A stretch of DNA of 64,000 bases from Candidatus Brockarchaeota archaeon. GTDB taxonomy: Archaea; Thermoproteota; EX4484-205; JAAOZP01. Below are positions 1-64,000 of the stretch, one piece after another. How positions within the stretch are numbered: the stretch's first letter is position 1; each line of letters opens with the position of its first letter. The stretch lies in the NCBI GenBank assembly GCA_017601225.1, contig JAFNIX010000005.1, positions 55,831 through 119,830 of the forward strand, written 5' to 3'. The translations under genes were made by a program, and so were the position numbers. The notes under the pieces were generated by a model that was not told the DNA's origin, ran no database searches, and worked only from the letters and a program-made list of their open reading frames with translations.

Positions 1-1224
1 GTTTTCAATTTAGAAAACGAGTCGCTGGAAAAGATTCGGCAAACGTATTATGAACTAAGTTCCAAAGGATTCAGGATCCTGGGAGTGTCATACAAAAATG
101 TCGAGGAGAAAGCAGAATACTCCGTAGATGACGAAAACGAGATGATCTTCGTTGGATTCGTCGCTTTTATGGATCCTCCTAAGGAAACCGCTAGAGAAGC
201 CTTGAGATCATTGAGGAAATCTGGCATAGAGCTCAAGATCGTCACAGGCGATAACGAGTTGGTCACAAGGAATATATGCGAACAACTCGGGTTCGAAATC
301 AAAAGAATCGTCCTCGGGAGCGATATTGCCAAATTGCAGGATGATGGGCTCGCAAGGATTGTGGAGGAGGCCAACGTATTTGCCAGAGTTACCCCTCCTC
401 AGAAGGACAGGATCATCAATGCTCTGATGAGGAACGGACATGTCGTGGGTTTTCTCGGAGATGGCATCAACGATGCATCCTCGATGAAGATAGCGGACGT
501 CGGCATATCGGTCGACAATGCCGTAGATGTCGCGAAGGAATCTGCGGACATCATCCTATTGCAGAAGGACCTAGGAGTGCTGTTGGATGGGATCTTGGAA
601 GGCAGAAAGACTTTCGGCAATACTATGAAATACATCATGATGGGAACTAGCTCTAATTTCGGAAATATGTTCAGCGCCGCATTTGCATCTCTATTTCTTC
701 CGTTTCTACCGATGTTGCCAACACAGATACTCCTAAACAACCTTCTTTATGATTTATCTGAGATGGTCATTCCGACAGACAATGTCGACGAAGAATACAT
801 TGAAAAGCCTAAGAGATTGAATGTCTCCTTCATAAGGAGATTCATGATGATCTTCGGTCCGATAAGTTCCGTCTTTGACTTCCTGACTTTCTTCATAATG
901 TTATATGCTTTTAACGCAACTGAACCACTATTTCAGACCGCTTGGTTCCTTGAATCCTTATTCACGCAGACTCTGGTGATATTCGTCATAAGAACAAGAA
1001 GATGTCCCTTCTTCAGGAGCAAGCCAAGCAGATTCTTACTCTTCAGCAGTCTAGTCATTCCCGCCCTGGCACTCATAATACCCTTCACACCGCTAGGTAC
1101 ACTATTCGGATTTGTTAGGCCGCCATTGGTGTTCCTTGTATTCCTTGCGGGAATAACCACCGTCTACCTAATGCTGGTCGAGATCGTTAAGAAATGGTTC
1201 TATAAGGCATGGGCCAATCTGTGA
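1..1224 (+). CDS. mgtA: Mg2+-transporting P-type ATPase (MgtA-like), C-terminal part; 5' end lies upstream of the window
   Basis: Frame 1 is open from nt 1 with no stop. Motifs VTGDNELV (phosphatase/hinge region) and GDGINDASSMKIADVGISV (P-type ATPase hinge) are followed by four C-terminal TM helices. FRILGVSYK resembles MgtA. Confidence 0.75.
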   Translation, partial: VFNLENESLEKIRQTYYELSSKGFRILGVSYKNVEEKAEYSVDDENEMIFVGFVAFMDPPKETAREALRSLRKSGIELKIVTGDNELVTRNICEQLGFEIKRIVLGSDIAKLQDDGLARIVEEANVFARVTPPQKDRIINALMRNGHVVGFLGDGINDASSMKIADVGISVDNAVDVAKESADIILLQKDLGVLLDGILEGRKTFGNTMKYIMMGTSSNFGNMFSAAFASLFLPFLPMLPTQILLNNLLYDLSEMVIPTDNVDEEYIEKPKRLNVSFIRRFMMIFGPISSVFDFLTFFIMLYAFNATEPLFQTAWFLESLFTQTLVIFVIRTRRCPFFRSKPSRFLLFSSLVIPALALIIPFTPLGTLFGFVRPPLVFLVFLAGITTVYLMLVEIVKKWFYKAWANL

Positions 1225-1575
1225 CACGGACAACTATCGTTTCCCTCAGGAGAAGCACAACGCGCGCTAACCATTCTCAAGAATGTTGAGGGCAGCGTTA
1301 TAATTTCCATCATTAAAATGGTTGCTCAGTTAAACCCGCCATGTACCATCCGTCACCGATTCCTTGTCATCGGTTCATACTCCTACGCGAGGTCCTCCGG
1401 TACAGTCATCATCGCTATGCTAAATTTAGCATCACCATAGATCCCTGACCGTTTGCTTTAACATGAAGATGGCTCATTCTACCGCCTCAACTCCCGTCGA
1501 CAGAGTATGTTATTGCTACTATGGTAGTTGGAAATCGATTATTAGGCCATTGCTCTAGTACCGCTTTTCTCTTTT

Positions 1576-4047
1576 TTACCATTTTAAATACTGCTTTTTC
1601 ATGAGAATGTATTTAATAAAATCGTTTATTATCAGCGAGAATATTGCGGAATACCCTAGCACTGTAAGCATGAGAATCGGAGGCAGCGGCTTTAGACTAG
1701 GCATGCCGAATAGCGCTATGAGGATCGCTACCGTTAAATCAAGCACCACTGCTATTAGTAAAGCTTTTCCAGGTTTAGAATGCCAGAAGTGTCCTCTCTC
1801 CCTTGCTACGAGTATTGAGAATAAGGCGAACAAGAGGAGTGTTTGGAAGCTGAACATATGTAGGGTTTGCTCGTCACTCAGTATGTTAAAGAATCTGATT
1901 CCGATGAATAGTAATCCGAATGCTTCTAGAACCATGAGTGAACCCAGAATTATTGCCACTTTCATGAGTCCTGTTATGTTCCATTTGCAGGGGTTCTTAG
2001 ACCATCTTACATTATCAGTGGATAAAGATATTTTCACGAAATCCGTCATAAATAGCATTAGGAGCATTGCAGAAGAAGATATAACGTACTTGCCCGTAAG
2101 CAGGAAGGCTGAAACCACAAAGACGGTCTTCAGTATGGTTCTAGTTATCTTGTTCAGAATCCAAGTGTTTATTCTTTCGAATATGGATCTGCCGATTTCA
2201 ACCAGAGTCAACATGCTTGTTAAACCCTCGCTGGTCAGCACAACGCTGGCAGCTCCTTTAGCCACATCAGTGGCGTTTGCAACAGCTATGCCTACTTCAG
2301 CCTGCCTTAAGGCGGGTGCATCATTCACACCGTCACCAGTCATTCCAACTATGTGAGCCCTCTCCTGAAGACTCTTCACAATCACGTATTTATCTTCAGG
2401 ATAAACCTCCGCGAAGCCACTGCTTCCCTCAGCTATTTCTCCAGCCCTAGATTGATCGCCCTTCATGAGCTCTTTAAGCTCTGACGCTTTGATCACATTG
2501 TTTCCGAGGCCGATCTCCTTTGCTATTTCCTTGGCTATTGGTAACGCATCGCCTGTCATCATCTTGACAGCCACGCCTAGGCTTTTAAGCTCCTCAATAA
2601 GGTTTTTAGCATCCGGTCTGGGCGCGTCATATAATGCTGCCAGCCCCACGAGTTCAAACGATTCATCCCCAATAGATTTCGCCACAGCTATTGTTCGATA
2701 ACCCCTCTGAGTGAACTTGTCAACTTTCTCCATGACCTCCTTTAACCTGTTATCATCCAGCCTACATATTTCAGCCACAGTGTTAACAGCACCTTTGACA
2801 ACCCTGAACTCTGAACCATTAACCTGTATTAGTGCCTCAGTTCTACGCGTCTTAGGATCGAACGGTATGAAAGATTTCTGCGTGAAATCGTCAAGAGGCA
2901 ATTTTCTCCGCCTAGCCATGTCTATGAAGGCCAAGTCTATCGGGTCCTGATTAGCCTCCTGAGAAGCTAAGGCTCCGCAGAGAATAACCTCATCCTCATC
3001 ATGGTTGCCCAGCGGCTTTACATCAACCATAGAAAGCCTATTCATCGTTATTGTACCTGTTTTATCTACACATAGAACATCCATGCTTGCAGCATCATCG
3101 GACGCGCTGAGCCTCGTTACCAACACGTTTTTACCGGCTAGCTCCATGGATCCCACAGCCATGCTGACCGTAAACATGGCTGGTAAAGCAACTGGTACAG
3201 CACCCAGCATTAATACGAGCATTAACGGCAAAATTTCCAGCAAGTCTATTCCCCTGATCACGGAGAATATTGCTGCTATGCACAGCATTACTCCAACTAT
3301 GACTAGAAGCCATTTGAGGACTCTGGAGACCACTTCCTCCATGTGCAGTTTAGGACGTGCAACTTGAACGAGCTGAGCTGTCCTGCCAAAATACGTTTTA
3401 ACGCCTGTAAGCACAACTATGCCGGTGGATTCTCCCCGCCTTATAATGGAGCCCGAGTACAATATGTCACCTAGCCTCTTCTCAACCTCCATAGATTCAC
3501 CGGTTAATGCTGACTGGTCAACCCAAACCTCACCGATAGCGATTTTAATATCTGCTGGAACAAAGTCACCAGCCCTGACTCTAACAACATCTCCAGGTAC
3601 AAGCTCTCTCGATGGAACTAGCCTCCAAACACCATCCCTGAGAACCCTAGCGTTAATTTGAAGCTTACTCTTTAGAAGTTCCACGGCTTTAGAAGCCCTC
3701 TGTTCTTGAATAAACCCCAATATAGAGTTTAATACGAGCAAGGCCGTTACAGTGTATAAGTCTATATATTTACCCAGTACAAGTGCGAGGACTATTATGG
3801 CCTCAAGCATCCAAGCAGTTAAACCCCAAAACTTCCTGACAAACAAAACAATAGGATGAACTTTTTTCTCAGGGACCTCGTTGTAACCATACTGCTTTAA
3901 TCTGCGATCAACTTCGCTTTGACTTAATCCCAAGCCTAAATCAGTTTTCAGAAGATTTACAGTTTCCTCTATAGTCTTTTTCCGGAAGTCTTGCATTACA
4001 TTGTTCATAGGCTTCATCAAGTTATTCATTTTTAAGTCTATTGGCAA
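1576..4047 (-). CDS. P-type cation-transporting ATPase, type IIIA (plasma-membrane H+-ATPase-like, cf. archaeal MJ1226-type)
   Basis: 823 aa. Phosphorylation motif CVDKTGTITMN, hinge MTGDGVNDAPALRQAEVGIAV, and an N-terminal YGYNEVPEKK segment typical of PMA-type pumps. About 10 TM helices. Confidence 0.8.
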   Translation of the reverse strand: MPIDLKMNNLMKPMNNVMQDFRKKTIEETVNLLKTDLGLGLSQSEVDRRLKQYGYNEVPEKKVHPIVLFVRKFWGLTAWMLEAIIVLALVLGKYIDLYTVTALLVLNSILGFIQEQRASKAVELLKSKLQINARVLRDGVWRLVPSRELVPGDVVRVRAGDFVPADIKIAIGEVWVDQSALTGESMEVEKRLGDILYSGSIIRRGESTGIVVLTGVKTYFGRTAQLVQVARPKLHMEEVVSRVLKWLLVIVGVMLCIAAIFSVIRGIDLLEILPLMLVLMLGAVPVALPAMFTVSMAVGSMELAGKNVLVTRLSASDDAASMDVLCVDKTGTITMNRLSMVDVKPLGNHDEDEVILCGALASQEANQDPIDLAFIDMARRRKLPLDDFTQKSFIPFDPKTRRTEALIQVNGSEFRVVKGAVNTVAEICRLDDNRLKEVMEKVDKFTQRGYRTIAVAKSIGDESFELVGLAALYDAPRPDAKNLIEELKSLGVAVKMMTGDALPIAKEIAKEIGLGNNVIKASELKELMKGDQSRAGEIAEGSSGFAEVYPEDKYVIVKSLQERAHIVGMTGDGVNDAPALRQAEVGIAVANATDVAKGAASVVLTSEGLTSMLTLVEIGRSIFERINTWILNKITRTILKTVFVVSAFLLTGKYVISSSAMLLMLFMTDFVKISLSTDNVRWSKNPCKWNITGLMKVAIILGSLMVLEAFGLLFIGIRFFNILSDEQTLHMFSFQTLLLFALFSILVARERGHFWHSKPGKALLIAVVLDLTVAILIALFGMPSLKPLPPILMLTVLGYSAIFSLIINDFIKYILMKKQYLKW

Positions 4048-4140
4048 GTTCCCCTTACAGATGCAATAGCACGCGTTATCTTACTTTCGACTTTATAAGA
4101 ATCCACTAAGGATAGATTTAAAAGAAGTTTAAAGAGTGAA

Positions 4141-5154
4141 ATGAAAGAGGTGAGCGTGATACCTTTGTATTGTCCTAAATGTGGTGCACAACTTCCAGAT
4201 GACGCAATATTTTGCATGAAATGTGGAGTTAGGATTTCTGCTTCACCTGCGCCGCAGGCTCCATTAACACCTGTTATCGCCTCCTTAGAAGCTAAATCGC
4301 TTACGTGTCCTCACTGTGGGGCTCCAATTACGCCGAAATTCGGTGAAATGATTATAAGTTGTGAGTACTGTGGAACCGCCGTAGTATTGGAAAGTGAAGG
4401 TTGGAGAGGCATACATAAGCAAACAATGCTGCCGCTTAAGTTGGCGGAACGAGACAAAGTAGTTACTGAAATTCGCAGCCTAATGGACAGGGGGTTGTTG
4501 CATAGACACCTTTATGAGGGATCAACGCTGGAGGAAATGAACTTAAGCTTCGTTCCATACTGGATTGTCTCAGTTTCAGCAAGAACCTCGATAATAGCCA
4601 GCGACATAGCAGTTCAAGCTGGAGAAATCGCCACAACAGCAGCTCTCTTCGGCATTATGGGATCAGCAATGAGTGGCAGAAGACGCGGAGTAGGCATAGC
4701 AGGGCCTATTCTTGCAGGGGCAATGCTTGGCACCACGATGGGACCTAGCCAAGCAGGTGCAAAAAGAGCTTATCAAATGGATAATAACTACAACTTAGCC
4801 ATTGTAGCTGTCAAAGCATTTAACGAGTATCAGCCAAAGAGCTATCAATTCAACTTGCATGAGAGAATGCTTTTTGATATTTCTAAAATTCCAAAAGGCG
4901 TAAAAATCTTGAATGGAGACGTAGGGGAGGAATCGGCAAAATATCAGGCGAAAACTCTCGCAGACCAACTGCAATCAGAGAAGGCGCATGCACAGTACCA
5001 TATGATCCAACAGCTTCACACGGATGTGGATATTGCAGAAACCGAGCTGCTTTATGCGCCAATATGGTTCGCCCAATACGACCATAAAGGCAATAAGATA
5101 ATCCTTATCATTGATGGCAACTCCGGGGGCGTAATCAACAGCATAGGTCTATGA
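4141..5154 (+). CDS. hypothetical protein with two N-terminal zinc ribbons (CPKCG..CMKCG; CPHCG..CEYCG) and a Gly-rich hydrophobic middle segment
   Basis: 337 aa ORF with four CxxC pairs in the first 80 aa. No recognisable catalytic motif. Its last codons overlap the stop of an antisense MFS fragment. Confidence 0.5.
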   Translation: MKEVSVIPLYCPKCGAQLPDDAIFCMKCGVRISASPAPQAPLTPVIASLEAKSLTCPHCGAPITPKFGEMIISCEYCGTAVVLESEGWRGIHKQTMLPLKLAERDKVVTEIRSLMDRGLLHRHLYEGSTLEEMNLSFVPYWIVSVSARTSIIASDIAVQAGEIATTAALFGIMGSAMSGRRRGVGIAGPILAGAMLGTTMGPSQAGAKRAYQMDNNYNLAIVAVKAFNEYQPKSYQFNLHERMLFDISKIPKGVKILNGDVGEESAKYQAKTLADQLQSEKAHAQYHMIQQLHTDVDIAETELLYAPIWFAQYDHKGNKIILIIDGNSGGVINSIGL

Positions 5155-5433
5155 GCCTAGCGTGTAGCCTAATGTTGCAAGGGGTTTTCTCTTACCCAGC
5201 TTATCGCTTAGCCAACCAGAGTACGTCTTAACGAAGCTGGAGGAGAAGTCTGCCAGTCCCTCTATTAAGCCTAAGATTTCGGCTGAACCATGCAATTCGA
5301 TTGTCAAGAATTGGGCAAGAATGGATGTAGCCATTTCATGGCTTGTGTCACTGAATAGGCTCGTGAAACCCATTGCCATCACATTTCTGTTCAGCCATTT
5401 TCTACTGTTTTGATTGTTTAATCTACATTTCAT
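5149..5433 (-). pseudogene. N-terminal remnant (94 aa) of an MFS transporter gene, truncated where the zinc-ribbon gene begins on the opposite strand
   Basis: The translation carries the canonical MFS N-terminal pattern (RNVMAMGFTSLFSDTSHEMATSILAQFLT..GSAEILGLIEGLADFSSSFVKTYSGWLSDKLGKRKP). It then hits a stop after only the first two TM helices. Confidence 0.35.
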
Positions 5434-5552
5434 TTTTTACGAGCCTCACACACTAATGCATGCTAATAAACTTTCGGAAGCCTGACTAAGCTCTAGGAAT
5501 AAGATCATGATGAGCTAAAAAGTTTAAATTTAGTAACCTCCTAAATTAGGCT

Positions 5553-6002
5553 ATGCCTAAATTAAGAGGGGCTAAACAGGTTTCCGTGAGGTTAACTACG
5601 AGAGAAGCAGAGTACTTAAAAACGGTTTTCAGGCTTCTTTCGGGAAGAGAAAAAGTTGGGAGTCTCGAGGTGGCGGTTGCAATGGGGGTTTCATGTGCAA
5701 CTGCAAGCGAGTATCTTAAGAAGCTTTTTGAAAAGGGTATGCTTGAAAGAAACCCTTGGAGAGGTGTCAGCCTGTCTAAATCAGGCCTCAGGGAGGTAAA
5801 CAGGATAATCAGGAACCACAGAGTTTTCGAAACATACGTGTACAGGGTTCTTTCAATCAGTCTGGAGGATGCTTGCGAATGCGCGAGCATGGTTGAGCAG
5901 TATCTTCCTGAGAAGATTGTCGACTCCATGTGCAGTGCTCTGGGCCATCCTAAGACCTGCCCTCATAAGAACCATATTCCGGGAGGCAGGTCCTGTTGCT
6001 GA
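5553..6002 (+). CDS. DtxR/MntR-family metal-dependent transcriptional repressor
   Basis: 149 aa. An N-terminal HTH (EYLKTVFRLLSGREKVGSLEVAVAMGVSCATASEYLKKL) is followed by a metal-binding/dimerisation region with HRVFETY and C/H residues. It sits directly upstream of a metal ABC importer. Confidence 0.7.
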   Translation: MPKLRGAKQVSVRLTTREAEYLKTVFRLLSGREKVGSLEVAVAMGVSCATASEYLKKLFEKGMLERNPWRGVSLSKSGLREVNRIIRNHRVFETYVYRVLSISLEDACECASMVEQYLPEKIVDSMCSALGHPKTCPHKNHIPGGRSCC

Positions 6003-7018
6003 GAAATGCGATTGGAATCATGCTTCTTGCAACGGTTTTCCTGACTTTTTCAACCATGTATACTGGTGCTCGGCTGGATGGGAAGACCAAGATAGTTGTC
6101 ACGATGGATATTCTGAGGCCGATTGTCTCCTCTATAATAGGCAGCAGGGGAGAAGTCTATTCGATTGTTCCAGGGGATGCTGAGCCGCATGGCTTCACTC
6201 TTACTCCTGAAGTGGTGAGAAAAGCTTCCGATGCTGACCTGATAGTTATAACCGGCCACATGGAGTGGGAGAAGGATCTTGTGAAACGGGTTGCGGAGGA
6301 AAGAGGTGTTGAAGCCGGTTCAATAACGCTAAACCTTCTTGACTTGGTTGAGAGAAATGGTACTGTTCTTGAGCTGGAAGGCGGGAGGAATATTCACGGC
6401 TTCTGGCTTCTGCCTGATAACGCTGTCCTGATTGCGAGAGCCCTGAGAGACAGGCTTTCAAGCTTGAATCCTGAGTATTCAGAGGAATACTTATCCAACT
6501 ACATGTTTTTCGAGGAGAAGGTGTCCTATCTAAAGAGTTTTCTGGAAAGTCTTTCGGAGAAGCATGGCACGTCTGGAAGGAAGGTCGTCATAGGTTTCTA
6601 CGCTGAGCAATACGTTGTTGAAGCCATGGGTTTAAAAGCAGGCGCCATTCTAGTTGGCGAGGGAGAAGCCATAAGCCCGGGGTCTTTAAGCAGGGTTTAC
6701 GACGGGCTTAAGTCTGGAGAATATGCTTGCATAGTTGTCTCCGATACCGCTTTATTGATGAGCGGGGTTCAGAATGCTCTGCGAGAAGTCTCTAGGGATA
6801 CGGGTTGCAGAATAGCCTATGTTTCAGTAGTTTCAGCAAGCGGCGTGAAGGATTACGATTCAATAATGTATTATAATGCTGGGCAGGTTTACGGTGCACT
6901 CTTATCCGAGCGGGAAGCTGTTTCAAGCGGGATTAACATTTACCTTCTGACAACGCTTGCAGCATTGCTGGTGATCGTGCTTGAAACAATAATCTTAGTC
7001 AGGAGGAGTAGACCATGA
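5996..7018 (+). CDS. metal (Mn/Zn/Fe) ABC transporter substrate-binding protein, TroA/ZnuA-like (cluster 9), membrane anchored
   Basis: N-terminal signal/TM anchor. GDAEPHGFTLTP resembles the ZnuA DPHxWxxP metal-site motif. A C-terminal TM anchor is typical of archaeal SBPs. It overlaps the regulator stop and the ATPase start. Confidence 0.65.
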   Translation: MLRNAIGIMLLATVFLTFSTMYTGARLDGKTKIVVTMDILRPIVSSIIGSRGEVYSIVPGDAEPHGFTLTPEVVRKASDADLIVITGHMEWEKDLVKRVAEERGVEAGSITLNLLDLVERNGTVLELEGGRNIHGFWLLPDNAVLIARALRDRLSSLNPEYSEEYLSNYMFFEEKVSYLKSFLESLSEKHGTSGRKVVIGFYAEQYVVEAMGLKAGAILVGEGEAISPGSLSRVYDGLKSGEYACIVVSDTALLMSGVQNALREVSRDTGCRIAYVSVVSASGVKDYDSIMYYNAGQVYGALLSEREAVSSGINIYLLTTLAALLVIVLETIILVRRSRP

Positions 7019-7794
7019 GCACTCCAGTAATATCTGTTGAAAACGCTTCGGTGAGGCTCGATGGCCACTTGGTTTTAGAGGATGTTAGTTTCCAGGTTGA
7101 GTCGCCAGCGTTCATAACTGTCGTAGGGCCGAACGGGGCTGGCAAGACTACGCTTTTAAAGCTCCTCCTAGGCATGGTTAAGCCTTTCAAGGGAAGCGTC
7201 AAAGTGCTCGGTCTAAACCCTTTTACTGACTATGGCAGGCTCAGAGGGCTCGTTGGCTATGTCCCGCAGAAAGACAGGGTTTCCTACGAAACCCCGCTGA
7301 GGGTGAGCGAGGTTGTCCTAATGGGGATAGTTTTGAGGAAAAGTTTTCCCAGGGTTGTTTCAAAGGATGATGTTGAGTCTGCTAGAAGGGCTCTTGCATA
7401 CTTGGGTATGGAGGAACACTGGGGGTCATTTTTCAACGAGCTCAGCGGGGGGCAGCAGAGAAGGGTCCTGATAGCCAGGGCACTAGCATCCGACCCGTTG
7501 CTTCTACTGCTGGACGAAGTGTTCGCCGGGCTGGATTCCGAGAGCCAGGAGTACTTGATTAACGTTTTCAAAAAGTTGAAGGAGAGGGGGAGAACCATAG
7601 TTATCGTGGAGCATGAGGTCGACCCTATAATGGAGCTTACCGACAGGATTCTTGTTTTAAACAGGGTTTTATGCGTATACGGTGATCCAAGCGTGGTTTT
7701 AAGCGAGGACAAGCTGAAGCCAATCTATCCCTGTTTAAAAACTGTTGAAAGAGAGGGCCGGAGGTTCTTCATACTGGGTGATAAGCATGCTTGA
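7015..7794 (+). CDS. metal ABC transporter ATP-binding protein (ZnuC/MntB-like)
   Basis: Walker A GPNGAGKTT, ABC signature LSGGQQRRVLIARAL, Walker B LLLLDEVFAGLD, H-loop IVEHE. ATGA overlap with the SBP gene. Confidence 0.85.
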   Translation: MSTPVISVENASVRLDGHLVLEDVSFQVESPAFITVVGPNGAGKTTLLKLLLGMVKPFKGSVKVLGLNPFTDYGRLRGLVGYVPQKDRVSYETPLRVSEVVLMGIVLRKSFPRVVSKDDVESARRALAYLGMEEHWGSFFNELSGGQQRRVLIARALASDPLLLLLDEVFAGLDSESQEYLINVFKKLKERGRTIVIVEHEVDPIMELTDRILVLNRVLCVYGDPSVVLSEDKLKPIYPCLKTVEREGRRFFILGDKHA

Positions 7795-8605
7795 CCCGTT
7801 TGTTTTAAGAGCAATACTCGGAGTTTTTTTCGCCTCGTTTTCAGCGCCGATTTCAGTAATCATGCTTCTAAGAGGAGCCCTCTACATTACTCCTGAGGTT
7901 TCACACGCCGCCTTAGGGGGTGCAGCAGTAGGCGTTTTAATCCAAGCCCTCCTCCCAGCAGCGGGAGACCCGTTTGTATTTGCAATTGTTTTCTGCGTGG
8001 CAACATCTATAATTGTTTCCCGTGTCGGTAGGAGCGGTCAGCAAGCCTTGGGTATGATGCTCAGCGTTTCCCTAGCTGTAAGCGTGATGCTCTACGCGAT
8101 CATAAGAAGCTATCTGCCGATAGACAGGAGAATTCTGGTTGACAGTTATCTTGTGAGCGACCTTCTACTGCTTTCAGAAATGGATGTGCTCAGCCTGGCG
8201 GGTGCGTCAACCGTTGCGCTCATTGTCACCATAATGTTTTACAGGGAGTTTATCTACATTTGCTTCGACATGGAGACCGCTGAATCGTTCGGCCTTAAAA
8301 CAGGGCTATACGACTCGCTGCTGTTCACTGTTTCCGCGATAACCGCCGCTGTCGTGGCGAGAACCATGGGCATTCTTCTTTCCGTCACGCTTCTCGTAAT
8401 CCCTGCAGCAGTCTCAAGGCTGCTGGCCCGCCGCATAAGCATGATGCTGCTAGCGTCTTTCACAGTTGAGGTCATATCTGGATTAGGAGGTATTGCAGTA
8501 TCACTGCTCTACGATATTCCGACTAGTGGCGCAATAGCCCTGGTCTCAATCATGCTGTTTTCAGCATGCTATCTTTTCAAACTGGTTTTGAAAAAGCAGA
8601 AATAG
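7787..8605 (+). CDS. metal ABC transporter permease (ZnuB/TroC-like)
   Basis: Polytopic membrane protein with 7-8 TM helices immediately after the ATPase. Start taken at the ATG (MLDPFV...) that overlaps the ATPase stop by 8 nt. Confidence 0.7.
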   Translation: MLDPFVLRAILGVFFASFSAPISVIMLLRGALYITPEVSHAALGGAAVGVLIQALLPAAGDPFVFAIVFCVATSIIVSRVGRSGQQALGMMLSVSLAVSVMLYAIIRSYLPIDRRILVDSYLVSDLLLLSEMDVLSLAGASTVALIVTIMFYREFIYICFDMETAESFGLKTGLYDSLLFTVSAITAAVVARTMGILLSVTLLVIPAAVSRLLARRISMMLLASFTVEVISGLGGIAVSLLYDIPTSGAIALVSIMLFSACYLFKLVLKKQK

Positions 8606-8657
8606 TATCGTCCTCTTACTATAAGCCTTAATATAAGGTAAGCGTTTTATTCCGCGA

Positions 8658-9401
8658 ATGATTCTCCCCCTCGTGCGCAACCGAAGAGTTTCAAAGGCTA
8701 GGCTTGTATCGTCGGCAGCCCTTTCCACCGCTCTAGTCTTCGTGGCGACAGCATCCGTCTCCATATATATCCCGGCCACCAGGGGCTATTTTAACCTAGG
8801 GGACTCCATGATCTTCCTAACCGCCCTGTTGTTCGGCCCCCTCGTAGGGCTTCTCGCGGGTGGATTAGGATCAATGCTGAGCGACCTTTTCCTAGGTTAT
8901 ACTGTTTATGCTCCCGCCACCCTGATCGTTAAAGGTGTTGAAGGCTTCCTAACAGGTTTTCTCCACGAGGTTTTTGCTGGAAAGGAGTCGCGGGCTACTC
9001 GGCTCCTGATGGTCCTCCTGCCGGTGCCAACAGTGATTCTCGGAACCATGCTGGTCCTGTTTCTTTTCACAGGAGAGGCTGAGGTGTCGCTGCTCACAAT
9101 ATACTCGGCTACAGTAGCCTATCAGCCTATTCTCTTCACAATCCTCATCGTACTAGCGGCATCGCTAATATTCATTCTGAGAGTCTACAGGGAGAACCTG
9201 CCGTTAATAGTGCCATGCTTCATAGGGGGTTTCGAAATGGTTCTAGGATACTTCCTCTACGAGCTTTCCCTATACCAGTTGGGAGCAGTCTTCGAGGTGC
9301 CTGCGAACTTCGCTCAAACCTTCCTAGGGACACTAGTAGCTGTGCCGCTTTACAACGCTGTTGCGAAGAGAATAGGGCAATCAAGGATAATCAGCCGATA
9401 G
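8658..9401 (+). CDS. small polytopic membrane protein, possibly an ECF-transporter S component
   Basis: 247 aa with about 6 TM helices. The YIPATRGYFNLGD loop resembles ECF S components. The substrate cannot be assigned. Confidence 0.3.
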   Translation: MILPLVRNRRVSKARLVSSAALSTALVFVATASVSIYIPATRGYFNLGDSMIFLTALLFGPLVGLLAGGLGSMLSDLFLGYTVYAPATLIVKGVEGFLTGFLHEVFAGKESRATRLLMVLLPVPTVILGTMLVLFLFTGEAEVSLLTIYSATVAYQPILFTILIVLAASLIFILRVYRENLPLIVPCFIGGFEMVLGYFLYELSLYQLGAVFEVPANFAQTFLGTLVAVPLYNAVAKRIGQSRIISR

Positions 9402-10440
9402 CTTTCCACAGTTCGTCTTGAGGAAGCCCCCTTATCCTGATTTCCCTCCTGCCAAGCAGCCCGATCCTCTCGCTCTTGTTTTCAGTTATCCTTCCTATGA
9501 CGCATGCGTTAAACCCTCTCTCCCAAAGCCTTTTCAACAGCCTGGGTGTCTTAGATTTGCTGACTGTTGCCAACAGGGTTCCGGAGCTAACGAGCCTCAG
9601 AGGGTCTAACCCGAGCTTTTCGCATATTATCTTAGTCTCCATCCTAACCGGTATTGACTCCATGTTTATGAAACACCCTTTACCGGAGGCTTCACATATT
9701 TCAAATATGCCGCCGAGCACACCGCCCTCTGTAGGGTCATGCATGGCTGAAACATACTTCGCGGAAATCAGCGCGGGCTCAACTATGCTCAGGTTTTCAA
9801 CAAGCCTTCTCGCCCTTTTTAAGACCGATGGCTGAACCCCTTTCTCTACAAGTTTCCCCCAAAGGTCGGAAGCAAGTATGGAGGTTCCTTCAACACCCGC
9901 CTCCCCAACCATCACAATGTTTTCACCAGACTTAGCGCCGCTCGAAGTGATGATTCTTCTACGCCTAGTCCACCCTATTGCCGTACCCACGAACACAGGG
10001 TTTTCAACGATGCTCGAATACTCCGTGTGCCCCCCAACTATAGCGACCCCAAGCCTCTTAGCTTCACCGCTGGCCTGCCTCATTATCTTCCTGACTTCCC
10101 TATGGTTGGCTGCAGGAGGAAGGATGAGCACGGCTAGAAGGAACTCTGGTTTCGCACCTGTGAGGGCCACGTCGTTAGTTGAAACGTCGACGCCAATTCT
10201 ACCCAGGTTCTCCCTGGCTCCAGTAACAGGGTCGCTTGAAACAATTATCTTAACACCATTTAAAGATATCACGCTATTGTCGACGCCTATGCCTGGGCCG
10301 ACAATAACTCTCCTGCTGGTGGCGCCGAGGTTTGAGAACACTATTTTCTCAAGTATTCTCGGAGGAACCTTGCCAAGTATTCTGCTCAAGACTGCGTCAT
10401 CGTCGGGTTGGAGGGTTAAAAACCTTAGGTGCTTTCGCAA
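9391..10440 (-). CDS. AIR-synthase-related protein (PurM-like superfamily; ThiL/HypE/SelD-like, COG2144-type)
   Basis: 349 aa. N-domain motif IIVSSDPVTG..IGVDVSTNDVALTGAKPEFLLAVLILP and C-domain motif AMHDPTEGGVLGG. Not purM (that is at 22772). It lacks the HypE C-terminal PRIC motif. Confidence 0.5.
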   Translation of the reverse strand: MRKHLRFLTLQPDDDAVLSRILGKVPPRILEKIVFSNLGATSRRVIVGPGIGVDNSVISLNGVKIIVSSDPVTGARENLGRIGVDVSTNDVALTGAKPEFLLAVLILPPAANHREVRKIMRQASGEAKRLGVAIVGGHTEYSSIVENPVFVGTAIGWTRRRRIITSSGAKSGENIVMVGEAGVEGTSILASDLWGKLVEKGVQPSVLKRARRLVENLSIVEPALISAKYVSAMHDPTEGGVLGGIFEICEASGKGCFINMESIPVRMETKIICEKLGLDPLRLVSSGTLLATVSKSKTPRLLKRLWERGFNACVIGRITENKSERIGLLGRREIRIRGLPQDELWKAIG

Positions 10441-10470
10441 AAACAGTTTCCCTAAGATAAGCTTAAAAGC

Positions 10471-13296
10471 TTGCTGGGTGAGGCGAATGCGATGGGTGAA
10501 ATAAAGGTTTCAAGCGGTAGGGATTACCGCGGTCTTTTTAAGAAGGTTGCCGGGATATTGCTGACTGTTTCCCTAGTCTGGCTCGGCTTCTCTGCATGGC
10601 TCTTCACGATGAGTGTTTACGACAATATGTATAGTGTAAAATCGGGGGTAAGCTATCTCAACATCATGTTTTTAAACGGCAATCTTTTCACCGCGCTCGG
10701 CGTCCTGATAGGAATCGCCGTGTTAAACCCGTTCCTCTGGCACTCAGTCTTAAAAAGAAGGTTTAAGGCTGCGGCTTTAATACTGTTTCCAAGCATTCTG
10801 TTAGCATTCGTATTCTTCTCGACCGTAGGCTCGCAAATGGCTGTTCAAATCCTTCTGCTGAATAAGGTGAGCAGCTTTCTACAATCCTATCTTAGCTGGC
10901 TTGGGAAAGTATACTTTGGGCCACTCTCTTTCTCCGGCGAGGAGCTCTACGGTATGATGCCGGTTTTCGACTTCGTTGAGCTTATGAAAATGATCTACGT
11001 GTTTTCTATAGCAATAATTTTCATAAGCCTAGCTGTAAATGATTTTCAGCGCATAGTCGTTCCGATGAGAAAGGCTGCGGCATGGCCTCAGGGCGACTTA
11101 ACAGTGTTAGAGTTGACGAGAACAGTCTTCTCACTCCTCCGGTTCATAGTGTCAGCTGTCTTCATAGGGTTCTTCCTATTCTGGTATCCTTCCTTGACTT
11201 ACGATGTGACGAGCCCAATATTCAGGCTTGCATTAACCACATCTGTCATCCTGGTGGTTCTCCAAATACTCTTGGAAACAGTGCCCTTTAAGAAGGCAAC
11301 TATGGTAAAGAATATTCTGCTTGTCCTTGCGATCGTAATAGCTATGCTCGGGTATGCACTGCCGCAAGCATACTACAGGACTTTAGGAGGATGGGATGCT
11401 AACAAGGTTTCCTACGAGTTCAACCCAAGGATTAAGCCGCACATAGAGCTCGTAAAACTTCTCAACGGTTTAAACGAGGTTTCTGAAGCAACCCAATCCC
11501 CCGGGAGCCTCAGCGACCTTGAGAAGGTCAGACTGACTAGTCACGATTTCATATCTTCAAGAACCAGCTACGAGCTCTCAAGAAGAGGAATACCGTGGAT
11601 TACTGGAAGCGAACCCTCAATGATATATTTTAAAGACGGCCGTCTATACTGGGTTGTTTTCACAGCCCCCGTGATGGTGGAGGCAACCGATGTTGAGACT
11701 GCTGAATCATTCATATATACTCACAGCGAGGTTATATTGGCTTTCGACGCTACAACCGGAAGGAGTATTCCGTTAAGCCAGGCCCTCGGAATGATTAATG
11801 TTCCACCTGTATACTATGGTTTGGGAGGGCTTTTCAGAGGGAGGGAAATAGTGTTCGTTAACACGGGTAAATGGAGGGAAGCTGGGACTGTGAACTACAC
11901 CGGCTCGCCCGACTATGTTTTCTCAGGATGGGTTCGTGCAGCCTACTTCCTTCTTAAAGGAAGGCTTGATATAGCTTCAGGAGGCTACGGGGATACTTTA
12001 AACGCTTTGATCACTAGAGACGCTTATGAAAGGGTTTCAGCGATAAAAGCGCCGCTTCTGGTCATTGAAACCGACCCTAGGACGGGTGTGCCAGCACCAT
12101 ACCCGGTTGTAGACCCGGATGGGAATCTTTACCTTGCTTTCTCAACCTTTATTGAGAAGCCTGTTTACACTCAGTACGCTGCCACGGAGAAGTATGGTGT
12201 TGAAAACGGAGGCTGCTTCAGAAGGCTTTTCTCCATAATCCTGGTGAACGTTGCAGACGGCAGTATTCAAGGCTATATGTTTGAAGAATCCTTGAATAGT
12301 GACAACTATGTTGTCAACGCTCTTAAATCCCTATATCCTTCATGGGTTAGACCAATTCCGTCTTGGCTTAAGACACAGGCAAGATACATTAAAAACCTTA
12401 TGTGGAGCATAATTGACATCTATAATACGTACAGGATTTCAAGCTCGGATTACGACTCCTGGTATAGGAGTACAGGCATGCTGGATTATCCTCGAGACTC
12501 CAGTGGAAACATATATTCGCAAAGCGTTTTCGACATAAGGTACGTTTCCCTGGAAAACCGGTACGTGGCCCTGTGCATAGTTGAGAATTATCAGCAGAAC
12601 CCCGGGGCCTCTGTGAATATTGTCGGCGCGTATGTTTTCACTCCTGACAGTAAGGAGTTTATCCTGTTTCAAAACAGGGTTCCAAGGCTCAGCGCGATAA
12701 TGGAAAGTATTCTTCACCATCCTACTGTTCAACAAATATTGACTCTACACCAGACGCGCGGGGTCTCATGGGTTGAGGGTAACCTAATGGTCCAGCTGGT
12801 TAACAATACGCCGGTATTCATACTCCCGTTTTACTCGATAAGTACTCAAGTGGCATACGTCACCATGGTTGTGGTTTATAATCCTCAAACCGGTAGGATA
12901 GGCGTCTACCAGGTTAGGAACGTGGACGACTGGGTGGAGGTTTCAAGATCAACCTTGGCAGCATATGCTTCAACGCTCCCCGTAAACATTACGGTGAAAC
13001 CGGATTACCTTCAACAGGTTAAGGCGTTCCTCGTTGCGAACGGGCTATATGTGGCTGAGCCGGTTAGCGTTTCCGCGAACGTCGTATACAGGATTGGATA
13101 CGTTAAGGCTGAAGAGTTCCAGAGCATGGCCAACACTACGCTGGCTAAGCTGGTAGAATTCTGCAGCCAACATGGCTTGAAAACAGTAAACATCTGGGTT
13201 GAGAGAGCCGGGGATAAGGAAGTAATAAACGTCGGAGTCCTAATCACGACGGTTCAAGGAGTAGAACTCCACCTCGTTCAAATAGAAACTAGCTAG
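10471..13296 (+). CDS. large membrane protein (941 aa): N-terminal 7-TM block plus about 640 aa extracytoplasmic domain; UPF0182/COG1615-like architecture
   Basis: Hydropathy shows 7 TM segments in the first 300 aa, then a long soluble region. The overall size and topology match the UPF0182 family. No catalytic motif was identified. Confidence 0.35.
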   Translation: MLGEANAMGEIKVSSGRDYRGLFKKVAGILLTVSLVWLGFSAWLFTMSVYDNMYSVKSGVSYLNIMFLNGNLFTALGVLIGIAVLNPFLWHSVLKRRFKAAALILFPSILLAFVFFSTVGSQMAVQILLLNKVSSFLQSYLSWLGKVYFGPLSFSGEELYGMMPVFDFVELMKMIYVFSIAIIFISLAVNDFQRIVVPMRKAAAWPQGDLTVLELTRTVFSLLRFIVSAVFIGFFLFWYPSLTYDVTSPIFRLALTTSVILVVLQILLETVPFKKATMVKNILLVLAIVIAMLGYALPQAYYRTLGGWDANKVSYEFNPRIKPHIELVKLLNGLNEVSEATQSPGSLSDLEKVRLTSHDFISSRTSYELSRRGIPWITGSEPSMIYFKDGRLYWVVFTAPVMVEATDVETAESFIYTHSEVILAFDATTGRSIPLSQALGMINVPPVYYGLGGLFRGREIVFVNTGKWREAGTVNYTGSPDYVFSGWVRAAYFLLKGRLDIASGGYGDTLNALITRDAYERVSAIKAPLLVIETDPRTGVPAPYPVVDPDGNLYLAFSTFIEKPVYTQYAATEKYGVENGGCFRRLFSIILVNVADGSIQGYMFEESLNSDNYVVNALKSLYPSWVRPIPSWLKTQARYIKNLMWSIIDIYNTYRISSSDYDSWYRSTGMLDYPRDSSGNIYSQSVFDIRYVSLENRYVALCIVENYQQNPGASVNIVGAYVFTPDSKEFILFQNRVPRLSAIMESILHHPTVQQILTLHQTRGVSWVEGNLMVQLVNNTPVFILPFYSISTQVAYVTMVVVYNPQTGRIGVYQVRNVDDWVEVSRSTLAAYASTLPVNITVKPDYLQQVKAFLVANGLYVAEPVSVSANVVYRIGYVKAEEFQSMANTTLAKLVEFCSQHGLKTVNIWVERAGDKEVINVGVLITTVQGVELHLVQIETS

Positions 13297-14138
13297 CTTT
13301 TTCCAAGTAGGCTATTCATCAGGGTTCTGGTTGCTCTGACTATATTGTCATCCAGATCCGGTCTACCGTACTCGTGGATCTCCAGGATCAAGGGCCTCCC
13401 ATAGCCTACTCTTGAGAAAGCATTCACCACCCGGTCCCAGTCTATGCTCCCCATTAAAGGAGGCAAGTGCTGATCATGATGGCCATCGTTATCATGGATG
13501 TGAGTAGCTATGAGATGCCCTCTAAGCATTTCAATCATTGCAGATGCACTCAGCCTGTTCACGTTGGCATGCCCAGTATCAAAGCATATTCCTAGGCTTT
13601 CACTACCGATCTCCTCAACCAATTCTAAGAGATCTTTGGGTAGGGAGCCATAGCAGGATTCAAGCCTGTTCTCCACAGCTATCTTAACACCATGCTCTGA
13701 GGCGTATTTGGAAACCTCTTTGAAAAACCTTAAATTGGCGAGCTTAGTCTTCTCAACAAGCCTCTGGAAATCGTATTCCTCTGAAACTCTAATCCTCGCC
13801 GTATGTAGCACAAGCACACCCCATTCTAACTCGCCAACATGCTTGATCCAGTTGAAGATTTTTCTAAGCGCTTTCTCTCTATGGGAAGGATCTTCTGAAG
13901 CCAGTTCTAAATCGATTTCTCCAAAGGGTCCGTGGACTTGAATAATCCTGACCCCGAGACTGTCCGCTGCCTCCTTAGCGTTTCTCAAAGCCTTCAAGTC
14001 AACGGTTTCATCTTTAAACATTTTAGACAAGTGCTCGTAGGACAGTTCAACAAACCCTACGCCCTTTTCGCTAAGCCTTTCAAGAGCTTTCTCAACATCA
14101 AGTATAGAGTATATCCAGGTGTCGAAACCGTAATCCAT
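13293..14138 (-). CDS. sugar phosphate isomerase/epimerase (xylose-isomerase-like TIM barrel)
   Basis: 281 aa. GVGFVELSYEHL, a metal-binding His/Asp/Glu pattern (HIHDNDGHHDQH) and the HTAR/ENRLES motifs of the AP-endonuclease-2/xylose-isomerase-like fold. Confidence 0.7.
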   Translation of the reverse strand: MDYGFDTWIYSILDVEKALERLSEKGVGFVELSYEHLSKMFKDETVDLKALRNAKEAADSLGVRIIQVHGPFGEIDLELASEDPSHREKALRKIFNWIKHVGELEWGVLVLHTARIRVSEEYDFQRLVEKTKLANLRFFKEVSKYASEHGVKIAVENRLESCYGSLPKDLLELVEEIGSESLGICFDTGHANVNRLSASAMIEMLRGHLIATHIHDNDGHHDQHLPPLMGSIDWDRVVNAFSRVGYGRPLILEIHEYGRPDLDDNIVRATRTLMNSLLGKS

Positions 14139-14196
14139 GTATACAGCGTCGCTTTAAGGTGTTTAAAAAAGGTTTGCTCTAGCTAACGAATTTCTC

Positions 14197-14706
14197 CTAC
14201 GTTAGTGCTTCGAGCTTCCTCAAAAGCTCCTCCAGACTCCCGTACTTCACTTTTTCAGGCAAGCCTAGAAGACTAATCTTGATCCCAGCATTGCTCATAG
14301 CCTCGTAAAGAATCTCTGTGAAAACCCCTCTCCCCTTCTCAGGCTTATCTATTCTGAAATGGGTCCATTCGACACCACAGGACGGGCTTCCCTCTACACC
14401 TAAATAAGCTACTATTCTAGTGCCTTCGCGCTCGTATTCAGCCGCAATCTTTACAGCTTGGTCGGCTATCTCCCTGCAGATTCCTCTGAACTTAGGGTTA
14501 TCATATGATTCTCTAGAAGCGGGCTTCCTGCCTAAGCCCTCGTAAAGTAGTTCCGGGCAGGGGAGCTGTATTACTCCTGTTTCCAAATCTTCTAAAAGGG
14601 TTTTAACAACCCGCCTAGCTGCTTTCACTTTCTCCTCCCACAGTAATCCCACTGCCTTGCTGTATGGGTTAAGAATGCAGTGGGAAACAAGCAGGATTCT
14701 CCTCAT
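14197..14706 (-). CDS. DUF523-family protein (TudS-like, putative Fe-S thio-desulfurase)
   Basis: 169 aa. Cys motifs LVSHCILN, LPCPE and GSPSCGVE are spaced as in DUF523/2-thiouracil desulfurase. Confidence 0.4.
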   Translation of the reverse strand: MRRILLVSHCILNPYSKAVGLLWEEKVKAARRVVKTLLEDLETGVIQLPCPELLYEGLGRKPASRESYDNPKFRGICREIADQAVKIAAEYEREGTRIVAYLGVEGSPSCGVEWTHFRIDKPEKGRGVFTEILYEAMSNAGIKISLLGLPEKVKYGSLEELLRKLEALT

Positions 14707-14851
14707 AACTATGGCTTAAAACGAGCGTTATTAAAGCTTTCATGCGGGGAATCTTGGAACATGTTCTAAAGGCATGAGGCTTCATACGTAATGTTTAAAA
14801 ATGGTCTAAGCCGGGGTGAGGCTTAACACGGTGGACTGATGGTGGCTCAGA

Positions 14852-16861
14852 TTGCCTACGACAGGAATTCCGTCTGCTCCAGAGATAATCGTTTCGGGCT
14901 CCGTTTTAGCGAGCCTACTGGCAATCATAATCCTAGCTCTTAATGTTCTTAAACACCGGTTGAAGAACCCTAAGGCAGCTAGGATAGCTGGCTACATAGA
15001 GTCAGGCGCCTCAGCATTCCTACGCACAGAGTATTCCGTCATCATAGTGTTCGACGCTGCAGTAACCGTGCTTCTCCTCGTTCTCCTTGGGGTTAAGACA
15101 GCACTCGCATTCATGCTTGGGGCAGCATTGTCCCTAGCCTCAGGTTTCACAGGTATGAAGGTGGCTGTAAAGGCAAACGCTAGAACAATGGAATCGGTAA
15201 ACGGGAACGTTTCTAAAGGTTTAAAAACAGCTTTAAGCGGAGGCTCGGTGACCGGTCTATCAGTTGCAAGCCTAAGCCTCCTAGGAATATTAATCCTAGT
15301 TTCACTCATAAGGCAGGACTCTTCTGGGCTTAGCATCGAGTTTCTGACGGGCTACGCCATGGGTGCTAGCTTGACTGCAATCTTCATCCAGATAGGTGGC
15401 GGGATATTCACTAAGAGTGCGGACATCGGCGCCGACCTGGTTGGAAAGCTTGAATACGGGCTTAGTGAGGATGATCCTCGTAACCCAGCGGTGATAGCTG
15501 ACCTGGTTGGGGATAATGTTGGCGACTGCGCTGGTAGAGGTGCAGACCTGTTTGAGACTCTAAGCGGAGACATGGTTACCAGCATGATAATAGGCCTAGG
15601 ATTTCTGGATAAATACGGGTATATGATCCTACTGTTCTCACCGCTATTTCTCTCAGTAGGATTGCTTTCCACTATAATCAGCATTATGGTTGCACTTAAA
15701 ATCAGCAATCCTGCGAAGAGTTTTCTGATAAGCCTTGTTGTCTCAACAGTTTCTTCAGCAGTAGGCCTCTACTTTGTCTCAACCCTCTTTATGAAGGATG
15801 TCTCTCTTTTCTACGCCGGGTTAAGCGGGTTGATCGTGACACTGCTTATGGCCGTCGTGTCAAACTATTACACTGGTGTAAACTCCTCGCCGGTTAAAAG
15901 CATGTATGAGTCAGCTAAAAGGGGTGCTGCTATAAACATGATAAATGGCTTCGCCTATGGTTTAAGGGGAGCTGTAATACCCGTGTTCCTAGTTTCAACG
16001 GCCGCGATACTTTCTTACCTAGTCACAGGTAATATTTACGGTCTGGTGGCGGCAAACCTGGGGACAGACATACTCATAGGGACAGTTATGGCTTGGGATG
16101 CTTTCGGGCCAATAGTTGACAATGCTGGTGGAATAAACGAGATATGCGGTGAAGGTAATAATGGTGCGTTCGATGCTCTCGACGCCATTGGAAACACTAC
16201 TAAAGCATACACTAAGGCCTTTGCCCTTGCTAGCGGCACCTTCACAGCATTCATAGCCTTAATGACCTATTACTACGTTGTTGGCAAAAGGCCTGTTGAC
16301 TTAACGAACCCGTTTCACACGGCCGGCCTCCTAATAGGCATAGCTATCCCGTTCCTCTTCTCCTCGTACATAATGAGCGCGGTGAACTCTACGACTCGAG
16401 TAATGGTTGACGAGGTTAGGAAACAGTTTAGAGAGAAACCCGGGATACTCTCAGGATTGGAGACCCCTGCCTATGACAAGTGTGTCAAAATAGCGACGCT
16501 AAACGCTTTGAGGCAGATGATCCTGCCGGTTTTAATCGCTGAGGCCGTGTTCCTCGGCTTCGGACTGCTTTTCGGGGTTGGTGCTTTAGCCGGAATGCTG
16601 ATAGGCCTGCTTGGCGCAAGCGCAATCTTAGGGATTAAGTATATCCTCGTAGGCGGGGCTTTCGATAACACTAAGAAGCTTTTCGAATTGTCTGGAAGCA
16701 ATGATGAGGATCTGCGGTCCGCTGTCGTGACGGGTGATACTTTCGGAGACCCACTTAAGGATGTGGCCGGCCCCTCTTTAACGATTCTTATGAAGAGCAT
16801 CATAATGACGGCTCTGACTTTTGAAACAATACTGGTTAAATATGCATTGTTCCCCGTCTAG
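14852..16861 (+). CDS. hppA: membrane-bound proton (or Na+)-translocating pyrophosphatase
   Basis: 669 aa. Diagnostic V-PPase motifs GGGIFTKSADIGADLVGKLE and DLVGDNVGDCAGRGADLFE. About 15 TM helices. Confidence 0.9.
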   Translation: MPTTGIPSAPEIIVSGSVLASLLAIIILALNVLKHRLKNPKAARIAGYIESGASAFLRTEYSVIIVFDAAVTVLLLVLLGVKTALAFMLGAALSLASGFTGMKVAVKANARTMESVNGNVSKGLKTALSGGSVTGLSVASLSLLGILILVSLIRQDSSGLSIEFLTGYAMGASLTAIFIQIGGGIFTKSADIGADLVGKLEYGLSEDDPRNPAVIADLVGDNVGDCAGRGADLFETLSGDMVTSMIIGLGFLDKYGYMILLFSPLFLSVGLLSTIISIMVALKISNPAKSFLISLVVSTVSSAVGLYFVSTLFMKDVSLFYAGLSGLIVTLLMAVVSNYYTGVNSSPVKSMYESAKRGAAINMINGFAYGLRGAVIPVFLVSTAAILSYLVTGNIYGLVAANLGTDILIGTVMAWDAFGPIVDNAGGINEICGEGNNGAFDALDAIGNTTKAYTKAFALASGTFTAFIALMTYYYVVGKRPVDLTNPFHTAGLLIGIAIPFLFSSYIMSAVNSTTRVMVDEVRKQFREKPGILSGLETPAYDKCVKIATLNALRQMILPVLIAEAVFLGFGLLFGVGALAGMLIGLLGASAILGIKYILVGGAFDNTKKLFELSGSNDEDLRSAVVTGDTFGDPLKDVAGPSLTILMKSIIMTALTFETILVKYALFPV

Positions 16862-16881
16862 CTAAGTTTTTAAACCGCCTA

Positions 16882-17283
16882 ATGGTTCTCAATACTGTGT
16901 TGCCAGAAGCAATCCTCATTAAAAGCAGGTCAATAGGTGTAAGGAGGGCTGTACTTCTACCTGAGTTAAACCCTAAAACTGTCGAGGGTATTCTTAAGGC
17001 CTTGCCTTTTAAAGGATTTGCAAACACCTGGGGTGAGGAAATATATTTTGAAATACCCGTTGTCCTGCCGGAGGAGAATTCGCGCAGAGAGGTTGAGAAA
17101 GGAGAGGTTGCCTACTGGCCTCCTGGAAGAGCCCTCTGCATCTTCTTCGGCCCAACCCCCATGTCAAGAAAGGGGAAGATAGTTGCATATAGCCCTGTCA
17201 ACGTTTTCGCTAAGATAGAGGGAGACCTCGAAGTCTTCAAAAAGGTTAGGGACGGTGAGGAAATACTTGTTGAGAAAGAGTAG
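16882..17283 (+). CDS. cyclophilin-like-fold protein (TM1367/DUF369-like), function unknown
   Basis: 133 aa. The segment EVAYWPPGRALCIFFGPTP matches the conserved core of the cyclophilin-like small-protein family. Confidence 0.3.
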   Translation: MVLNTVLPEAILIKSRSIGVRRAVLLPELNPKTVEGILKALPFKGFANTWGEEIYFEIPVVLPEENSRREVEKGEVAYWPPGRALCIFFGPTPMSRKGKIVAYSPVNVFAKIEGDLEVFKKVRDGEEILVEKE

Positions 17284-17344
17284 AGACCTGTTCTCAATTA
17301 CTGTTGACTAGTGTTGAAAAGACTTTTCGTCACATGCTGTGCTT

Positions 17345-17842
17345 CTAAACACTGTTGGACTGGGTTAAGCTGGAGGGTCCTACGAAAAACTTGTCATCGG
17401 GCTTATGCAGGTTTTTAACAATCTTTCCCTTTCCATCTGGGGAAATCGTTAAAGAGTCTTGAAGAGCCACTCCTACCGCTATTGCAACATAGTCTTCTGA
17501 AACAACTGCAACAGGATCCCCTTTGCTGAAACTGCTGTGTTTAACTACTCCCGGTATCATCACGTCAGCACCCTTAGCGACGTATTCTACAGCACCCTTG
17601 TCCACAACGACTATTGGACAAACCGTTATTCTCCCTAGGCCTTGAAGATGCGGAATAATCCTTCCGTCTGGAAAAATTATTAATGCGGGGATTCGGTTTA
17701 AAAGAAGTATTTTAGCATCTTCCAGCTCAACTATCTCAGCAGACTCCAGCTTATCTAGTTTAAAAGAGATTTTCTGGTTTTTAGCGTCTTCGATAAGCCT
17801 AGCTGCCTCCTTCCTCCTTATCTGTATTCTTTTCAAGCTCAA
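17345..17842 (-). CDS. PUA-domain RNA-binding protein (MCT-1/Tma20-like)
   Basis: 165 aa. C-terminal PUA signature (KGADVMIPGVV..GDPVAVV). 4-nt overlap with the downstream TIM-barrel gene. Confidence 0.45.
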   Translation of the reverse strand: MSLKRIQIRRKEAARLIEDAKNQKISFKLDKLESAEIVELEDAKILLLNRIPALIIFPDGRIIPHLQGLGRITVCPIVVVDKGAVEYVAKGADVMIPGVVKHSSFSKGDPVAVVSEDYVAIAVGVALQDSLTISPDGKGKIVKNLHKPDDKFFVGPSSLTQSNSV

Positions 17843-18699
17843 AGCCCTTTTATGATTTCTTCAAGCGCCCTACAGTTCTCCTCAGCGTTTTTAATAATAT
17901 CTGGGACTGTGGGAGACTTCAACAAGGGGTTGAAGCTTGGAGGGCACTCTACAGTCAAATACCCGTTATATCCCGCTGCTTTAAGCAGCTTTATAATCTT
18001 CCTCCAGTTCACGTTTCCTTTAAGCACGTTCCTAAACCCGTTAATATTTCCAATATTAGTGTCGAAATCCTTAGCATGCACGTTTGACACCATGCTCCCC
18101 AGGCTATGTATCCAGTTTTCAGGGTGAGATATTGCCATCAGGTTGGCAACGTCTAGATATACTTTCACGTTTCTCATCCCCACATCCATTATGAATTTCT
18201 TAAACTCTATAGGAGAATAGAGAAACTTGTTCCAGACGTTTTCAACAGCTATCGTCACGTCATAATCCTCTGCGAACTCCGCGAGCTTTTTCACAGAATT
18301 TAGAGCGTTGGCATAAAGCTCCTCATAAGGTATCTCCGGGGAGGCGACACCTGGGACAACGAGGATCGATGAGGCTCCTACCATCCTAGCCATTTTAACA
18401 CCAGCCTTGCCGTATTCGATGCCTTTGCTCCTAGTTTTTTCATCATTTGAGCCAAGATTATACTTCCAGAAGACGCCTGTCGCCACGCTAGGTATTTCAA
18501 GACCCTCTGACTTGAAATCCTCAGCTGTTCTCAGTATCTCCTCCTCCGTCTTCCTAGTCGGGTCGAAACTGCTATCGTCGAAGACAAGTTCAACCCCATC
18601 ATAACCGATCTCCTTAATCTTCTTGGCAACCTTCTTATTGTCGAGTTCACTCAGAATGCTGGGCCATTCGACGCTCCAAAGATTTATCCCCTTCTTCAT
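17839..18699 (-). CDS. sugar phosphate isomerase/epimerase (xylose-isomerase-like TIM barrel)
   Basis: 286 aa. N-terminal GINLWS..GYDGVEL and ENVWNKF/HAKD motifs typical of UlaE/hexulose-6-P-isomerase-like members. Confidence 0.7.
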   Translation of the reverse strand: MKKGINLWSVEWPSILSELDNKKVAKKIKEIGYDGVELVFDDSSFDPTRKTEEEILRTAEDFKSEGLEIPSVATGVFWKYNLGSNDEKTRSKGIEYGKAGVKMARMVGASSILVVPGVASPEIPYEELYANALNSVKKLAEFAEDYDVTIAVENVWNKFLYSPIEFKKFIMDVGMRNVKVYLDVANLMAISHPENWIHSLGSMVSNVHAKDFDTNIGNINGFRNVLKGNVNWRKIIKLLKAAGYNGYLTVECPPSFNPLLKSPTVPDIIKNAEENCRALEEIIKGL

Positions 18700-18722
18700 A
18701 GATAATAGTTGAAGAGTAAAAC

Positions 18723-19640
18723 CTAATAAAGTTTTTGAAAATTGTGAAACCTTATAAGCTTAACCACGTTGGAATCCTTTGGGACGCCGAGGTTTCTGCC
18801 AACGACTTCGCATTTGACTCTCAGAACATAGCAAACAGGCTTGCCAATATTCTTTTCAAGCCCGGTGAGAGACTCTAGGTTTCCCTGGCCTTTAGATATC
18901 ACTATGTCTGAATCCTTCAATGCTTGCTTAAACTCCTCTGAAACCCTACTCATAACAATTCCGATAGTGTCATCACCCGTGGTGATGATTTTGTCACAAG
19001 CCTCGCCAAGCCCAATATGCTCCACATCCTCAAGGGTAGCATCGTTCAAAACAGGCCCACCCTTAACAACCATCGTAACGCCGCATCCCCATCTCTCTTT
19101 TAGGCATTTGGCTGCAAGCTTATCGAAAACTATTTCCCCGGCGTTATCCGCCAGGTAAAGAATCTTCTTCCTTCTGCTGATTTCTTCACCAAGTTTATCA
19201 GTATCATCGATAACTAATGGTTCTTTCAAATAATCTTTAAAACGTGATTCTAGGTTTTTAAGGCTGAAGTGATGCCCATGAACTTCAAAATCCATCATGT
19301 TCCCGATTATGGATGTTTTAAGACAAAACCTTAATGCTTCAACATCATCCTTGATTGATTCAAATGTTTCGCATAGGCTTGGATAAATCTTTAAAGCAGT
19401 TTCATTCGAAAGGGCTTTAATATGCTTAAAAGGGTCTCTTACGCCAGCTATTTTTTGAGTAATTCTGCAGACTTGTGAGTGAAGTATGTTTGGAGGCGTG
19501 TCCTCTTCGAAAGCCGTCGGAAGCCATCTTAATACTTCTAAAAGAATTTCTCTGACCAAATCCGGGTCACTTGTGGCCTTAAGTGCAACGTCTAGAGCGG
19601 CATTTACGGTACACGGGATGCATAATAGGCTCGGTTTCAT
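18723..19640 (-). CDS. DUF89-family protein (ARMT1-like metal-dependent damage-control phosphatase)
   Basis: 305 aa. N-terminal CIPCTVN Cys motif and the overall helical N-domain plus Rossmann-like C-domain pattern seen in DUF89 subfamily members. Confidence 0.35.
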   Translation of the reverse strand: MKPSLLCIPCTVNAALDVALKATSDPDLVREILLEVLRWLPTAFEEDTPPNILHSQVCRITQKIAGVRDPFKHIKALSNETALKIYPSLCETFESIKDDVEALRFCLKTSIIGNMMDFEVHGHHFSLKNLESRFKDYLKEPLVIDDTDKLGEEISRRKKILYLADNAGEIVFDKLAAKCLKERWGCGVTMVVKGGPVLNDATLEDVEHIGLGEACDKIITTGDDTIGIVMSRVSEEFKQALKDSDIVISKGQGNLESLTGLEKNIGKPVCYVLRVKCEVVGRNLGVPKDSNVVKLIRFHNFQKLY

Positions 19641-19717
19641 AATGTTCTCCTGAGATGCTTGGATTTATGAATTTTCTGCTAACTGGAGGAACACTTCTCG
19701 GCTGAGGAAAATAGCTT

Positions 19718-20236
19718 TCAAGGCTTGCGGCCACGTGAAACAATTGAAGCGTAATTAGTCGCTGCCCATGAAGAAATAAACGATTCGTCCACCCTTAGCA
19801 GTTGAAAGGCTCCTGTTGCTGGATCGTGCACGATTATCCAATCATTTTCATATCCAACGACTACGACCGTATGAAGGCTAATCCCGATTCTTAGCCTGAT
19901 AATCACAGGATTTTCTTTTTCAATTTCCTCTCTCAATCCTCCTATCGAAAGCGATTCATATGAACAATAAATGTATCTGTCTAAAAAGGGAAGCATGTTC
20001 TCAAACCTATCGAAACCCATCGCATTTATCTCTTTCTGTGAGAAGTTTAAACCATAATATAACAGAACCATGCTGGCTGAGGCTTCAGAGCAAAGGTCGG
20101 GTTCCTGTCTAACGAAAGGAACACTTAACACTTTCCCGCTAGTATAATTTGACCGGGGGATGCTTCTATACCCGGTAGGAATAGAAAGAGCGATGGCGAG
20201 AACTATGACAAGGAGTATTAAGATTATTCCCTTCAA
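19718..20236 (-). CDS. secreted/membrane-anchored papain-like cysteine peptidase, peptidase-C39-like domain
   Basis: 172 aa. N-terminal TM/signal. Catalytic Cys in QEPDLCSEASASMVLLYYG, His in HTVVVVGYEND and Asp in IVHDPATG, arranged as in C39-like peptidases. Confidence 0.5.
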   Translation of the reverse strand: MKGIILILLVIVLAIALSIPTGYRSIPRSNYTSGKVLSVPFVRQEPDLCSEASASMVLLYYGLNFSQKEINAMGFDRFENMLPFLDRYIYCSYESLSIGGLREEIEKENPVIIRLRIGISLHTVVVVGYENDWIIVHDPATGAFQLLRVDESFISSWAATNYASIVSRGRKP

Positions 20237-20289
20237 CTCGGAATAAGTGTAGAGAGGTCTTTAATAACCTTAAATACTAATCTTGGCTT

Positions 20290-21717
20290 TCATCCGATTA
20301 TTTCTAAGAAACCAAGTATATTGTCTTTTATAGATCTTATGAAGGGGTGCCTTATCTTGCTAGTATCCCCTAGATTCTCCAGTCTATGTATTCTAAAGTA
20401 GAGAGGTGGATGGGGGTCCCAACCCAACCATTCTTGGATAGCATATCCTCGTCTAGCTTCAAGCTGAAGCCTTCGGAAACCTATTTTTTTCAAAGCATTG
20501 GCGAGGGTCTGTGGCTCACCTATTTTAATAGCGGATTCTAAATCCGCCTTAGACTCGAAAAACTTAGCTATGAAGTAGACGGCTCCAAGCGCTATTATAA
20601 GATAGAAGTATCCTAAGAAGTATAGCAGCGGCCAGAAAACGTAAAACCTGAGAAGATACTCCATGGAGGTAAGGAGAAAGAGAAACAATGGGTCCCTCCC
20701 TTTAAGATGGCTGAACTCATGTCCAATAACGCTTAGAACCTCCTTTTCCTCAAGCTGGACAAGCAGCCCTGTAGTCACTAGGATTACCCCATGGCTCGGC
20801 CAAGGCCCAGAGGCTGCAGCATTAGGCAGAGTCGTGTTAGAGACAATGATCTTGGGTATTGGAAGCTTGAATTTCTCCGCAGCCTGTTTTACAATCTCAT
20901 ACAGGTTCACGATCTTCGCTGAGGCCTTTTCAGGATTACACTCCAACCCATACTGGGACAGCACTTCCGTGCATGTCTCATAGTCTATCGGTTTCTTGAG
21001 GGCTAGAGTCTTGCTGTAAATATCTTTCTTAATCTTTGAGAAAATTTCTCCACCATGCTTGTTTAGAAAGGACTTGTATTCTGAAACTGGAATATTATAC
21101 TGGAAAACATGTATCAGAGGGTTTTTCTCCGTGATATGCCAATCCCCCATTTTCCCAATAATCCTGTCTGAGAAAAGAATGAGGATGAACTGCATTAAAA
21201 CGAGGACTATCGGAGCATACGACCCCAAGATTAGGAAGAGAATGATGCTGAGAGAGGTGAATAGGATGAAAAGGAGAAGCATGCTTTCTGAAAACATCCG
21301 GTACACAAAATTCTTACGGGCTTCGAGAATCCTTTCAGGAATTATTTCCTCGCCCTCGACCCAGGTGAAGTAGACGGTTGTTTTCCTACGCTGTTCTTCG
21401 AAAAACCTGACTGCAGCCACCAGGTTGCTTCTCAACCAGTTTACGGCTGATCCTGGAACCTCGCTACTGCTTAAAACCATTCTAACGTTGATTGGTTTTC
21501 CAATACTTATCTGAACGTCGATATACCATTTCTTATCCGGGTCTACAGCAGTAAAGTAGAGGAAACAACCAGTTTCAGAGAAGCTTTTGACAACGTTTGT
21601 AAAATGCTTCAAATTAGGAGCCACATAGTTACGATATATGAAGTCAACCAGATCCATGTAATCTGAGGGAGTTATTTGAGCATCTATTGTGAATACAAGA
21701 GTGTTTTCCTCAGTCAT
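20290..21717 (-). CDS. M48-family zinc metalloprotease (HtpX-like) with about 140 aa N-terminal cytoplasmic extension
   Basis: 475 aa. NAAASGPWPSHGVILVTTGLL..VIGHEFSHLKGRD is the HtpX HEXXH region. TM helices flank it. The N-terminal 140 aa is an extra soluble domain of unknown type. Confidence 0.7.
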   Translation of the reverse strand: MTEENTLVFTIDAQITPSDYMDLVDFIYRNYVAPNLKHFTNVVKSFSETGCFLYFTAVDPDKKWYIDVQISIGKPINVRMVLSSSEVPGSAVNWLRSNLVAAVRFFEEQRRKTTVYFTWVEGEEIIPERILEARKNFVYRMFSESMLLLFILFTSLSIILFLILGSYAPIVLVLMQFILILFSDRIIGKMGDWHITEKNPLIHVFQYNIPVSEYKSFLNKHGGEIFSKIKKDIYSKTLALKKPIDYETCTEVLSQYGLECNPEKASAKIVNLYEIVKQAAEKFKLPIPKIIVSNTTLPNAAASGPWPSHGVILVTTGLLVQLEEKEVLSVIGHEFSHLKGRDPLFLFLLTSMEYLLRFYVFWPLLYFLGYFYLIIALGAVYFIAKFFESKADLESAIKIGEPQTLANALKKIGFRRLQLEARRGYAIQEWLGWDPHPPLYFRIHRLENLGDTSKIRHPFIRSIKDNILGFLEIIG

Positions 21718-21841
21718 GATTGGTTTTCCACATCCGTGTCCACAGGAGAAGACCCTTAAAATATAAATGTTTTCAAAGCGCTTTCAAGTTAATATCTGAG
21801 AGAAAGTTTTATTTTACCCTATTCGATAGTAACGCATAGTC

Positions 21842-22576
21842 TTGAGGGTGATAGTCCCTGCTGGAGGCTTTGCAAAGCGTCTTCAACATCTTGGAGTACA
21901 CATGGCGAAGCCGCTTGTTAAGGTTTGCGACAAGCCGATAATAGACTACACCATGGAGAAAATAAGCGTGTTAAATCCGAGCGAAATCATTATCACCGTG
22001 AATAGGAAGTTTGAAAAGGATTTCAGAGAATGGCTTGGATCCAGGGGGTATGTTAACACGAGGCTGCATGTTGAGGGAAGTACACGGGAGGAGGAGAAGC
22101 CTGGAACAATCTTGTCGCTAGCGATGCTGGTTGACAAGATCGAGCAGGATGAATACCTAGTCGTAGCGGGCGATAACCTTTTCTCGCTTGATTTAAAGGA
22201 GTTCCTAGGCTTCTATCATAGCAAGAATGCACCTGTTGTGGCACTGTACGATGTTGAAAATATTGAGCTTGTTAAAATGTATTCATGCGTAAAGCTTGCT
22301 GAAGACGGTAGAATAGTGGATTTCGTAGAGAAGCCTGTAAACCCTGCTTCAACCATGATAGCCACTGCTATCTACATGTTTCCATGGGAGTCTCTCGTAA
22401 AAATCAAGAGATATGTTGAAGAGGGCGGGCACAGGGATAGTCCTGGGTACTTCGTGTCTTGGCTATGCAGGAACGAGCCTGTATACGGTTACGTTTTCCA
22501 TGGATACTGGTTCGACATCGGAACCCCCCAGACGTATGAGGAAGCCTGCAGATTTATGGAGGACCTTAAAAAGTAG
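21842..22576 (+). CDS. sugar-1-phosphate nucleotidyltransferase (NTP-transferase family; G1P thymidylyl/uridylyl- or M1P guanylyl-transferase-like)
   Basis: 244 aa. N-terminal nucleotide-binding motif VIVPAGGFAKRL..AKPL. TTG start. A T-tract (tattttttaatttt) follows the stop. Confidence 0.75.
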   Translation: MRVIVPAGGFAKRLQHLGVHMAKPLVKVCDKPIIDYTMEKISVLNPSEIIITVNRKFEKDFREWLGSRGYVNTRLHVEGSTREEEKPGTILSLAMLVDKIEQDEYLVVAGDNLFSLDLKEFLGFYHSKNAPVVALYDVENIELVKMYSCVKLAEDGRIVDFVEKPVNPASTMIATAIYMFPWESLVKIKRYVEEGGHRDSPGYFVSWLCRNEPVYGYVFHGYWFDIGTPQTYEEACRFMEDLKK

Positions 22577-22771
22577 CTTAAGTATTTTTTAATTTTACCG
22601 TCTCAGAGTCTGTTAAAAAGTGAGACATGCGTTATAGGCTTGCAGAAAAACCCACGCGGTAATGTTCTTAGGTCGGTCGCAGCTGGTGAAGATAAGCCAT
22701 TTAAAGCGCTTGCCGTAATCCCAGAGTCGAGCTTAAAACTTTAAGAAATCTACACTGGAGTATTTGTAGGA

Positions 22772-23917
22772 ATGGCCTCCAGATACGAGGAGCTGGGCGT
22801 TGATGTGAGCAAGAAAGGAGTGGAGTTTTTAAAGAGGATAACGGACGACGTTTTCCCCGAAGCCTTCTCCCCTGTGGTTAAGGATCCTTCAAACCCCGGC
22901 TGGGGGATAATTCTTCACACTGATGGCGCTGGAACCAAGCCGGTTGTCTCCTACCTCTACTATAAGGAGACTGGTGAGGCGAAGTTCTTTGAAACCTTGG
23001 CTGATGACGTTGTCGCTATGAATGTTGACGACGCTGCGTGTGTAGGGGGTATTCCGGCAGCCTTCTCAGACTACGTTGCTGTAAACCCTTTTAAAGTCCC
23101 TAAGCAGGAGCTCCTTAAAAGCCTGGCTAAAGGTTTCTCCAGAGTTTTTTCAAGGCTTAGAGAAAGTAGGATTGAAGTTTTTTTCAGTGGCGGTGAGACA
23201 GCTGACCTACCCGACATCGTCAGGACGTTCGACGTTTCAGGAACAGTAATGGCTAGGGTCAAGCTCTCTAAAGTGATAACCGGCGGGAAAATCTCGCCTG
23301 GGGATATTATAGTAGGGTTGAGGAGCGGGGGGAAGTCGACATTTGAAGAGAAGGAGAATAGTGGAATAATGTGCAACGGGATAACGCTTGCGAGGCACTG
23401 CCTGTTAGCGAAAGAATACTTGGATAAGTATCCTGAGATAGGCTCAGAAGCCAAAGGGTATTCCGGCCGCTTCAAAATAGATTCGTTCGTCGACGAGCTT
23501 GACATGACGATTGGGGAGGCTCTGCTTTCACCAACTAGAATTTATCTTCCAATAATACTCGAAGTCCTGAAAAACGTTGAGGTGAAGGCAATAATCCATA
23601 ATACTGGAGGAGGTTTAACGAAATGCCTGAAAATAGGCAGTAACATAAAGTACGTTAAGGATAATCTTCCTGAACCGGATCCAATATTTAGGCTTATACG
23701 TGCTGAAAGCCGAGAGGCTCCGGTAAATATGTATCGAAGCTTTAACATGGGAATAGGTTTAGAGATAATTGTTGAGAAAGGTTTTGAAGATACCGTTGCG
23801 GATATATCTGAAAAGTTCAACGTCGGTGCCAAGGCAATCGGTAGGTGTGAGAAATCTTCTGAGGGAAACTCGCTAATAATTATTTCAAAAGATGGTAAAT
23901 TTGAGTATCGCGTCTAA
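22772..23917 (+). CDS. purM: phosphoribosylformylglycinamidine cyclo-ligase (AIR synthetase)
   Basis: 381 aa. PurM motifs YEELGVDV (YKDAGVDI-like) and DDVVAMNVDDAACVGG (LVAMCVNDL-like). It is unlinked from the main pur operon. Confidence 0.65.
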   Translation: MASRYEELGVDVSKKGVEFLKRITDDVFPEAFSPVVKDPSNPGWGIILHTDGAGTKPVVSYLYYKETGEAKFFETLADDVVAMNVDDAACVGGIPAAFSDYVAVNPFKVPKQELLKSLAKGFSRVFSRLRESRIEVFFSGGETADLPDIVRTFDVSGTVMARVKLSKVITGGKISPGDIIVGLRSGGKSTFEEKENSGIMCNGITLARHCLLAKEYLDKYPEIGSEAKGYSGRFKIDSFVDELDMTIGEALLSPTRIYLPIILEVLKNVEVKAIIHNTGGGLTKCLKIGSNIKYVKDNLPEPDPIFRLIRAESREAPVNMYRSFNMGIGLEIIVEKGFEDTVADISEKFNVGAKAIGRCEKSSEGNSLIIISKDGKFEYRV

Positions 23918-23978
23918 GCGTTAATTAAAAGAGTTACTAATCGGGTTTGATGAAAAACGCGGGAGAGAAGGACTCCTG

Positions 23979-24212
23979 TTAATCTGGGGAGAAAGATATC
24001 AGGGTCTCCGTGTGCTCCACGTGCTCAAGCTTCTCCAGAACCTCATATATGGTTTTTCTGAGTTCCTCCAGGCTCTTAGATTCTATAACCAGTACTGCAT
24101 CATACCTTCCTAGGACAGAATTAGCCAGTTTAACACCCTTGATCCTTCTTGCCCTTACGACTTCTTCAGAAGTACCGGGCTTTGTTCTAACTAGGATGAA
24201 GGCCCTGATCAT
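23979..24212 (-). CDS. stand-alone Lrp/AsnC ligand-binding (RAM) domain protein
   Basis: 77 aa. The beta-alpha-beta-beta-alpha-beta RAM pattern (ILVRTKPG..VLGRYDAVLVIES) with no HTH domain. Confidence 0.6.
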   Translation of the reverse strand: MIRAFILVRTKPGTSEEVVRARRIKGVKLANSVLGRYDAVLVIESKSLEELRKTIYEVLEKLEHVEHTETLISFSPD

Positions 24213-24218
24213 TTCAAG

Positions 24219-24452
24219 TCACTGCAGAACTATTGAGGTTTCCGTTCTAACTATATTCGGAATCTTCTCAATAACCTCGTAAAGCAACCTAGTTAATTCC
24301 TCAGGACTCTCGGCTTCCACGGACACCACCACGTCGAACCTACCGTAGATAGGGTCAGCCGAATGAACACCCCTAATCTTCTTAATTTCGTTTGAAACCT
24401 CTATGGATGTTCCGGGCTTCGTCACTATGAACACGTATGCTTTAACAACCAT
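24219..24452 (-). CDS. stand-alone Lrp/AsnC ligand-binding (RAM) domain protein, tandem paralog
   Basis: 77 aa. About 50% identical to the neighbour (YVFIVTKPGTS..PIYGRFDVVVSVEA). Confidence 0.6.
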   Translation of the reverse strand: MVVKAYVFIVTKPGTSIEVSNEIKKIRGVHSADPIYGRFDVVVSVEAESPEELTRLLYEVIEKIPNIVRTETSIVLQ

Positions 24453-24991
24453 AGTTATACATTCTCAAAGGAAGTATTTAATCGTTTTCCTCCCAGTATA
24501 AATAATTAGGAATAAAAGCATCGGGTTCGCGAGGAAAGATTTTTCTTACTCCACCCTAACAGCAGTCCCACGGCGGTTATTACTATGAAGCCTCTAGGAT
24601 TTCAGACGTTTCAAATCTATGCCAACTACCCGTTTTGCACCCATTGAGGCTGCTTTCATCATCAGGTTCTCAAGGGCTTCGCTCCTTGCCTTCCTCGATT
24701 TCTGAGAGTTATGCTTCCAGCTTACCCCCAACTAGCTCTATATCCCGACTACAAATCTTCCGAACCAGTGCACGCTAAGAGAGTTAACAGTCTATACTGG
24801 GGTATAATTTTAATCCATGTCTTATTACCATCAACACTGCTTGTCCTCTCGTACTTCTTCATGGTAAAGGTGTTACAGCTTATTGAGCCCTCGAACCCCC
24901 GATATGCTGGAATAGTATTGTTGATGTTCGGCTTAGGTATCTCCATTCTAACCGTCTTGCGGGGTCCCTCTCCCTATGTCATCGCTATCAG

Positions 24992-25442
24992 GTGGTATTC
25001 CTAAAAACTCCACTTCTCCCTTGTTTTTACCCCAGTTTGACCCCCTACAGAACTCGCCAGCTTTTTTTAAACGATGTCGTTTTCGCATACATCTTCGGCA
25101 GCAGATCTAGAAACCCAGTTAGGGAGTACAGTGATTACGATATCGCTGTGTTTTTTAGAAACAATAATGTTAGCCTGTTGGACGAAATAACTCTTGGAGC
25201 TAGATATCGCTGAAACCCTCAGAATTCCGGCGGATAAGGTTGACATTGTGGCGTTGAATAAGGCGGATACGATCTTAATAGCGAGGGTTTTCAAAGAGGG
25301 TGGAGTGATTTACTCGGATGACAAGGATTTAAGGAGGAAATGGGAGAGGGAAACGTATTTGAAGATACTTGAGGAAACCAGCTTGACAAACGTTTACGTG
25401 AACAGAGTGCTTAAGAAGAGGCTTGGAACGGACGGATGCTAA
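24992..25442 (+). pseudogene. minimal nucleotidyltransferase (MNT, Pol-beta-like; toxin-antitoxin-type) split by a frameshift near nt 25185-25196
   Basis: The upstream frame encodes VVFAYIFGSRSRN..SDYDIAVFF (the GS/DxD NTase motif). The downstream frame continues with LELDIAETLRIPADKVDIVALNKAD, which is the typical MNT C-terminal part. Confidence 0.5.
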
Positions 25443-25604
25443 AATTTTGAACGGAAGAAATTATAGTGTATGCTTAGGAGCGGATTGTCGAACTCGACAT
25501 GGCAGAATCTGGCGTGATTGCTGGCAGTTGATGACTTGAATGAGTGTGCCTCGAGCGAATCAAAACCTAAAAGCTTAAATAGGTAGTAAAAAGTATTACT
25601 TGGT

Positions 25605-25874
25605 ATGACCAATATTAAGATAAGCATAAGCATTCCAGAAGCTGTTCTGAAGAGGGTAGACGCTCTTTGTAAGCAGTTGAACATGGCTAGAAGCGAGGCC
25701 ATAGCTAGAATATTGGAGGAAAAGCTGGGAGCAGAAGTTGAAGCCAAAGACCATAGGTATCCAACGGTTTTATGGAAGCTGAGCTCAACCGGCTACCTCA
25801 GGCTCAGATCCCCGCGTATACGTGGCAGGTCGATTAAGGGGAAGTGGGTTGTCGAGGAGGTTGAAGAAAAGTGA
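25605..25874 (+). CDS. ribbon-helix-helix (CopG/RHH_1) DNA-binding protein
   Basis: 89 aa. The N-terminal ISISIPEAVLKRVDALCKQLNMARSEAIARILEE is a textbook RHH. Confidence 0.65.
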   Translation: MTNIKISISIPEAVLKRVDALCKQLNMARSEAIARILEEKLGAEVEAKDHRYPTVLWKLSSTGYLRLRSPRIRGRSIKGKWVVEEVEEK

Positions 25875-26305
25875 AGATTAGCTACCACTATGCAGAGGAC
25901 GGGTATACGGATCACGGGGAAAAAATACCAGATATCCCGGTCGTTCACCTCGTTATTAGGGCCGGTAAATATCGGGCGCATGGGGCGGCTATAATCGACA
26001 CTGGCTTTGACGGCGGGATATATCCCAACATGGAGATAGTGAGAATGTTCGAAGGAGTTGAGCCGACCGCAAAAACTATCTTTGAAAATCCTCTGTACGG
26101 CGCCTCGGAGTTTGAGATATACATGGGGGAGGCTTCTCTATACTATGGCGGGAAACAGATAGGTCTCGGCAGGGTCAGGGTTTACATCCCTACCGAGCCC
26201 GAACTCTTGACGGGCGAAGTACTCGTAGGCAGGGAGGTTTTAAACAATAAAATAATGTCACTGGCAATGAATATGCGTAAAAAACGAGTCCTTCTAGAGC
26301 TTTAG
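25871..26305 (+). CDS. retropepsin-like (clan AA) aspartic-peptidase-domain protein
   Basis: 144 aa. GAAIIDTGFDGG (hydrophobic-hydrophobic-D-T-G) and downstream VLVGREVL (GR[DNE]hL flap/dimer motif). GTGA start-stop overlap with the RHH gene. Confidence 0.4.
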   Translation: MKISYHYAEDGYTDHGEKIPDIPVVHLVIRAGKYRAHGAAIIDTGFDGGIYPNMEIVRMFEGVEPTAKTIFENPLYGASEFEIYMGEASLYYGGKQIGLGRVRVYIPTEPELLTGEVLVGREVLNNKIMSLAMNMRKKRVLLEL

Positions 26306-26424
26306 CATGTACCTACATTGAATGAATGCCTTCAAAAAATTTCTGAACGGAAGAATTTGTAATCTGGAGAATAATTACCGTAATTCCATTAATCGTTCTC
26401 TGGTTCATAATACTCGACGAGAAG

Positions 26425-26637
26425 ATGTTCACAAGCCTGATTAAGAATCAGGGCTTCGGGGCTGCACTGGTTATTGCGGCTAGCGCCGCTTCAATATCAT
26501 GGACCTATGAAGTATTGAAAAAGCTTTACAGAGTTCTTCAGATCAAGCTATTACCGGGCAGGCTTATAATAAGCATAGGGTTCTTCACATTACTGCTGAC
26601 GGCGAAAGCAATATACTCGTGGCAAACTCAAAACTGA
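26425..26637 (+). CDS. small hypothetical membrane protein (2 TM)
   Basis: 70 aa ORF with two hydrophobic helices. No other support. Confidence 0.2.
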   Translation: MFTSLIKNQGFGAALVIAASAASISWTYEVLKKLYRVLQIKLLPGRLIISIGFFTLLLTAKAIYSWQTQN

Positions 26638-26896
26638 AGACTCTTCGTAGGAGGCGTTTTTCTCACAATATTCTACTTCCTATTTCTCTGAAGCTGGTTA
26701 GCGCGCGCTACACATGTTAATTTTTGCTTAAAGAATTTGGAAGCTGGCTTTCAGGTCAATTAGGCTTCGGTTTTTCCCCAGCATGACCGTAAACCAGTCT
26801 TCAGAGGAGCAGGGAACAGAATATTGCGAAAACCGTGCTCTACCTACTTGAAGTCTTTAAACATAAACTTGGTAATTTAACTCGTTCATGTCAGCG

Positions 26897-26910
26897 AATT
26901 TTTAAATACC
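26897..26910 (+). promoter_or_regulatory. putative BRE/TATA box (cgaaTTTTTAAATAcc) about 27 bp upstream of the purF start codon; implies a leaderless pur-operon transcript
   Basis: AT-rich octamer preceded by a purine-rich BRE-like stretch. No SD between it and the ATG at 26935. Confidence 0.3.
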
Positions 26911-26934
26911 CGCCGGAAATGTTTTTAGCTGTAA

Positions 26935-28419
26935 ATGCTTGCCGAGAGCTGTGGCGTGTTTGGGGCGAAGTGTTTAGACGGAAGGTGTGTTTTCGACCTT
27001 TTATACTGGGGGCTTGTGGCGCAGAACCATCGGGGTCATGAGTCATATGGTTTTTTAACTTGTGCGGAGGGTTTCAGGCGTCACGTGAACGTTGGGCTTG
27101 TCCCACAGATTTTTGGTGAAAGGTATTCCAGGTGGCGCAACTTTCTTCAGGGTTCTACCGGTATTGCTCACGTCAGGTATGGCACCTCGGGGGATAGGGG
27201 TTCCTCTTCTCGCCTGAATGATGCTCAGCCGTTGATCTCTTCACACGGGAGGGAGAAGATCGGTTTCGCTTTCAACGGTAATATTGTTAACGTTAACGAG
27301 CTTAGGAGTCGTCTGAAGGCTTCCGAGGGTTTTGAAGCGGGCTGTGACGCGGCTGTTTTGTCGAAAATACTTGTCACGAGTATTGATGGCGGCTTGACCA
27401 GTGGTGTTGAACGTTGCATGAGGGATGTTGAAGGAGCCTTCTCTGTCGTGGGCCTGAGGCCTAACGGGGAGCTTTTCGCCTTCAGGGATCCGTTGGGTAT
27501 TAGGCCTCTCAGCATCGGGGTTAGCGAGGATGGTGCGGTTAATGCTTTCTCCTCCGAGACTGTTGGGCTTGACATTAACGGGCTTAGGTTTATGGATGAT
27601 GTTAAGCCTGGTGAGATTGTTGTCTTCAGCAGGGATGGTGTTGAAAGGGAAAGGCTTGTGAAGAAGGATAGGTCTGCTTTCTGCGCTTTCGAATACGCTT
27701 ACTTCGCTAGGCCTGATTCCCTGCTCAACGGAAAGTATGTGTTCAGCGTGCGGGAGGAGTTTGGCAGAAACCTTGGGAGGAGGTTTAGGGATGTTGTTGA
27801 GAAATCGGATGTGATTCTTTCAATGCCTGAGACTGCTGAGGACGCTGCGTACGGTCTGCATGAGGAGACAGGCTTGAAATGGGAGAGGATACTGAGGAGG
27901 CACAGGTATGTTACCCAGAGGGCTTTCATTCTTGAGCCCAGTGAAAGGGTTTCAACCATCGATAAAAAGGTGAACATTATGAACGGGAGGCTTAAGGGTA
28001 AAAAGGTTATTGTTGTCGACGACAGTATTGTCAGGGGTGATACAACTAGGACTGTGGTCAGGAAGCTTAGGAGGGCTGGCGCCGAAAAAGTCTATCTATT
28101 CATTACTTTCCCACGGATAACTCACCCGTGTTTCTACGGTGTTGACATGGCTACTTTCACAGAGCTCATCGGCTTCAGGTTTGACGAGGAGGGTGTTGCG
28201 AAGCATGTTGGCGCCGACGGGGTTTTCTACCAGCCTCTGGAAGACTACGTCAGGGCCACGGGAATGAGGTTCAACGAGCTTTGCCTAGCCTGCGTCACGG
28301 GCGAGTATCCGACTGAGCTTGCTCAGAAGATGGCTGACGCGGCCAAGGCTTCGACAGACATGGACGAGAGGAGGATCTATGAGAGGGCTGAGCTCACGAG
28401 GCTGGGGGGATCCACATGA
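26935..28419 (+). CDS. purF: amidophosphoribosyltransferase
   Basis: 494 aa. N-terminal CGVFG (Cys1 nucleophile after propeptide), NHRGHESYG, the class-II GATase FAFNGNIVNVNEL, and the PRTase motif VVDDSIVRGDTTR. Confidence 0.85.
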   Translation: MLAESCGVFGAKCLDGRCVFDLLYWGLVAQNHRGHESYGFLTCAEGFRRHVNVGLVPQIFGERYSRWRNFLQGSTGIAHVRYGTSGDRGSSSRLNDAQPLISSHGREKIGFAFNGNIVNVNELRSRLKASEGFEAGCDAAVLSKILVTSIDGGLTSGVERCMRDVEGAFSVVGLRPNGELFAFRDPLGIRPLSIGVSEDGAVNAFSSETVGLDINGLRFMDDVKPGEIVVFSRDGVERERLVKKDRSAFCAFEYAYFARPDSLLNGKYVFSVREEFGRNLGRRFRDVVEKSDVILSMPETAEDAAYGLHEETGLKWERILRRHRYVTQRAFILEPSERVSTIDKKVNIMNGRLKGKKVIVVDDSIVRGDTTRTVVRKLRRAGAEKVYLFITFPRITHPCFYGVDMATFTELIGFRFDEEGVAKHVGADGVFYQPLEDYVRATGMRFNELCLACVTGEYPTELAQKMADAAKASTDMDERRIYERAELTRLGGST

Positions 28420-29729
28420 CGGGGATTCTGGGAATCTACCTTTTCGACGAGAAGTGGAATGCCGGGAGCTTCGGAATATACGGGTTGATGGCTCTGCAAC
28501 ACAGGGGTCAGGAGACGGCTGGAATTGAACTCATCGGGCAGGCTAGGCGGAGAGTTTTCGGGAAAGGCTTGGTTGAAGATGTTTTAAGCCACCTTGGTGC
28601 TGAGGGGCATATTTGTGTGGGCGCAGTTTCTCCTTATCCTGTTGAAGCCGAGGAGGATGTCCAGCCTCTCGCCTTCAATGAGAAAGTAACAGTAGCTTTA
28701 GACGGCAGAGTAACTAGGGTTGAAGGATATTCTTGGGATGCTTCGCTAAGCTACGAGGGTAACCTGAGGAAGGCTTTCGCAAGCTTCGCTGGGCCCAGGG
28801 GTGAAATAGAGACTGTTAAAGAGTTTTTCGACAACTGTAGGGGTGGCTTCGCCTACATTGCTGTGAACCATCGGATGGAGATGGTTGCGGGAAGGTGCAG
28901 CCTTGGTGTTAAGCCACTTGTGCTCGGTAAATTCGGGTTTGAAGGCGGGATTGTTGCTTCCGAGAGCTGCGTTATGGATGTTATTGGCGAGAGGGTTCCG
29001 ATAAGCCCTGCGGAGAATATTGAGGCTGGGGACGCGATGGTTTTCACACCCTTCTCAGCACGCTTGGTTAAGGGTGGCGATTCATCAAGCAGGGCCTACT
29101 GCAGCTTTGAATACGTGTATCTGGCTAGGCCTGACTCATATATTAACGATATTCCGATATACAGGGTTAGGAGGAACATAGGCAGGAAGCTTTCTGAGGA
29201 AGACAGGGTTGACGCGGACGTGGTGATAGGTGTTCCTGAGACGGCAATACCCTTCGCGATGGCATACTCTAACGAGACGGGTATACCTATAGAGAAGGGT
29301 TTCGAGCTTACTGGAAGGAGGGTTAGGAGCGCTCTGAGGCCGGATCAGTTTGAAAGGCTCAAAGGTGTTCAGCTTAAGCTGAACGTTATCAGCGAGGCTG
29401 TTAGGGGTAAAAGGGTTATCCTGATTGATGACAGCGTCGTACGGGGAAATACTCTTGCAAACATAGTCTACTTGATGAAGGAGAAGGGCGCTAAGGAGAT
29501 ACATGTCAGAATAGGGAGTCCGCATATTGTTTCACACTGTCCCTTCGGAGTTGAGGTTCCACCTGAGGATGAGCTTATTGGGAGACACTTGTCTGAGGAG
29601 AAGATCGCCGAGGTTGTTGGTGCAGACTCTTTCAAATACCTTAGTGTTGAGAGCTTGATTGAGGCGATCGGCTTGAAGAGGGATGAGCTTTGCCTGGGCT
29701 GCTTTAACTGTGTTTACCCGGAGGTGTAG
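28416..29729 (+). CDS. PurF-like paralog (amidophosphoribosyltransferase-like) with degenerate glutaminase site
   Basis: 437 aa. ATGA overlap with purF. Starts M-T-G-I-L-G (Thr where Cys1 should be). LQHRGQETAGI is conserved, but the NGN oxyanion motif reads DGR. The PRTase motif LIDDSVVRGNT is intact. Confidence 0.7.
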   Translation: MTGILGIYLFDEKWNAGSFGIYGLMALQHRGQETAGIELIGQARRRVFGKGLVEDVLSHLGAEGHICVGAVSPYPVEAEEDVQPLAFNEKVTVALDGRVTRVEGYSWDASLSYEGNLRKAFASFAGPRGEIETVKEFFDNCRGGFAYIAVNHRMEMVAGRCSLGVKPLVLGKFGFEGGIVASESCVMDVIGERVPISPAENIEAGDAMVFTPFSARLVKGGDSSSRAYCSFEYVYLARPDSYINDIPIYRVRRNIGRKLSEEDRVDADVVIGVPETAIPFAMAYSNETGIPIEKGFELTGRRVRSALRPDQFERLKGVQLKLNVISEAVRGKRVILIDDSVVRGNTLANIVYLMKEKGAKEIHVRIGSPHIVSHCPFGVEVPPEDELIGRHLSEEKIAEVVGADSFKYLSVESLIEAIGLKRDELCLGCFNCVYPEV

Positions 29730-29733
29730 CTGG

Positions 29734-31215
29734 TTGAAGGTTCTTCTGGTCGGCGGCGGCGGGAGGGAGCACGCGATAGCGGTGGCTTTTGCTAGAAGCA
29801 GCTATTCGCCTAAGCTCTACTGTCTCTCGGAGCTCGTCAACCCAGGTATAAGCAGGATTGTTAAAAACAGTGGTGGCGAATATTACGTTGGGAATCCTAA
29901 TGATCCTGAGATGGTTTTGAAGACTGCTTTAAAGACTGGTGTAGATTTCGTGTTCATAGGTCCCGAGGAGCCCAATTTCCACGGTGTTCCAGACAGCCTT
30001 GAGGAGAAAGGTGTCCCATGCATAGGTGCGAACCGGCAGGTTGCTGAAATAGAATTGTCTAAGGCAAGCATGAGGGATCTGCAGTGGAAATACAGGATTC
30101 CAGGGCGGCTCTGGTATAAGAAGTTCAGAACGTTCGAGGATGCCGCCCCGTATGTTGAAGAGTATGCTGAGAGCGTTGCGCTTAAGCCTGCTAGACAGGT
30201 GGGTGGGAAAGGGGTTAAGGTGATAGAGGACTTCCAGGTCTACTTGAAAGATGAGAAGAGGAAGGTGAAGAAGCAGCATGTCGAATCCATATACAGGGAC
30301 TACATGAAGGATTACGGCGATATGGATTTCAAAATACTGATAGAGGAAAGGGTCTGGGGGCCGGAGTATACGTTGCAATGCTTCACGGACGGTAGGACTA
30401 TAGTGCCTATGCCTGCTGTCCAGGATAATAAGCATGCTTTCGACGGCGACCTTGGTCCTGAAACAGGTGGAATGGGGTCTATATGTTGCGGCATGAATCT
30501 AAAATGGGGTGTTAACGATGAGAGAGCCATACTTACGGAGGAGGAGGTTGAGAAATCCGTTGAAATAGTTAAGATGATGGTTGATGCTATTCAGCTTGAA
30601 ACAGGTAGAAAATATCATGGTGTTGTAGCGGGACAAATGATGTTGACCTCGATATGGGGTCCAACTATAATAGAAATGTACTCTAGGCTCGGCGACCCTG
30701 AGGCTCTGAATGTCTTGGCCGTCCTTAAGACTGACATCGTTGAAATATGTGAAGCGATAATAAGCGAGAGGCTTAACACTGTTAAGGTTGAGTTTGAGGA
30801 TAAGGCCACTGTTGTGAAGGCAGTCTCCCCCCACGGATACCCATTGAGCAGGGATCTTGCAAAGGGCCATCTCGTGCTGGTTCATGATGATGAGGAGGGG
30901 ATTTTCTGGGCTTCAGCGGATTTGAAAAACTCTGGAACCATTAAGAGCGGCGGTTCCAGGCTTGTAGAGTGTCTCGGTGTTGCGGAAACCATACCTGAGG
31001 CAAGCCGAATTGCCGAGAGGCTTACGACGAAGGTTAGCCTTGCGGATGGTTGGGGGCTTTTCCACAGGAGTGATATAGGCTCTGAGAAATCTTTAGAGAG
31101 AAGAATAATGCTTGCTAACATGGCCAGGGAAATATATAAATATAGAGAAAGAAAGGGCATTCTCGGCAAGAGGATGATATGGATGCCTGGAAAAGGATTG
31201 GAGGAGGTTGGTTGA
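29734..31215 (+). CDS. purD: phosphoribosylamine--glycine ligase (GAR synthetase)
   Basis: N-terminal KVLLVGGGGREHAIA. ATP-grasp core. C-terminal FHRSDIG followed by about 45 extra residues. TTG start 4 nt after the purF-like stop. Confidence 0.85.
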   Translation: MKVLLVGGGGREHAIAVAFARSSYSPKLYCLSELVNPGISRIVKNSGGEYYVGNPNDPEMVLKTALKTGVDFVFIGPEEPNFHGVPDSLEEKGVPCIGANRQVAEIELSKASMRDLQWKYRIPGRLWYKKFRTFEDAAPYVEEYAESVALKPARQVGGKGVKVIEDFQVYLKDEKRKVKKQHVESIYRDYMKDYGDMDFKILIEERVWGPEYTLQCFTDGRTIVPMPAVQDNKHAFDGDLGPETGGMGSICCGMNLKWGVNDERAILTEEEVEKSVEIVKMMVDAIQLETGRKYHGVVAGQMMLTSIWGPTIIEMYSRLGDPEALNVLAVLKTDIVEICEAIISERLNTVKVEFEDKATVVKAVSPHGYPLSRDLAKGHLVLVHDDEEGIFWASADLKNSGTIKSGGSRLVECLGVAETIPEASRIAERLTTKVSLADGWGLFHRSDIGSEKSLERRIMLANMAREIYKYRERKGILGKRMIWMPGKGLEEVG

Positions 31216-31217
31216 AA

Positions 31218-31646
31218 ATGGCTAAGGTTGCTGTCATAGTGGGAAGCAAGTCGGATGAAGAAATCGGTAGAAACATCGTCGGTTTTTTGAAAGACTTCGG
31301 TGTTGACTGCGATTACAAGGTTCTCTCGGCACACCGGAATCCTGATGAGCTGGATGCCTTCGTGAGAAACAGTGATGCCGAGGTGTTTATTGCAGTAGCC
31401 GGTCTTTCAGCAGCTCTTCCAGGGGTTATAGCGTCTAAAACTGTTAGACCTGTGATCGGCGTTCCCAAGGAGGTTAAGCTTGGAGGTCTCGACGCGCTTC
31501 TTTCAATCGTTCAGATGCCTTCAGGCATACCGGTTGCTGCTGTCGGAATAGACAACTGGAAGAATGCTGCGATACTGGCAGTTGAAATACTCTCGCTGAA
31601 GTACCCCAGTCTCGCTGAGAGGCTTATGGCGGAGAGAAGGAAATGA
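31218..31646 (+). CDS. purE: N5-carboxyaminoimidazole ribonucleotide mutase / AIR carboxylase
   Basis: 143 aa. KVAVIVGSKSD..SAHRNPDEL..GVIAS..PVIGVP motifs. A GGAGG precedes the ATG, which lies 2 nt after the purD stop. Confidence 0.85.
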   Translation: MAKVAVIVGSKSDEEIGRNIVGFLKDFGVDCDYKVLSAHRNPDELDAFVRNSDAEVFIAVAGLSAALPGVIASKTVRPVIGVPKEVKLGGLDALLSIVQMPSGIPVAAVGIDNWKNAAILAVEILSLKYPSLAERLMAERRK

Positions 31647-31885
31647 GACTAAGGGTTGAAGTTAGGCTTAAACCGGGCCATTTCGACCCTGAGGGTGATG
31701 TGACTGCTAAGATGCTAAGGGATCTTGGCTTCCCAGTGACCATGGTTAAAACCGGTAAAGTCTATATCGTTGATGTTGAATCTGACGATCGTGAAGAAGC
31801 TTTAAGGCTTGCAGAGGAGATGTGTAGAAAACTGTTGGCCAACCCTGTTAAGGACGATTACAGCTTAGAGGTGTTACCCACCTGA
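31643..31885 (+). CDS. purS: FGAM synthase PurS subunit
   Basis: 80 aa. MRLRVEVRLKPGHFDPEG..LRDLGF matches PurS. ATGA overlap with purE. Confidence 0.85.
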   Translation: MRLRVEVRLKPGHFDPEGDVTAKMLRDLGFPVTMVKTGKVYIVDVESDDREEALRLAEEMCRKLLANPVKDDYSLEVLPT

Positions 31886-31983
31886 AGCCTGGCCTCCTGA
31901 GAAAGCCGTATGGTGATCTAGAGGTTTACGCTATAGATCTTTCTTCGGCAAGCGATGGCGACCTTCTTGAAATAAGCAGGGAA

Positions 31984-34233
31984 ATGGGGCTCGGCATAAG
32001 TCTGGAGAGAATGAGGTATTTAAAACAGTATTTTAAGGAAAGGCCTCCGACAGACGTTGAGCTTCAAATGATTGGTCAAACATGGTCTGAACACTGTTTT
32101 CATAACGTTTTCAAGGGAGACGTTATTACTGATGACGGCCGCTTGATAAACAGTATTTTGAAGACGTATATAATGAGGTCGACTAAGGAGCTGGACAAGG
32201 ACTGGTGTATCTCAGTATTCGAGGACAATGCGGGAATAATAGATTTCGACAAGGGTTATGCTGTAGCTGCAAAGGTTGAGACGCATAATCATCCTTCTGC
32301 AGTGGAGCCTTTCGGAGGGGCAGCAACCGGGGTGGGGGGAGTGATAAGGGATATTCTCGGAGTATGGGGAGAGCCGGTTGCTTTAACGGACGTTTTATGT
32401 TTCGGTCCGTTGGAAACCAGGTATGATGAGCTTCCTCCAGGGGTTAAGCATCCCCGCTACCTATACAGGGGGGTAGTAGCCGGAATAGGCAGCTATGGCA
32501 ATAACATGGGTATCCCAACCGTCTCGGGGGCAGTAATTTTCGACAAGGGTTACACTGGCAATGTGGTTGTTTACTGCGGCTGCATAGGGATTCTTCCCAA
32601 GGATGCTTACGTTAGGAATACTCGCAGGGGTGATCTGGCTGTTCTGGCGGGCGGTAGAACAGGCAGAGATGGTATTCACGGTGTGACGTTCGCATCGGCT
32701 GAGCTCACTGAGGAGGCGGAAGAGTTGAGGTCGGCTGTTCAAATACCGAACCCGATAGTGGAGGAGAGGCTTAGGAGGGCCATTCTAAGGATAAGGGATG
32801 AGAGGCTTGCCACTGGTATAACTGACCTTGGTGGGGGAGGATTATCTTGCGCAGCAGGGGAAATGGCATACAGGTCAAAACTGGGTGTTGACATCGAGTT
32901 GGATATGGTTCCTCTTAAGGCTCCTGACATGGCTCCTTGGGAGATATGGGTTTCAGAATCACAGGAGAGGATGCTTCTCTCAGTGCCGGAGGAAAACCTT
33001 GAAAGAGTCCTAGAGATATTCAGCGAAGAGGATGTTGAGGCAAGCGTCGTTGGAAGATTCGTTGAAACGGGCAGAGTCAGGGTTTTCACGAGGAAAACAG
33101 TCGTATGCGACTTAGACCTAGTTTTCCTATTTAACCCTCCTAAGGTTACTAGGAGGGCAAGAATACCTAGGCTTACGCCAGCTTGGGTCGACTTGAAGGA
33201 GCCTATTGACCTTGCCGGAGAGATTCTGACTCTTCTCTCAGATCCGAACATCAGGAGTAAGGAGGATGTTATCAGAACCTATGATCATGAGGTTAGGGGC
33301 TGCACGGTGGTTAAGCCTCTTCATGGTGAGGAGGCTGGGCCTAGTGACGCTGCGGTGGTAAAGCCCCTGAGGGATTCTTGGACGGGCATAGTAATATCGT
33401 GCGGAGTAAACCCTTTCTACCCCGACCCATACTGGATGGCTGCAGCCTCTATAGAGGAGGCTTTAAGGAATAATGCTGCAGTCGGGGGTAGGAGGGTCGC
33501 AATACTAGACAACTTCGTCTGGGGGAGCCCTGAGAACGAGGATAATATGGGTAGGCTGCTTAAGGCTGTGGAGGCTTGCTACGATTTCTCTAAGGCTTTA
33601 GACACGCCTTTCATCTCCGGCAAGGATAGTCTTTACAACGAGTCGCCGCTGGGCCCGGTGAGGCCAACACTCTTAGTGACAGGCGTAGGAATAATTCCAG
33701 ACATTAGGAACGTGGTTACCATAAGCCTTAAGGAGGAAGGGAGCCGTGTTTACATTATCGGCTCAACCAAGGAGGAGCTGAGGGGCTCAGCATACTTCAG
33801 GCTTAAAGGGGTTGACGGGGGAGAGGTGCCTAAGCTGGATGCGAAACTGTCTAGGAGCCTAATTAATTCTCTAATCCGGGCGGTTGACGAGAAACTCGTA
33901 TTGTCATGCCATGACCTGTCAGAGGGTGGTTTGGGAGTGGCTGCGGCTGAGATGGTCGTTGCATCGAAAAACCTGGGTATAGAGTTAGATCTTGGCAAGG
34001 TCCCCTCAAACACGGCTAGAAGCGACTACGTTCTCTTCTCAGAGTCGACGTCAAGGTTCCTCGTTGAGGTTGATGGAGCCCGGTGGAGAAGGTTTGAAGA
34101 GCTTTTCTCAGGACTACCGTTCAGCATGGTTGGCAGAGTAGCCAGAGGCATTGGGCTGCGCATAATCGATCTCAAGAATGGACTGCATGAGTTAAGCGGG
34201 TCGGAAATCAAGAAAGCCTGGAGGGGTTACTGA
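31984..34233 (+). CDS. purL: FGAM synthase II (large subunit)
   Basis: 749 aa. N-terminal ERMRYLKQYFKERPPTDVELQMIGQTWSEHCFH and duplicated PurM-like domains. Confidence 0.9.
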   Translation: MGLGISLERMRYLKQYFKERPPTDVELQMIGQTWSEHCFHNVFKGDVITDDGRLINSILKTYIMRSTKELDKDWCISVFEDNAGIIDFDKGYAVAAKVETHNHPSAVEPFGGAATGVGGVIRDILGVWGEPVALTDVLCFGPLETRYDELPPGVKHPRYLYRGVVAGIGSYGNNMGIPTVSGAVIFDKGYTGNVVVYCGCIGILPKDAYVRNTRRGDLAVLAGGRTGRDGIHGVTFASAELTEEAEELRSAVQIPNPIVEERLRRAILRIRDERLATGITDLGGGGLSCAAGEMAYRSKLGVDIELDMVPLKAPDMAPWEIWVSESQERMLLSVPEENLERVLEIFSEEDVEASVVGRFVETGRVRVFTRKTVVCDLDLVFLFNPPKVTRRARIPRLTPAWVDLKEPIDLAGEILTLLSDPNIRSKEDVIRTYDHEVRGCTVVKPLHGEEAGPSDAAVVKPLRDSWTGIVISCGVNPFYPDPYWMAAASIEEALRNNAAVGGRRVAILDNFVWGSPENEDNMGRLLKAVEACYDFSKALDTPFISGKDSLYNESPLGPVRPTLLVTGVGIIPDIRNVVTISLKEEGSRVYIIGSTKEELRGSAYFRLKGVDGGEVPKLDAKLSRSLINSLIRAVDEKLVLSCHDLSEGGLGVAAAEMVVASKNLGIELDLGKVPSNTARSDYVLFSESTSRFLVEVDGARWRRFEELFSGLPFSMVGRVARGIGLRIIDLKNGLHELSGSEIKKAWRGY

Positions 34234-34234
34234 A

Positions 34235-35032
34235 ATGAGCCTCAATGGGTTTAAGGCCTGCGTCCTCAGGACCGGCGGTACGAACTGCGACCTTGAAACA
34301 AGCATTGCTCTCGAGGAAGTAGGCATTAAGGCGGAGATAATCCATATGAATCGGATTGAGAATAAAAGCCTTCTCGACTATCATCTGGTCGTTTTCCCCG
34401 GAGGTTTCTCATACGGAGACTACGTGAGGGCTGGCGCAGTATGGGGTAAAAATGTTCTTGTAAAGCTTAGGATAGAGCTTGAGAGGTTTATAGAGGAGGG
34501 TAGGCTTGTGCTCGGCATCTGCAATGGCTTCCAGGTTCTAGTTGAGGCTGGAATACTGCCTGGCGACGGTGTCAGCGAAACTCCGTCGGCAGCGCTTGCA
34601 AACAATTCTTCAGCAAGGTATGAGTGCAGATGGGTCTGGCTGAGGGTTGAGAATAATGAAACGCCTTTCACCATGATGATGGAGAAAGGTGAAGTTCTCA
34701 GAATACCTGTGGGGCATGCTGAAGGAAGATTCCTCACGCGGTCCGAAAAGGATTTAGAAGAGCTTAAGAAGAATAGACAGATTGTCTTCAGATACGTGCT
34801 TCCAAACGGGGATTGTGCTAATGGCCTATACCCGTTCAATCCTAATGGCTCAACGTATGATGTCGCTGGGATATGTAACAGGAAAGGGAATGTCATGGGA
34901 ATGATGCCTCACCCGGAGAGAGCTTTCTTCGGATGGCAACTAGTAGAGTGGGGTAAAACACCCCCTGAAAGAGGAGATGGGAGGAAGATTTTCGAAAGCA
35001 TTGTTAAATACTTTAGAGAAAGGATTTATTGA
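34235..35032 (+). CDS. purQ: FGAM synthase I (glutaminase subunit)
   Basis: 265 aa. GGTNCD..ICNGFQVL (catalytic Cys) ..HPE motif of the class-I GATase triad. 1-nt spacer after purL. Confidence 0.85.
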   Translation: MSLNGFKACVLRTGGTNCDLETSIALEEVGIKAEIIHMNRIENKSLLDYHLVVFPGGFSYGDYVRAGAVWGKNVLVKLRIELERFIEEGRLVLGICNGFQVLVEAGILPGDGVSETPSAALANNSSARYECRWVWLRVENNETPFTMMMEKGEVLRIPVGHAEGRFLTRSEKDLEELKKNRQIVFRYVLPNGDCANGLYPFNPNGSTYDVAGICNRKGNVMGMMPHPERAFFGWQLVEWGKTPPERGDGRKIFESIVKYFRERIY

Positions 35033-35164
35033 CCAGGAATCCAAGTGAGTACACGCTATACATTAGAAGGAAAAGCTTCATAATATTTCTGCCAATAGTT
35101 TTTGAAACATATGGTGGGGAGATGGTTTTTCAATTTTTAAAAATAAACCTTAAATCCCTCGTCT

Positions 35165-35878
35165 TTGAAAAACTCGGATAGTAGGAGCTTGATAATAAAG
35201 GGAATACAGAAACTGAGCCTAATAGATTATCCGGGTAGGGTCGCATGCACACTATTCACGTTTGGCTGCAACTTTCGCTGTCCGTACTGCCATAACCCCG
35301 AGCTGGTTATAGATGATGGAACGCCTCTGATCCCTGAGAGCGATGTGCTTCGCTTCTTGGAAGACAGGAGAGGTTTTCTAGACGGGGTGTGCATAACCGG
35401 TGGAGAGCCCACGCTTCACGATGATCTTCCAAACTTCATTAAGAGGGTTAAGGGTCTCGGATATTCTGTTAAGCTGGATACGAATGGAACAAGCCCTGAA
35501 GTGCTTCGGAGGCTTATAGGGGAAAAGCTTGTAGACTATATTGCTATGGATGTTAAAGCCCCTTTGGAAAAATACGAGAGCGTAGTGAGGGTTAAGGTGG
35601 ATACTAGTAGGATTGCTGAAAGCGTTGAGATAGTTAAGTCTTTCCCAGAGCACGAGTTTAGGACGACAGTCGTCCCAGAGCTTCTTACGAGGGAGGATAT
35701 TTTAGCGATAGCGAGGTGGCTTAAGGGTTCTAGAAGATTTTTCATTCAGCAGTTTAAGCAAACTAAAACCCTTGATAAAATTTTTATGGAAAAACAAGTT
35801 TACTCTGCCGTTGAACTTGAAAAAATACGTGATGAGATAAGATGTTTCTTCGAAGTTTGTAGGATAAGGAATATTTAG
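35165..35878 (+). CDS. glycyl-radical-enzyme-activating radical SAM protein (NrdG/PflA-like)
   Basis: 237 aa. LIDYPGRVACTLFTFGCNFRCPYCHN (CxxxCxxC-HN) and ITGGEPTL. TTG start. An AT-rich box about 25 bp upstream. Confidence 0.55.
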   Translation: MKNSDSRSLIIKGIQKLSLIDYPGRVACTLFTFGCNFRCPYCHNPELVIDDGTPLIPESDVLRFLEDRRGFLDGVCITGGEPTLHDDLPNFIKRVKGLGYSVKLDTNGTSPEVLRRLIGEKLVDYIAMDVKAPLEKYESVVRVKVDTSRIAESVEIVKSFPEHEFRTTVVPELLTREDILAIARWLKGSRRFFIQQFKQTKTLDKIFMEKQVYSAVELEKIRDEIRCFFEVCRIRNI

Positions 35879-35911
35879 CTAGGTTTACATCCTCTAGAAT
35901 ATACTGAAAAA

Positions 35912-36316
35912 TTACCGTTCGCCTCTTGTTACAAGGCTGAAAGGCCTTCCTTCTTCAAGTATGTGTTTAGGAACCTTTTCAGCATATTTCCTTAAGAAGG
36001 AAAGGTCTTCCTTCGCGTCTCTCAATTCATCGGGAAGAAGTTGGGGAATCTCGTCAACGATTGGATACCACCTGTTACACTTAGAACATATTAGTAAACC
36101 GTTTAGTATCTCTCTTTTCATGCATTTATCGCATACCTCTGCGCTGAGGCCGGCGTCTTTGACTATAGCCCCGTTTAAGCCACAATATAGCTCGCATATT
36201 ATGCTCTCATGCTTAAATCCAATACTTCTTTCTTCTTCTTGAAAAACTATTAGTTTCAGGGGAAAATCCTTATCTATTGGGCAGGCAAGCAGATCCATTA
36301 GCCTATACTTCATGAT
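35912..36316 (-). CDS. Trm112-like zinc-ribbon protein (methyltransferase activator family)
   Basis: Taken from the internal Met. MKYRLMDLLACPIDKDFPL ... CDKC..LICSKCNRWYPIVDEIPQLL matches the Trm112 fold including the Zn-binding Cys pairs. Confidence 0.5.
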   Translation of the reverse strand: MMKYRLMDLLACPIDKDFPLKLIVFQEEERSIGFKHESIICELYCGLNGAIVKDAGLSAEVCDKCMKREILNGLLICSKCNRWYPIVDEIPQLLPDELRDAKEDLSFLRKYAEKVPKHILEEGRPFSLVTRGER

Positions 36317-36404
36317 CCTTTTGGGTTTCAGCTCAAAGTTAAAAACGTTACTTAAGCTCTCTATTACAAGCTTTAAAAAGTCCCATAGGGATTTCTCCGG
36401 CGAA

Positions 36405-37553
36405 ATGGGGCAGCAGGGCGGGTTCAAGGTTACTCCTTGGACTGTGGAAGGCGTGGTGGATTACGAGAAGCTCGTGAGAGAGTTTGGAACCGAACCGCTC
36501 ACCCCTCAGCTTAAAGAAAGGCTTGTTAGGCTTGCCGGGGAAGACCATCTTCTCCTGCGACGAGGGGTCTTCTTCTCCCACAGGGATCTTGACAGGGTTT
36601 TAGACGACTATGAGGCTGGGAAAGGCTTCTTCCTCTACACCGGTAGGGGTCCAAGCGGGCCAATGACGCTGGGCCACATAATTCCCTTCTACTTCACTAA
36701 ATGGCTTCAAGACAGGTTTAGGTGCAACGTTTACATCGAGCTGACTGACGACGAGAAGTTCTTGGAGGAAAGCAGGAATCTGACCATTGAGGACGTTAGA
36801 AAATGGTCATATGAGAACGCACTTGACATTGCCGCAGTAGGGTTCGACCCTGACAAGACTTTCATATTCCAAGATATGGAATATGTGCGCAACATGTATC
36901 CTATGGTTCTGAAGATCGCTAAGAAGGTTAATTTCAGCTGGGTTAGGGCTGTTTTCGGCTTCGATGCGAGTACGAACATAGGCATGATCTTCTACCCCGC
37001 CTTCCAAATATGCGTGACCTTCTTCGAGAAGAGACGGTGTCTAATCCCGGCTGCGATAGATCAGGATCCTTATTGGAGGATTCAGAGGGATATTGCTGAG
37101 AGCTTCGGCTACTATAAGACTGCAGCCATCCACTGCAAGTTTCTCCCGCCTTTGACTGGTCCCTCGGGTAAGATGAGCGCCTCTCAGCCGGAGAGCGCCA
37201 TCTATCTTAACGAGGATGAGAAGAGCATACGGAGGAAGATATTTCAAGCGTTTTCCGGAGGACAGCCAACGGTTGAGGAGCACAGGAGGCTTGGCGGAAA
37301 CCCAGATGTGGATGTGCCCTACCAATGGCTCTACTTCTTCTTCGAGGAGGATGATGAGAAGCTTCGTAGGATCAGGGAGGAGTACTCCTCGGGAAGAATG
37401 CTGAGCGGAGAGATAAAGGAGATACTGGTGGAGAAGGTTACGGGTTTTCTTGAGAAGCATACTGCTAGGCGTGAAGACGCGAGGGAAAATCTTAGGCTGA
37501 TGAAGTATGAGGGCAGTCTTGCTAAGGAAATGTGGAGCAAGACTATAGAGTAG
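36405..37553 (+). CDS. trpS: tryptophan--tRNA ligase
   Basis: Start placed at MGQQGGFKVTPW (archaeal TrpRS N-terminus). The HIGH-like GRGPSGPMTLGHIIPF and the KMSAS motif are present. Confidence 0.85.
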   Translation: MGQQGGFKVTPWTVEGVVDYEKLVREFGTEPLTPQLKERLVRLAGEDHLLLRRGVFFSHRDLDRVLDDYEAGKGFFLYTGRGPSGPMTLGHIIPFYFTKWLQDRFRCNVYIELTDDEKFLEESRNLTIEDVRKWSYENALDIAAVGFDPDKTFIFQDMEYVRNMYPMVLKIAKKVNFSWVRAVFGFDASTNIGMIFYPAFQICVTFFEKRRCLIPAAIDQDPYWRIQRDIAESFGYYKTAAIHCKFLPPLTGPSGKMSASQPESAIYLNEDEKSIRRKIFQAFSGGQPTVEEHRRLGGNPDVDVPYQWLYFFFEEDDEKLRRIREEYSSGRMLSGEIKEILVEKVTGFLEKHTARREDARENLRLMKYEGSLAKEMWSKTIE

Positions 37554-37558
37554 ATGCT

Positions 37559-38758
37559 CTAAGGCGGAGGCCTTTTTCCAAGAGTCACCGGTACAACCAG
37601 CTTCCGGCCCTCTCTGATAATCGTCAGATTAACCGTCTTTCCCGGGTAAGTGTATTCCTCCAGTATCCTAGCGATGTCATCACTATTCTTAACGGGATGC
37701 TCATCAATGGAAATAATCAGGTCTCCACCAACTTTTATCTCTGATCCTAGAACGGTCATGGTCTTGGTTCCTCCTTTAAGACCAGCCTTATCCGATGGGC
37801 CTTCAGGGATAATTTCTTGAATAAGCCAGCCATACGTAACGTTCAACCCTGCTGCCCTAGCAATGTAGTAGTTTACGTTAATACCCTTTAAGCCAAGCCA
37901 CGGATGCATATCGTAGCCACCTGTCTTCACCAAGTATGACAGTTCTCTCAGAATCGTGTTAGACGGGATTGCGAAACCCACACCCTGACTGTCTCTTATT
38001 ATGGCAGTGTTCATCCCAACCACTTCACCCTTAGCGTTAAGCAACGGTCCGCCAGAGTTACCAGGGTTTATCGGCGCGCTTGTCTGAATAATGTTCGCTA
38101 TAGCATAGCCTCCTGTGAACTCGCTTGTTATTGTTCTGCCAAGCTGGCTGACAACGCCTGTCGTCATTGTGCCTGTTAATCCAAACGGGTTCCCTATTGC
38201 TATCACCAGGTCCCCGACTCTCAGACTGCTGCTGAAAGTCATGTTTAGAGGGTGGTATAGCTCAAAAGGGGCTGAGCAATTCAACACGGCTAGGTCGCTG
38301 TAGGGGTCGGTGCCTACTAATTGAGCAGGATAGCTTTCCCCATTGTAAAAGGTTACTGTAAGATTGCTCGCCCCCCTCACCACATGGTAGTTCGTTAAAA
38401 TGTAGTGTGATTCGCCGTGTTTCACTACGAAGCCTGAGCCTAGGCCGACATCCTCGCTTAAAAAAGACTTAGCTAAGCCCGTCACCATTACAACGCCTCT
38501 GATGGTTTTCTCATAAAGTTCGGTGAAGCTTACGTTAAAGTAGACTGTGCTTGGGCTTAGCTGAGCATCTTTAATTCTGCTAACCTCCTCGCTTAACCGT
38601 TTCACCGCAAAGTCTAGGTTTTCAACCTTATCGTTAAGCTGAGTTAACTCTGAATAAAGGAAGAAGAGCGAAACTATCAGCCCAGCAGCTATAAAGCCAA
38701 TCATTATGAATACTGCAAGCCAATGTTTAGAGTAGATTACCACGGTTTCCTGAGTCAT
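37559..38758 (-). CDS. HtrA/DegP-family serine protease with N-terminal membrane anchor and C-terminal PDZ domain
   Basis: 399 aa. Catalytic triad context (HYILTNYHVV, ..D.., GNSGGPLLNAKGEVVGMNTAI) and a PDZ region (GLKGG..ISIDEHPV). Confidence 0.85.
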   Translation of the reverse strand: MTQETVVIYSKHWLAVFIMIGFIAAGLIVSLFFLYSELTQLNDKVENLDFAVKRLSEEVSRIKDAQLSPSTVYFNVSFTELYEKTIRGVVMVTGLAKSFLSEDVGLGSGFVVKHGESHYILTNYHVVRGASNLTVTFYNGESYPAQLVGTDPYSDLAVLNCSAPFELYHPLNMTFSSSLRVGDLVIAIGNPFGLTGTMTTGVVSQLGRTITSEFTGGYAIANIIQTSAPINPGNSGGPLLNAKGEVVGMNTAIIRDSQGVGFAIPSNTILRELSYLVKTGGYDMHPWLGLKGINVNYYIARAAGLNVTYGWLIQEIIPEGPSDKAGLKGGTKTMTVLGSEIKVGGDLIISIDEHPVKNSDDIARILEEYTYPGKTVNLTIIREGRKLVVPVTLGKRPPP

Positions 38759-38857
38759 TCTGGCTTAAGTCATGCAAACGCTTCCTAAAAAAATTTCCCG
38801 AGACAAATCCCTGGAAGAGTAAGCCCGCCCTATAGTACTGAAAAAAGAATCTGGACG

Positions 38858-40063
38858 CTACTTCTCTTGCTCCCTCTTACCATAGAGCTGGTATGGTAAA
38901 GCGTAGAGCTTAACCGCTCCAGTAGCATCTCTCTGGTCGAAGCCAGCCTTCTTAATAGATCTTAACTCTGGTGAGAAGAGACTGTATTTAGACTCTCTAC
39001 CAACAACCTCCACGTTACCCTTGTAAAGCTTCACGTCAAGCCTCCCGGAAACATATTTTTGCGTAGAGTCTATGAAAGCGTCGAGATCCCTCCTCAACGG
39101 GTGGAACCACATTCCATGGTAAACTATTTCAGCCCAAATCTTGTCTATCTCCCTCTTAACTTTCAGCTGCTCCTTAGTAAGGGTTAACTGTTCAAGGTTT
39201 CCATGAGTACTTAAGAGTATTGTTGCAGCCGGCGCCTCGTAAAGCTCTCTGGATTTTAAACCTAGTATACCGTCTTCAATTATGTCTATTCTCCCAACGC
39301 CGTGTTGCCCACCAATCCTGTTCAGATAGAGTATTATTTCAACAGGGTCTTTTACCCCATCTACTTCGACAGGAACCCCTTTCTCATAGGTTATTTGAAT
39401 CTTCTGCGGAGTGTCTGGAGCCTTCTCAGGATGGACGGCCCAGATATAGTCCTCAGGGTACTGTGTGTAAAGGTCTTCAACCTGCCCGCTCCCAATGGAG
39501 TGAGACCACATGTTCACGTCTCCACCCAGCTTCCCCTTAGGCTTCTTAGGCTCAATACCGTGTTTCCTGAGGATCTCCTCCTCTTCAAACCTTGAGAGGT
39601 TCAGCTCTCTAACTGGCGCTATCACCTTCAGGTTTGGATCAACATATTTAACTGCAACCTCCATCCTGAACTGGTCGTTACCCTTGCCTGTGCAACCGTG
39701 TGCAACAGCCTCAGCCCCCTCTTTCTTAGCTATTTCAGCCGCCTTCGAAGCAATCAGAACCCTAGTCATAGAGGTTCCAACCGGGTAGCCCCCGTAGCTC
39801 CCGTTAGCCTTGATGCATCTGAATATGTATTCGGTGGCGAACTCGTGCTTAGCATCTATGAAACGTATCTTTAAACCCAGCTTCTCAGCTCTTTCATACG
39901 CGATCCTGATCTCCTCCTCTCCTTGGCCAACGTCGACAAGAACAGGAATCACTTCATCATAGCCATACTTCTCTTTCAACAGTATAGTTATTAGTGTGGA
40001 GTCAAGGCCGCCTGAGTATGTTGAAACAACTTTCCCCGGCATTTCGAGAGTGGTGTGTCCCAC
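38858..40063 (-). CDS. argG: argininosuccinate synthase
   Basis: 401 aa. N-terminal PP-loop VVSTYSGGLDST and the conserved ArgG core (AHGCTGKGNDQ.RFE). Confidence 0.9.
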   Translation of the reverse strand: MGHTTLEMPGKVVSTYSGGLDSTLITILLKEKYGYDEVIPVLVDVGQGEEEIRIAYERAEKLGLKIRFIDAKHEFATEYIFRCIKANGSYGGYPVGTSMTRVLIASKAAEIAKKEGAEAVAHGCTGKGNDQFRMEVAVKYVDPNLKVIAPVRELNLSRFEEEEILRKHGIEPKKPKGKLGGDVNMWSHSIGSGQVEDLYTQYPEDYIWAVHPEKAPDTPQKIQITYEKGVPVEVDGVKDPVEIILYLNRIGGQHGVGRIDIIEDGILGLKSRELYEAPAATILLSTHGNLEQLTLTKEQLKVKREIDKIWAEIVYHGMWFHPLRRDLDAFIDSTQKYVSGRLDVKLYKGNVEVVGRESKYSLFSPELRSIKKAGFDQRDATGAVKLYALPYQLYGKREQEK

Positions 40064-40145
40064 CTTCCCCTATTTAAGTTGTTCTATGAAGTTATGACTC
40101 TTTCAGCATAAAACCAATATACTGGCGCCTCCTTACATTTTCGGA

Positions 40146-40355
40146 ATGGTTGAAGAGTGGGTTGTCGTTGGGCCGCATGAATACTTGGCTGAGAAGGCTG
40201 ATCTTGAAGAACTTGAGAGAAAGGTCTACGAGGTTCTTAAGAATAGGAAGTGCATGCCTCTGTCTGCAATATGGAGATCAGTCCCCTGCCACCTATGGGA
40301 GCTCGACGCAGTTTTGAAAAGACTTAAGGATAAAGGTCTGGTTACAGAGGAATGA
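40146..40355 (+). CDS. small hypothetical protein (69 aa), possible winged-helix
   Basis: ORF only. Charged helical composition. No other support. Confidence 0.3.
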   Translation: MVEEWVVVGPHEYLAEKADLEELERKVYEVLKNRKCMPLSAIWRSVPCHLWELDAVLKRLKDKGLVTEE

Positions 40356-40364
40356 AGAGAGTTA

Positions 40365-41432
40365 ATGAGGATTGATTGCGATGCTCTAATAGTTGGAGGC
40401 GGGCCTTCCGGCCTTTCAACAGGCTTATTCATTTCTAAAAAGGGTTTTAAAACCATAATTCTTGAGGAGCACAATGAAGTTGGCAGGCCTGAGCAGTGCG
40501 CTGGTCTTGTAAGCTGGAGGATAGGCTGGCTTCCGCAACACCTTGTTTTAAACAAGGTTGACACCGCGAGGTTCTGCCTCGGGAAGGAGAGTTTTGAAGT
40601 ATATTCTAAGAAAGAAATGCTCGTGATAGATAGGGCTGGCTACGATAAGTATCTTGCTGAAAATGCTTTGACAGAAGGGGTTGAGATTAGGCTCGGCGAG
40701 AGAGTAGTAGGGCTGAAGGAAGGATGCGTGGTTACGAGTAAAGGGGGTCACTACTCTGGAAGAATACTTGTAGGCGCTGATGGGCCTAACTCTATTGTTG
40801 CAAGACTGGCTGGTTTAAAGCAACCTAATAACCTTCTCTTCGCTCTTCAATGTGTAGCCAACGGTGTCTTCGAACAGGATGTTGTTGAGCTGAGGTTTGA
40901 CCCAGAGTTTTCAAGGGATGTTTTCGCTTGGGTCATTCCTTTAAGCAGGAGCAAGGCGAGAGTAGGGCTTTTAACGAGTGATAATCCTTGGCCGAGGCTA
41001 AGGCTTCTCTTGAAGAGGCTGAACATAGGGTATAGTTGCGGCGGGCTTATAGGGGACTCAATAAGATTCGGAATAATGAGAAGAACCTCTTCCAGAAGGG
41101 TTATTCTCGTCGGTGATGCTGCATGCCAAGTTAAGCCTTTCTCGCTAGGCGGTCTTGTCTACAGCAGGATCTGTAGTAGAATAGCTGGGGATGCTTGCAC
41201 AGCTGCCCTTGAAAGAAACTTTTTTAGCGAGGACTTCATGGCTGAAATATATGATTCTGTTTGGAGGAAAACTATTGGTGGGGCTTTGAAAAAAGGGCTT
41301 AGGATGCGGAGGTTTTTCAACACCGTGAGGCGAATACCCGTTTCATTCACGTTGACGAGGATTCTGGGGTTAAGCCTACTCGCAGGCAGGGTTCTTGACC
41401 CTGATTTCCTTAGAAACAGCCCTGTCTATTAA
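40365..41432 (+). CDS. FAD-dependent geranylgeranyl-reductase-family oxidoreductase
   Basis: 355 aa. N-terminal dinucleotide fold DALIVGGGPSGLS..ILEEH and the EQCAGLVS motif typical of the GGR family. Confidence 0.7.
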   Translation: MRIDCDALIVGGGPSGLSTGLFISKKGFKTIILEEHNEVGRPEQCAGLVSWRIGWLPQHLVLNKVDTARFCLGKESFEVYSKKEMLVIDRAGYDKYLAENALTEGVEIRLGERVVGLKEGCVVTSKGGHYSGRILVGADGPNSIVARLAGLKQPNNLLFALQCVANGVFEQDVVELRFDPEFSRDVFAWVIPLSRSKARVGLLTSDNPWPRLRLLLKRLNIGYSCGGLIGDSIRFGIMRRTSSRRVILVGDAACQVKPFSLGGLVYSRICSRIAGDACTAALERNFFSEDFMAEIYDSVWRKTIGGALKKGLRMRRFFNTVRRIPVSFTLTRILGLSLLAGRVLDPDFLRNSPVY

Positions 41433-41433
41433 A

Positions 41434-42309
41434 ATGTATGCGTTAAAACGGTTGCGAAGCTTTAGAAAAGGCTTATTAGGATTTAGATATACTTTCGAAA
41501 GTCCTGTGAAAATAAGGGAAATCGAGTGTAAGACACTGCTGAATAGAAGTGCTATTGCAGACTACTGCGTAAACCCGTACGTTGGCTGTCAGCATGGGTG
41601 TAGATACTGCTATGCGGCAGGAATAACCTTTAGGTTTAGGAGAAATAAAGAAGAGTGGGGTGAGTTTCTCGACGTTAAGACTAATGCCTTAAAGATCCTT
41701 TCAAGGGAGGTTGAGAAGAAGAAGGCTGGAAAAGTATACTTGAGTTCACTCACCGACCCTTATCAGCCTGTTGAGAAGAAATACGAGTTGACGCGTAAAA
41801 TTCTTGAGACGTTTGTTCAAAAAGGGTTTCCCGTGATTGTTCAAACCAAGTCAAACCTTGTTGTGAGAGACCTGGATGTTTTGAAGAGGAACAAGCTTAA
41901 TGAGGTTGGGGTTACGGTGGTTACATTGGACGAGGAAGTCAGAAAGGATTTCGAGCCGGCTTCCTCAAGTTCTGAGGAGAGGCTTGAAGCAATCAGGCTT
42001 GCCAAGGAGAACGGTTTGAGAACATATGTTTTCTTCGGACCAATGCTTCCATTTATTTCAGAAACCGATTTAGAAGGTTCTTTGAAAAGGTTTAGGGAGG
42101 CGGGGGCGGACTATGTTTATATTGACAGGCTTAACCTGAGGCCAATGGTTTGGAGCATGGTTTCAAAAGTTATCTTGAAAAAATACCCGGAACTATATGG
42201 TGAATGGAAAAGAATACTTTTTTCAGACTCCTCTTACTATGATGAAGTTAAGAAGAAAGTCTTTGAAGCTTCTAAAAAAATCGGTTTGGAACTGGTTTTC
42301 TGCTATTAA
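41434..42309 (+). CDS. radical SAM protein, SplB/COG1533-like (DNA-repair-photolyase-type fold)
   Basis: CxxxCxxC in NPYVGCQHGCRYCYA. The start ATG lies 1 nt after the GGR stop. Confidence 0.55.
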   Translation: MYALKRLRSFRKGLLGFRYTFESPVKIREIECKTLLNRSAIADYCVNPYVGCQHGCRYCYAAGITFRFRRNKEEWGEFLDVKTNALKILSREVEKKKAGKVYLSSLTDPYQPVEKKYELTRKILETFVQKGFPVIVQTKSNLVVRDLDVLKRNKLNEVGVTVVTLDEEVRKDFEPASSSSEERLEAIRLAKENGLRTYVFFGPMLPFISETDLEGSLKRFREAGADYVYIDRLNLRPMVWSMVSKVILKKYPELYGEWKRILFSDSSYYDEVKKKVFEASKKIGLELVFCY

Positions 42310-42392
42310 ATACTCGTAGCATGTTACAACTCTATTAAGGCAATGGCCTCCTGGCCCTCGCGGAGGGTGTCAGAATAGGTTTTTAAACGCGT

Positions 42393-43913
42393 TTGGTTTG
42401 TTTGAAAAAAGATGTGAGTGGCATCAGGCTGAAGTACTCTGGGCTGGTAAACTTCGCCTCAAGGATGATTTCCGTCCTAACAGGCTTATTGTTTACGATG
42501 CTTGTAACTAGGAGGCTTACCGAAGAGCTTTTCGGAACCTGGCAGTTCTACGCAAGCCTGTTAAGCTATTTCACAATACCTTCAAGCATTGCAAACTACT
42601 GGCTTACCAGGTTTACGGGAAGAGGGAAACCGGTTGCGAAGTCAGGAGTCCTGTTCAACAGCATGGTTTCACTGGTTTCAGCAACATTCTTCACAGTCTT
42701 GTCTCCAGTTTTCGCGTCAAGTGTAAGCATCGACCTGCCGACAATCCTCGCATTCATAGTGTGGATCATAGCCATACATCACACGTCCAGCTTGGAATCA
42801 GTATGCCATGGGGTTGAACCGCATATAGTAGGGTATGGGACCGTCTTTTTCGAAGTGTCTAAGGTGATTATCGGAGTTACGCTAGTCGGATACTTCAAAC
42901 TATCTCTTTTCGGGGCTGTTCTTTCAGTAGACTTGGCTCTAATTATTCAGGCTCTATATTACTCGCTGAGGCTGTCAAAACATCTTAAGGGTTCATTTCT
43001 GCCGAATGAGGTGGGCCGATGGTTTAGAATGGGCTGGATACCTTTGGCGTCAATCGCCCCTGGAATAGTGTATTCTCAGGATGCTCTCGTCTTAACGCTG
43101 TTAACCGGGTCCCTGCTTCCAGTAGCATACATCAGGGCTGCAAACATTTTTGCCGGTGTGATACTTTTCGCAGGGTCTCTAGCAATAGGGCTATATCCGA
43201 AACTCCTATCCGGCGGAACAGGTAGAGATATTGAGGATTCGCTGGAGCTCGTGCTGCTTTTCCTAATACCCATGACACTCGGACAATTGATTCTTGCAGA
43301 GCCTCTACTATACCTTTTAAGAGAAGGCTATGCACCTGTACATAATGTTCTTAGAGTAATGGCTTTATGCTCCGCAATCACCGTGATGAAAAGTTTTTTC
43401 TCAACGGTCATATTGGGCGTTGAAAATATCGATGTTAATGAGAACGCCTCGTGGAAAAAACTAGTCAACTCGTATCTCATGAGGATCCCGTTAATCGACC
43501 TTTCTGGTTCAATTGTTTACGTAACAGTAGCCGCGATTATTGCTGAAATATTGAATGATTTAAAGAGCCCACTGATATTGTTCTCTCTATTTGCAGCCTT
43601 ATGCTACTTGCTGGTTAATCTTTCCATAATGCTTTACTATTTACGGCTCTCTAGGAGACTTGTCGTCTTCAGTTTAGATTTTAGGAGAATATTTAAACTT
43701 GTTATTTCGGGGATAGTGATGTCAAGTGTGCTACTAGCACTTTATCCCGAATCGGCTAAAAGCGAGCAGATAATGATTGTATTAACATCCTTGATGCCCG
43801 TCATCCTAGTGGGCATAATTGTTTATTTCACCACTTTGTGTCTGATAGATCGTGAATCCCGCGAGATGTTTAAAACTATTTTAGACTGGTTTCTAGCAAA
43901 GAAACCTATTTAA
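42393..43913 (+). CDS. polysaccharide-biosynthesis/oligosaccharide flippase-family membrane protein (MOP superfamily, Wzx-like)
   Basis: 506 aa with about 12-14 TM helices. Size and TM organisation match the Wzx/MATE-like family. It is next to GT2 and sugar-kinase genes. Confidence 0.45.
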   Translation: MVCLKKDVSGIRLKYSGLVNFASRMISVLTGLLFTMLVTRRLTEELFGTWQFYASLLSYFTIPSSIANYWLTRFTGRGKPVAKSGVLFNSMVSLVSATFFTVLSPVFASSVSIDLPTILAFIVWIIAIHHTSSLESVCHGVEPHIVGYGTVFFEVSKVIIGVTLVGYFKLSLFGAVLSVDLALIIQALYYSLRLSKHLKGSFLPNEVGRWFRMGWIPLASIAPGIVYSQDALVLTLLTGSLLPVAYIRAANIFAGVILFAGSLAIGLYPKLLSGGTGRDIEDSLELVLLFLIPMTLGQLILAEPLLYLLREGYAPVHNVLRVMALCSAITVMKSFFSTVILGVENIDVNENASWKKLVNSYLMRIPLIDLSGSIVYVTVAAIIAEILNDLKSPLILFSLFAALCYLLVNLSIMLYYLRLSRRLVVFSLDFRRIFKLVISGIVMSSVLLALYPESAKSEQIMIVLTSLMPVILVGIIVYFTTLCLIDRESREMFKTILDWFLAKKPI

Positions 43914-43918
43914 ACGGC

Positions 43919-44875
43919 TTATTCTAATGCGGCAGCCAAGGCACCGTGGAGAACCACGTCTTCCCCAAGTGGAGTTATCTTTATCTCCGGCAATCTGTTC
44001 ATAGCGTATTTTGAAACGTTTTTCTTCACTGGGTTGAGTACAAATTCGCTGTTGAAAAGAGCAACTGAGCCGCCGACTGTTATCAGCTCAGGATCATATG
44101 CGTTTATAATGTTAGCGAAGCCAATTGCGTTAAGTAACCCGATTTCCTCAATGATCCTGAGCGCAAATTCGTCGCCTCCCCTAGCGGCGTCGAAAAGCAT
44201 TTTAGAAGTAGCCTTTGAAAAATCCTCTTGGAAATACTTTCTAAGGGAACTCTTATTGAAATCTACGCCCCATTCTTTCAAGAGCAGCCTAGCATAATTG
44301 ACCATTCCGCTTCCACTGCAATATGCTTCCCAATGTCCAAGCTTTCCGCATCCACATTCGAGAAGCCCCTCCTTATCAACTACAATGTGGCCAACCTCAT
44401 GTGCATTGCCATCTTTTCCAAGCAGAAGATGTCCATCAACTATTGCTCCACCACCTATCCCGGTGCTTATCGTAACGTAGACAATGTTTTCAAGATTCCT
44501 GCCGGCTCCAAATCTTTTTTCCCCGAGGACGGCTGCAACACAATCGTTCAAAAGTCTAACAGGCACGTTAAAATGTTTTTCAATGCCTTCCACAATGGGA
44601 ATTGTGCCCACCCGCAGATTAGGAGGGTTGACGATCAGGCCTTTCTTTAAGTCAAGCGGGCCTATCGATCCCACTCCAACTGCTTTCAGGTTTTTATCCG
44701 TAAATCCTAGATAGTTAAGAGCACTTTCACCCATTTCAACAATCTGCTTCACAATATCCGCCCCAGTCACACCTGTTGTTCTCTCTGATTTTTTTAGAAG
44801 AATTTTTCCATTTGCGTCTGATAAGGCAACTCTAACGTTGGATGCCCCAAGATCCACTCCAAGCACTACGCTCAA
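43919..44875 (-). CDS. ROK-family sugar kinase (glucokinase-like)
   Basis: 318 aa. N-terminal ATPase motif LGVDLGASNVRVAL and the ROK zinc motif CGCGKLGHWEAYCSG. Confidence 0.8.
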   Translation of the reverse strand: MSVVLGVDLGASNVRVALSDANGKILLKKSERTTGVTGADIVKQIVEMGESALNYLGFTDKNLKAVGVGSIGPLDLKKGLIVNPPNLRVGTIPIVEGIEKHFNVPVRLLNDCVAAVLGEKRFGAGRNLENIVYVTISTGIGGGAIVDGHLLLGKDGNAHEVGHIVVDKEGLLECGCGKLGHWEAYCSGSGMVNYARLLLKEWGVDFNKSSLRKYFQEDFSKATSKMLFDAARGGDEFALRIIEEIGLLNAIGFANIINAYDPELITVGGSVALFNSEFVLNPVKKNVSKYAMNRLPEIKITPLGEDVVLHGALAAALE

Positions 44876-44904
44876 CTTGTTTAAAACTTGCAGTATAGTC
44901 TGAT

Positions 44905-45261
44905 TTATCCTTTTATCATCCTGATAAAGCTCTTAAACTGCCTCTTTAAATCCTTTAAATCGTCTAGGAAAATCCTGAATCCAACGGTTACAGTACTTGA
45001 ACTAAGCTTCCAAGGGATGCTTGCAAGGCCTGTTTCATATATGAGCATCATTAGGTTTTGGACTGAAAAGGTTAATACTCCGACTACAGCAACTATTACT
45101 CCGATCAACCAATGGTGAATTCTAAGCCCTCTTACTGAGAACTCGTAATTCTTAGTTTTAACTCTGTTTAGAACTATTCTCGTAGCCTTGTCCATTGCCC
45201 AGAATAGTGTTAGGGATTGTGTTGTGCTGAACAGGATTATTGGAACATCCGCCGGCAGCAT
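44905..45261 (-). CDS. small hypothetical membrane protein
   Basis: 118 aa ORF with 2-3 hydrophobic segments between the GT2 and ROK genes on the same strand. Confidence 0.25.
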   Translation of the reverse strand: MLPADVPIILFSTTQSLTLFWAMDKATRIVLNRVKTKNYEFSVRGLRIHHWLIGVIVAVVGVLTFSVQNLMMLIYETGLASIPWKLSSSTVTVGFRIFLDDLKDLKRQFKSFIRMIKG

Positions 45262-45425
45262 ATTTGAAGTTTTAACATGCTTAGTTAAAAACCTTTCTAA
45301 AGGTATCAGTGATCTAAATGTCTTTTTTTAAACATTAATGCTATCATTTTTACTGTTTTCAGTTTTTTAACAATATGGCCTCACTGTTTCCATTCTCTTT
45401 TTCTAGGATAAGAGTTCATGAGACG

Positions 45426-46175
45426 TTAATACAGTTTTCTATAGTATCTTTTTTCAGGCGGAACCCTTCTTTTGAGAAGTTCGCTAAAAACATTGTAAAG
45501 CCATTCGTAGAAGCTTCTGCCAAAACCATACTTCTCATATCTTCTCATTGAGAAGTACACTCTAAGCCCCCCGTCAAACATTATTCTCCCAACCTTCCTC
45601 ATTCTGAATTGAAGGCCATAGTCATCCCCCGCACCTACTGCCGGAAAACCCTTCATAACCATGAAGGGTCTCTTTCTAAAAGCAGTGTTGGCGCCGACAC
45701 TCAGGTATATCTTAAACCTGTAAAGGATTTTCACGAAAACATTATTCAACTCTATCAGAAAAGTATTTTTAAAATTCCTCTCTATCGGTGTTACCACGCC
45801 ATACACCATAACGATATCTTGGTGAGTTTTAAAATCGTGGATTATTCGCTCAAGCAGGTTGGGCGTAACCATGCAGTCCGCGTCGGTTGTGAAAACTATG
45901 TCTGCCTCCGCATTTTTCACTCCATCGTTTCTCGCTCCTCCAACTGTAGGAGTCTCCTGCATCACTATCTTGTCAACATACTTTCTACATATTTCTAAGG
46001 TTTTGTCTCTGCTCCCCCCATCTACGATGATGATCTCATAGTCTGCCCTAGGTATTGTTTGCCAGCTTAGCGATATAAGAAGTTTTTCAACATATTTTTC
46101 CTCGTTGAACGTTGGTATTACTATGGATATCTTCTTGCTAACCAATCCTGCTTGCTTAATCAAATAAAACCCCAT
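45426..46175 (-). CDS. family-2 glycosyltransferase (dolichyl-phosphate sugar transferase-like)
   Basis: ISIVIPTFNEE..IIIVDGGSRDKT..DAD motifs. Start uncertain (the ORF extends to 46241). Confidence 0.8.
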   Translation of the reverse strand: MGFYLIKQAGLVSKKISIVIPTFNEEKYVEKLLISLSWQTIPRADYEIIIVDGGSRDKTLEICRKYVDKIVMQETPTVGGARNDGVKNAEADIVFTTDADCMVTPNLLERIIHDFKTHQDIVMVYGVVTPIERNFKNTFLIELNNVFVKILYRFKIYLSVGANTAFRKRPFMVMKGFPAVGAGDDYGLQFRMRKVGRIMFDGGLRVYFSMRRYEKYGFGRSFYEWLYNVFSELLKRRVPPEKRYYRKLY

Positions 46176-46306
46176 ATTTAAAAATGGGCTGCTGTGAAAA
46201 CACGATTTTTCCCCAAGAAATACCATTAAATTGTTTAACACCGGGTTTCCACGGTCTTTTTCAACTACCGATAAAAGTTTATAAAAACGTTGCTTGAAAC
46301 AGTACT

Positions 46307-47368
46307 ATGACTAGCGGTTATAAAAAAGCATTCTGGGTTAATCCGAGACCTATTGCCCAAAATCCTGAGAAACATGTTAGGGAAATTGTGGAGATGGGTG
46401 CAGATGAAATTTTTCTGCTAAGCATAGATGGCGAAGGAGCTCTTTACCCCGCCAAGTTTTCAGTTGTTGCAAAGGGGGTTGCTGAAAGAAGCTTGATAGG
46501 AGACATTATAAGGGAGGCGAAGAGAAGTGGGTTGAAGGTTCATGCTTGGGTGGTTGCTTTAAACAAGCCGAACGATGAGCTGGCTGCTAAAAGGAAGGAC
46601 TGGTTTGTAGTCAGCAGGGAGGGGAAGAGCTGTGTTGACAACCCGCCCTACGTTGAAAGCTACAAATGGCTTTGCCCGTCGAATGACGAGGTTAAAAGCT
46701 ACTTCACTGGGACGATTCAGGAGCTTATGGAGACTTACGACTTGGACGGGGTTCATCTAGACTATATTAGGCTTCCGGATATTTTCCTCCCTGAAGCGTT
46801 AAGAGAAAGATACGGGTTGGAAAGGGAGATAGATGTATACAGGGAGAAGTATGACTTCTGCTACTGTGAAAAATGTAGAAATGGGTTTAAGAAAGAGTTT
46901 GGCATAGATCCTTTCGAAATCAGATTCGGTTCGAGAAAATGGTATGAGTGGCATGCATGGAGAGCTGAAAGGATTACTGAAATAGTTAAAAACTTTCATA
47001 GGGTTGTGAAAAAATATGATAATACTATTGAGACTTCAGCCGCTGTTTTCGCAACACCGGGATATGCGTACAGGATTGTTTTCCAAAAGTGGTGCGAATG
47101 GCCGCTTGACAGTTTCGAACCAATGATATACCATGAATACTATGGGAAAAACATAAGATGGATTGGCGAAGCAGTCATGGAAGGTGTTTCATGCGGCAAA
47201 ATGATAGTCGCCGGAATACAGTTTGAATTCCTAAGGAGCAAAAGGGATGTGGAGGAAGCCGTGAACGTAGCATTAGAAAGAGGCTCCAACGGGGTTTGCT
47301 TCTTCCTATACCCGTTGCAGCATCCTGAGCTGAAGGATGCGGTGAAAGAGGCGTTTTCAAGGTTCTAA
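46307..47368 (+). CDS. glycoside-hydrolase-like TIM-barrel protein (GHL10/PF02638-like)
   Basis: 353 aa. The DLDGVHLDYIRLP motif and overall (beta/alpha)8 pattern resemble the GHL10 family. Confidence 0.4.
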   Translation: MTSGYKKAFWVNPRPIAQNPEKHVREIVEMGADEIFLLSIDGEGALYPAKFSVVAKGVAERSLIGDIIREAKRSGLKVHAWVVALNKPNDELAAKRKDWFVVSREGKSCVDNPPYVESYKWLCPSNDEVKSYFTGTIQELMETYDLDGVHLDYIRLPDIFLPEALRERYGLEREIDVYREKYDFCYCEKCRNGFKKEFGIDPFEIRFGSRKWYEWHAWRAERITEIVKNFHRVVKKYDNTIETSAAVFATPGYAYRIVFQKWCEWPLDSFEPMIYHEYYGKNIRWIGEAVMEGVSCGKMIVAGIQFEFLRSKRDVEEAVNVALERGSNGVCFFLYPLQHPELKDAVKEAFSRF

Positions 47369-47423
47369 TACTTACTAGCCTGCAACCATCTATCAGTTGC
47401 CTATGTACAAGTTAGATTAAAAT

Positions 47424-48809
47424 ATGCTTCTCACTCGAAGGGTACTGATGAAACTCGAGGAAGCTAGACGGCTTAATACTTATGGGTTTTTCGACGTGAT
47501 AGTAGCGGGTGGCGGTACTGCTGGCGCTGTGGCTGCGATAGCTGCTGCGAGAAATGGTGTGAAAACCCTTTTGGTTGAGCAATTCGGCTTTCTAGGAGGA
47601 AGCGGGTCGGCAGCGCTAGTGTTGCCGATGATGCCGAACCACATAGGGGGGAAGCCGCTTGTCAGGGGGATAAGCTGGGAGATACAGCAGCGTCTTCTAG
47701 AAATGGGTTGTGCCGCCATCGATAAAAAGGGTAATGAGGGTTGGTTTAACCCGGAGGCCTTAAAATTCGTGTTAGAGGAAATGGTTCTGGAGGCCGGTGG
47801 AAGGATTCTCTATTTCACGCTTGTAGAGGACGTTATAATGGATGGTGATGAACTCAGGGGAATAGTGGTGGTGAACAAGTCTGGAAGACAGGCTGTTTTT
47901 TCGAAAATAGTTATAGATTCGACTGGCGACGGGGATGTTGCTGCACTAGCAGGAGCCCCCTTCGAATCCGGAAGAAAGGAGGATGGGGTTAGCCAACCGA
48001 TGTCGTTAAGATTCATGGTGGGAAACGTTAACATCGATAAACTTGCTTTTTTCCTAGTTGAAAACGACAGCAGGAGCTATGTTGACCCTCCGCTAATAGA
48101 GTTCGCAATGGTACCGGGTGGAGGATGGCCGCTTGAAAAATACTTCAAGGAGGGTGTTGAAGAAGGCATTCTGGAGGATTCAGACATAGTTTATTTTCAA
48201 GCGTTCAGCGTGCCTGGGATGCCTGGGGTCATCGCGTTCAACTGTCCAAGAATCATCGGCAACTTCAAGGGATTTAACGCGGACCATCTCACGGAGGCAG
48301 TGATACAGGGCAGGAGAAGGATAAGCAGGCTTTTCAAGTTCTTGAAGAAGAAAATACCTGGCTTCGAAAACTCCTACTTGGCTATGACTGCTCCGATGGT
48401 TGGCGTAAGGGAATCTCGAAGAATAATCGGCGAGTATGTTCTTTCTGCACAGGACTATTTTAACGCTAGGAAGTTTGAAGACGCTGTTTCGAGAAACAGG
48501 TATCCGATTGACATACATCTACCAACCAGCCGTCTGCCGGGAGAGAGAAAACTAGGCCCTGAGGAGTACCATGAAATACCTTTCAGGTCAATGATACCGT
48601 TGAAGGTCGAAAACCTGATTGTTGCATGCAGGGCTCTGTCCGCATCTTTCGAAGCCCACGGTGCGATAAGGATCCAGCCAAACATGCGGGCAATAGGGCA
48701 GGCTGCAGGAGTTGCTGCCGCCCTTTGCGTTAAAAAGGATATCAGGCCCAGGCAACTGGATGGGAAGGAGCTTAGGGAAACATTGGTTCAACAGGGCGCC
48801 TATCTCTGA
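47424..48809 (+). CDS. FAD-dependent oxidoreductase (PF12831-like)
   Basis: 461 aa. N-terminal FDVIVAGGGTAGAVAAIAAARNGVKTLLVEQ. This family often accompanies glycoside hydrolases. Confidence 0.7.
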   Translation: MLLTRRVLMKLEEARRLNTYGFFDVIVAGGGTAGAVAAIAAARNGVKTLLVEQFGFLGGSGSAALVLPMMPNHIGGKPLVRGISWEIQQRLLEMGCAAIDKKGNEGWFNPEALKFVLEEMVLEAGGRILYFTLVEDVIMDGDELRGIVVVNKSGRQAVFSKIVIDSTGDGDVAALAGAPFESGRKEDGVSQPMSLRFMVGNVNIDKLAFFLVENDSRSYVDPPLIEFAMVPGGGWPLEKYFKEGVEEGILEDSDIVYFQAFSVPGMPGVIAFNCPRIIGNFKGFNADHLTEAVIQGRRRISRLFKFLKKKIPGFENSYLAMTAPMVGVRESRRIIGEYVLSAQDYFNARKFEDAVSRNRYPIDIHLPTSRLPGERKLGPEEYHEIPFRSMIPLKVENLIVACRALSASFEAHGAIRIQPNMRAIGQAAGVAAALCVKKDIRPRQLDGKELRETLVQQGAYL

Positions 48810-48814
48810 CATTA

Positions 48815-49972
48815 TTAACTCCATCCGCAGTACTTCTTTAAAATGGTGATGAAATACTTATAGTTTTCGAGAGACACGTCGGCGGGAACAGCATGGTCGA
48901 CGCCAGGGAAATACCCTTTTCTCTTTACGAGAGGAAGAACTCTTCTATCCACTTCTTTTTTAATCATGTCCTTATCTTTAGCCAACTCTCTCTTATCTAT
49001 CCCTCCTATCATTATAAGGTTAGGATATTTTTCCCGGATCTTAACAACATCCATGCCTGCTGCAACTTCGCATGGAGATACGCCGTTAAGACCGTATTTA
49101 AGCCAGATAGGTATTAGTTGCTCAACATTTCCGTCACTATCCACTATCAGGATTTTCACGCCATGATCTCTGAAGAATCTGGCTATCTCGCCATATGCCG
49201 TTCCCATGAACTCTTCCACCGTTTTAGGTCCTATCATGGGGCCGTTCTTGTAAGCCATGTCCTCGTTTACTATCACGAAATCTAGGTCTAAATCTTCTAA
49301 AGCCCTGTGTAAAACCTTTGTTTGAAACTCAGCGCAGAAATCCATAATCTCCTTTATTAGGCCAGGGTTCTTATAGATTCCTAGCGCTATACCATTCAAA
49401 CCAACCATATCCCTGGTCCACCAAAATGGTCCTCTGATAGTAACGAATAACAGATAATCTCTGTCCCTGTGCCTTCTAACTATGGAGCTCCAATTTGCAG
49501 GGTATCTCTCGGAATCGTTAGGATCATACCGCCTCTTAATTTTCAAAAAGTCTTCGCGATCTTTGACTGGAAACTCTATCCAGCTTCTAGTCGCAAACCC
49601 GCTCCATCCGTCTTTCCAATCTTCTTGAAAGCCGATTTGAGTTATACCTAGGCTGTCAATCCAAACCCTGTGCCGTTCGTCTTCCCTTACTACCTTGTAT
49701 TCAAAGGCAGGCTTAGGACCTATGTTGATCAAACCCTGTTCTGGTTTCCAGTCGAAGCCCTCGGCTGGGAATGATGCTATGCCGACGGCTTTAACCTCAC
49801 AGTCTTTAACGCCAAGGTACTCTGCTAAATCAGCCTTTTCCGGAAGTCCCTGTTTTATCCAGTTTTTAAAAGTAGCCGGCCTAGCATTTCCCACTCCCCA
49901 AAGAGGTATTTTATCCGAGTCTTTGAAGAAAGCAACTCTAAGAAACCTCTCCTTAATCGTTAGTGACTCCAT
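48815..49972 (-). CDS. uroporphyrinogen-decarboxylase (URO-D)-like family protein
   Basis: 385 aa. The C-terminal GYFPGVDHAVPADVSLENY resembles the URO-D/MtaA C-terminal motif. This is a fold-level call only. Confidence 0.3.
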   Translation of the reverse strand: MESLTIKERFLRVAFFKDSDKIPLWGVGNARPATFKNWIKQGLPEKADLAEYLGVKDCEVKAVGIASFPAEGFDWKPEQGLINIGPKPAFEYKVVREDERHRVWIDSLGITQIGFQEDWKDGWSGFATRSWIEFPVKDREDFLKIKRRYDPNDSERYPANWSSIVRRHRDRDYLLFVTIRGPFWWTRDMVGLNGIALGIYKNPGLIKEIMDFCAEFQTKVLHRALEDLDLDFVIVNEDMAYKNGPMIGPKTVEEFMGTAYGEIARFFRDHGVKILIVDSDGNVEQLIPIWLKYGLNGVSPCEVAAGMDVVKIREKYPNLIMIGGIDKRELAKDKDMIKKEVDRRVLPLVKRKGYFPGVDHAVPADVSLENYKYFITILKKYCGWS

Positions 49973-50150
49973 CGGTAGGAAGCCGGTTTAAGCGAACCTA
50001 TAAAACCTTTTAGCAGGTTTTTACGAGTCCATAATACGATCAGGGGGTTAACAGGATGTTCGGCGTTTCTGAGTTCAGCAGGAACCTTAATCGTTACCAG
50101 CTTCATTACCGGCAAGTAAGAGGGTTCTTTCAGGATTCTGAAGGACTGAG

Positions 50151-51272
50151 CTACTTTAAGAAATTTGAGATTATGCCGCAGATTAGGGAAATGATTCCGA
50201 ATGAGAAGAACACTGTCTGATGGCTTCCAGAAAGCTCGTAAACGATGGATGAGGATAGAAGGGAAACTGTAACTGCAGCAGAATTCCATATGAAGCTTGA
50301 GCATATGCTTGACAATCTTCCACCCGTCTTCGTCTTCTCACCTATCCAACCATAAGCGTTAACGGGCACAGTGCTTACTTGAAATCCCAGTAATACGCAG
50401 AGAACCGCGAGGGTTACCGAGTTTAAGATGACGGAGCCTAGAAGAAGTCCAGCAGCACCTGATGAAAACGCAAGCACGAAGGTCTTTCTCCTCCCTAGGG
50501 TGTCCGAGATTCTTCCCCCATAAACGCTGAACAATGCTGAAACCAGGAAATATCCGCTTAAAATAACTCCTATCATAGAAGGTCCTAGTGTTGAAGCTAC
50601 AGCGCTGCTAACGGAGTTCATGATGATGCCGTATCCATAGTAGCCGATGAATATGAAGAAAGGTATCATCTTGTTTCCGCCTGTTACAAGCAAATCCCTT
50701 AGCTCGATTGTTTCAAAAGGGTTTCCAGCGTCGGGGCCTAGAAAGAGAATCGGGAGGAACGCAAGGATGCTCAGTAAAGTGGCTGCCAGGAAGATGAAGT
50801 CATAACCATATGTTTCCTGTACTCGGCTTAGCATAATTGTTCCGAAAAAGGTTCCAATCCCCGATCCGAAGAATATCATTCCAGAATTAGTTCCAAAGTC
50901 TTTCTCTTCAGAGAAATCGAGCGCAGTGGAGATTGTCGAAACCCAGTAGAACGTTGCTGTTACTCCCCAATATATCGATGATAGTATCAGCAGGAAATAC
51001 TCTCTTGTCAAGAAGACTGAGAGTGGGAATAAGACGTACCCTGTTAAGCCGAAGAGCCGTTTCTTTTCCCTTCTTATCTCTTTAAGAAAAACGTTTAGAA
51101 ATACTCCTAGAATTATCGATATGTATACTGTTGCCAAAACAAGTGAGCTCTGTGTTTCTGCGAAAGAGTTGCTAAGATAAGGTATAAGAAACATCTGTGA
51201 AGAGCCTGCTCCTAAGAATAGGAAACACGTAACAAGAGACAGGATGATTATCTCCTTTTTCATGATTCGCAC
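50151..51272 (-). CDS. MFS transporter
   Basis: 373 aa with 12 predicted TM helices. The G..SD..GRRK-like loop (GRISDTLGRRK) lies between TM2 and TM3. Confidence 0.75.
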   Translation of the reverse strand: MRIMKKEIIILSLVTCFLFLGAGSSQMFLIPYLSNSFAETQSSLVLATVYISIILGVFLNVFLKEIRREKKRLFGLTGYVLFPLSVFLTREYFLLILSSIYWGVTATFYWVSTISTALDFSEEKDFGTNSGMIFFGSGIGTFFGTIMLSRVQETYGYDFIFLAATLLSILAFLPILFLGPDAGNPFETIELRDLLVTGGNKMIPFFIFIGYYGYGIIMNSVSSAVASTLGPSMIGVILSGYFLVSALFSVYGGRISDTLGRRKTFVLAFSSGAAGLLLGSVILNSVTLAVLCVLLGFQVSTVPVNAYGWIGEKTKTGGRLSSICSSFIWNSAAVTVSLLSSSIVYELSGSHQTVFFSFGIISLICGIISNFLK

Positions 51273-51293
51273 CTTTAACGATAGCTAGCCTGC

Positions 51294-52058
51294 TTACTTA
51301 CTGCTCTTCAAGTAGTTTCTTAGCCTTTTCAATGTTTCAATCGCTGCCTTTCTCATGAATTCCATGTCGCTGCCCACGTTGACAAGTCTGAAACCCATTT
51401 CCAAATGCTTCTCCGCATTTTCCGGACTGGAGGCTATTCCTGGACAAACCGATGTACCCCTGTGGGCTTCAACTACAATCCTTATGGCGTCGAGTACTTC
51501 AGGCTCGTTTGGATAACCCAAGTGGCCTAAGGAGGCCGATAAGTCGGCTGGACCGATAATCGTACCATCGACTCCAGGAACCGATATTATTTTCCTAAGA
51601 TTCCTTATAGCATCACCGGTCTCTATTTGAACTACAACAACCACGTTTTCATTAGCCTCCCTAACGTATTTGGTGAAATCCTGGTGCCAAACTGGTCTCC
51701 TAGGACCGCAACCCCTTATTCCCTCGGGAGGATATTTACAAGCCATTACCGCTCTCCTCGCTTCGTCCTCATTATTAACCCACGGGATTATAACGCCTGT
51801 TGGCCCAAGGTCGAGGGCCCTCTTTATGTAAACAGGGTCGTTCCATGGTACTCTGACTAGGGTTGCTGCTTCAGACTTGCCCATTGCTTGAAGTATTGTC
51901 TGAACATCTTTGAAGTCTAGGGGGCAATGCTCCATGTCTATCCAGAACCAGTCGAAACCAATGGTTCCCATGATCTCTGCAACATCTGGTTCAGGGGTCT
52001 CTATTGCCACGCCTAGTAACGCGCTTTTGCTTCTCATTTTTTCCTTGAAACTAACCAT
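51294..52058 (-). CDS. HpcH/HpaI-family class II aldolase (2-keto-3-deoxy-sugar-acid aldolase, RhmA/YfaU-like)
   Basis: 254 aa. GVAIETPEPDVAEIMGTIGFDWFWIDMEH and the conserved metal ligands (E..D) of the HpcH/HpaI (beta/alpha)8 family. Confidence 0.75.
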   Translation of the reverse strand: MVSFKEKMRSKSALLGVAIETPEPDVAEIMGTIGFDWFWIDMEHCPLDFKDVQTILQAMGKSEAATLVRVPWNDPVYIKRALDLGPTGVIIPWVNNEDEARRAVMACKYPPEGIRGCGPRRPVWHQDFTKYVREANENVVVVVQIETGDAIRNLRKIISVPGVDGTIIGPADLSASLGHLGYPNEPEVLDAIRIVVEAHRGTSVCPGIASSPENAEKHLEMGFRLVNVGSDMEFMRKAAIETLKRLRNYLKSSK

Positions 52059-52404
52059 TTGTCTCCTTATGGCCGTTAATGATATTTTAAATCTTTTCTA
52101 AAAATTAGTGTACCGGATTAGATCGGCCTTTTTAATCGCTTTCAATGCCGCATGGTGAAACATTTAATAATAAATAATAAAGACTGAAGCCGGGAGTGTT
52201 ACGATTATTGGCAACCATGAAATATACGTGCTTATTGTCTGTCCGACTACCGTGAAAAAATCCGAGAGACACGGAGCCCACTACGAGGTGAAATTTTCCA
52301 CCTTAAGCTGAAAATCATTCCGGTAGGCTTATTCTACGAATAGGGGTTTAAAGCAAGCCTTTCACTATTTTAAGGGTTGATTACCGGCTTAACGCCAGGA
52401 GACG

Positions 52405-55400
52405 TTAAAAGCCTACTTTGAAACTATAGTTCCCTGATTGGACTCTGTATACCACGCAGCCCTCTTCAACACCGATCAGCTCAACCCCCTCGGATTTTTC
52501 AGCAGGCTTTCCACTCTCCGTCACGTTCTCCGGCTTAGTCGTCGGGATATACACCAGTGCTGAAGTATTTGTTGGAATAACAAGTTTTAGGTGAAATGTT
52601 TCTCCGGAGAACCGCCAGTCAACTGTGACTCTACCATGGATAGAGTCGTAACTCGCATAAGCATGTTCAAGCTCCCTCGAGGGCTTCGGTTTAATAACGA
52701 TGCGTTTAAACCCAACATCCTTAGCGCTTATTCCCCCTACGGTTGAGAAAAGCCATTCGCCGACGCTTCCGAAAGCATAGTGGTTAAACGAATTCATTCC
52801 AGGCTCATGGATTCCTTCTTCAGTCATGCTGTTCCATCGCTCCCAGATGGTAGTCGCCCCCAGCCTCACAGGGTAGAGCCAAGAGGGGAAGGTTTCCTGC
52901 AGGAGGAGCCTATAGGCCACGTCGGTCCTGCCGAACTTTGTGAGCGCCTGCATAAGGTGCCGCGTTCCAACGAATCCTGTAGAAAGGTGCCATCCCCGTT
53001 CCTCAATATCCCTAACCAGGTGCCTCAAAACTTTTTCCTCAACTTCCTCTGGAAGCAGTTTAAAATCAAGCGCTAGAGCGTAACAGGTCTGTGTCTCGCC
53101 CTTTATGCGCCCATCTGGTTTAACATATGCTTTGAGAAACGCGTCTCTAATATTGTTGAACAATTCTTCAAAACGTTTCGCATCCTCCGCCTTACCAATT
53201 TCATAAGCCATCTCAGCCATCAGCTTAACTACGTGGGCGAAATAGGCTGTTGCGATAACGTCTCTCGGCGTCTCCGGGCCGGCTGGAACCCAATCGCCAT
53301 ATCCTATTTCCGGTCTAAGAAACCCTACGCTGTTCTTCTCAAGGTATTCTATGTATCGACGCATGTTGTTGTAGTATAGTTGAATCACACGGGTGTCTCC
53401 GTAAAACCTCCAAAGCACGTAGGGCACGATTATCCCCGCATCTCCCCAGCAGGGTGTTCCGAATCCAGCTCCAGTCACGGGGGCAACATCAGGGTATGCG
53501 CCGTCTTCTCTCTGACCATCGTTCAGGTCGATGAGCCATTTTGTCATGAACGAAGAAATGTCTGCCAAATAGGCAGCTGTCCGAGAAAAAATCTGCGCGT
53601 CGCCTGTCCAGCCCTGACGCTCATCTCGCTGGGGGCAATCGGTCGGGACCTCGAAATAGTTGGCGCGTAGGCTCCAAACAATGTTTTCGAACAGTCTGTT
53701 CAAAAGTGGGTTTGAAGAGCGGAACTCCCCTGTTATCGGAATATCGGAGTGTAGGACGATGGCTGTTACCGCGTCTAGAAGGGGTCTCCCGGGGTAACCA
53801 GTTACTTCAACGTATCTAAAACCATGATAGGTGAATCTGGGTTCAAAAATTTCCTCAGAAGAGCCTTTGCAGAAATACACGTCGGTGGAACGTGCTCCTC
53901 TTAGGTTTGCGGTGTGCAGAGTACCGTCGGGATTTAGCACTTCGGAATATCGCAGCACGATCCTATCCCCGGGTTTAGCTTTTCTAACCCTTAGCCTCAC
54001 TGTGCCTGCCAGGTTTTGACCGAAATCGTATACGAAGACACCGGGACTAACCTCTCTGATCGATTTCGCGACCAGCTCCATCGTTCTTCTTATCGGCTCC
54101 CCAGGATGGGCTGTTACCTTTAAACCAATATCTATAATATCCTCAGTGGTAACCTTTCCCCAACCACTATCGTCAAACCAAGGTTCGTCCCATCCGTTGA
54201 TTTCAAGCCTCGCGTCGTAAGTCTCACCCATGTAATTATCAGCCTCTATGAACGGGCCGTAGGATGCTTTCCAAGTCTCGTCGCTAACGATTAGCTGTCT
54301 TTCTCCGTCAGCATATTCTATTTCAAGCTGTACGAGTAAGCGCGGTCCGCGGCCGAACCTGTTCCTTCTTCCCCAACCACCCTGGTAGCCGGAGTACCAC
54401 TCACTGTGAAGAATTGCGCCGATCGCGTTAACCCCCTGTTTAAGAAGGTTCGTAACCTCGTAAGTACGATAATATGCACGTCTTCGAAAGTCAGACCAAC
54501 CTGGTATGAAATAGTCTTCCGTAACGCGTTTCCCGTTTATGCGCAGCTCGCAGCTTCCTAACACGCTAACGTATAGAAATGCGCGTTTAACCGGCTTATC
54601 TACGTTAAACGATCTTCTTAAAAGCGGGAGTGGACGCGAGTAAGGAGGCTTTACTCCTAGAACACCCCATGGCGCTGTCTTGAAATCTCCCAGCTCTAAC
54701 GAGTAGGTCCATTCCTCATCTTTGAAATCAAGCCCGTTCCAGCCTTCCTCAGAGCACGTGTTAGCCTTCCAATTCTTATCAGTAACGACGATAAGCTGTT
54801 CTCCGTTTTCAAACTCTATGATTATCTTTCCGAGCAGACCTGCCGAACCACCTCGGTTGACGACCATCGCCGCGAAAACATTCTTCCCCGGCCGCAACCA
54901 TCGCGTGACTTCGATTATCTGCGGTTTTCCATTGTTCTCTCCAGTCCAAGCTCCGTTTACGAAAGCAGTGGCCCAATCGTCAGCTACCAGTAGAAACCTT
55001 CCACTAAGTATTTTCTTATCGCGCGGTAGATTTATTATACGACGAAAGTAGCGCGCGGCCACAGGGGCGTTCTTAAGCGGGTTGTCCTCATTAAACCAGA
55101 TCCACTTGCAGCCGTTAAAATTAGGATTCTCCCATTCGGCATATTCATCGTAGCCTATCCATTTAGCCTTCCAGTCATCCGGCTCTAACAACCCCATCTT
55201 CCAAAATGCCGGCTCACTCCATTCGGAGGGCATTCCATCCCTATCCCAAACACGCACCTTCCACCAGCATTCGCTTCGAGAAGAAAGGGGTTTTCCGGCA
55301 TACTCTATCTGACTCGTCCGGCCGGATTGAACTTTACCACTATCCCACAGGTCACCAAAATCATTATCCAAGTTCAGCCTAGTGCTGGAAACAATAATCT

Positions 55401-55530
55401 GATAAGCTGTTTGATACTGTCCTCTTTCAGGGGATTCGACAACCCAGCTTAACCGGGGTTTTGCGGTATCAATTCCAACTGGGTTACCACGGTACTCGCA
55501 ACGCAGCTTTCCAATCCTTAAGCTATTCAT
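52405..55530 (-). CDS. alpha-L-rhamnosidase, glycoside hydrolase family 78
   Basis: 1041 aa. The N-terminus LRCEYRGNPVGIDTAKPRLSWVV is the hallmark start of bacterial GH78 enzymes. A six-hairpin catalytic domain and C-terminal beta-sandwich follow. Confidence 0.85.
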   Translation of the reverse strand: MNSLRIGKLRCEYRGNPVGIDTAKPRLSWVVESPERGQYQTAYQIIVSSTRLNLDNDFGDLWDSGKVQSGRTSQIEYAGKPLSSRSECWWKVRVWDRDGMPSEWSEPAFWKMGLLEPDDWKAKWIGYDEYAEWENPNFNGCKWIWFNEDNPLKNAPVAARYFRRIINLPRDKKILSGRFLLVADDWATAFVNGAWTGENNGKPQIIEVTRWLRPGKNVFAAMVVNRGGSAGLLGKIIIEFENGEQLIVVTDKNWKANTCSEEGWNGLDFKDEEWTYSLELGDFKTAPWGVLGVKPPYSRPLPLLRRSFNVDKPVKRAFLYVSVLGSCELRINGKRVTEDYFIPGWSDFRRRAYYRTYEVTNLLKQGVNAIGAILHSEWYSGYQGGWGRRNRFGRGPRLLVQLEIEYADGERQLIVSDETWKASYGPFIEADNYMGETYDARLEINGWDEPWFDDSGWGKVTTEDIIDIGLKVTAHPGEPIRRTMELVAKSIREVSPGVFVYDFGQNLAGTVRLRVRKAKPGDRIVLRYSEVLNPDGTLHTANLRGARSTDVYFCKGSSEEIFEPRFTYHGFRYVEVTGYPGRPLLDAVTAIVLHSDIPITGEFRSSNPLLNRLFENIVWSLRANYFEVPTDCPQRDERQGWTGDAQIFSRTAAYLADISSFMTKWLIDLNDGQREDGAYPDVAPVTGAGFGTPCWGDAGIIVPYVLWRFYGDTRVIQLYYNNMRRYIEYLEKNSVGFLRPEIGYGDWVPAGPETPRDVIATAYFAHVVKLMAEMAYEIGKAEDAKRFEELFNNIRDAFLKAYVKPDGRIKGETQTCYALALDFKLLPEEVEEKVLRHLVRDIEERGWHLSTGFVGTRHLMQALTKFGRTDVAYRLLLQETFPSWLYPVRLGATTIWERWNSMTEEGIHEPGMNSFNHYAFGSVGEWLFSTVGGISAKDVGFKRIVIKPKPSRELEHAYASYDSIHGRVTVDWRFSGETFHLKLVIPTNTSALVYIPTTKPENVTESGKPAEKSEGVELIGVEEGCVVYRVQSGNYSFKVGF

Positions 55531-56425
55531 ATTGGTTAACCCACCTTCCTTTTGAAGACTCTTCGAAGGCTAGAGAATCATTGCTTTTTCGCGGTTCTTT
55601 TACATTTTTATTTGCCGACAGGATAAATTCGCAATAGGGGTCTCCTTTGGCTATGCACCTTGTTTCCTCGCCTTTCAAGTCTTCTCTAAAAAGGGAGCTG
55701 AAAAACCCTGAAAGGATGCCTCTGATGAAATGGCTTTGAGGCGCAGATTTTTCTTTAAACATGTCACACTCCCAGTTATCAAAAATCTTTATAACTGCTT
55801 TCTTCTCTTTTTCATCTAGGTGTACGATCTCCATCTTTGCCCATCCTAAAATAAGGGCTCTTTTCTTAAGTATTTCAACAGCACTAATCCCTTCAACTCC
55901 ATATTCTTTTCTATATGTCTCTAAAGTGTTCTTCCCGATTTCTCTCCCCTGATACCATACTATTGTCTGGACGATTTCGTCACCAAGAGATTTTCTTAGT
56001 CCAACCAGAAAGCCCTCTAAAACAGGTATTGGAAAAATAACTGCTCTAACTTTTCCCACTTGGAGGGGGAAATGAAAAGAATCTTCGTCAAACCATCCCG
56101 AGTGATCAAAAATCTTTATTTTTTTAACAACATCTATTTTCTCCATGTCTATTTCTTTCTCAATAAGCTTTTCTAAATCCGCTAGGTTCATCTTGGTGGG
56201 AGTCTCTAAGAACATTGAAACCTCGATCTCTTCCTTTTTTGATATTGATTCACTAAGGATCCCAACTAAGTTAAATTCATGCTTCTTTAAAATATTTAAA
56301 AATGAAGCTAATGCACCGCTTTTGTTAACCAGAGTTAATGAAATGAAGTAAATTCGATTTTCAGGATCCAATATCATCCGTGAAAGGTCTATTGGTTTAT
56401 ACTCGTTCTCTGTTGTCCTAGCCAA
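55523..56425 (-). CDS. ACT-domain + V4R-domain protein (putative small-molecule sensor/regulator)
   Basis: 300 aa. N-terminal ACT-like region (ISLTLVNKSGALASFLNIL). The C-terminal CIAKGDPYCEF matches the V4R CxxxGxxxC-F motif. Overlaps the GH78 start by 8 nt. Confidence 0.45.
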   Translation of the reverse strand: MARTTENEYKPIDLSRMILDPENRIYFISLTLVNKSGALASFLNILKKHEFNLVGILSESISKKEEIEVSMFLETPTKMNLADLEKLIEKEIDMEKIDVVKKIKIFDHSGWFDEDSFHFPLQVGKVRAVIFPIPVLEGFLVGLRKSLGDEIVQTIVWYQGREIGKNTLETYRKEYGVEGISAVEILKKRALILGWAKMEIVHLDEKEKKAVIKIFDNWECDMFKEKSAPQSHFIRGILSGFFSSLFREDLKGEETRCIAKGDPYCEFILSANKNVKEPRKSNDSLAFEESSKGRWVNQYE

Positions 56426-56488
56426 TTCAAGTCTATAAAGAGATTTAGAAAAACTATTTATTCTTTTCCCATAAAGGGATTTGCTGAA

Positions 56489-57523
56489 CTACTTCTCACA
56501 ATATTTTCGGCAATCCTCAATTATTTGCATTACTTTACGTACGCTTTCAGGCGTAACGCCTAAGGGAGCTCCCTCGCGTAGAGTCTTGTAAAGTTCCTCG
56601 TAAAATAGAGTTTCACTGCGCTTAGCATTCTCATCTAGAGCCCACTCCTCCTCTCTCCAAGGGATCTCTTCCCAATTGTAGCTGCGATCTGGAGTCGGCC
56701 TTGTTTCAACCTGTCTAGGAGGAAGATCCTTAGGGTCGAAATACTTCCACCTTATCGTGTTCCCGTTTCCCGAAAGACTTCCCTGAGTACCCATTATCAG
56801 CCAATAATCCTGAGGGTAGGCGCATGCGCGAGTAACCTCTATATCGACCTTTGTTGAGCCCGGCCCTCCTAAAATTATCTTAACATGGTCCTCAGCATCA
56901 CCCAGAGTTAGGGTCCTCTGCAGGTCGCAGAAAAATACTTCTACCTCCTCCCCTACAAGTTGAATCGCTTGGTCTATAAGATGGGAAGCATTATTGTTAA
57001 GTTCTCCCCCTCCAAACTTTTTCAAAGTCTGCCAATCCCAACGTCTTCCAAAGGAGTGCAAATATATTTTCACAAGCACTATGTGCCCAAGCTTACCGGA
57101 TCTTACTATTTCCTTAACTTTTAAGAAGTCTGGAGCGTATCTCTTGTTCTGAAATACCGTTAGTATTCTTCCAGTCTTCCTTGCAACCCTTATCATCTCG
57201 TCTGCTTCAGCCAGGCTTGTTGCCATCGGTTTCTCGCATACAACGTTTTTACCTGATTTCAACGCTTCTATGGTTTGAGAAGCATGAAGATAGCTTGGTG
57301 TTGCTATAACCACCAGTTCCACCTCTTCATCCATCAGGAGTGAATTGAAATCTTTGTATGCTCTGCAACCGAACCTGTTAACAGCCTCCTTTCTCCTCTC
57401 TTCAAGTGGGTCGAAAACTGCAACCACTCTATACATGCTGGAGCATTTCTCGAGTGCATTGGCATGAAGATCCCATCCGCTTCTCCCAAGCCCAGAGATC
57501 CCGACGTTCACCCGGCTACTCAT
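56489..57523 (-). CDS. Gfo/Idh/MocA-family NAD(P)-dependent oxidoreductase (sugar dehydrogenase-like)
   Basis: 344 aa. N-terminal Rossmann fold VGISGLGRSGWDLH and the EKP motif (VVCEKPMA). Confidence 0.8.
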   Translation of the reverse strand: MSSRVNVGISGLGRSGWDLHANALEKCSSMYRVVAVFDPLEERRKEAVNRFGCRAYKDFNSLLMDEEVELVVIATPSYLHASQTIEALKSGKNVVCEKPMATSLAEADEMIRVARKTGRILTVFQNKRYAPDFLKVKEIVRSGKLGHIVLVKIYLHSFGRRWDWQTLKKFGGGELNNNASHLIDQAIQLVGEEVEVFFCDLQRTLTLGDAEDHVKIILGGPGSTKVDIEVTRACAYPQDYWLIMGTQGSLSGNGNTIRWKYFDPKDLPPRQVETRPTPDRSYNWEEIPWREEEWALDENAKRSETLFYEELYKTLREGAPLGVTPESVRKVMQIIEDCRKYCEK

Positions 57524-57542
57524 TAAAGCCCCCTCCCAGTAC

Positions 57543-58301
57543 TTAGAATATCTTTAAAAGGTATTTTGCAAACTTGCAGACCCCTATTTTAGGATCTTCT
57601 TTCTCCTCATACTCTATGGAGATGAACCCATTGTAACCATTGTCTTCAAGGATCCTCTTAACCCTCTCATAGTCAACCTTCATGTTTTCAGAGATGCTCA
57701 CCTTACCATGAATGTGTACTGCATAAGGAACTGTTTTTGCAATGTCTTCATACGTGGACTCCCTGTAGTTACCCAGGTCCAAGTTAACCCTTAACCAAGG
57801 TGAACCCACGCTCTCCACAATCCTTATCACGCTGTCCGCCCTAGCCGTTATCCCTCCGTGATTCTCCAAGGCAATTACAACACCGTTTTCCTCGGCATAT
57901 TTTACACACCTCTTCAAGCCTTCTATCGTCCACATTAATGCCTGTTCCTCTGAATACCCCTCTGGCACGTAGCCACCGAAAATACGTAGAGCAGGGGCCC
58001 CAAGCTCACGGGCAATAATTGCTCCTTCCTCCACGGCCTTTATAATCCTCTCTCTTTCCAGAGGGTCCGGGTTACAGAAGTTCGTTGAGATTCCGGCGCA
58101 GGAGATGGGGAGTCCTCGTGAAAGTGCAATCCTCTTTAACTTCTTGAAATATCCTGATTCTCTTGAAGGAAGCCAGTAGAGCGTCATCTCTACTCCATCC
58201 AGACCAATTTTGTATGCTTCCTCAATGAAATCCTCGTAGCTCATTCTTCCATCCTTAAGATACTCCCTGTAAGAGTAGGCTGCACAACCGATCTTTATCA
58301 T
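57543..58301 (-). CDS. sugar phosphate isomerase/epimerase (xylose-isomerase-like TIM barrel)
   Basis: 252 aa. IKIGCAAYSY..GLDGVEM, ALENHGG and HIHGK motifs. Confidence 0.7.
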   Translation of the reverse strand: MIKIGCAAYSYREYLKDGRMSYEDFIEEAYKIGLDGVEMTLYWLPSRESGYFKKLKRIALSRGLPISCAGISTNFCNPDPLERERIIKAVEEGAIIARELGAPALRIFGGYVPEGYSEEQALMWTIEGLKRCVKYAEENGVVIALENHGGITARADSVIRIVESVGSPWLRVNLDLGNYRESTYEDIAKTVPYAVHIHGKVSISENMKVDYERVKRILEDNGYNGFISIEYEEKEDPKIGVCKFAKYLLKIF

Positions 58302-58380
58302 TCTCCATGCGTGAGTTGAAAAAGGCTATTTATGTTTTTGTCTTCTTTATCGTCTAGCACTGGAATAAAGGCCTGTTAGG

Positions 58381-59130
58381 CTAATACCCGATTTTCCTCA
58401 GGTAACTCCTGTTTTCCAACATGCTTTCGAACGGGCTCCCGGGAGTCCAGTCTTGTTCAACGACAACCCACTTTACTCCCTGCTGCGTCGTGAAGCTAAG
58501 TATGGCTGGAAAATCTATCGAGCCTTTTCCGAGCTCAGAGAATCTTCTGTTTTTCATGTCCTCATCAGATCCGTCTTTTAGATGCAGGTATACGATCCTC
58601 TCTTTATTGGTTTTGATGAATTGAAGCGGGTCTGCCCCGCCAAATTTAACCCAATACGTGTCGACGCATAGTCCGACTAACTCCGGCTCCGTGTTCTGAA
58701 TAATTATTCTTATTCCCCTTTGATTGTTAGCTATTTCATGCCCATGATTGTGGTAGCAGGTTTTAATCCCATGTTCTCTGCAGATTTTCCCAACCGTATT
58801 CAAAAACCCTGCACACTTTAAATAATCTTCCTCCGAACCTTTCCCACCTGGACCGCTAAAAGTCAAGTATTCGCCGTTAAGCTTCTCTAAACTCTTCACT
58901 GCCTGTTCAACCTGGCCGATATCTCCAATACCCATGTGTAATGCGACAAGCCTTAACCCGTTTTCAAACAGAAGCCTCTTCGTTTCCATGATGTCTTTAG
59001 AAACTATTTCCAGCGATGTTTCTATTCCCTCGTATCCTGCTTCTCTTACTTCAGAGAGAACACTTTCAAGGTTCTCAATTGGTTTCACCCCCCAGATGAT
59101 TAGTTGAGCGCCAACCCTTAGGCTACCCAT
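58381..59130 (-). CDS. sugar phosphate isomerase/epimerase (xylose-isomerase-like TIM barrel)
   Basis: 249 aa. GYEGIETS, CYHNHGHE and LHLKD motifs. Confidence 0.7.
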   Translation of the reverse strand: MGSLRVGAQLIIWGVKPIENLESVLSEVREAGYEGIETSLEIVSKDIMETKRLLFENGLRLVALHMGIGDIGQVEQAVKSLEKLNGEYLTFSGPGGKGSEEDYLKCAGFLNTVGKICREHGIKTCYHNHGHEIANNQRGIRIIIQNTEPELVGLCVDTYWVKFGGADPLQFIKTNKERIVYLHLKDGSDEDMKNRRFSELGKGSIDFPAILSFTTQQGVKWVVVEQDWTPGSPFESMLENRSYLRKIGY

Positions 59131-59213
59131 GGTTCTAATGTTTAAAGTTTAAACAATATAAATCTTTCCTAGTCTTAAAGCTTAAATAATGTTTAAGGTT
59201 TCTCCTGTCTACT

Positions 59214-60347
59214 TTGAACATTGATGTGGAAAAATGGGTCAAGAAGGCTAGTTCACTACTGGATCTTGGGAGGATTGATGAAGCAAAAAGTAGGATTGCT
59301 GCAGCATGGAACTTTAAACCAGTAGAAAGACCTCCATTAATAATTAACTGTCCTCCGCCTGAACCCTGGCCTGTCTTCAAATATTATGAAACATATTACG
59401 ATATGGATAAGATGCTTCTGTCTCAATTGGCTTCCGTGTATTCTCACGCCATCTTACAGGACGATGGCATGCCGTGTGTAAGAGCCAATTATGGCGTAGG
59501 TATAATACCGAGCGGATTCGGAAGTGACGTGATTATACAGCCCGATTCAGATCAGATGCCTTGGGTTAAAGAACCCGTTTTAAAGAAGGATCCTCCAGAT
59601 CTAGGGGAGTTGAAGGATCCTCAGTCTCGTCAAAGTTTGATGACGCGTGTTATTGAAACAGAAGAGTATTTCGTTAAAAAACTTGATGGAACCGGAATAC
59701 AAGTATACCTGTGTGACACTCAGGGACCTTTAGACATTGCATATCTTCTCAGGGGGCCGAAGCTACTAAGCGATTTCTACCGGCGTCCAGATTTCGCAAT
59801 AGAGCTCCTTAAGAGAGTTGCCGAAGTGTATGTTGAGTTCTCAGTTGAGCAGAAGAAAATCATTGGTGAGCCTCTTACCCAGGGAGTACATGGGACGCCT
59901 AACGTATGGATGGATAAAGGCGGTGTTAGGCTTTGCGAGGATGTGGCTGTGATGATGAACCCAGCACAATACAGAAAGTTCTGCATCCCTGTTAACGATT
60001 TTTCAGTCAGGCTCTTCGGTGGGGCTATGGGTCATTTCTGTTGCAGCGGGGCTTCAGACGGCAAGCAGGTTCTTGAACCAATCTTGTCGAGCGGAGCATT
60101 TAAAGCATTCTTCTTCGGAAGCCCTGCCAGGTTCTACGGTTTAAAAGAGACCGTAGAGTTGTTTCAGAGGAAGCGCGTATGCCTAATATGGACCGACGGC
60201 CCCGAGGAGGGTGAGAAACCCGAGTCTTGGGTTAGGAAGGTGTCGAATTCTCTAGAGGATAAAACTGGAGTAGTATTCTCAATGAGTGTCGGAAGCTTTA
60301 ACGTTGCACGAGAAATTCTGAACGAATGGGAAAGAGCATTCCGATAG
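59214..60347 (+). CDS. URO-D-like/methyltransferase-like TIM-barrel protein, function unknown
   Basis: 377 aa. Weak resemblance to the URO-D/MtaA fold. Low certainty. Confidence 0.25.
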   Translation: MNIDVEKWVKKASSLLDLGRIDEAKSRIAAAWNFKPVERPPLIINCPPPEPWPVFKYYETYYDMDKMLLSQLASVYSHAILQDDGMPCVRANYGVGIIPSGFGSDVIIQPDSDQMPWVKEPVLKKDPPDLGELKDPQSRQSLMTRVIETEEYFVKKLDGTGIQVYLCDTQGPLDIAYLLRGPKLLSDFYRRPDFAIELLKRVAEVYVEFSVEQKKIIGEPLTQGVHGTPNVWMDKGGVRLCEDVAVMMNPAQYRKFCIPVNDFSVRLFGGAMGHFCCSGASDGKQVLEPILSSGAFKAFFFGSPARFYGLKETVELFQRKRVCLIWTDGPEEGEKPESWVRKVSNSLEDKTGVVFSMSVGSFNVAREILNEWERAFR

Positions 60348-60389
60348 TTATGGAGAAAGCCGTTGGAAAACAGAGTTTAACATTTGCCA

Positions 60390-60734
60390 CTAATGTTCTC
60401 CAACATTTTCCTCTAAATCAGTTTGTTGGGGAGGTGGCCCGATGCGTAACGGCCTGCCTTCACTGAGGGCTTGAGCCGTCTTCCTCCTAGCGTTCTGCAA
60501 AAGCCTCCACACGGTTCCCCTTGAGACCCCCATCCTCCCTCCTGCTTCCTCCTGCGAAAGCCCCTCTAGGTCAACGAGCCTGAAGGCCTCCAGTTCATCA
60601 GGCTCAAGGTAAACAGGCTCCGTTTTTCCCTGTGTTCCAACCGGGTCTAGCCCAGTAATAGGTGGAAGAGCCCCCAACCATACTGGTTTAGGCATCCTTC
60701 CTCTTCGGCCATGCCTATGCCTTCTCCTATACAT
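60390..60734 (-). CDS. DUF134/UPF0251-family predicted DNA-binding protein (sigma-70 region-4-like HTH)
   Basis: 114 aa. The MPKP..YLEPDELEAFRLVDLEGLSQEEAGGRMGVSRGTVWRLLQNARRKTAQAL..GRPLRI pattern matches the DUF134 consensus. Confidence 0.7.
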   Translation of the reverse strand: MYRRRHRHGRRGRMPKPVWLGALPPITGLDPVGTQGKTEPVYLEPDELEAFRLVDLEGLSQEEAGGRMGVSRGTVWRLLQNARRKTAQALSEGRPLRIGPPPQQTDLEENVGEH

Positions 60735-60755
60735 TGCTCAGTAGCCTCCGGGACG

Positions 60756-60806
60756 CAATATTTATATATTTGTGCACAGTCCCAATATTCATGAAAAATG
60801 TGCATA
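60756..60806. promoter_or_regulatory. two direct copies of CAATATT-N8/9-TGTGCA (the first ends in the palindrome TGTGCACA) in the 98-bp divergent intergenic region; candidate operator. A GGAGGTGA Shine-Dalgarno lies 8 nt before the + strand ATG.
   Basis: Read directly: CAATATTtatatattTGTGCACA at 60756-60778, and CAATATTcatgaaaaaTGTGCAT at 60783-60805. Confidence 0.3.
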
Positions 60807-60832
60807 ATCACAAAAAGGAGGTGAATTGAAAA

Positions 60833-61090
60833 ATGAGGTATAGGCACAGGAATCTTTTCTACTTAACCGGTCTCCCCGGATGCCTCAGGTTCGGCTTCTC
60901 CCCTGGATGGTTAGAGCCAGCTCCTGAAGGCAGGCCGCCTGCACCCCCTCCATCTAGAATACTCTTCCCGCCGGCTTATGGTTTGGAGCAGGAGCGAACA
61001 GTGCTTGCACAACAGATTAAGATCTTGGAGTCTCAGCTGGAAGCCGTTAGAAAAAGACTTGAAGAATTAAGCGGTAAAGGAAGTAAGTAG
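60833..61090 (+). CDS. DUF5320-like small protein with C-terminal coiled coil
   Basis: 85 aa. Aromatic/Pro-rich N-terminal part (RNLFYLTGLPG..) and a C-terminal LAQQIKILESQLEAVRKRLEEL heptad region like DUF5320. Strong SD upstream. Confidence 0.4.
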   Translation: MRYRHRNLFYLTGLPGCLRFGFSPGWLEPAPEGRPPAPPPSRILFPPAYGLEQERTVLAQQIKILESQLEAVRKRLEELSGKGSK

Positions 61091-61103
61091 GGGGCGAATA
61101 ATA

Positions 61104-61352
61104 TTGCCGGGCTGGCTCTGCTGGTTCTGGTGGCTGGCATCGCCCTACTGGCATCCTTATGCTCGGTGCTTCTGGAGGCTATACCCATGGTTTCCATTAG
61201 CTTCTCGGAGAGCATTGATGCATGGGCCACTGCTGTTTGCCCTACCCCAGATGACTAGGGAGCAAGAGATAAGTCTTCTTGAATGGCGAAGAAGTCTTAT
61301 CCAGCAGGAGCTCGATTACGTAAACAAGAGGCTTGAGGAGTTAAGGAAGTGA
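61104..61352 (+). CDS. DUF5320-like small protein, tandem paralog (N-terminal frame uncertain)
   Basis: 82 aa. The C-terminal EQEISLLEWRRSLIQQELDYVNKRLEEL parallels the previous ORF. The N-terminal 35 codons are W-rich, and all three frames are open there. Confidence 0.3.
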   Translation: MPGWLCWFWWLASPYWHPYARCFWRLYPWFPLASRRALMHGPLLFALPQMTREQEISLLEWRRSLIQQELDYVNKRLEELRK

Positions 61353-61503
61353 TCGTCTAGGATAAGGGTTTCTTGGGCAAAAGGAATAGGAGGATTTAAG
61401 ACTGAAGCCTGACAGAGAGGGCAGGATACTCCGAAAACTCTAGGAGATGTCGATTAACAGTAAGACGTATATAGATGCAAGTAGTTGAGCATAGTGATTC
61501 AGA

Positions 61504-61875
61504 ATGCGGATTGTAATACCGGTTGAGGAGGATCGTGGCTTGGATTCACGTGTATCTGAACACTTTGGCAGAGCCCCCTTATTCTTGATGCTAGAGCTTG
61601 ATGAGGATGGACGAGTTTTAAAGCAGGAGGCTTTACGCAACGAGGGTGAGCATTTCGGGGGGATGGGTCGGCCTGCAGACCGTATACTTCAGCTTAAGCC
61701 AGATGCAGTCATCGTCCATGGCATGGGGCCAAGGGCACTAAGCATATTCCAACAGGCAAAGATAGCTGTCTTGAAAGCTAACTCTAACCTTGTCAGGGAA
61801 CTGCTCCCATCATATGTTAAAGACGAGCTTGAAGAATTGACTGAAGGCTGTCACCAGGCCCGTCATCAATATTAG
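61504..61875 (+). CDS. dinitrogenase FeMo-cofactor-binding-domain protein (NifX/NafY/NifB-C-terminal-like)
   Basis: 123 aa. RIVIPVEEDRGLDSRVSEHFGRAPLF..DAVIVHGMGPRA matches the Nitro_FeMo-Co domain consensus. Confidence 0.8.
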   Translation: MRIVIPVEEDRGLDSRVSEHFGRAPLFLMLELDEDGRVLKQEALRNEGEHFGGMGRPADRILQLKPDAVIVHGMGPRALSIFQQAKIAVLKANSNLVRELLPSYVKDELEELTEGCHQARHQY

Positions 61876-61913
61876 TCAGAGTCTCTAGCAAGTTTATAAG
61901 TCTGGTTTGTGCA

Positions 61914-62504
61914 TTGTGTTTAACAGCCATGCGTAAAGACTCTGCTTGGGAGAGCATAATCCGCGAGGCGTACGCTGCCTCCAGAGGACTAGGGATTCCA
62001 ACTATAGGTATGGATGACGGCTACGTGCTTTATTCAACAGCCTTCCTAGTGTCTCTACGGTTTGGACGGTTGAAAGCAATGGATGCGGGTGCAGGCGCAG
62101 GGTTTTCAACAGTATGGATTGCCAGAGCCATTTTAGAATCAGGGATTGAAGGCAATGTGCACGCGGTTGAGAAGACGAGCCAGAGATTCAAGAGTCTTAA
62201 GAGTCTTGTGGCTAAGCATCATTTGGAGGGCTTGATCACGCCGGTTAACGGCGATGCGTTTGATCATGCTGGGAAAGTTGAGGAGCTAAATCTGGTCTTC
62301 ATAGATATCGAGAAGGAGCAGTACTTGGATTTTTTCCGTCTGATTAAGAGTAGGATCCCTCGCGGCGGGGTTGTGCTTGCACATAACGTTAACCACCCCT
62401 ATGGTACTGTAGAGGTTTTTCTAAAAGAAGCCTCTCAGGGGGTTTGGAGAACCATCATAGTTCCCACTCAGGCAGGAATCTCTATAAGTGTTAAGACTGG
62501 CTAG
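61914..62504 (+). CDS. class I SAM-dependent methyltransferase (O-methyltransferase family-3/COMT-like)
   Basis: 196 aa. SAM motif I AMDAGAGAGFST, acidic motif II (VFIDIEK) and an overall catechol-OMT-like layout. A TATA-like box and TGTGCAT lie just upstream. Confidence 0.65.
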   Translation: MCLTAMRKDSAWESIIREAYAASRGLGIPTIGMDDGYVLYSTAFLVSLRFGRLKAMDAGAGAGFSTVWIARAILESGIEGNVHAVEKTSQRFKSLKSLVAKHHLEGLITPVNGDAFDHAGKVEELNLVFIDIEKEQYLDFFRLIKSRIPRGGVVLAHNVNHPYGTVEVFLKEASQGVWRTIIVPTQAGISISVKTG

Positions 62505-63370
62505 AACTTTAAAACAGGTTTTTTAACCGATTCTCTGACGCTTTCCTCTATAGCTTTAACGATGGCTACTGGCTCAAGCATATCTTCTTCAGAAAGGATC
62601 CACCGCTTATTGTCAAGCATCTCCTTAATCTTAATCATTCCTTTTTTATAACAGTCCTTTGAGTCAACCTTGGCTGAGAAATGGTTTTTCTTAGTCAAGC
62701 CCTCCAGTGAAAAAACATAGGGCATTTCTGGGGCGATTTTTATTGTTCCAATAAGTTTTTCGTGAATCAGAGTTGCAACAATGTTTTTACTCTTCGCCGC
62801 AGCATAGACTTCTCTTACCCCTGTTCCAGCTATCTCGTTAAAGATTTCTGCACTGTGCACCCCATAGAATATCAATCCGCCGTACTCGCTTTCAAGGTCA
62901 CCTGGCCCGAGCACGCTTAGGAAAACCGGCTCCTCGCTTCCGAACATCTTTTTCAACTCCTGCACAGCATCCGTGAACCTTAAGGTTGAAAAGCTAGTTA
63001 GAAGCGTCTGTTTTTCCTTGACAAGCTCTATAATCCTCTTAGCGTCTGCAACCGTGGCGGCTAAAGGCTTATCCACGAAAACCGGAATCCTGTTTTCGAT
63101 GAACGGCTTCGCATATTCTAGATGTAGTCCACCGTGTCTAAAAACCACGAACGCGATATCAATTTTCCCAATCATCTCGTTTACGTCTGAAACAATGTTT
63201 TCAATACCGCCCTTCTCCGCAACCTCCCTGTTTCTTTTTTCGTCGAACCCGAAGAGGTGTGTTGCTTTGAAACCTGGGACGTAATTTTCCATGTCTATGC
63301 CGTTCGCGATCTGTGAAAAAGTAATCGCATGAGAGTTATCTGACCCGACTATTCCTATTCTGTAAACCAT
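62501..63370 (-). CDS. Gfo/Idh/MocA-family oxidoreductase
   Basis: 289 aa. N-terminal IGIVGSDNSHA Rossmann motif and PVFVDKPLA (EKP-like). Confidence 0.7.
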   Translation of the reverse strand: MVYRIGIVGSDNSHAITFSQIANGIDMENYVPGFKATHLFGFDEKRNREVAEKGGIENIVSDVNEMIGKIDIAFVVFRHGGLHLEYAKPFIENRIPVFVDKPLAATVADAKRIIELVKEKQTLLTSFSTLRFTDAVQELKKMFGSEEPVFLSVLGPGDLESEYGGLIFYGVHSAEIFNEIAGTGVREVYAAAKSKNIVATLIHEKLIGTIKIAPEMPYVFSLEGLTKKNHFSAKVDSKDCYKKGMIKIKEMLDNKRWILSEEDMLEPVAIVKAIEESVRESVKKPVLKF

Positions 63371-63410
63371 GTGAGCGGGCGAGTGAAACGACTTTATAAG
63401 TTTTTCAGGA

Positions 63411-63845
63411 TCATTGTTTTTTCAGCTTGAACAGGAAGTGGCAGCAGTCATCTCCTCTCATTAAAAGCTTGTCTCGAACAAGCTCTATTCCATGATCAAA
63501 TCCTTTCACAACATAGTGGTCGCCGCTGCAGATTATTTTTTCCCCGATATCACTCGCGTTAAACTTTTTAAAGATTTCAGCATGAATACACTTCTTAACG
63601 ATAACTTCTAAGGATTCTTCGCTTTCCTCTAAGACTTCGAACTCGTGGGCTTCACTACTGAACAGGGCTAAGAAATATCTTGGAGACTTATCCTTTGCCT
63701 CTAGGCCACGCTTCCTCCATTCTTCCTCAATCCTCCTATTCCTCCAATCTAATAAAACGTCCAGTGCCTCCTTCCCAAATTCCTTCTCAAGAATCCTGCT
63801 CATCATGATTAAAGAAAAATCTCTGTAATATCTTAATTCGCTCAT
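63411..63845 (-). CDS. ATC-hydrolase-like domain protein (L-2-amino-thiazoline-4-carboxylate hydrolase family fold), function unknown
   Basis: 144 aa. The C-terminal RGDDCCHFLF resembles the family's conserved GDxxCxF end motif. Confidence 0.25.
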   Translation of the reverse strand: MSELRYYRDFSLIMMSRILEKEFGKEALDVLLDWRNRRIEEEWRKRGLEAKDKSPRYFLALFSSEAHEFEVLEESEESLEVIVKKCIHAEIFKKFNASDIGEKIICSGDHYVVKGFDHGIELVRDKLLMRGDDCCHFLFKLKKQ

Positions 63846-64000
63846 TTCTAATCTAAATGATTCTTTTCACTATTAAATCTTTCCTACAGGAACATGAACC
63901 CTATGTAATCTTTTTAAAGAATATCTGCACATAACTAGTGAGGCTCTTGCTTCATCAATCGTCTTTCTATATCCCATTCTACAGAAGAATTAAATAGCCT

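Follow-up and report, generated by a model that had tools for sequence, protein, structure and literature searches.

A 64,000-nucleotide stretch of DNA from a Candidatus Brockarchaeota archaeon, referred to here as the window, contains two small overlapping genes, one encoding a predicted ribbon-helix-helix (RHH) DNA-binding protein and the other a predicted aspartic protease of the retropepsin type. This layout raises the question of whether the pair is an ordinary regulated peptidase or a module built like a toxin-antitoxin (TA) system, with a protease in the place of the effector. We addressed it by following each gene, the pair as a unit, its promoter and its neighbourhood across archaeal genomes and metagenomes.

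An overlapping gene pair beside the pur operon

The upstream gene, ORF1 (25605-25874, plus strand), starts with ATG and encodes an 89-amino-acid RHH protein of the CopG family, a predicted antitoxin-like repressor. The downstream gene, ORF2 (25871-26305, plus strand), starts with GTG and encodes a 144-amino-acid protein resembling retropepsin-like (clan AA) aspartic proteases. The two genes share a GTGA at 25871-25874, as first-pass annotation of the sequence had read it, with the GTG of ORF2 (25871-25873) placed on the TGA stop codon of ORF1 (25872-25874). Together they form a cassette of ~730 bp with unremarkable GC content. Public records label ORF1 as 'CopG family' and ORF2 as 'hypothetical protein'.

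The surroundings also agreed with the initial description, which had put the pair between RAM-domain genes and the pur operon and next to a frameshifted MNT nucleotidyltransferase. On the 5' side are purM and two stand-alone RAM (AsnC_trans_reg) genes of 77 amino acids each, and on the 3' side are purF-like genes. The adjoining MNT/MntA-type nucleotidyltransferase is broken into two frames, 24992-25213 and 25194-25442, of which, in profile searches, one matches the N-terminal and the other the C-terminal half of Polbeta/MntA.

A predicted retropepsin fold with invariant active-site motifs

ORF2 contains the catalytic signature D43-T-G-F-D-G-G (25997-26017, plus strand), which is preceded by the residues A-I-I and so reproduces the hydrophobic-hydrophobic-Asp-Thr/Ser-Gly motif of clan AA. 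A second retropepsin signature, V-L-V-G120-R121-E122-V-L-N125 (26219-26245, plus strand), comprises a hydrophobic-hydrophobic-Gly strand followed by a helix and contains the downstream G-R-E-h-L motif that had been pointed out beforehand. In the 'DTG/ILG template' described for clan AA, the second motif takes the form hydrophobic-hydrophobic-Gly(-Arg-Asn/Asp/Glu) and is followed by a helix (PMC2642776), a pattern satisfied by V117-L118-V119-G120-R121-E122 of ORF2. Conservation of the DTG had been proposed as a check on the assignment: in a family alignment of 38 sequences, with identities down to 37%, D43, T44, G45, F46, D47, G48, G49, R121, E122 and N125 were invariant in 38/38, and V117, L118 and G120 were conserved in at least 90%.

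Single-sequence searches recovered ~62 clusters of protease homologues (90% identity) and the family profile recovered 257, all of them unannotated and none with a Pfam domain. When 1.84 billion representatives were searched exhaustively, just 40 protease matches were returned, which indicates that the family is small. Neither ORF2 nor its 38 relatives matched Pfam at E <= 1, including the models Asp_protease_2, gag-asp_proteas, RVP and Asp_protease. The NCBIfam model TIGR03698 (clan_AA_DTGF) gave a weak, full-length match to ORF2 (E 0.042; 14.2 bits against a cut-off of 57.35 bits) and weak matches to 30 of the 38 relatives (best E 7e-6, with all scores far under the cut-off), and no other protease model matched these relatives. 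Judged by these profile scores, ORF2 is a distant relative of TIGR03698 rather than a member. Sequence searches of PDB chains returned no match for ORF2 or for the family profile.

An AlphaFold2 model of ORF2 built from the family alignment was confident (pLDDT 93.2, pTM 0.85). The model begins with an N-terminal strand and a hairpin that leads into the DTG loop, followed by a long hairpin (residues 77-107) at the place of the flap. Its second half consists of the hydrophobic-hydrophobic-Gly strand (117-119), a helix (121-127) and C-terminal strands, such that the order of secondary-structure elements is that of retropepsins. Foldseek searches of the PDB ranked the Rickettsia protease APRc first (5c9f_A; E 1.3e-5, TM 0.61/0.65), followed by the proteases of EIAV, HTLV-1, RSV and FIV. 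All of the first ten ranks were retropepsins, with E values from 1.3e-5 to 2.6e-3 and a probability of 1.00, and aspartic proteases alone occupied the top of the search against the viral structure library BFVD.

The predicted fold places ORF2 in clan AA, and the family represents a distinct, previously unmodelled branch of that clan. The earlier assignment to the retropepsin/DDI1 type therefore stands for the fold, which the structure prediction provides and the Pfam searches did not, but the resemblance is to retropepsins at large, with APRc and TIGR03698 the closest, rather than to DDI1 specifically. Retropepsins act as homodimers in which two DTG loops build one active site, and dimerization and catalysis by ORF2 would be expected by analogy. 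ORF2 had no match to a toxin or defence family among the PADLOC, PHROGs and NCBIfam toxin-antitoxin models.

The RHH protein carries a conserved C-terminal tail

ORF1 matched the Pfam family RHH_1 (PF01402) with an E value of 1.3e-5 and 25.4 bits, above the gathering score of 20.5 bits, in line with its initial description as an RHH protein. Models of RHH antitoxins and regulators, such as VapB, BrnA, RelB/DinJ and NikR, matched it less well, and its sole PADLOC match, to PDC-M13B, had an E value of 0.023. A single-sequence AlphaFold2 model of low confidence (pLDDT 68) gave a beta-alpha-alpha arrangement over residues 4-41, with a strand at 4-9 and helices at 12-25 and 29-41. Profile match and predicted topology together place the domain in the RHH (CopG/MetJ/Arc) class.

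The RHH domain (residues 4-41) is followed by a variable linker and a 38-residue C-terminal tail (residues 52-89, YPTVLWKLSSTGYLRLRSPRIRGRSIKGKWVVEEVEEK; 25758-25871, plus strand), which we propose as a candidate protease-binding or neutralizing element. Its consensus is (K/R)-Y-P-T-V-L-W-K-L-x3-G-x-L-(K/R)-L-R-S-P-R-x2-G-R-x5-W-(V/I)-(V/I)-E. In the main clade Y52, P53, T54, V55, L56, W57, K58, R68, S69, P70, W81 and E84 are invariant, and P53, L56, S69, P70 and W81 are conserved in at least 90% across all clades. In a divergent clade the tail opens with Gly-Pro in place of the Tyr-Pro of the main clade. The tail is the best-conserved part of the cassette, with a mean pairwise identity of 0.58 compared with 0.49 for the protease and 0.48 for the RHH domain, and in the single-sequence model, which is of low confidence, it contains three predicted beta-strands. 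Median dN/dS values for close relatives, computed on 14 loci, were 0.09 (RHH domain), 0.10 (protease) and 0.14 (tail), and all three are under purifying selection. RHH antitoxins with C-terminal neutralizing tails are textbook components of type II TA systems. The RHH protein has the same build, a DNA-binding domain with a conserved C-terminal extension, and by analogy the tail may bind the protease.

The two genes are inherited together

Among 185,579 species-representative genomes we found 42 protease loci, all archaeal. They were distributed over Thermoproteota, Bathyarchaeia, Methanomethylicota, several Asgard lineages, Hadesarchaea and Methanobacteriota, with one distant relative in Thermoplasmata, and the cassette family is confined to hot-spring and hydrothermal archaea. 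An RHH gene lay directly upstream of the protease, overlapping or abutting it, in 38 of the 42 loci; the other four were frameshifted or partial, except for one distant locus (L054). Homologues at 39-60% identity were always preceded by an RHH gene of ~88-94 amino acids that overlapped the protease start, in neighbourhoods that were unrelated to one another.

A reverse survey covered 80 metagenomic loci with the RHH tail motif YPTVLWKL, of which 79 had sufficient downstream sequence. The protease followed at -7 to +36 nt in 70 of these 79. The exceptions comprised orphan RHH genes of a single lineage, with internally deleted or truncated tails (L060, L061, L067, L071, L087 and L088), two remnants (L062 and L134) and one locus with a different gene downstream (L131). 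Co-occurrence of the two genes elsewhere, a check that the first-pass annotation had suggested, thus held in both directions. With recurrence in ~110 independent loci, the pairing is not attributable to chance. Pairwise identities of the RHH protein and the protease are correlated (r = 0.88, 78 unique pairs), and the pair is a conserved, co-inherited unit.

Most genomes carry one copy of the cassette; in one metagenome-assembled genome (MAG) there are two, L022 and L048, which belong to different subclades. Decay takes two forms. In one, the protease has been lost and the tail of the remaining orphan RHH gene erodes; in the other, the protease is frameshifted (P0032, L027, L044 and L053). The locus L053 has flanks 95% identical to those of L049, a cassette that has diverged to 80% and a broken protease gene. 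Two candidates for a natural RHH-protease fusion were rejected, as P0032 (208 amino acids) is merely one of the frameshifted proteases and P0098 (1167 amino acids) is a spurious repeat protein.

A putative operator at the cassette promoter

Upstream of ORF1 lies a TATA-like box (CTTAAATA; 25574-25581, plus strand), a probable promoter element whose distance of 24-31 nt from the ATG implies a leaderless or near-leaderless transcript. It is followed by a putative RHH operator of three half-sites (25582-25608, plus strand): GGTAGTA (25582-25588), an inverted GTATTAC (25593-25599) and GGTATGA (25602-25608), the last of which overlaps the ATG start codon. Scans for inverted repeats, sigma-70 promoters and terminators were uninformative for this archaeal promoter, and the operator was exposed by comparison across loci.

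For this comparison, 84 non-identical upstream regions were aligned on the conserved N terminus of the RHH protein. TATA-like motifs clustered 45-55 nt before the conserved K5 codon and were followed, as far as the start codon, by repeated GT(A/G)GTA / TAC(C/T)AC half-sites. Two 6-mers, GTGGTA and GTAGTA, were enriched 31-fold and 27-fold, respectively, and the density of half-sites in the 84 loci was 1.6 per 80 nt upstream compared with a background of 0.059. The composite site GTRGTA-N3-8-TAYYAC occurs a single time in the 64-kb window, at the cassette promoter, which speaks against a wider regulon within the window. A dimer of RHH dimers bound to the half-sites would be expected to block initiation.

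Variable neighbours and cassette-limited similarity

The 124 neighbour ORFs collected from 36 genome loci matched 170 different Pfam families. No third gene recurred among them (Radical_SAM was seen 8 times, several in one lineage, GNAT 4 times and PIN 3 times), there was no clear enrichment in defence genes and no CRISPR genes were seen beside the loci studied. In a congeneric genome (L013) the cassette likewise follows the purM-RAM-RAM block, with other flanks and no remnant of the MNT gene.

Between unrelated loci, nucleotide similarity was limited to the promoter and the two genes. In the comparison of L049 with L048, similarity of 80% extended over 752 nt and ended at the cassette borders, and between L024 and L026 it was limited to 655 nt. 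Near-identical cassettes under different Asgard labels (L020, Odin, and L029, Baldr; L021, L022 and L023) were considered as candidates for horizontal transfer between phyla and rejected: their flanks are likewise 88-94% identical, indicating the same lineages under different labels, or shared ancestry. No relatives of the cassette were found in viral contigs, plasmids or phages.

A toxin-antitoxin-like reading and its alternatives

Much of this organization is that of type II TA systems with RHH antitoxins, such as ParD-ParE, FitA-FitB/VapB-VapC and TacA-TacT/AtaR-AtaT. Like these, the cassette is bicistronic and consists of two small genes, conserved across genomes, with the antitoxin-like gene first and a stop/start overlap or abutment; its first product has an N-terminal RHH domain and a conserved C-terminal extension; and repeated and inverted (here putative) operator half-sites extend over the promoter. 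The accessory behaviour is also shared, including patchy distribution, diverse neighbours, similarity restricted to the cassette, a MAG with two copies and orphan, frameshifted or otherwise decayed copies. The TA-like layout proposed at first reading has therefore gained strength from the antitoxin-style tail, the putative operator, the decayed copies and the variable context. The cassette differs from type II systems in its effector, which has a clan-AA aspartic protease fold rather than being a nuclease, gyrase poison, acetyltransferase or kinase, in the lack of a match between its protease and any known toxin model, and in its confinement to thermophilic archaea. It appears to join a well-known TA architecture to an effector of a new class.

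Bioinformatically, there is strong support for a conserved module with putative autoregulation. We favour its interpretation, with a probability of about 0.5, as an autoregulated type II TA-like cassette in which a dimeric aspartic protease would be the toxic effector and the RHH tail would hold it in check. As a dimer, the RHH protein would repress the operon by binding the GT(A/G)GTA half-sites that lie downstream of the TATA-like box and ahead of the start codon, and its beta-rich tail would bind the co-translated protease and keep it inactive. The protease would have to homodimerize to assemble its one active site from two DTG loops. Depletion or displacement of the RHH partner would derepress the promoter and free the protease dimer, which could then cleave cellular (or invader) proteins. 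This scheme comprises DNA binding, tail-protease binding and inhibition, dimerization, proteolytic activity, toxicity and a trigger, each of which we infer.

The TA-like reading is favoured by the antitoxin-like domain layout, the gene overlap, the operator-like sites, the co-evolution of the two proteins, their independence from neighbours and the pattern of decay. It is further favoured by the retropepsin fold and the invariance of its DTG and GRE motifs, by purifying selection, by similarity that ends at the cassette borders and by the MAG with two cassettes. We count against it that no family of known toxins or defence proteins matches the protease, that genomes mostly have one copy and none was found on plasmids, phages or viral contigs, that neighbours lack a clear enrichment in defence genes and that near-identity across phyla does not reflect transfer. 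So does the conserved Tyr-Pro with which the tail begins count against it, as it also resembles a retropepsin substrate.

That dipeptide is central to the main rival, a regulator-protease switch resembling ImmR/ImmA, which we regard as a minority possibility. ImmR-ImmA and XRE-COG2856 pairs consist of an HTH repressor and a zinc metalloprotease and control the genes of a mobile element. As in the cassette, a small DNA-binding repressor is encoded together with a dedicated protease, in the same gene order and in a layout that is also TA-like, whereas the cassette uses other fold classes (RHH and aspartic protease) and has no attached cargo. In such a switch the protease would be no toxin but would process the RHH repressor at or near Tyr52-Pro53, splitting the DNA-binding domain from the tail, and repression would change with a signal such as pH or temperature. 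Tyr/Phe-Pro is a classical scissile bond of retropepsins, and both the persistence of this site (Tyr-Pro in the whole main clade, Pro53 in at least 90% across all clades) and the tight co-evolution of the two proteins are consistent with cleavage. The divergent clade, however, has Gly-Pro, and Gly is a poor P1 residue for retropepsins; moreover, a bare cleavage site leaves a conserved, beta-rich tail of 38 residues under purifying selection unexplained. With no cargo genes, unrelated neighbours at different loci and an operator found in 64 kb at the cassette's own promoter alone, the switch would regulate nothing but itself. The inhibitor and switch readings are not mutually exclusive, because the tail can be an inhibitor and a slow substrate at once.

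The pair might instead be a benign accessory system, in which the RHH protein sets the expression of a non-toxic, thermophile-specific peptidase for quality control or maturation and the tail serves as an assembly or chaperone partner. Restriction to hot-spring and hydrothermal archaea, the mostly single copy, the position kept in the congeneric genome and strong purifying selection would all suit such a peptidase, but we consider it unlikely given the very patchy occurrence of the family (42 loci among 185,579 species-representative genomes), the unrelated contexts with similarity ending at the cassette borders, and the repeated pseudogenizations and orphan RHH genes; nor would a stop-start overlap and an antitoxin-like tail be expected of an ordinary regulated peptidase. 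It is highly improbable that ORF2 has a non-enzymatic retropepsin fold and acts as a peptide-binding or scaffold protein. Non-catalytic retropepsin derivatives usually lose the catalytic motifs, whereas D-T-G and G-R-E are retained in all 38 aligned homologues, and what speaks for this idea is that no curated clan-AA model scores the family above its cut-off. Chance adjacency or spurious ORFs, for which nothing but the small size of the ORFs would argue, can be excluded given the same pair and spacing in ~110 independent loci, dN/dS values of ~0.1 and a confident structure model.

More tentatively, the TA-like cassette may represent the first TA family with an aspartic (retropepsin-type) protease as toxin, in which retropepsin dimers would be inhibited by a natural protein element, the beta-rich RHH tail, and which would extend across thermophilic TACK, Asgard and other archaea. 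The first-pass annotation had recognized no described TA or defence type in the pair, and we likewise found none in PADLOC, nor any account of an RHH-retropepsin pair or an aspartic-protease toxin in full-text searches of the literature, which cover subscription journals in part. TA effector chemistries are dominated by nucleases and by protein- or nucleotide-modifying enzymes; if the protease is a toxin checked by the RHH tail, aspartic peptidases would join them. In that case hyperthermophiles would encode, in the tail, a natural inhibitor of retropepsins, which would be of structural interest because retroviral proteases are pharmacologically important. Orphan prokaryotic retropepsin-like proteins (COG5550/TIGR03698) would also gain a first functional context.

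Relation to other retropepsin-like proteins

The structurally closest proteins, Rickettsia APRc (5c9f) and the EIAV, HTLV-1, RSV, FIV and HIV proteases, have in common with the cassette protease the DTG loop and, ahead of a helix, the hydrophobic-hydrophobic-Gly-Arg motif, and their requirement for homodimerization would be expected to apply to it by analogy. Their sequence identity to the cassette protease is just 11-19%. They differ further in origin: APRc forms the soluble domain within a protein anchored in the membrane, and retroviral proteases are cut out of polyproteins. We know of none of these proteases that is paired with a DNA-binding partner.

Among small archaeal retropepsin-domain proteins, a Saci_1895-type protein is listed among those that accompany type III CRISPR loci in Sulfolobales, with no RHH partner reported (PMC3973734). 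As judged by its description, it resembles the cassette protease in being small and in its accessory or defence-type context, and differs in its length of ~100 amino acids and in its association with CRISPR; no CRISPR genes were seen alongside the cassette loci. Single-domain retropepsin-like proteins of prokaryotes also include COG3577 and COG5550 (the latter with A. fulgidus AF_0612), which have been described as functionally obscure (PMC2642776). Proteins of the TIGR03698 (clan_AA_DTGF)/COG5550 type, exemplified by AF_0612, resemble the cassette protease in having a single domain of ~110-150 amino acids and a DTGF catalytic motif; the cassette protease differs from them by ~24 additional, conserved residues at its N terminus and by its obligatory pairing with an RHH-tail protein. 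The distant locus L054 encodes a DTGF protease together with a non-RHH upstream partner; four relatives were found, and the one extra contig begins at the gene.

Genes flanking the cassette

Immediately upstream of the cassette, which pairs a ribbon-helix-helix (RHH) gene with a retropepsin-like aspartic protease gene, an MNT/MntA-type nucleotidyltransferase is encoded in two pieces in different reading frames (24992-25213 and 25194-25442, both +), the first matching the N-terminal half of Polbeta/MntA and the second its C-terminal half. This frame split is common to all four assemblies of the species, and no HEPN partner was found near the split gene (24992-25442). The congeneric genome (L013) lacks this gene. 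Two neighbouring stand-alone RAM-domain (AsnC_trans_reg) genes of 77 aa each (23979-24212 and 24219-24452, both -), neither of which encodes a DNA-binding domain, separate purM from the accessory patch containing the cassette; the pair is kept in L013 at 91-94% identity.

Directly downstream of the cassette lies a hydrophobic 70-aa ORF (26425-26637, +), which had no family match; of three related assemblies, just one has it among its called genes. Further on are two tandem, overlapping genes for PurF-like amidophosphoribosyltransferases (26935-28419 and 28416-29729, both +). The first copy retains the cysteine of its CGVFG motif. The second begins MTGILG and, because Thr replaces the N-terminal nucleophile Cys expected at this position, may be a glutaminase-dead paralogue.

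Variation among cassette homologues

In a Thermoplasmata locus (L054), a DTGF retropepsin-like gene (3893-4273), with a product nearer to TIGR03698 (clan_AA_DTGF; E = 2.8e-10), overlaps at ATGA with an upstream 98-aa ORF (3600-3896) that is not RHH and had no family match. The locus hints that the protease superfamily may be accompanied by small upstream partners of differing kinds.

Six loci of a single lineage (L060, L061, L067, L071, L087 and L088) carry orphan RHH genes, the protease being missing. Their RHH tails are either truncated or carry an internal deletion that fuses YPTVLWKL directly to RSPR, and the adjoining genes include MNT/HEPN-like genes and one for a 443-aa ATPase. In several pairwise comparisons, the tail-coding part (25758-25871, +, and orthologues) had roughly half the synonymous divergence (dS) of the protease gene (for example, 0.73 versus 1.55), which could reflect nucleotide-level constraint close to the gene junction or small-sample noise.

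At least some taxonomic labels among the Asgard records are doubtful: nucleotide identity of 88-94% extends over several kilobases, including flanks, between L020 and L029 (labelled Odinarchaeota and Baldrarchaeota, respectively) and between L021 (Jordarchaeia) and both L022 and L023 (Freyarchaeota).

Follow-up and report, generated by a model that had tools for sequence, protein, structure and literature searches.

The window analysed in this work, a stretch of 64,000 nucleotides of DNA from an uncultured lineage of the Thermoproteota near the Brockarchaeota and Methanomethylicia, carries a purine biosynthesis operon in the order purF-purF′-purD-purE-purS-purL-purQ, in which two genes of the PurF family directly follow each other. 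Its features are, in the coordinates of the window:

26935-28419, + strand: purF, canonical glutamine PRPP amidotransferase of 494 amino acids (ORF call and profile matches)
28416-28419, + strand: ATGA shared by the stop of purF and the start of purF′, indicating translational coupling
28416-29729, + strand: purF′, a PurF paralog of 437 amino acids, with a dead glutamine site and intact PRTase motifs
29734-31215, + strand: purD (GAR synthetase), with GARS_N, GARS_A and GARS_C domains
31179-31646, + strand: purE, remainder of the pur operon
31643-31885, + strand: purS, remainder of the pur operon
31984-34233, + strand: purL, remainder of the pur operon
34235-35032, + strand: purQ, remainder of the pur operon

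The longest ORF for purD begins at ATG 29683; its likely start is TTG 29734, 4 nt past the purF′ stop and with GGAGGTG just upstream.

The initial annotation of this DNA regarded the tandem pair as an unusual configuration, a view that comparison with other genomes does not bear out. Every one of the 62 related archaeal loci whose flanks are long enough shows the order purF-purF′-purD, the spacing between the two purF-like genes being -4 nt in 18 of them and between -4 and +13 nt in 59; in the related loci where the purD start could be placed, purD directly follows purF′, usually at -4 to +7 nt. The PurD proteins of these lineages also share a conserved C-terminal tail of ~45 amino acids past GARS_C. 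The arrangement is thus the rule in these archaea, and had already been tabulated for Sulfolobus, Metallosphaera and Desulfurococcus. A Cys-less PurF paralog in Crenarchaeota was described and named PurF′ by Brown, Hoopes, White & Sarisky (2011, Biol Direct 6:63; PMC3261824), who noted Ala, Val or Ser in place of the N-terminal Cys, found one copy per genome beside a Cys-bearing PurF, listed purF-purF′-purD examples such as ST1496/ST1497/ST1498, Saci_1611/1612/1613 and DKAM_0523/0524/0525, and proposed NH3-dependent synthesis of phosphoribosylamine (PRA) for PurF′ (PMC3261824). The purF′ of the window is therefore neither unusual nor new, PurF′ having been known since 2011. It resembles the crenarchaeal PurF′ in its missing N-terminal Cys, its purF neighbour and its gene order, and differs in bearing Thr and in belonging to a lineage that was unsampled in 2011. 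Annotation pipelines label both genes 'amidophosphoribosyltransferase', masking their difference.

The upstream gene had been called a canonical purF, and this holds. Its product starts with MLAES-CGVFG, i.e. a five-residue propeptide (MLAES) followed by Cys6, contains AFNGNI, and is canonical at all 18 catalytic and ligand sites checked in a 181-sequence alignment (CRGRYNGDCRYRFDDCCC). It scores 334 bits against TIGR01134 (cutoff 350), 58.8 bits against GATase_7 and only 22 bits against Pribosyltran. An apparent loss of the flexible-loop residues Arg311 and Phe313 from this partner PurF, read as complementary degeneration, was rejected as an artefact of a 126-sequence MAFFT alignment; it was caused by a one-residue insertion (RYVTQRAFI versus RYVG-RTFI), and in the 181-sequence alignment the flexible loop is canonical as well.

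The second purF-like gene is a genuine PurF homolog, and its substitutions are not a matter of chance, since they recur in 63 orthologs. In BLASTP, PurF and PurF′ of the window are 30% identical (E 1e-52), with ALDGRV aligned to AFNGNI. The MAFFT alignments of 126 and 181 sequences both included B. subtilis PurF (1AO0/1GPH; EC 2.4.2.14), whose residue numbering is used for comparison. The purF′ ORF begins with MTGILGIY and has no propeptide. An upstream start that might supply a Cys was sought and none was found, the frame before 28416 (...EG*AHEAGGIHM) containing in-frame stops but neither a further start codon nor a Cys; furthermore, an ATG, GTG or TTG stands immediately before the Cys1-aligned residue in 59 of the 62 orthologous loci. 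The relevant features of the N-terminal half are:

28419-28421, + strand: codon of Thr2, aligned with the Ntn nucleophile Cys1; A, T, S, P, G or V across orthologs
28497-28514, + strand: QHRGQE, residues 28-33; equivalents of Arg26/Gly27 kept, the Arg and Gly invariant in 63/63 PurF′ sequences
28620-28640, + strand: GAVSPYP, residues 69-75, in place of GHVRYAT; His70, Arg72, Tyr73 and Thr75 lost
28695-28712, + strand: ALDGRV, residues 94-99; Asp96 in place of the oxyanion-hole Asn102, Gly retained

MAFFT places Thr2 on Cys1, Asp96-Gly97-Arg98 on Asn102-Gly103-Asn104, and HRGQE on His25-Glu29, so that the residue assignments made earlier from the letters of the window, including the replacement of Cys1 by Thr, DGR in place of NGN and the retained R-G motif, proved correct. 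Compared with the B. subtilis enzyme, PurF′ keeps Arg26/Gly27, Pro86 and Gly103, and lacks Cys1, His70, Arg72, Tyr73, Thr75, Asn102 (Asp instead) and Asp127. Across the 63 orthologs the Cys1 position is occupied by Ala (23), Thr (18), Ser (9), Pro (9), Val (2) or Gly (2), and the Asn102 position by Asp (54) or Ser (9), always followed by Gly. At the 18 sites PurF′ reads [TASPGV]-R-G-S-P-D-G-x-C-G-R-R-A-D-D-C-C-C, the counterpart of the PurF string given above. The N-terminal Cys that characterizes PurF (EC 2.4.2.14; TIGR01134) is therefore absent, as are the oxyanion and anchor residues, Asp96-Gly97 standing for Asn-Gly, Ser72 for Arg, and Asp127 not being conserved. Arg72 and Asp127 are the glutamine-binding anchors, Tyr73 is a coupling residue and Cys1 the Ntn nucleophile; as both anchors, the nucleophile and one residue of the oxyanion hole have been lost, the glutamine site of PurF′ is dead, and the initial claim that the protein cannot carry out Cys-type glutamine hydrolysis gains in strength, Cys1, Asn102, Arg72, Asp127 and Tyr73 all being gone.

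The PRTase half of PurF′ and its Fe-S ligands comprise the following features:

29100-29102, + strand: Cys229, first [4Fe-4S] ligand, aligned with B. subtilis Cys236
29229-29246, + strand: GVPETA, PPi-binding loop of the PRTase domain; P, T and A invariant in PurF′
29310-29342, + strand: TGRRVRSALRP, residues 299-309, PurF′-specific flexible loop; canonical NRYVGRTFIQP
29415-29453, + strand: VILIDDSVVRGNT, PRPP-binding motif; D, D, S, V, R, G and T invariant in 63/63
29538-29540, + strand: Cys375, [4Fe-4S] ligand, aligned with B. subtilis Cys382
29691-29693, + strand: Cys426, [4Fe-4S] ligand, aligned with B. subtilis Cys437
29700-29702, + strand: Cys429, [4Fe-4S] ligand, aligned with B. subtilis Cys440

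In the MAFFT alignment DDSVVRGNT corresponds to the PRPP loop Asp345-Thr353 of B. subtilis PurF, and the PRPP-binding motif is complete, as had been claimed, with DDSVVRG kept and its key residues invariant in all 63 PurF′ sequences. Both type I PRTase elements, the PRPP-binding motif (VILIDDSVVRGNT) and the PPi loop (GVPETA), are present, and PF00156 (Pribosyltran) gives 40.8 bits, its cutoff being 26.3. The change of Thr352 to Asp or Asn in the PRPP loop might suggest impairment, a reading that was rejected, since in comparison with other type I PRTase motifs this residue is the one that varies within the T-G-x-T element. The flexible loop shows the signature TGRRVR[ST]A, in which T, G, R(311) and A, like the P that follows, are invariant in 63/63; relative to the NRYVGRTF of B. 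subtilis it has Arg307 replaced by Gly, Tyr308 by Arg and Phe313 by Ala, all at otherwise highly conserved positions, and because of these differences the catalytic competence of PurF′ is only assumed. Tyr73 and Phe313, residues of the channel and of coupling, have thus become Pro and an invariant Ala, changes that would fit an ammonia path that is more open.

The four Fe-S ligand cysteines are invariant in both paralogs, and PurF′ terminates right after the CxxC. It scores 260.9 bits against TIGR01134, under the 350-bit equivalog cutoff, and 18.9 bits against GATase_7, also below cutoff. In the PDB it matches 1ao0 best (E 3e-68), and its AF2 model (pLDDT 87.8) superimposes on this structure of B. 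subtilis PurF with a TM of 0.85, only the flexible loop being uncertain, as expected of a mobile loop. Model and alignment agree on a two-domain Ntn plus PRTase fold with [4Fe-4S] ligands, and the N-terminal domain is predicted to be still folded.

A phylogenetic survey of Cys-less PurF-like paralogs in archaea yielded a monophyletic PurF′ clade: the window protein groups with PurF′-type proteins of Sulfurisphaera, Sulfodiicoccus and Sulfolobales in 60/60 bootstrap trees of a phylogeny built by neighbour joining (NJ) only, in which the link to the crenarchaeal PurF′ is made by Sulfolobales proteins retrieved here rather than by the exact 2011 sequences. The supplement of that paper gives locus tags without sequences (PMC3261824). 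The clade is extended here to the Methanomethylicia, Nezhaarchaeales, Bathyarchaeia, Culexmicrobium and Aigarchaeota, as well as to Nitrososphaeria-labelled MAGs and Freyarchaeota-labelled contigs, and purF′ of the window is a member of it, an old PurF duplicate lodged between purF and purD. None of the genomes sampled has dispensed with a canonical PurF. The partners of PurF′ belong to at least two PurF lineages that are ~34% identical to each other, whereas PurF′ itself is 50-63% identical. Two Desulfurococcales loci (L074 and L076, 33% identity) were tried as PurF′ and found to encode a Cys-bearing PurF instead. Some genuine members of the clade do retain Cys1 and Asn102, and the two residues co-vary perfectly within it, Cys occurring with Asn, and non-Cys residues with Asp or Ser; the Cys-bearing members number only ~8 sequences from roughly two lineages. 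Had the site been without function ever since the duplication, such retention would not be expected.

The PRTase domain of PurF′ is more conserved than that of PurF, the pairwise identity of the C-domains being 71.7% for PurF′ versus 55.5% for PurF, and that of the N-domains 47.1% versus 45.0%. The dN/dS of PurF′ is 0.07-0.16 in the N-domain and 0.02-0.04 in the C-domain, compared with 0.10-0.16 and 0.05-0.12 in PurF; the dead N-domain is still under purifying selection. Mirror-tree distance matrices of PurF, PurF′ and PurD, available for only 22 loci, gave r ~0.95 for all pairs and partial correlations of 0.43-0.55, and so singled out no preferred partner.

With moderate confidence we propose that PurF′ synthesizes PRA from ammonia, is co-translated with PurF and possibly forms a complex with it. 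PurF′ would bind PRPP and use ammonia that does not come from a glutaminase site of its own, the source being free NH3/NH4+ or possibly NH3 supplied inside a PurF-PurF′ assembly. In PurF-type enzymes the N-domain and the flexible loop cover the PRTase site, and the N-domain forms the ammonia path; the crippled N-domain of PurF′ may therefore have been retained for these two tasks. Small residues at position 2 (A, T, S, P, G or V) permit removal of the initiator Met, and the small residue, here Thr, would be needed only for this removal and for the fit of the N-terminus in the Ntn fold. Mutants of E. coli PurF at Cys1 lose the glutamine-dependent activity and retain the NH3-dependent one (Mei & Zalkin 1989, cited in PMC3261824), and may serve as a functional model, although they are point mutants made in the laboratory, in which the glutamine site is otherwise intact, whereas PurF′ is a natural and ancient lineage with many more substitutions. 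In the literature searched, which includes few papers from subscription journals, no biochemical or genetic test of PurF′ was found, and nothing on it beyond the 2011 paper.

Co-translation is not obviously required by an independent ammonia-dependent isozyme, and an obligate complex or a regulatory role fits it equally well. Both an NH3-dependent PRA synthase and a heteromeric or regulatory partner of PurF, as raised in the initial annotation, stay plausible. PurF is normally a homodimer or homotetramer, and a less probable but serious alternative is that PurF′ is a non-catalytic, mainly regulatory or structural subunit in a hetero-oligomer with PurF, perhaps docking PurD, which tunes feedback inhibition or passes heat-labile PRA straight to GAR synthetase. 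The strict co-occurrence and translational coupling with purF, the directly adjacent purD, the purifying selection on an N-domain without chemistry and, more speculatively, the conserved PurD tail as a docking element all speak for this, as does the fact that PurF retains every catalytic residue and needs no catalytic help; nevertheless, PRPP, PPi and flexible loops that are invariant, and more conserved than those of PurF, go beyond what a scaffold needs, and the pairing of divergent PurF lineages with a more uniform PurF′ argues against a finely co-adapted interface. A regulatory subunit that senses PRPP or nucleotides would likewise keep these three loops. We consider it rather improbable that PurF, PurF′ and PurD share the work within a single complex dedicated to channelling unstable PRA, in which PurF would keep the glutaminase and PurF′ the most constrained PRTase site, the former glutamine pocket of PurF′ (Asp96, Ser72, Pro73) would be re-purposed, and PurF′ would make or hold PRA and hand it to PurD, possibly via the PurD C-terminal tail. 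In a variant of this improbable reading, the donor used by the PurF′ members with Cys1 and Asn102, from which Arg72 and Asp127 are missing, might be an amide different from glutamine.

More doubtful still is a PRTase with new chemistry, joining PRPP to a nucleophile other than ammonia or drawing nitrogen from a donor other than glutamine, with the Cys-bearing members as the active ancestral state. The invariant flexible loop and the Ser72/Pro73 that replace Arg/Tyr look like conserved replacements rather than random decay, and the Cys1/Asn102 co-variation fits as well; that co-variation, however, rests on few events, purF′ is fixed between purF and purD in pur operons, and the pathway is not known to lack a further PRPP-dependent step at this stage. 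A Thr-nucleophile Ntn hydrolase or amidotransferase, as entertained in the initial annotation, is very improbable and effectively refuted: the residue after the initiator Met is Thr in the window protein and in 18 of 63 orthologs, but close orthologs carry other residues there, among which Pro, Ala and Gly cannot be nucleophiles, and none of the oxyanion Asn, Arg72 and Asp127 is retained. Hardly credible at all is a decaying duplicate, a pseudogene in the making, as the loss of the glutaminase catalytic residues might suggest; more than 60 genomes of several archaeal classes carry an uninterrupted reading frame, dN/dS is as low as 0.02-0.16, the clade is monophyletic and old, and the AF2 model is confident, and with these conservation data we have rejected it.

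PurF′ is a conserved purine-operon gene in most TACK archaea and is likely to be essential or nearly so. Its function bears on how nitrogen enters purines in these organisms, with ammonia or glutamine as donor, and on how thermophiles handle PRA, a heat-labile and very short-lived intermediate. The window adds one more lineage and leaves the overall picture unchanged; what the comparison sharpens is the stronger constraint on the PRTase half than in PurF, the selection on a dead domain, the diagnostic flexible-loop signature of the clade and the existence of Cys-bearing intermediates.

Cys-less PurF-like proteins are also found in bacteria. In a set from Tissierellia, Oribacterium and other Bacillota (P0256, P0268, P0273, P0313 and P0338), Cys1 is replaced by Ser, Asn102 by Asp, and Asp127 is lost, as in PurF′; unlike PurF′, however, these proteins keep Arg/Lys72, Tyr73 and a canonical RYxxRxF flexible loop, and they fall outside the PurF′ clade, which indicates an independent origin. 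Mlab_0150 of Methanocorpusculum, in which Ser was noted (PMC3261824), possibly belongs with them. The recurrence of Asn102 to Asp in this bacterial group may reflect selection that favours an acidic residue after loss of the Cys.

The window carries two adjacent PurF homologues, whose genes share an ATGA overlap:

26935-28419, + strand: purF, 494 aa; N-terminus MLAES-CGVFG; contains AFNGNI
28416-29729, + strand: purF′, 437 aa; N-terminus MTGILGIY; contains ALDGRV

The products are 30% identical (BLASTP, E 1e-52), and DGR of PurF′ aligns with NGN of PurF, as the initial annotation had read it. Upstream of purF′ the same frame reads ...EG*AHEAGGIHM, with neither an earlier start nor a Cys, and the ORFs, this upstream frame and the BLASTP alignment bear out a second PurF homologue adjoining purF with Thr at the Cys1 position. 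Both proteins score under the 350-bit cutoff of NCBIfam TIGR01134 (purF), at 334 bits for PurF and 261 bits for PurF′, and their Pfam scores complement each other: GATase_7 gives 58.8 bits in PurF and 18.9 bits (below cutoff) in PurF′, and Pribosyltran gives 22 bits (below cutoff) and 40.8 bits, respectively. The window PurF is itself atypical though the canonical partner, with NHRGHES where QHRGQE is expected, a flexible loop longer by one residue (RYVTQRAFI) and a ~35-aa C-terminal tail absent from PurF′; precomputed Pfam for its whole family lists GATase domains only.

For residue-level comparison, the mature B. subtilis PurF sequence was rebuilt from an alignment to PDB 1ao0 (E 3e-68) and aligned with 62 PurF and 63 PurF-like proteins from related loci; the alignment was repeated with 150 database representatives. 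The window PurF is canonical at 18/18 checked sites (Cys1, Arg26, Gly27, Arg72, Tyr73, Asn102, Gly103, Asp127, Cys236, Arg307, Tyr308, Arg311, Phe313, Asp345, Asp346, Cys382, Cys437 and Cys440). The residue correspondence proposed earlier for PurF′ is sound, and further replacements were found:

Glutaminase-domain residues of B. subtilis PurF and their equivalents in the window PurF′
Cys1: Thr2
His70: Ala70
Arg72: Ser72
Tyr73: Pro73
Thr75: Pro75
Asn102: Asp96
Asp127: no equivalent

PurF′ retains the R-G motif (Arg30/Gly31, equivalent to Arg26/Gly27), Gly97, Pro84, the PPi loop GVPETA, the PRPP-binding loop DDSVVRGNT and all four Fe-S cysteines (Cys229, 375, 426 and 429), and its PRTase flexible loop reads TGRRVRSALRP versus the canonical NRYVGRTFIQP. 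Given these additional losses, PurF′ has a glutaminase site that is dead on more counts than had been noticed; with its loops retained, the PRTase site looks complete. PurF′ has the PurF fold: its AF2 model (pLDDT 87.8, pTM 0.87) matches 1ao0, 1gph, 6lbp and 1ecb in Foldseek with TM of about 0.85, pLDDT falls below 50 only in the flexible loop (residues 304-307 and 314-318), and residue 2 starts the first β-strand, like Cys1.

Close relatives of PurF′ number in the hundreds by protein search, including Thermoproteota, Brockarchaeota, Methanomethylicia, Nezhaarchaeota, Bathyarchaeia and Hadesarchaea MAGs, and begin with M-[A/T/S/V/P/G]-G-I-[L/I/V]-G. A scan of species-representative genomes yielded 76 loci; all 62 with enough flank for gene order read purF(Cys)–purF-like(no Cys)–purD. 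The start that follows overlaps the purF stop by 4 nt in 18 loci, and the gap does not exceed 13 nt in 59/62. The start codon immediately precedes the Cys1-equivalent residue in 59/62, and these purF-like proteins therefore have no propeptide. Among 63 PurF′ proteins this residue is Ala (23), Thr (18), Ser (9), Pro (9), Val (2) or Gly (2). Methionine aminopeptidase removes the initiator Met before precisely such small residues and Cys. The simplest reading is that residue 2 is selected for a free, compact N-terminus fitting the Ntn fold, not as a nucleophile; this variation excludes the Thr-nucleophile enzyme that the initial annotation had offered as one of three options.

Nor is the configuration unusual, as had been supposed; TACK archaea have it as a rule, and the order was published in 2011. 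Brown et al. (PMC3261824) reported that all crenarchaea that make purines have, besides a Cys-bearing PurF, a second protein that falls in a separate cluster; they named it PurF′. It has no N-terminal Cys (often Ala or Val instead), and its gene lies close to purF and further pur genes. Their table gives purF–purF′–purD, the order of the window, in Sulfolobus tokodaii (ST1496/1497/1498), S. acidocaldarius (Saci_1611/1612/1613), Metallosphaera and Desulfurococcus. They put PurF′ forward as a possible ammonia-dependent PRPP aminotransferase, a role for which they called for a test; our literature search, of incomplete coverage, found no later experimental paper on PurF′. The 50%-identity representatives matching the window PurF′ include Sulfurisphaera ohwakuensis, Sulfodiicoccus acidiphilus, Sulfolobales MAGs and Aigarchaeota, and in a neighbour-joining tree 35 PurF′-type sequences, the window protein and the Sulfolobales and Aigarchaeota matches among them, form one clade (60/60 bootstraps) apart from all Cys-bearing canonical PurFs. 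The window gene thus belongs to PurF′, a kind known since 2011. The question of its function is real, for which this locus gives no new testability beyond the cultured Sulfolobales.

PurF′ is under strong purifying selection. Its dead N-domain is constrained to the same degree as the live one, and its PRTase half is the most constrained part of the pair:

Mean identity over pairs of loci, followed by dN/dS measured against five close orthologs and the related archaeal locus L010
PurF′ PRTase domain: 71.7%; 0.02-0.04
PurF PRTase domain: 55.5%; 0.05-0.12
PurF′ N-domain: 47.1%; 0.07-0.16
PurF N-domain: 45.0%; 0.10-0.16

The PurF′ clade has a signature in the alignment: little or no variation is seen at Gly307, Arg308 (61/63), Arg311, Ala313 and Pro316 of its flexible loop, and Ser72 occurs in 59/63 and Asp102 in 54/63 (Ser in the remainder). 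These changes are conserved replacements, not random decay. The partner PurFs belong to at least two divergent lineages; between the window and locus L034, PurF is 34% and PurF′ 63% identical. Loci L010 and L013 are mosaic operons at a junction near 6001: their purF is 90-91% identical to that of the window (dS 0.35-0.45 in L010) and the adjacent purF′ only 82-83% (dS about 1.9-2.4 in L010), a difference suggestive of recombination with its breakpoint between purF and purF′.

Several database proteins of the PurF′ clade, one labelled Freyarchaeota, carry a propeptide, Cys1 and Asn102, and occupy the slot purL–purF–X–purD:

L077-L079 6001-7344 and L080 6001-7350: Cys-bearing PurF′-clade genes (P0108, P0120; also P0096, P0116, P0118)

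They have Ser72, Pro73 and the PurF′ flexible loop, and Asp127, Arg72 and Tyr73 are gone. Since they do not group together within the clade (monophyly in 4/60 bootstraps), Cys loss probably happened more than once, at a stage when the glutamine anchors were already missing. Their site may not be simply dead, because Cys1 and Asn102 co-occur perfectly inside the clade. A separate bacterial PurF-like group (P0256, P0268, P0273, P0313, P0320, P0334, P0338), from Tissierellia, Oribacterium sinus and other Bacillota, has Ser in place of Cys1 and Asp in place of Asn102, and has lost Asp127; unlike archaeal PurF′, it retains Tyr73, Arg or Lys at 72 and a canonical flexible loop, and P0320, P0334 and P0338 are without three or all four Fe-S cysteines. 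Its Asn-to-Asp change is convergent with that of PurF′.

PurF′ has no glutaminase chemistry at its own site and an intact set of PRPP-binding elements and Fe-S ligands, and its gene is co-translated with purF directly 5' of purD. In PurF enzymes, as known from E. coli structures, the PRPP site is shut off by the glutaminase domain acting with the closed flexible loop, and the two together create a path for ammonia. We give roughly even chances to the proposal that PurF′ makes PRA by letting ammonia attack PRPP, with no glutamine hydrolysis of its own; E. coli PurF Cys1 mutants, which, as cited in Brown et al. (PMC3261824), retain NH3-dependent activity, provide the precedent. The N-domain would then be kept because it seals the PRPP site and forms the ammonia path jointly with the flexible loop. 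Speculatively, the Tyr73-to-Pro and Phe313-to-Ala changes may open this path to solvent ammonia, and Asp96 at the former oxyanion position may attract NH4+, an idea encouraged by the independent Asn-to-Asp change in the bacterial group.

The main rival makes PurF′ a regulatory or structural member of an assembly with PurF, or with PurF and PurD. It would fit the facts that PurF is never lost and that the two genes are co-translated, not separately regulated; it seems less likely to us, as the catalytic motifs of PurF′ are extremely well conserved and PurF′ tolerates widely differing PurF partners. Ammonia-dependent synthesis and a partner role are not mutually exclusive, and as both had been proposed in the initial annotation, its interpretation was partly right, with two of its three options still candidates.

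The window purD product (GAR synthetase) extends about 43 residues past the Pfam GARS_C domain (31084-31215; …HRSDIGSEKSLERRIMLANMAREIYKYRERKGILGKRMIWMPGKGLEEVG), and this tail (HRSDIGS…Y.YR..KG.LGK..W.P), conserved in all inspected related PurF′-bearing loci, may serve for docking. In the stretch 29683-29736, ATG 29683 opens the longest purD ORF, which would overlap purF′ by 47 nt; TTG 29734, 4 nt past the purF′ stop, is favoured as the real start by conservation (LKVLLVGGGGREHA) and by a GGAGGTG box (29720-29726). Just 5' of the pur operon (25194-26305) lie three short ORFs, which by eye resemble a nucleotidyltransferase-type protein fragment and a ribbon-helix-helix (CopG-like) protein, the third being a 144-aa protein. 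On the 3' side (35165-41432), putative identities come from translations only:

35165-35878: putative radical-SAM activating-enzyme-like protein
36312-37553: putative tryptophanyl-tRNA synthetase-like protein
37559-38758, - strand: putative HtrA-type protease
38858-40063, - strand: putative argininosuccinate synthase-like protein
40365-41432: putative geranylgeranyl-reductase-like flavoprotein

Follow-up and report, generated by a model that had tools for sequence, protein, structure and literature searches.

The GH78 alpha-L-rhamnosidase region analysed here was, in our judgement and with fair confidence, a composite and not a dedicated pathway, formed by a single acquisition of a bacterial GH78 gene beside an older archaeal sugar unit. 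Judged from sequence, the predicted capacity for removal of rhamnose from rhamnosides is real. The neighbouring genes very probably do not form the rhamnose pathway that had been proposed for them, so the locus is fairly ordinary. In this reading, Fervidibacter-like thermophilic bacteria of the Armatimonadota would have been the source of a stand-alone CBM67-GH78 gene for a cytoplasmic enzyme. A single transfer would have brought it into the common ancestor of a small clade related to Brockarchaeota, where it directly follows the older archaeal unit TIM1-Gfo-V4R. The host block would be lineage-specific and rearrangement-prone, and would also carry the HpcH aldolase, URO-D-like, PF12831 flavoprotein and GHL10-like genes. 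Gfo may use NAD(P) to oxidise a secondary hydroxyl group in the ring of a sugar or cyclitol, and TIM1 (and TIM2) may follow with keto-sugar isomerisation, epimerisation or beta-elimination.

Gene content of the window

The window, which is the whole 64-kb stretch of DNA analysed, matched a MAG labelled 'Thermoproteota archaeon' (GCA_038874495.1), and a Candidatus Brockarchaeota MAG was among its nearest relatives. This confirmed the archaeal origin given in the initial annotation; the host was a Brockarchaeota-related MAG from a hot spring. Every open reading frame listed there was recovered in its place and with its family by Pfam and NCBIfam. Among the upstream genes, Pfam confirmed the GT2 (45426-46241, minus strand), the ROK kinase (43919-44875, minus), the GHL6/GHL10-like putative glycosidase (GHL; 46307-47368, plus) and the PF12831 FAD-dependent oxidoreductase (FADox; 47424-48809, plus). 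The 'flippase' (42393-43913) had no family match but showed about 12-13 TM-like segments. A 118-aa ORF (h118) was located at 44905-45261 (minus).

GH78 alpha-L-rhamnosidase and its origin

The GH78 gene (52405-55530, minus; 1041 aa) encoded all five rhamnosidase Pfam domains, with 421 bits for the catalytic domain, and its product aligned over the full length with SaRha78A of Streptomyces (PDB 3W5M; 961 bits, residues 1-1039). This confirmed the assignment of a GH78 enzyme in an archaeon. The score against the NCBI equivalog model was 1134 bits, under the cut-off of 1720. The RDER and TTIWE897 motifs aligned to E636 and E895 of SaRha78A, which we take to be its catalytic acid and base, and both glutamates were kept. 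The full architecture and these two glutamates suggested that the enzyme should cleave terminal alpha-L-rhamnose off glycosides imported beforehand. A sequence scan found no signal peptide and no TM segment, and the protein is cytoplasmic. The multi-domain architecture was common to SaRha78A (Streptomyces avermitilis, PDB 3W5M/3W5N), including the CBM67-like rhamnose-binding domain, which was located at aa 139-293 in the archaeal enzyme. However, the archaeal protein, a predicted rhamnosidase, comes from a thermophilic lineage of another domain, and in the alignment it had Asp at the CBM67-site position of N180.

The trees were built by neighbour-joining on corrected p-distances, not by maximum likelihood. 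In these trees the GH78s of the archaeal clade were monophyletic (100/100) and nested, also at 100/100, within a group of Armatimonadota, Poribacteria and Hadarchaeota. Without the archaeal clade sequences, the bacterial sequences formed a monophyletic group in 0/100. The nesting in bacterial Armatimonadota sequences at 100/100 argued for one inter-domain transfer, and the closest relatives outside the clade were Armatimonadota enzymes at 60-66% identity. At 73 GH78 loci outside the clade, no orthologue-level neighbour common to the clade was found; at the family level, HpcH, URO-D and MFS genes were each found at 0 of these loci, Gfo at 5 and XI-TIM at 3. A GH38 adjoined the Hadarchaeota GH78 gene. 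These results indicated that the GH78 gene probably arrived by itself, without neighbours, through transfer from bacteria. In Fervidibacter sacchari the GH78 gene was solitary and surrounded by housekeeping genes, whereas the archaeal gene was placed behind the TIM1-Gfo-V4R unit. CBM67+GH78 proteins are highly expressed in F. sacchari (PMC11535203), and thermophilic archaea, including the cultured Tardisphaera, were already reported to carry them (PMC12542729).

The TIM1-Gfo-V4R unit

TIM2 (58381-59130), TIM1 (57543-58301), Gfo (56489-57523), the V4R gene (55523-56425) and GH78, all on the minus strand, were co-directional with short gaps. The V4R gene, which lies between Gfo and GH78, had been overlooked in the initial annotation. 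It encoded an ACT + V4R protein of 300 aa (Pfam V4R 55 bits, ACT 22 bits), in which no DNA-binding domain was found and which is predicted to be small-molecule-binding. It was present in the window and in the relatives L006, L014 and L027, was absent from L004, L005, L020 and L024, and followed Gfo in L101/L102, which are loci without GH78. Its stop overlapped the GH78 start by 8 nt. Because of this overlap and the short gaps to Gfo, TIM1 and TIM2, co-transcription of GH78 is likely.

Gfo, a Gfo/Idh/MocA dehydrogenase by Pfam, had IolG as its best NCBIfam match (112 bits, cut-off 355). Its PDB matches were the uncharacterised 3E18/3FHL (about 108 bits) and DgpA2 (91 bits). It carried the motifs EKP97-99 and N177-x-x-x-H181; we take this His-type motif to be a mark of ring-carbon oxidisers. 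Xylose and L-arabinose 1-dehydrogenases also occur in the Gfo/Idh/MocA family, and Gfo could in principle act as an aldose 1-dehydrogenase. TIM1, a xylose-isomerase-like TIM barrel (Pfam AP_endonuc_2, 118 bits), weakly matched 4OVX, Art22 and the 7XRF/7BVR/7BVS/DgpC1 chains in the PDB. It was highly conserved across archaea of the Bathyarchaeia type, many of which had homologues that were 65-78% identical. TIM1 probably acts on keto-sugars, as an isomerase, epimerase or lyase. The dehydrogenase adjacent to it was Gfo in L101-L103 and a Zn-ADH in L104. TIM2, an IolE-like xylose-isomerase-fold protein (NCBIfam IolE 85 bits, cut-off 290), matched PDB 8TCS/8TCD (59 bits) and IolE 3CNY (47 bits). 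Its family was narrow and archaeal, with distant members beside RpiA, between GPI and PfkB, or alone, and it was absent from the L101/L102 locus.

The likeness of the three proteins to characterised enzymes was weak, at 25-35% identity and far under curated cut-offs. The pattern of matches suggested that the substrate of Gfo and TIM1 (and TIM2) is a sugar or cyclitol, whose ring would be oxidised before keto-sugar chemistry follows; such chemistry would not be specific to rhamnose. The same pairing of Gfo and xylose-isomerase-fold proteins in adjacent genes is found in YcjS/YcjQ/YcjR, DgpA/DgpBC, LgdA/LgdB, the AL/BT 3-keto-glycoside lyase cluster and IolG/IolE/IolI, and a Zn-ADH can take the place of the partner dehydrogenase, as YcjQ and IolM do and as in L104. 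However, the archaeal scores were low, also against levoglucosan dehydrogenase (LGDH; 78 bits, cut-off 650), and the remaining pathway genes of these systems were missing at the archaeal locus. YcjS/YcjQ/YcjR (PMC11543891) is a comparable dehydrogenase and xylose-isomerase-fold system.

History of the locus across relatives

The Gfo-TIM1 pair was also found without GH78, at identities of 67-77% and 66-67%, and it is a conserved archaeal pair older than the arrival of GH78. In a sister lineage (L101/L102) the order was TIM1-Gfo-V4R, about 80 nt, and then GT2-h118-ROK-p506-rSAM, at 66-77% identity. In place of these 80 nt, the window had 9.3 kb carrying GH78, the aldolase, MFS, UROD1, FADox and GHL, the last two forming the far end. 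Since the sister lineage joins TIM1-Gfo-V4R directly to GT2-ROK, the 9.3 kb are lineage-specific, and ROK, h118 and GT2 are the ancestral flank. GHL and FADox were 89-96% identical within the clade and missing at the L101/L102 site.

In L107/L108 the order ROK-GT2-GHL-FADox-UROD1-Ald-V4R-Gfo-TIM1-TIM2-UROD2 was kept and GH78 was gone, leaving a relic of 18 aa (83% identity, E 2e-4). These loci nested in the GH78-bearing clade (200/200), and this position together with the 18-codon relic showed that GH78 was deleted there. In L020/L151, which may come from one population or the same reads, the aldolase was a pseudogene and GH78 was intact. The decay of GH78 and of the aldolase is thus reciprocal. 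The GH78-aldolase slot of L004 held other cargo, namely an FMN reductase, BNR_2 and an uncharacterised protein. The cluster order was conserved in at least nine assemblies, and this conservation, with co-directional GH78, Gfo, TIM1 and TIM2, could mark a real functional link.

HpcH-family aldolase and adjacent genes

The HpcH/HpaI aldolase (51294-52058, minus; Pfam 147 bits) scored 217 bits against HpaI, 215 against GarL and 142 against RhmA in NCBIfam, each under its cut-off; RhmA sits in the same Pfam family. PDB matches were HpaI (181 bits), GarL (160) and YfaU (135), and identities to the E. coli proteins were 40% for HpaI, 36% for GarL and 33% for RhmA. Residues D42, H45, R70, E149 and D175 were conserved, which is consistent with a catalytically intact class II pyruvate-dependent enzyme of an archaeal clade. 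In the tree, it branched outside the clade of E. coli RhmA/HpaI/GarL. It was therefore not the RhmA (KDR aldolase) orthologue that had been suggested, RhmA being the weakest of the three references. It did not fall inside an HpaI clade either, so the grouping with HpaI-type aldolases that the initial annotation had named as a refutation was, strictly, not seen. It is best regarded as a generic pyruvate aldolase whose substrate is not readable from sequence. The gene was solitary outside the Brockarchaeota-related clade, and among the six GTDB relatives retaining it, five (L005, L006, L020, L024 and L027) had it in convergent orientation to GH78.

The MFS permease gene (50151-51272, minus; Pfam MFS_1 86 bits) started 21 nt downstream of the aldolase. 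It was found only in the window and L004, was missing in 5/6 GTDB relatives covering the region, and showed no particular resemblance to either YfaV or GarP. UROD1 (48815-49972, minus; Pfam URO-D 52 bits), a divergent URO-D-like protein, reached 31 bits or less against MtaA models in NCBIfam (cut-off 400) and had no PDB relative. It was kept beside the aldolase in L108, which has no GH78.

Alternative explanations

The initial annotation had proposed a dedicated non-phosphorylative L-rhamnose pathway. GH78 would free rhamnose, Gfo would form rhamnonolactone, an unrecognised lactonase and dehydratase (TIM-barrel or URO-D-like) would yield 2-keto-3-deoxy-L-rhamnonate, and the HpcH aldolase would split this into pyruvate and L-lactaldehyde. 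GH78 and the aldolase adjoin in most clade members, and the locus shares with E. coli rhmRTDA (yfaXWVU; L-rhamnonate dehydratase and KDR aldolase) the aldolase family, its conserved catalytic residues and an MFS gene, which follows rhmA too. However, hpaI and garL likewise have MFS neighbours, the archaeal MFS was unrelated to YfaV, and neither a RhmD homologue nor an IclR-type regulator was present. The annotation's statement that no dehydratase or lactonase is recognisable held across the whole window, where no RhaA/B/D genes were found. RhmD-, GarD- or UxuA-type dehydratase homologues were found neither there nor in the vicinity of the aldolase at 50 independent loci, and we know of no XI-fold TIM barrel acting as an aldonic acid dehydratase. 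In L103 an Amidohydro_2 gene precedes TIM1-Gfo, and this family presumably includes sugar lactonases, but the protein matched no curated lactonase model. The reciprocal decay of GH78 and the aldolase, their convergent orientation in five relatives, the position of the aldolase outside the RhmA/HpaI/GarL clade, the His-type motif of Gfo and the presence of Gfo-TIM1 before and without GH78 also argued against this pathway, which we consider very unlikely. Catabolism of L-rhamnose after its release, if any, would be encoded outside the window. It is hardly credible that the aldolase serves aromatic (homoprotocatechuate) catabolism as an HpaI, at a position unrelated to sugars. HpaI was its top-scoring characterised relative and the nearest reference in 96/100 bootstraps, but HpaI was closer to RhmA (56% identity) than to the archaeal aldolase, and HpaH, HpaG, HpaE and HpaD homologues were found in 0/50 loci. 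In addition, the host most likely lives by anaerobic fermentation, with no ring-cleavage dioxygenases in view.

An operon for rhamnose-capped glycosides is also unlikely. GH78 would uncap the glycoside, Gfo would oxidise C3, and TIM1/TIM2 would catalyse 1,2-elimination plus hydration, on the model of the oxidation-elimination-hydration route known for gut bacteria, C-glycosides and levoglucosan. The tight co-directional spacing from TIM2 to GH78 is consistent with it, as are the PDB neighbours DgpA2/DgpA (Gfo), DgpC1 and related AP_endonuc_2 chains (TIM1) and the 8TC* series (TIM2). 'Sugar phosphate isomerases' act as 3-keto-glucoside lyases beside Gfo/Idh/MocA enzymes (10.1101/2024.03.25.586180), which gives a precedent. 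However, the NCBIfam matches to levoglucosan dehydrogenase and BT_2158/BT_2159 were far under the cut-offs (78 vs 650 and 49 vs 750 bits), no DUF1080-type partner was found, and TIM2 relatives adjoin sugar-phosphate genes, not Gfo. The module also predates GH78 and persists unchanged after its loss.

At the far side of TIM2, UROD2 (59214-60347, plus) was a very divergent member of the URO-D/MtaA superfamily (Pfam URO-D 27 bits, cut-off 23.9), with no NCBIfam match and no PDB relative. It was transcribed divergently from TIM2 and showed 84-89% identity in the clade.

Organization of the GH78 locus

ORF listing and profile searches recovered every gene named in the initial annotation at its annotated position. 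On the minus strand, these were a URO-D-like gene (UROD1, 48815-49972), an MFS permease (50151-51272), an HpcH/HpaI aldolase (51294-52058), the 1041-aa GH78 protein (52405-55530), a Gfo/Idh/MocA dehydrogenase (Gfo, 56489-57523), and two xylose-isomerase (XI)-fold proteins, TIM1 (57543-58301) and TIM2 (58381-59130). A second, very weak URO-D-like gene (UROD2, 59214-60347) was located on the plus strand. The initial annotation had missed a 300-aa ACT+V4R gene (V4R, 55523-56425, minus strand), with an 8-nt overlap between its end and the start of GH78. The other minus-strand gaps were 178 nt (UROD1 to MFS), 21 nt (MFS to aldolase), 346 nt (aldolase to GH78), 63 nt (V4R to Gfo), 19 nt (Gfo to TIM1), and 79 nt (TIM1 to TIM2). 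The window matched contig JAVZCH010000012.1 of the MAG GCA_038874495.1 ('Thermoproteota archaeon'), and a Candidatus Brockarchaeota MAG was among its closest relatives. Searches for tRNAs and Rfam families in the window gave no hits.

Identity and origin of the GH78 rhamnosidase

The GH78 assignment was borne out by all five Pfam rhamnosidase domains, each above its cut-off (Ig_Rha78A_N, Bac_rhamnosid_N, Bac_rhamnosid, Bac_rhamnosid6H with 421 bits, and Bac_rhamnosid_C), and by a full-length alignment of residues 1-1039 with SaRha78A of Streptomyces avermitilis (PDB 3W5M, 961 bits). The Pfam architecture was multi-domain and included the (alpha/alpha)6 catalytic domain. In the phmmer alignment, 'RDER' and 'TTIWE897' fell on SaRha78A positions counted as E636 and E895, which we take to be the catalytic general acid ('RDER') and base ('TT(M/I)WE'). 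The score against the NCBIfam equivalog NF041573 was 1134.6 bits and did not reach the cut-off of 1720, which pointed to membership at the level of the GH78 family and not to the Streptomyces-type equivalog. Residues 139-293 matched rhamnose-binding lectin/CBM67-type domains. Since neither a signal peptide nor a membrane segment was found in GH78, the enzyme must act on substrates imported beforehand. CBM67+GH78 enzymes have already been reported from the cultured thermophilic archaeon Tardisphaera (PMC12542729), so an archaeal GH78 is not unprecedented, and those of Fervidibacter sacchari are highly expressed (PMC11535203). The founding Brockarchaeota paper mentioned neither GH78 nor rhamnose (PMC8065059).

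GH78 relatives were compared across 80 loci from GTDB genomes. The nearest belonged to seven Brockarchaeota-like archaeal species (74-78% identity), followed by Fervidibacter and other Armatimonadota (60-66%), then by Poribacteria, Hadarchaeota, and Planctomycetota, and then by many bacteria at 36-42%. By neighbour-joining, the archaeal sequences formed a monophyletic clade (100/100 bootstraps) that nested in an Armatimonadota/Poribacteria/Hadarchaeota group (100/100); the bacterial members were monophyletic without it in 0/100. In the 73 loci outside this clade, no GH78 neighbour was orthologous to one in the window. At the family level, counts within 10 kb of the gene in these 73 loci were 0 each for HpcH, URO-D, and MFS, five for Gfo, and three for XI-fold TIM barrels. 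In F. sacchari, the gene was surrounded by housekeeping genes such as MetRS and DXR; the Hadarchaeota gene adjoined a GH38. The simplest reading of these results was a single-gene transfer of GH78 from thermophilic bacteria. From its sequence, GH78 is predicted to confer a real capacity for rhamnoside hydrolysis, acquired from bacteria.

Evolutionary states of the locus

The genes around GH78 formed an archaeal sugar cluster that was older and could be separated from it in evolution, and the locus was a composite with three visible evolutionary states. The first was seen in two sister-lineage loci (L101/L102), where TIM1-Gfo-V4R was followed, after about 80 nt, by GT2-h118-ROK-p506-rSAM (h118 is a 118-aa ORF) at about 66-77% amino-acid identity to the window. 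GH78, the aldolase, the MFS permease, UROD1, a PF12831 flavoprotein (FADox), a GHL6/GHL10-like putative glycosidase (GHL), TIM2, and UROD2 were all absent from L101/L102, although the window's flanks were present. Since these flanks were joined there without intervening genes, 46242-55522 of the window (9.3 kb) was lineage-specific.

The second state was seen in two loci from separate metagenomes (L107/L108). The series ROK-GT2-GHL-FADox-UROD1-aldolase-V4R-Gfo-TIM1-TIM2-UROD2 was complete, and GH78 was missing. A relic of GH78 was found exactly between the aldolase and V4R (L108 8783-8836, minus strand; L107 1288-1341). It covered 18 codons of the N-terminus (residues 42-59) and was 83% identical (E 2e-4). 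In a concatenated tree of Gfo, TIM1, GT2, and ROK rooted on L101, this GH78-less genome nested within the GH78-bearing clade in 200/200 bootstraps. L107/L108 represented a secondary loss of GH78 with every neighbour kept.

In the third state, that of the window and its relatives, GH78 was present. The aldolase was convergent with GH78 in L005, L006, L020, L024, and L027; only in the window and L004 was it co-directional with GH78 and followed by MFS. Between GH78 and the aldolase lay a variable cargo site. In the case of L004 (13194-16560), it was occupied by genes for an FMN reductase, a sialidase-like beta-propeller of the BNR_2 family, and an unknown protein of 478 aa, and given what they encode, these extra genes were ruled out as rhamnose catabolism. 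In L020 and L151, the aldolase was a pseudogene with an in-frame stop and a frameshift (L020 13229-13949, minus strand; L151 7995-8715, plus strand; the two assemblies were 100% identical in DNA there), and the adjacent GH78 was intact. In L027, GH78 itself was frameshifted. Across the clade, GH78, the aldolase, and UROD1 showed 72-81% identity, and the other cluster genes 81-96%. The reciprocal decay and rearrangement argued against an obligate coupling of the rhamnosidase and the aldolase. The locus provided a clear-cut instance of the passage of a carbohydrate-active enzyme gene from bacteria into hot-spring archaea, in which the empty site, the filled site, the secondary loss with a relic, and the partner pseudogene were all visible. 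It also showed that, within a narrow clade, the adjacency of genes says little about whether they belong to one pathway.

Substrate of the aldolase

The aldolase had been proposed to be an RhmA-like 2-keto-3-deoxy-L-rhamnonate (KDR) aldolase. Its place in the HpcH/HpaI family held. The metal-binding and catalytic residues D42, H45, R70, E149, and D175 (HpaI numbering) were kept, and all five were invariant in 120 aligned sequences, so a functional class II pyruvate aldolase was predicted. The aldolase was not an RhmA orthologue. HpaI (NCBIfam TIGR02311, 217 bits, cut-off 369; PDB, 181 bits) and GarL (215 bits in NCBIfam, below the curated cut-off; 160 bits in PDB) outscored RhmA (NF007521, 141.6 bits, cut-off 441; PDB, 135 bits), and all three scores were under the curated cut-offs. 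The reference RhmA, HpaI, and GarL sequences from E. coli genomes formed their own clade with 44-56% mutual identity. The window aldolase and its 116 nearest relatives fell outside it, with identities of 33% to RhmA, 40% to HpaI, and 36% to GarL. Because of this position and the sub-cut-off scores, no substrate was assigned by homology; an activity on KDR is possible. A grouping with HpaI, which the initial annotation had named as contrary to its proposal, was strictly not found, since the aldolase was outside the HpaI clade. HpaI of aromatic catabolism was rejected as its identity on this position, on the sub-cut-off score, and on the lack of HpaH, HpaG, HpaE, or HpaD homologues across 50 aldolase loci. 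The flanks of these 50 loci also contained no homologues of RhmD, GarD, or UxuA (E<=1e-6).

The nearest relatives of the aldolase were archaeal, which means that it did not come in together with GH78. Beyond the clade, it was solitary both in three Bathyarchaeia contexts and in 43 additional metagenomic loci that had flanks of 4 kb or more. The aldolase-MFS layout resembled rhmA-yfaV of E. coli. This analogy was uninformative, because garL-garP and hpaI-hpaX are arranged alike and the window MFS was unrelated to YfaV or GarP. The 'RhmA' names given by JGI to homologues were discarded, as the name is presumably a generic COG3836 label. For annotation, the label RhmA/KDR aldolase is unsuitable for this enzyme. 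A homologue 80% identical to the window aldolase (P0004) was located on a 6.7-kb contig of a MAG labelled 'Candidatus Jordarchaeales' (Asgard), which reflected either mis-binning or recent transfer.

The TIM1-Gfo pair

TIM1 was strongly conserved, with 65-78% identity across many Bathyarchaeia. It was followed by Gfo in L101-L103, of which L101 and L102 lacked GH78; in L104, the next gene encoded an IolM-like Zn-ADH. As a pair, Gfo and TIM1 were conserved to 66-67% identity. The pair was older than GH78 in the locus and independent of it. It is widespread in Bathyarchaeia and Brockarchaeota and is an uncharacterised and probably important part of sugar metabolism. TIM2 belonged to a narrow archaeal family. 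Its more distant members were found on their own, next to ribose-5-phosphate isomerase, or flanked by a cupin-type GPI on one side and a PfkB kinase on the other. The XI-fold family was expanded in this genome; with four such genes in 64 kb, the two near GH78 were unremarkable in themselves. Further XI-like TIM-barrel genes were located at 13293-14138 and 17839-18699 (both minus strand). In a more distant archaeal MAG (L103 3881-6938, plus strand), TIM1-Gfo was directly preceded by genes for a GHL6/GHL10 protein of 683 aa and an Amidohydro_2 protein. The latter, considered as a possible lactonase, matched no curated family.

The Gfo motifs were EKP97-99 and N177-x-x-x-H181. We take N-x-x-x-H to be the His type of inositol and 3-keto-sugar dehydrogenases, as opposed to the Tyr type of GFOR. 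Among NCBIfam and PDB entries, Gfo matched IolG, YvaA, and DgpA-like proteins best (DgpA2, 91 bits). The best characterised neighbours were weak, with 112.5 bits for Gfo against IolG (cut-off 355) and 85.3 for TIM2 against IolE (290). Thus, the IolG and IolE equivalog cut-offs of myo-inositol catabolism were not reached, and no IolD/B/C/J/A-type family was found in the 64-kb window. TIM2 matched its PDB neighbours 8TCS/8TCD with 59 bits; from the molecule names, we infer that the 8TC*/8TD* entries are tied to the Nasseri/Withers study. Adjacent Gfo and XI-fold genes are also found in the oxidation-elimination 3-keto-glycoside systems (DgpA/BC, LgdA/B, AL/BT, YcjS/R). However, the window proteins did not reach the curated thresholds of these families (LevoglcsnDh, 77.8 vs 650; BT_2158, 48.9 vs 750; BT_2159, 48 vs 650). 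In known systems with this pairing of folds, a keto-sugar is made by a dehydrogenase and is then isomerised, epimerised, or eliminated by an XI-fold enzyme; the AL/BT cluster (10.1101/2024.03.25.586180) and YcjS/YcjQ/YcjR (PMC11543891) are examples. The likeness of the window Gfo and TIM proteins to these systems is best regarded as analogy and not as membership.

Assessment of a rhamnose pathway

A non-phosphorylative L-rhamnose pathway had been proposed for 48815-60347, with the remark that no rhamnonate dehydratase or lactonase was recognisable. The remark held for every ORF family in the 64-kb window, in which RhaA/B/D, an SDR-type rhamnose dehydrogenase (LRA1), a lactonase, and an enolase- or IlvD-type dehydratase were all absent. 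The sole window candidate for an L-rhamnose 1-dehydrogenase was Gfo, with its IolG, YvaA, and DgpA-like matches and N-x-x-x-H motif. The glycosidase and the catabolic genes were not inherited together, since L107/L108 kept the aldolase and Gfo without GH78 and L020/L151 kept GH78 with an aldolase pseudogene. With an aldolase that was not an RhmA orthologue, no lactonase or dehydratase in 64 kb, and reciprocal loss of GH78 and aldolase, the pathway was unsupported at this locus and we consider it very unlikely. An archaeal oxidative rhamnose pathway should not be deduced from this locus. An unlikely reading, offered as speculation, is that UROD2, TIM2-TIM1-Gfo-V4R, the aldolase, UROD1, and the PF12831 flavoprotein-GHL10 genes, a conserved archaeal set kept with or without GH78, would form an undescribed cytoplasmic route. 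A ring carbon of a deoxy-sugar, glycoside, or cyclitol would be oxidized, opening or elimination would be performed by the XI-fold proteins, and an aldol cleavage would release pyruvate. The bacterial GH78 would then be an extra feeder recruited by the clade.

Of more interest in what remained of the locus were the two orphan URO-D-like genes and the TIM1-Gfo module, which is widespread and uncharacterised. UROD1 and UROD2 were very divergent members of the URO-D/MtaA superfamily, and neither had a solved-structure relative by sequence. UROD2 carried an H264-F-C266-C267 stretch and C323. The idea of a Zn motif (H264-x-C266) was dropped, as there was no solved-structure relative for alignment. 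Brockarchaeota were described without a recognisable MtaA, and an undescribed methyltransferase was postulated (De Anda et al. 2021). In a variant reading, the URO-D-like proteins may be candidates for these 'missing' MtaA-type methyltransferases.

Other features of the window

A 941-aa ORF (10471-13296, plus strand) matched no Pfam family at E<=1e-5. A region of about 2 kb (23917-25871) held small ORFs alone (<=102 aa), with no repeat array, tRNA, RNA gene, or Rfam match. In a purine biosynthesis cluster (26935-35032, plus strand), two genes for PurF-like amidophosphoribosyltransferases lay in tandem and overlapped (26935-28419 and 28416-29729); PurD, PurL, and PurQ came after them. A second, short Gfo/Idh/MocA-type protein (289 aa; 62501-63370, minus strand), in which the N-terminal Rossmann domain alone was recognised, showed 85-91% identity across the clade.
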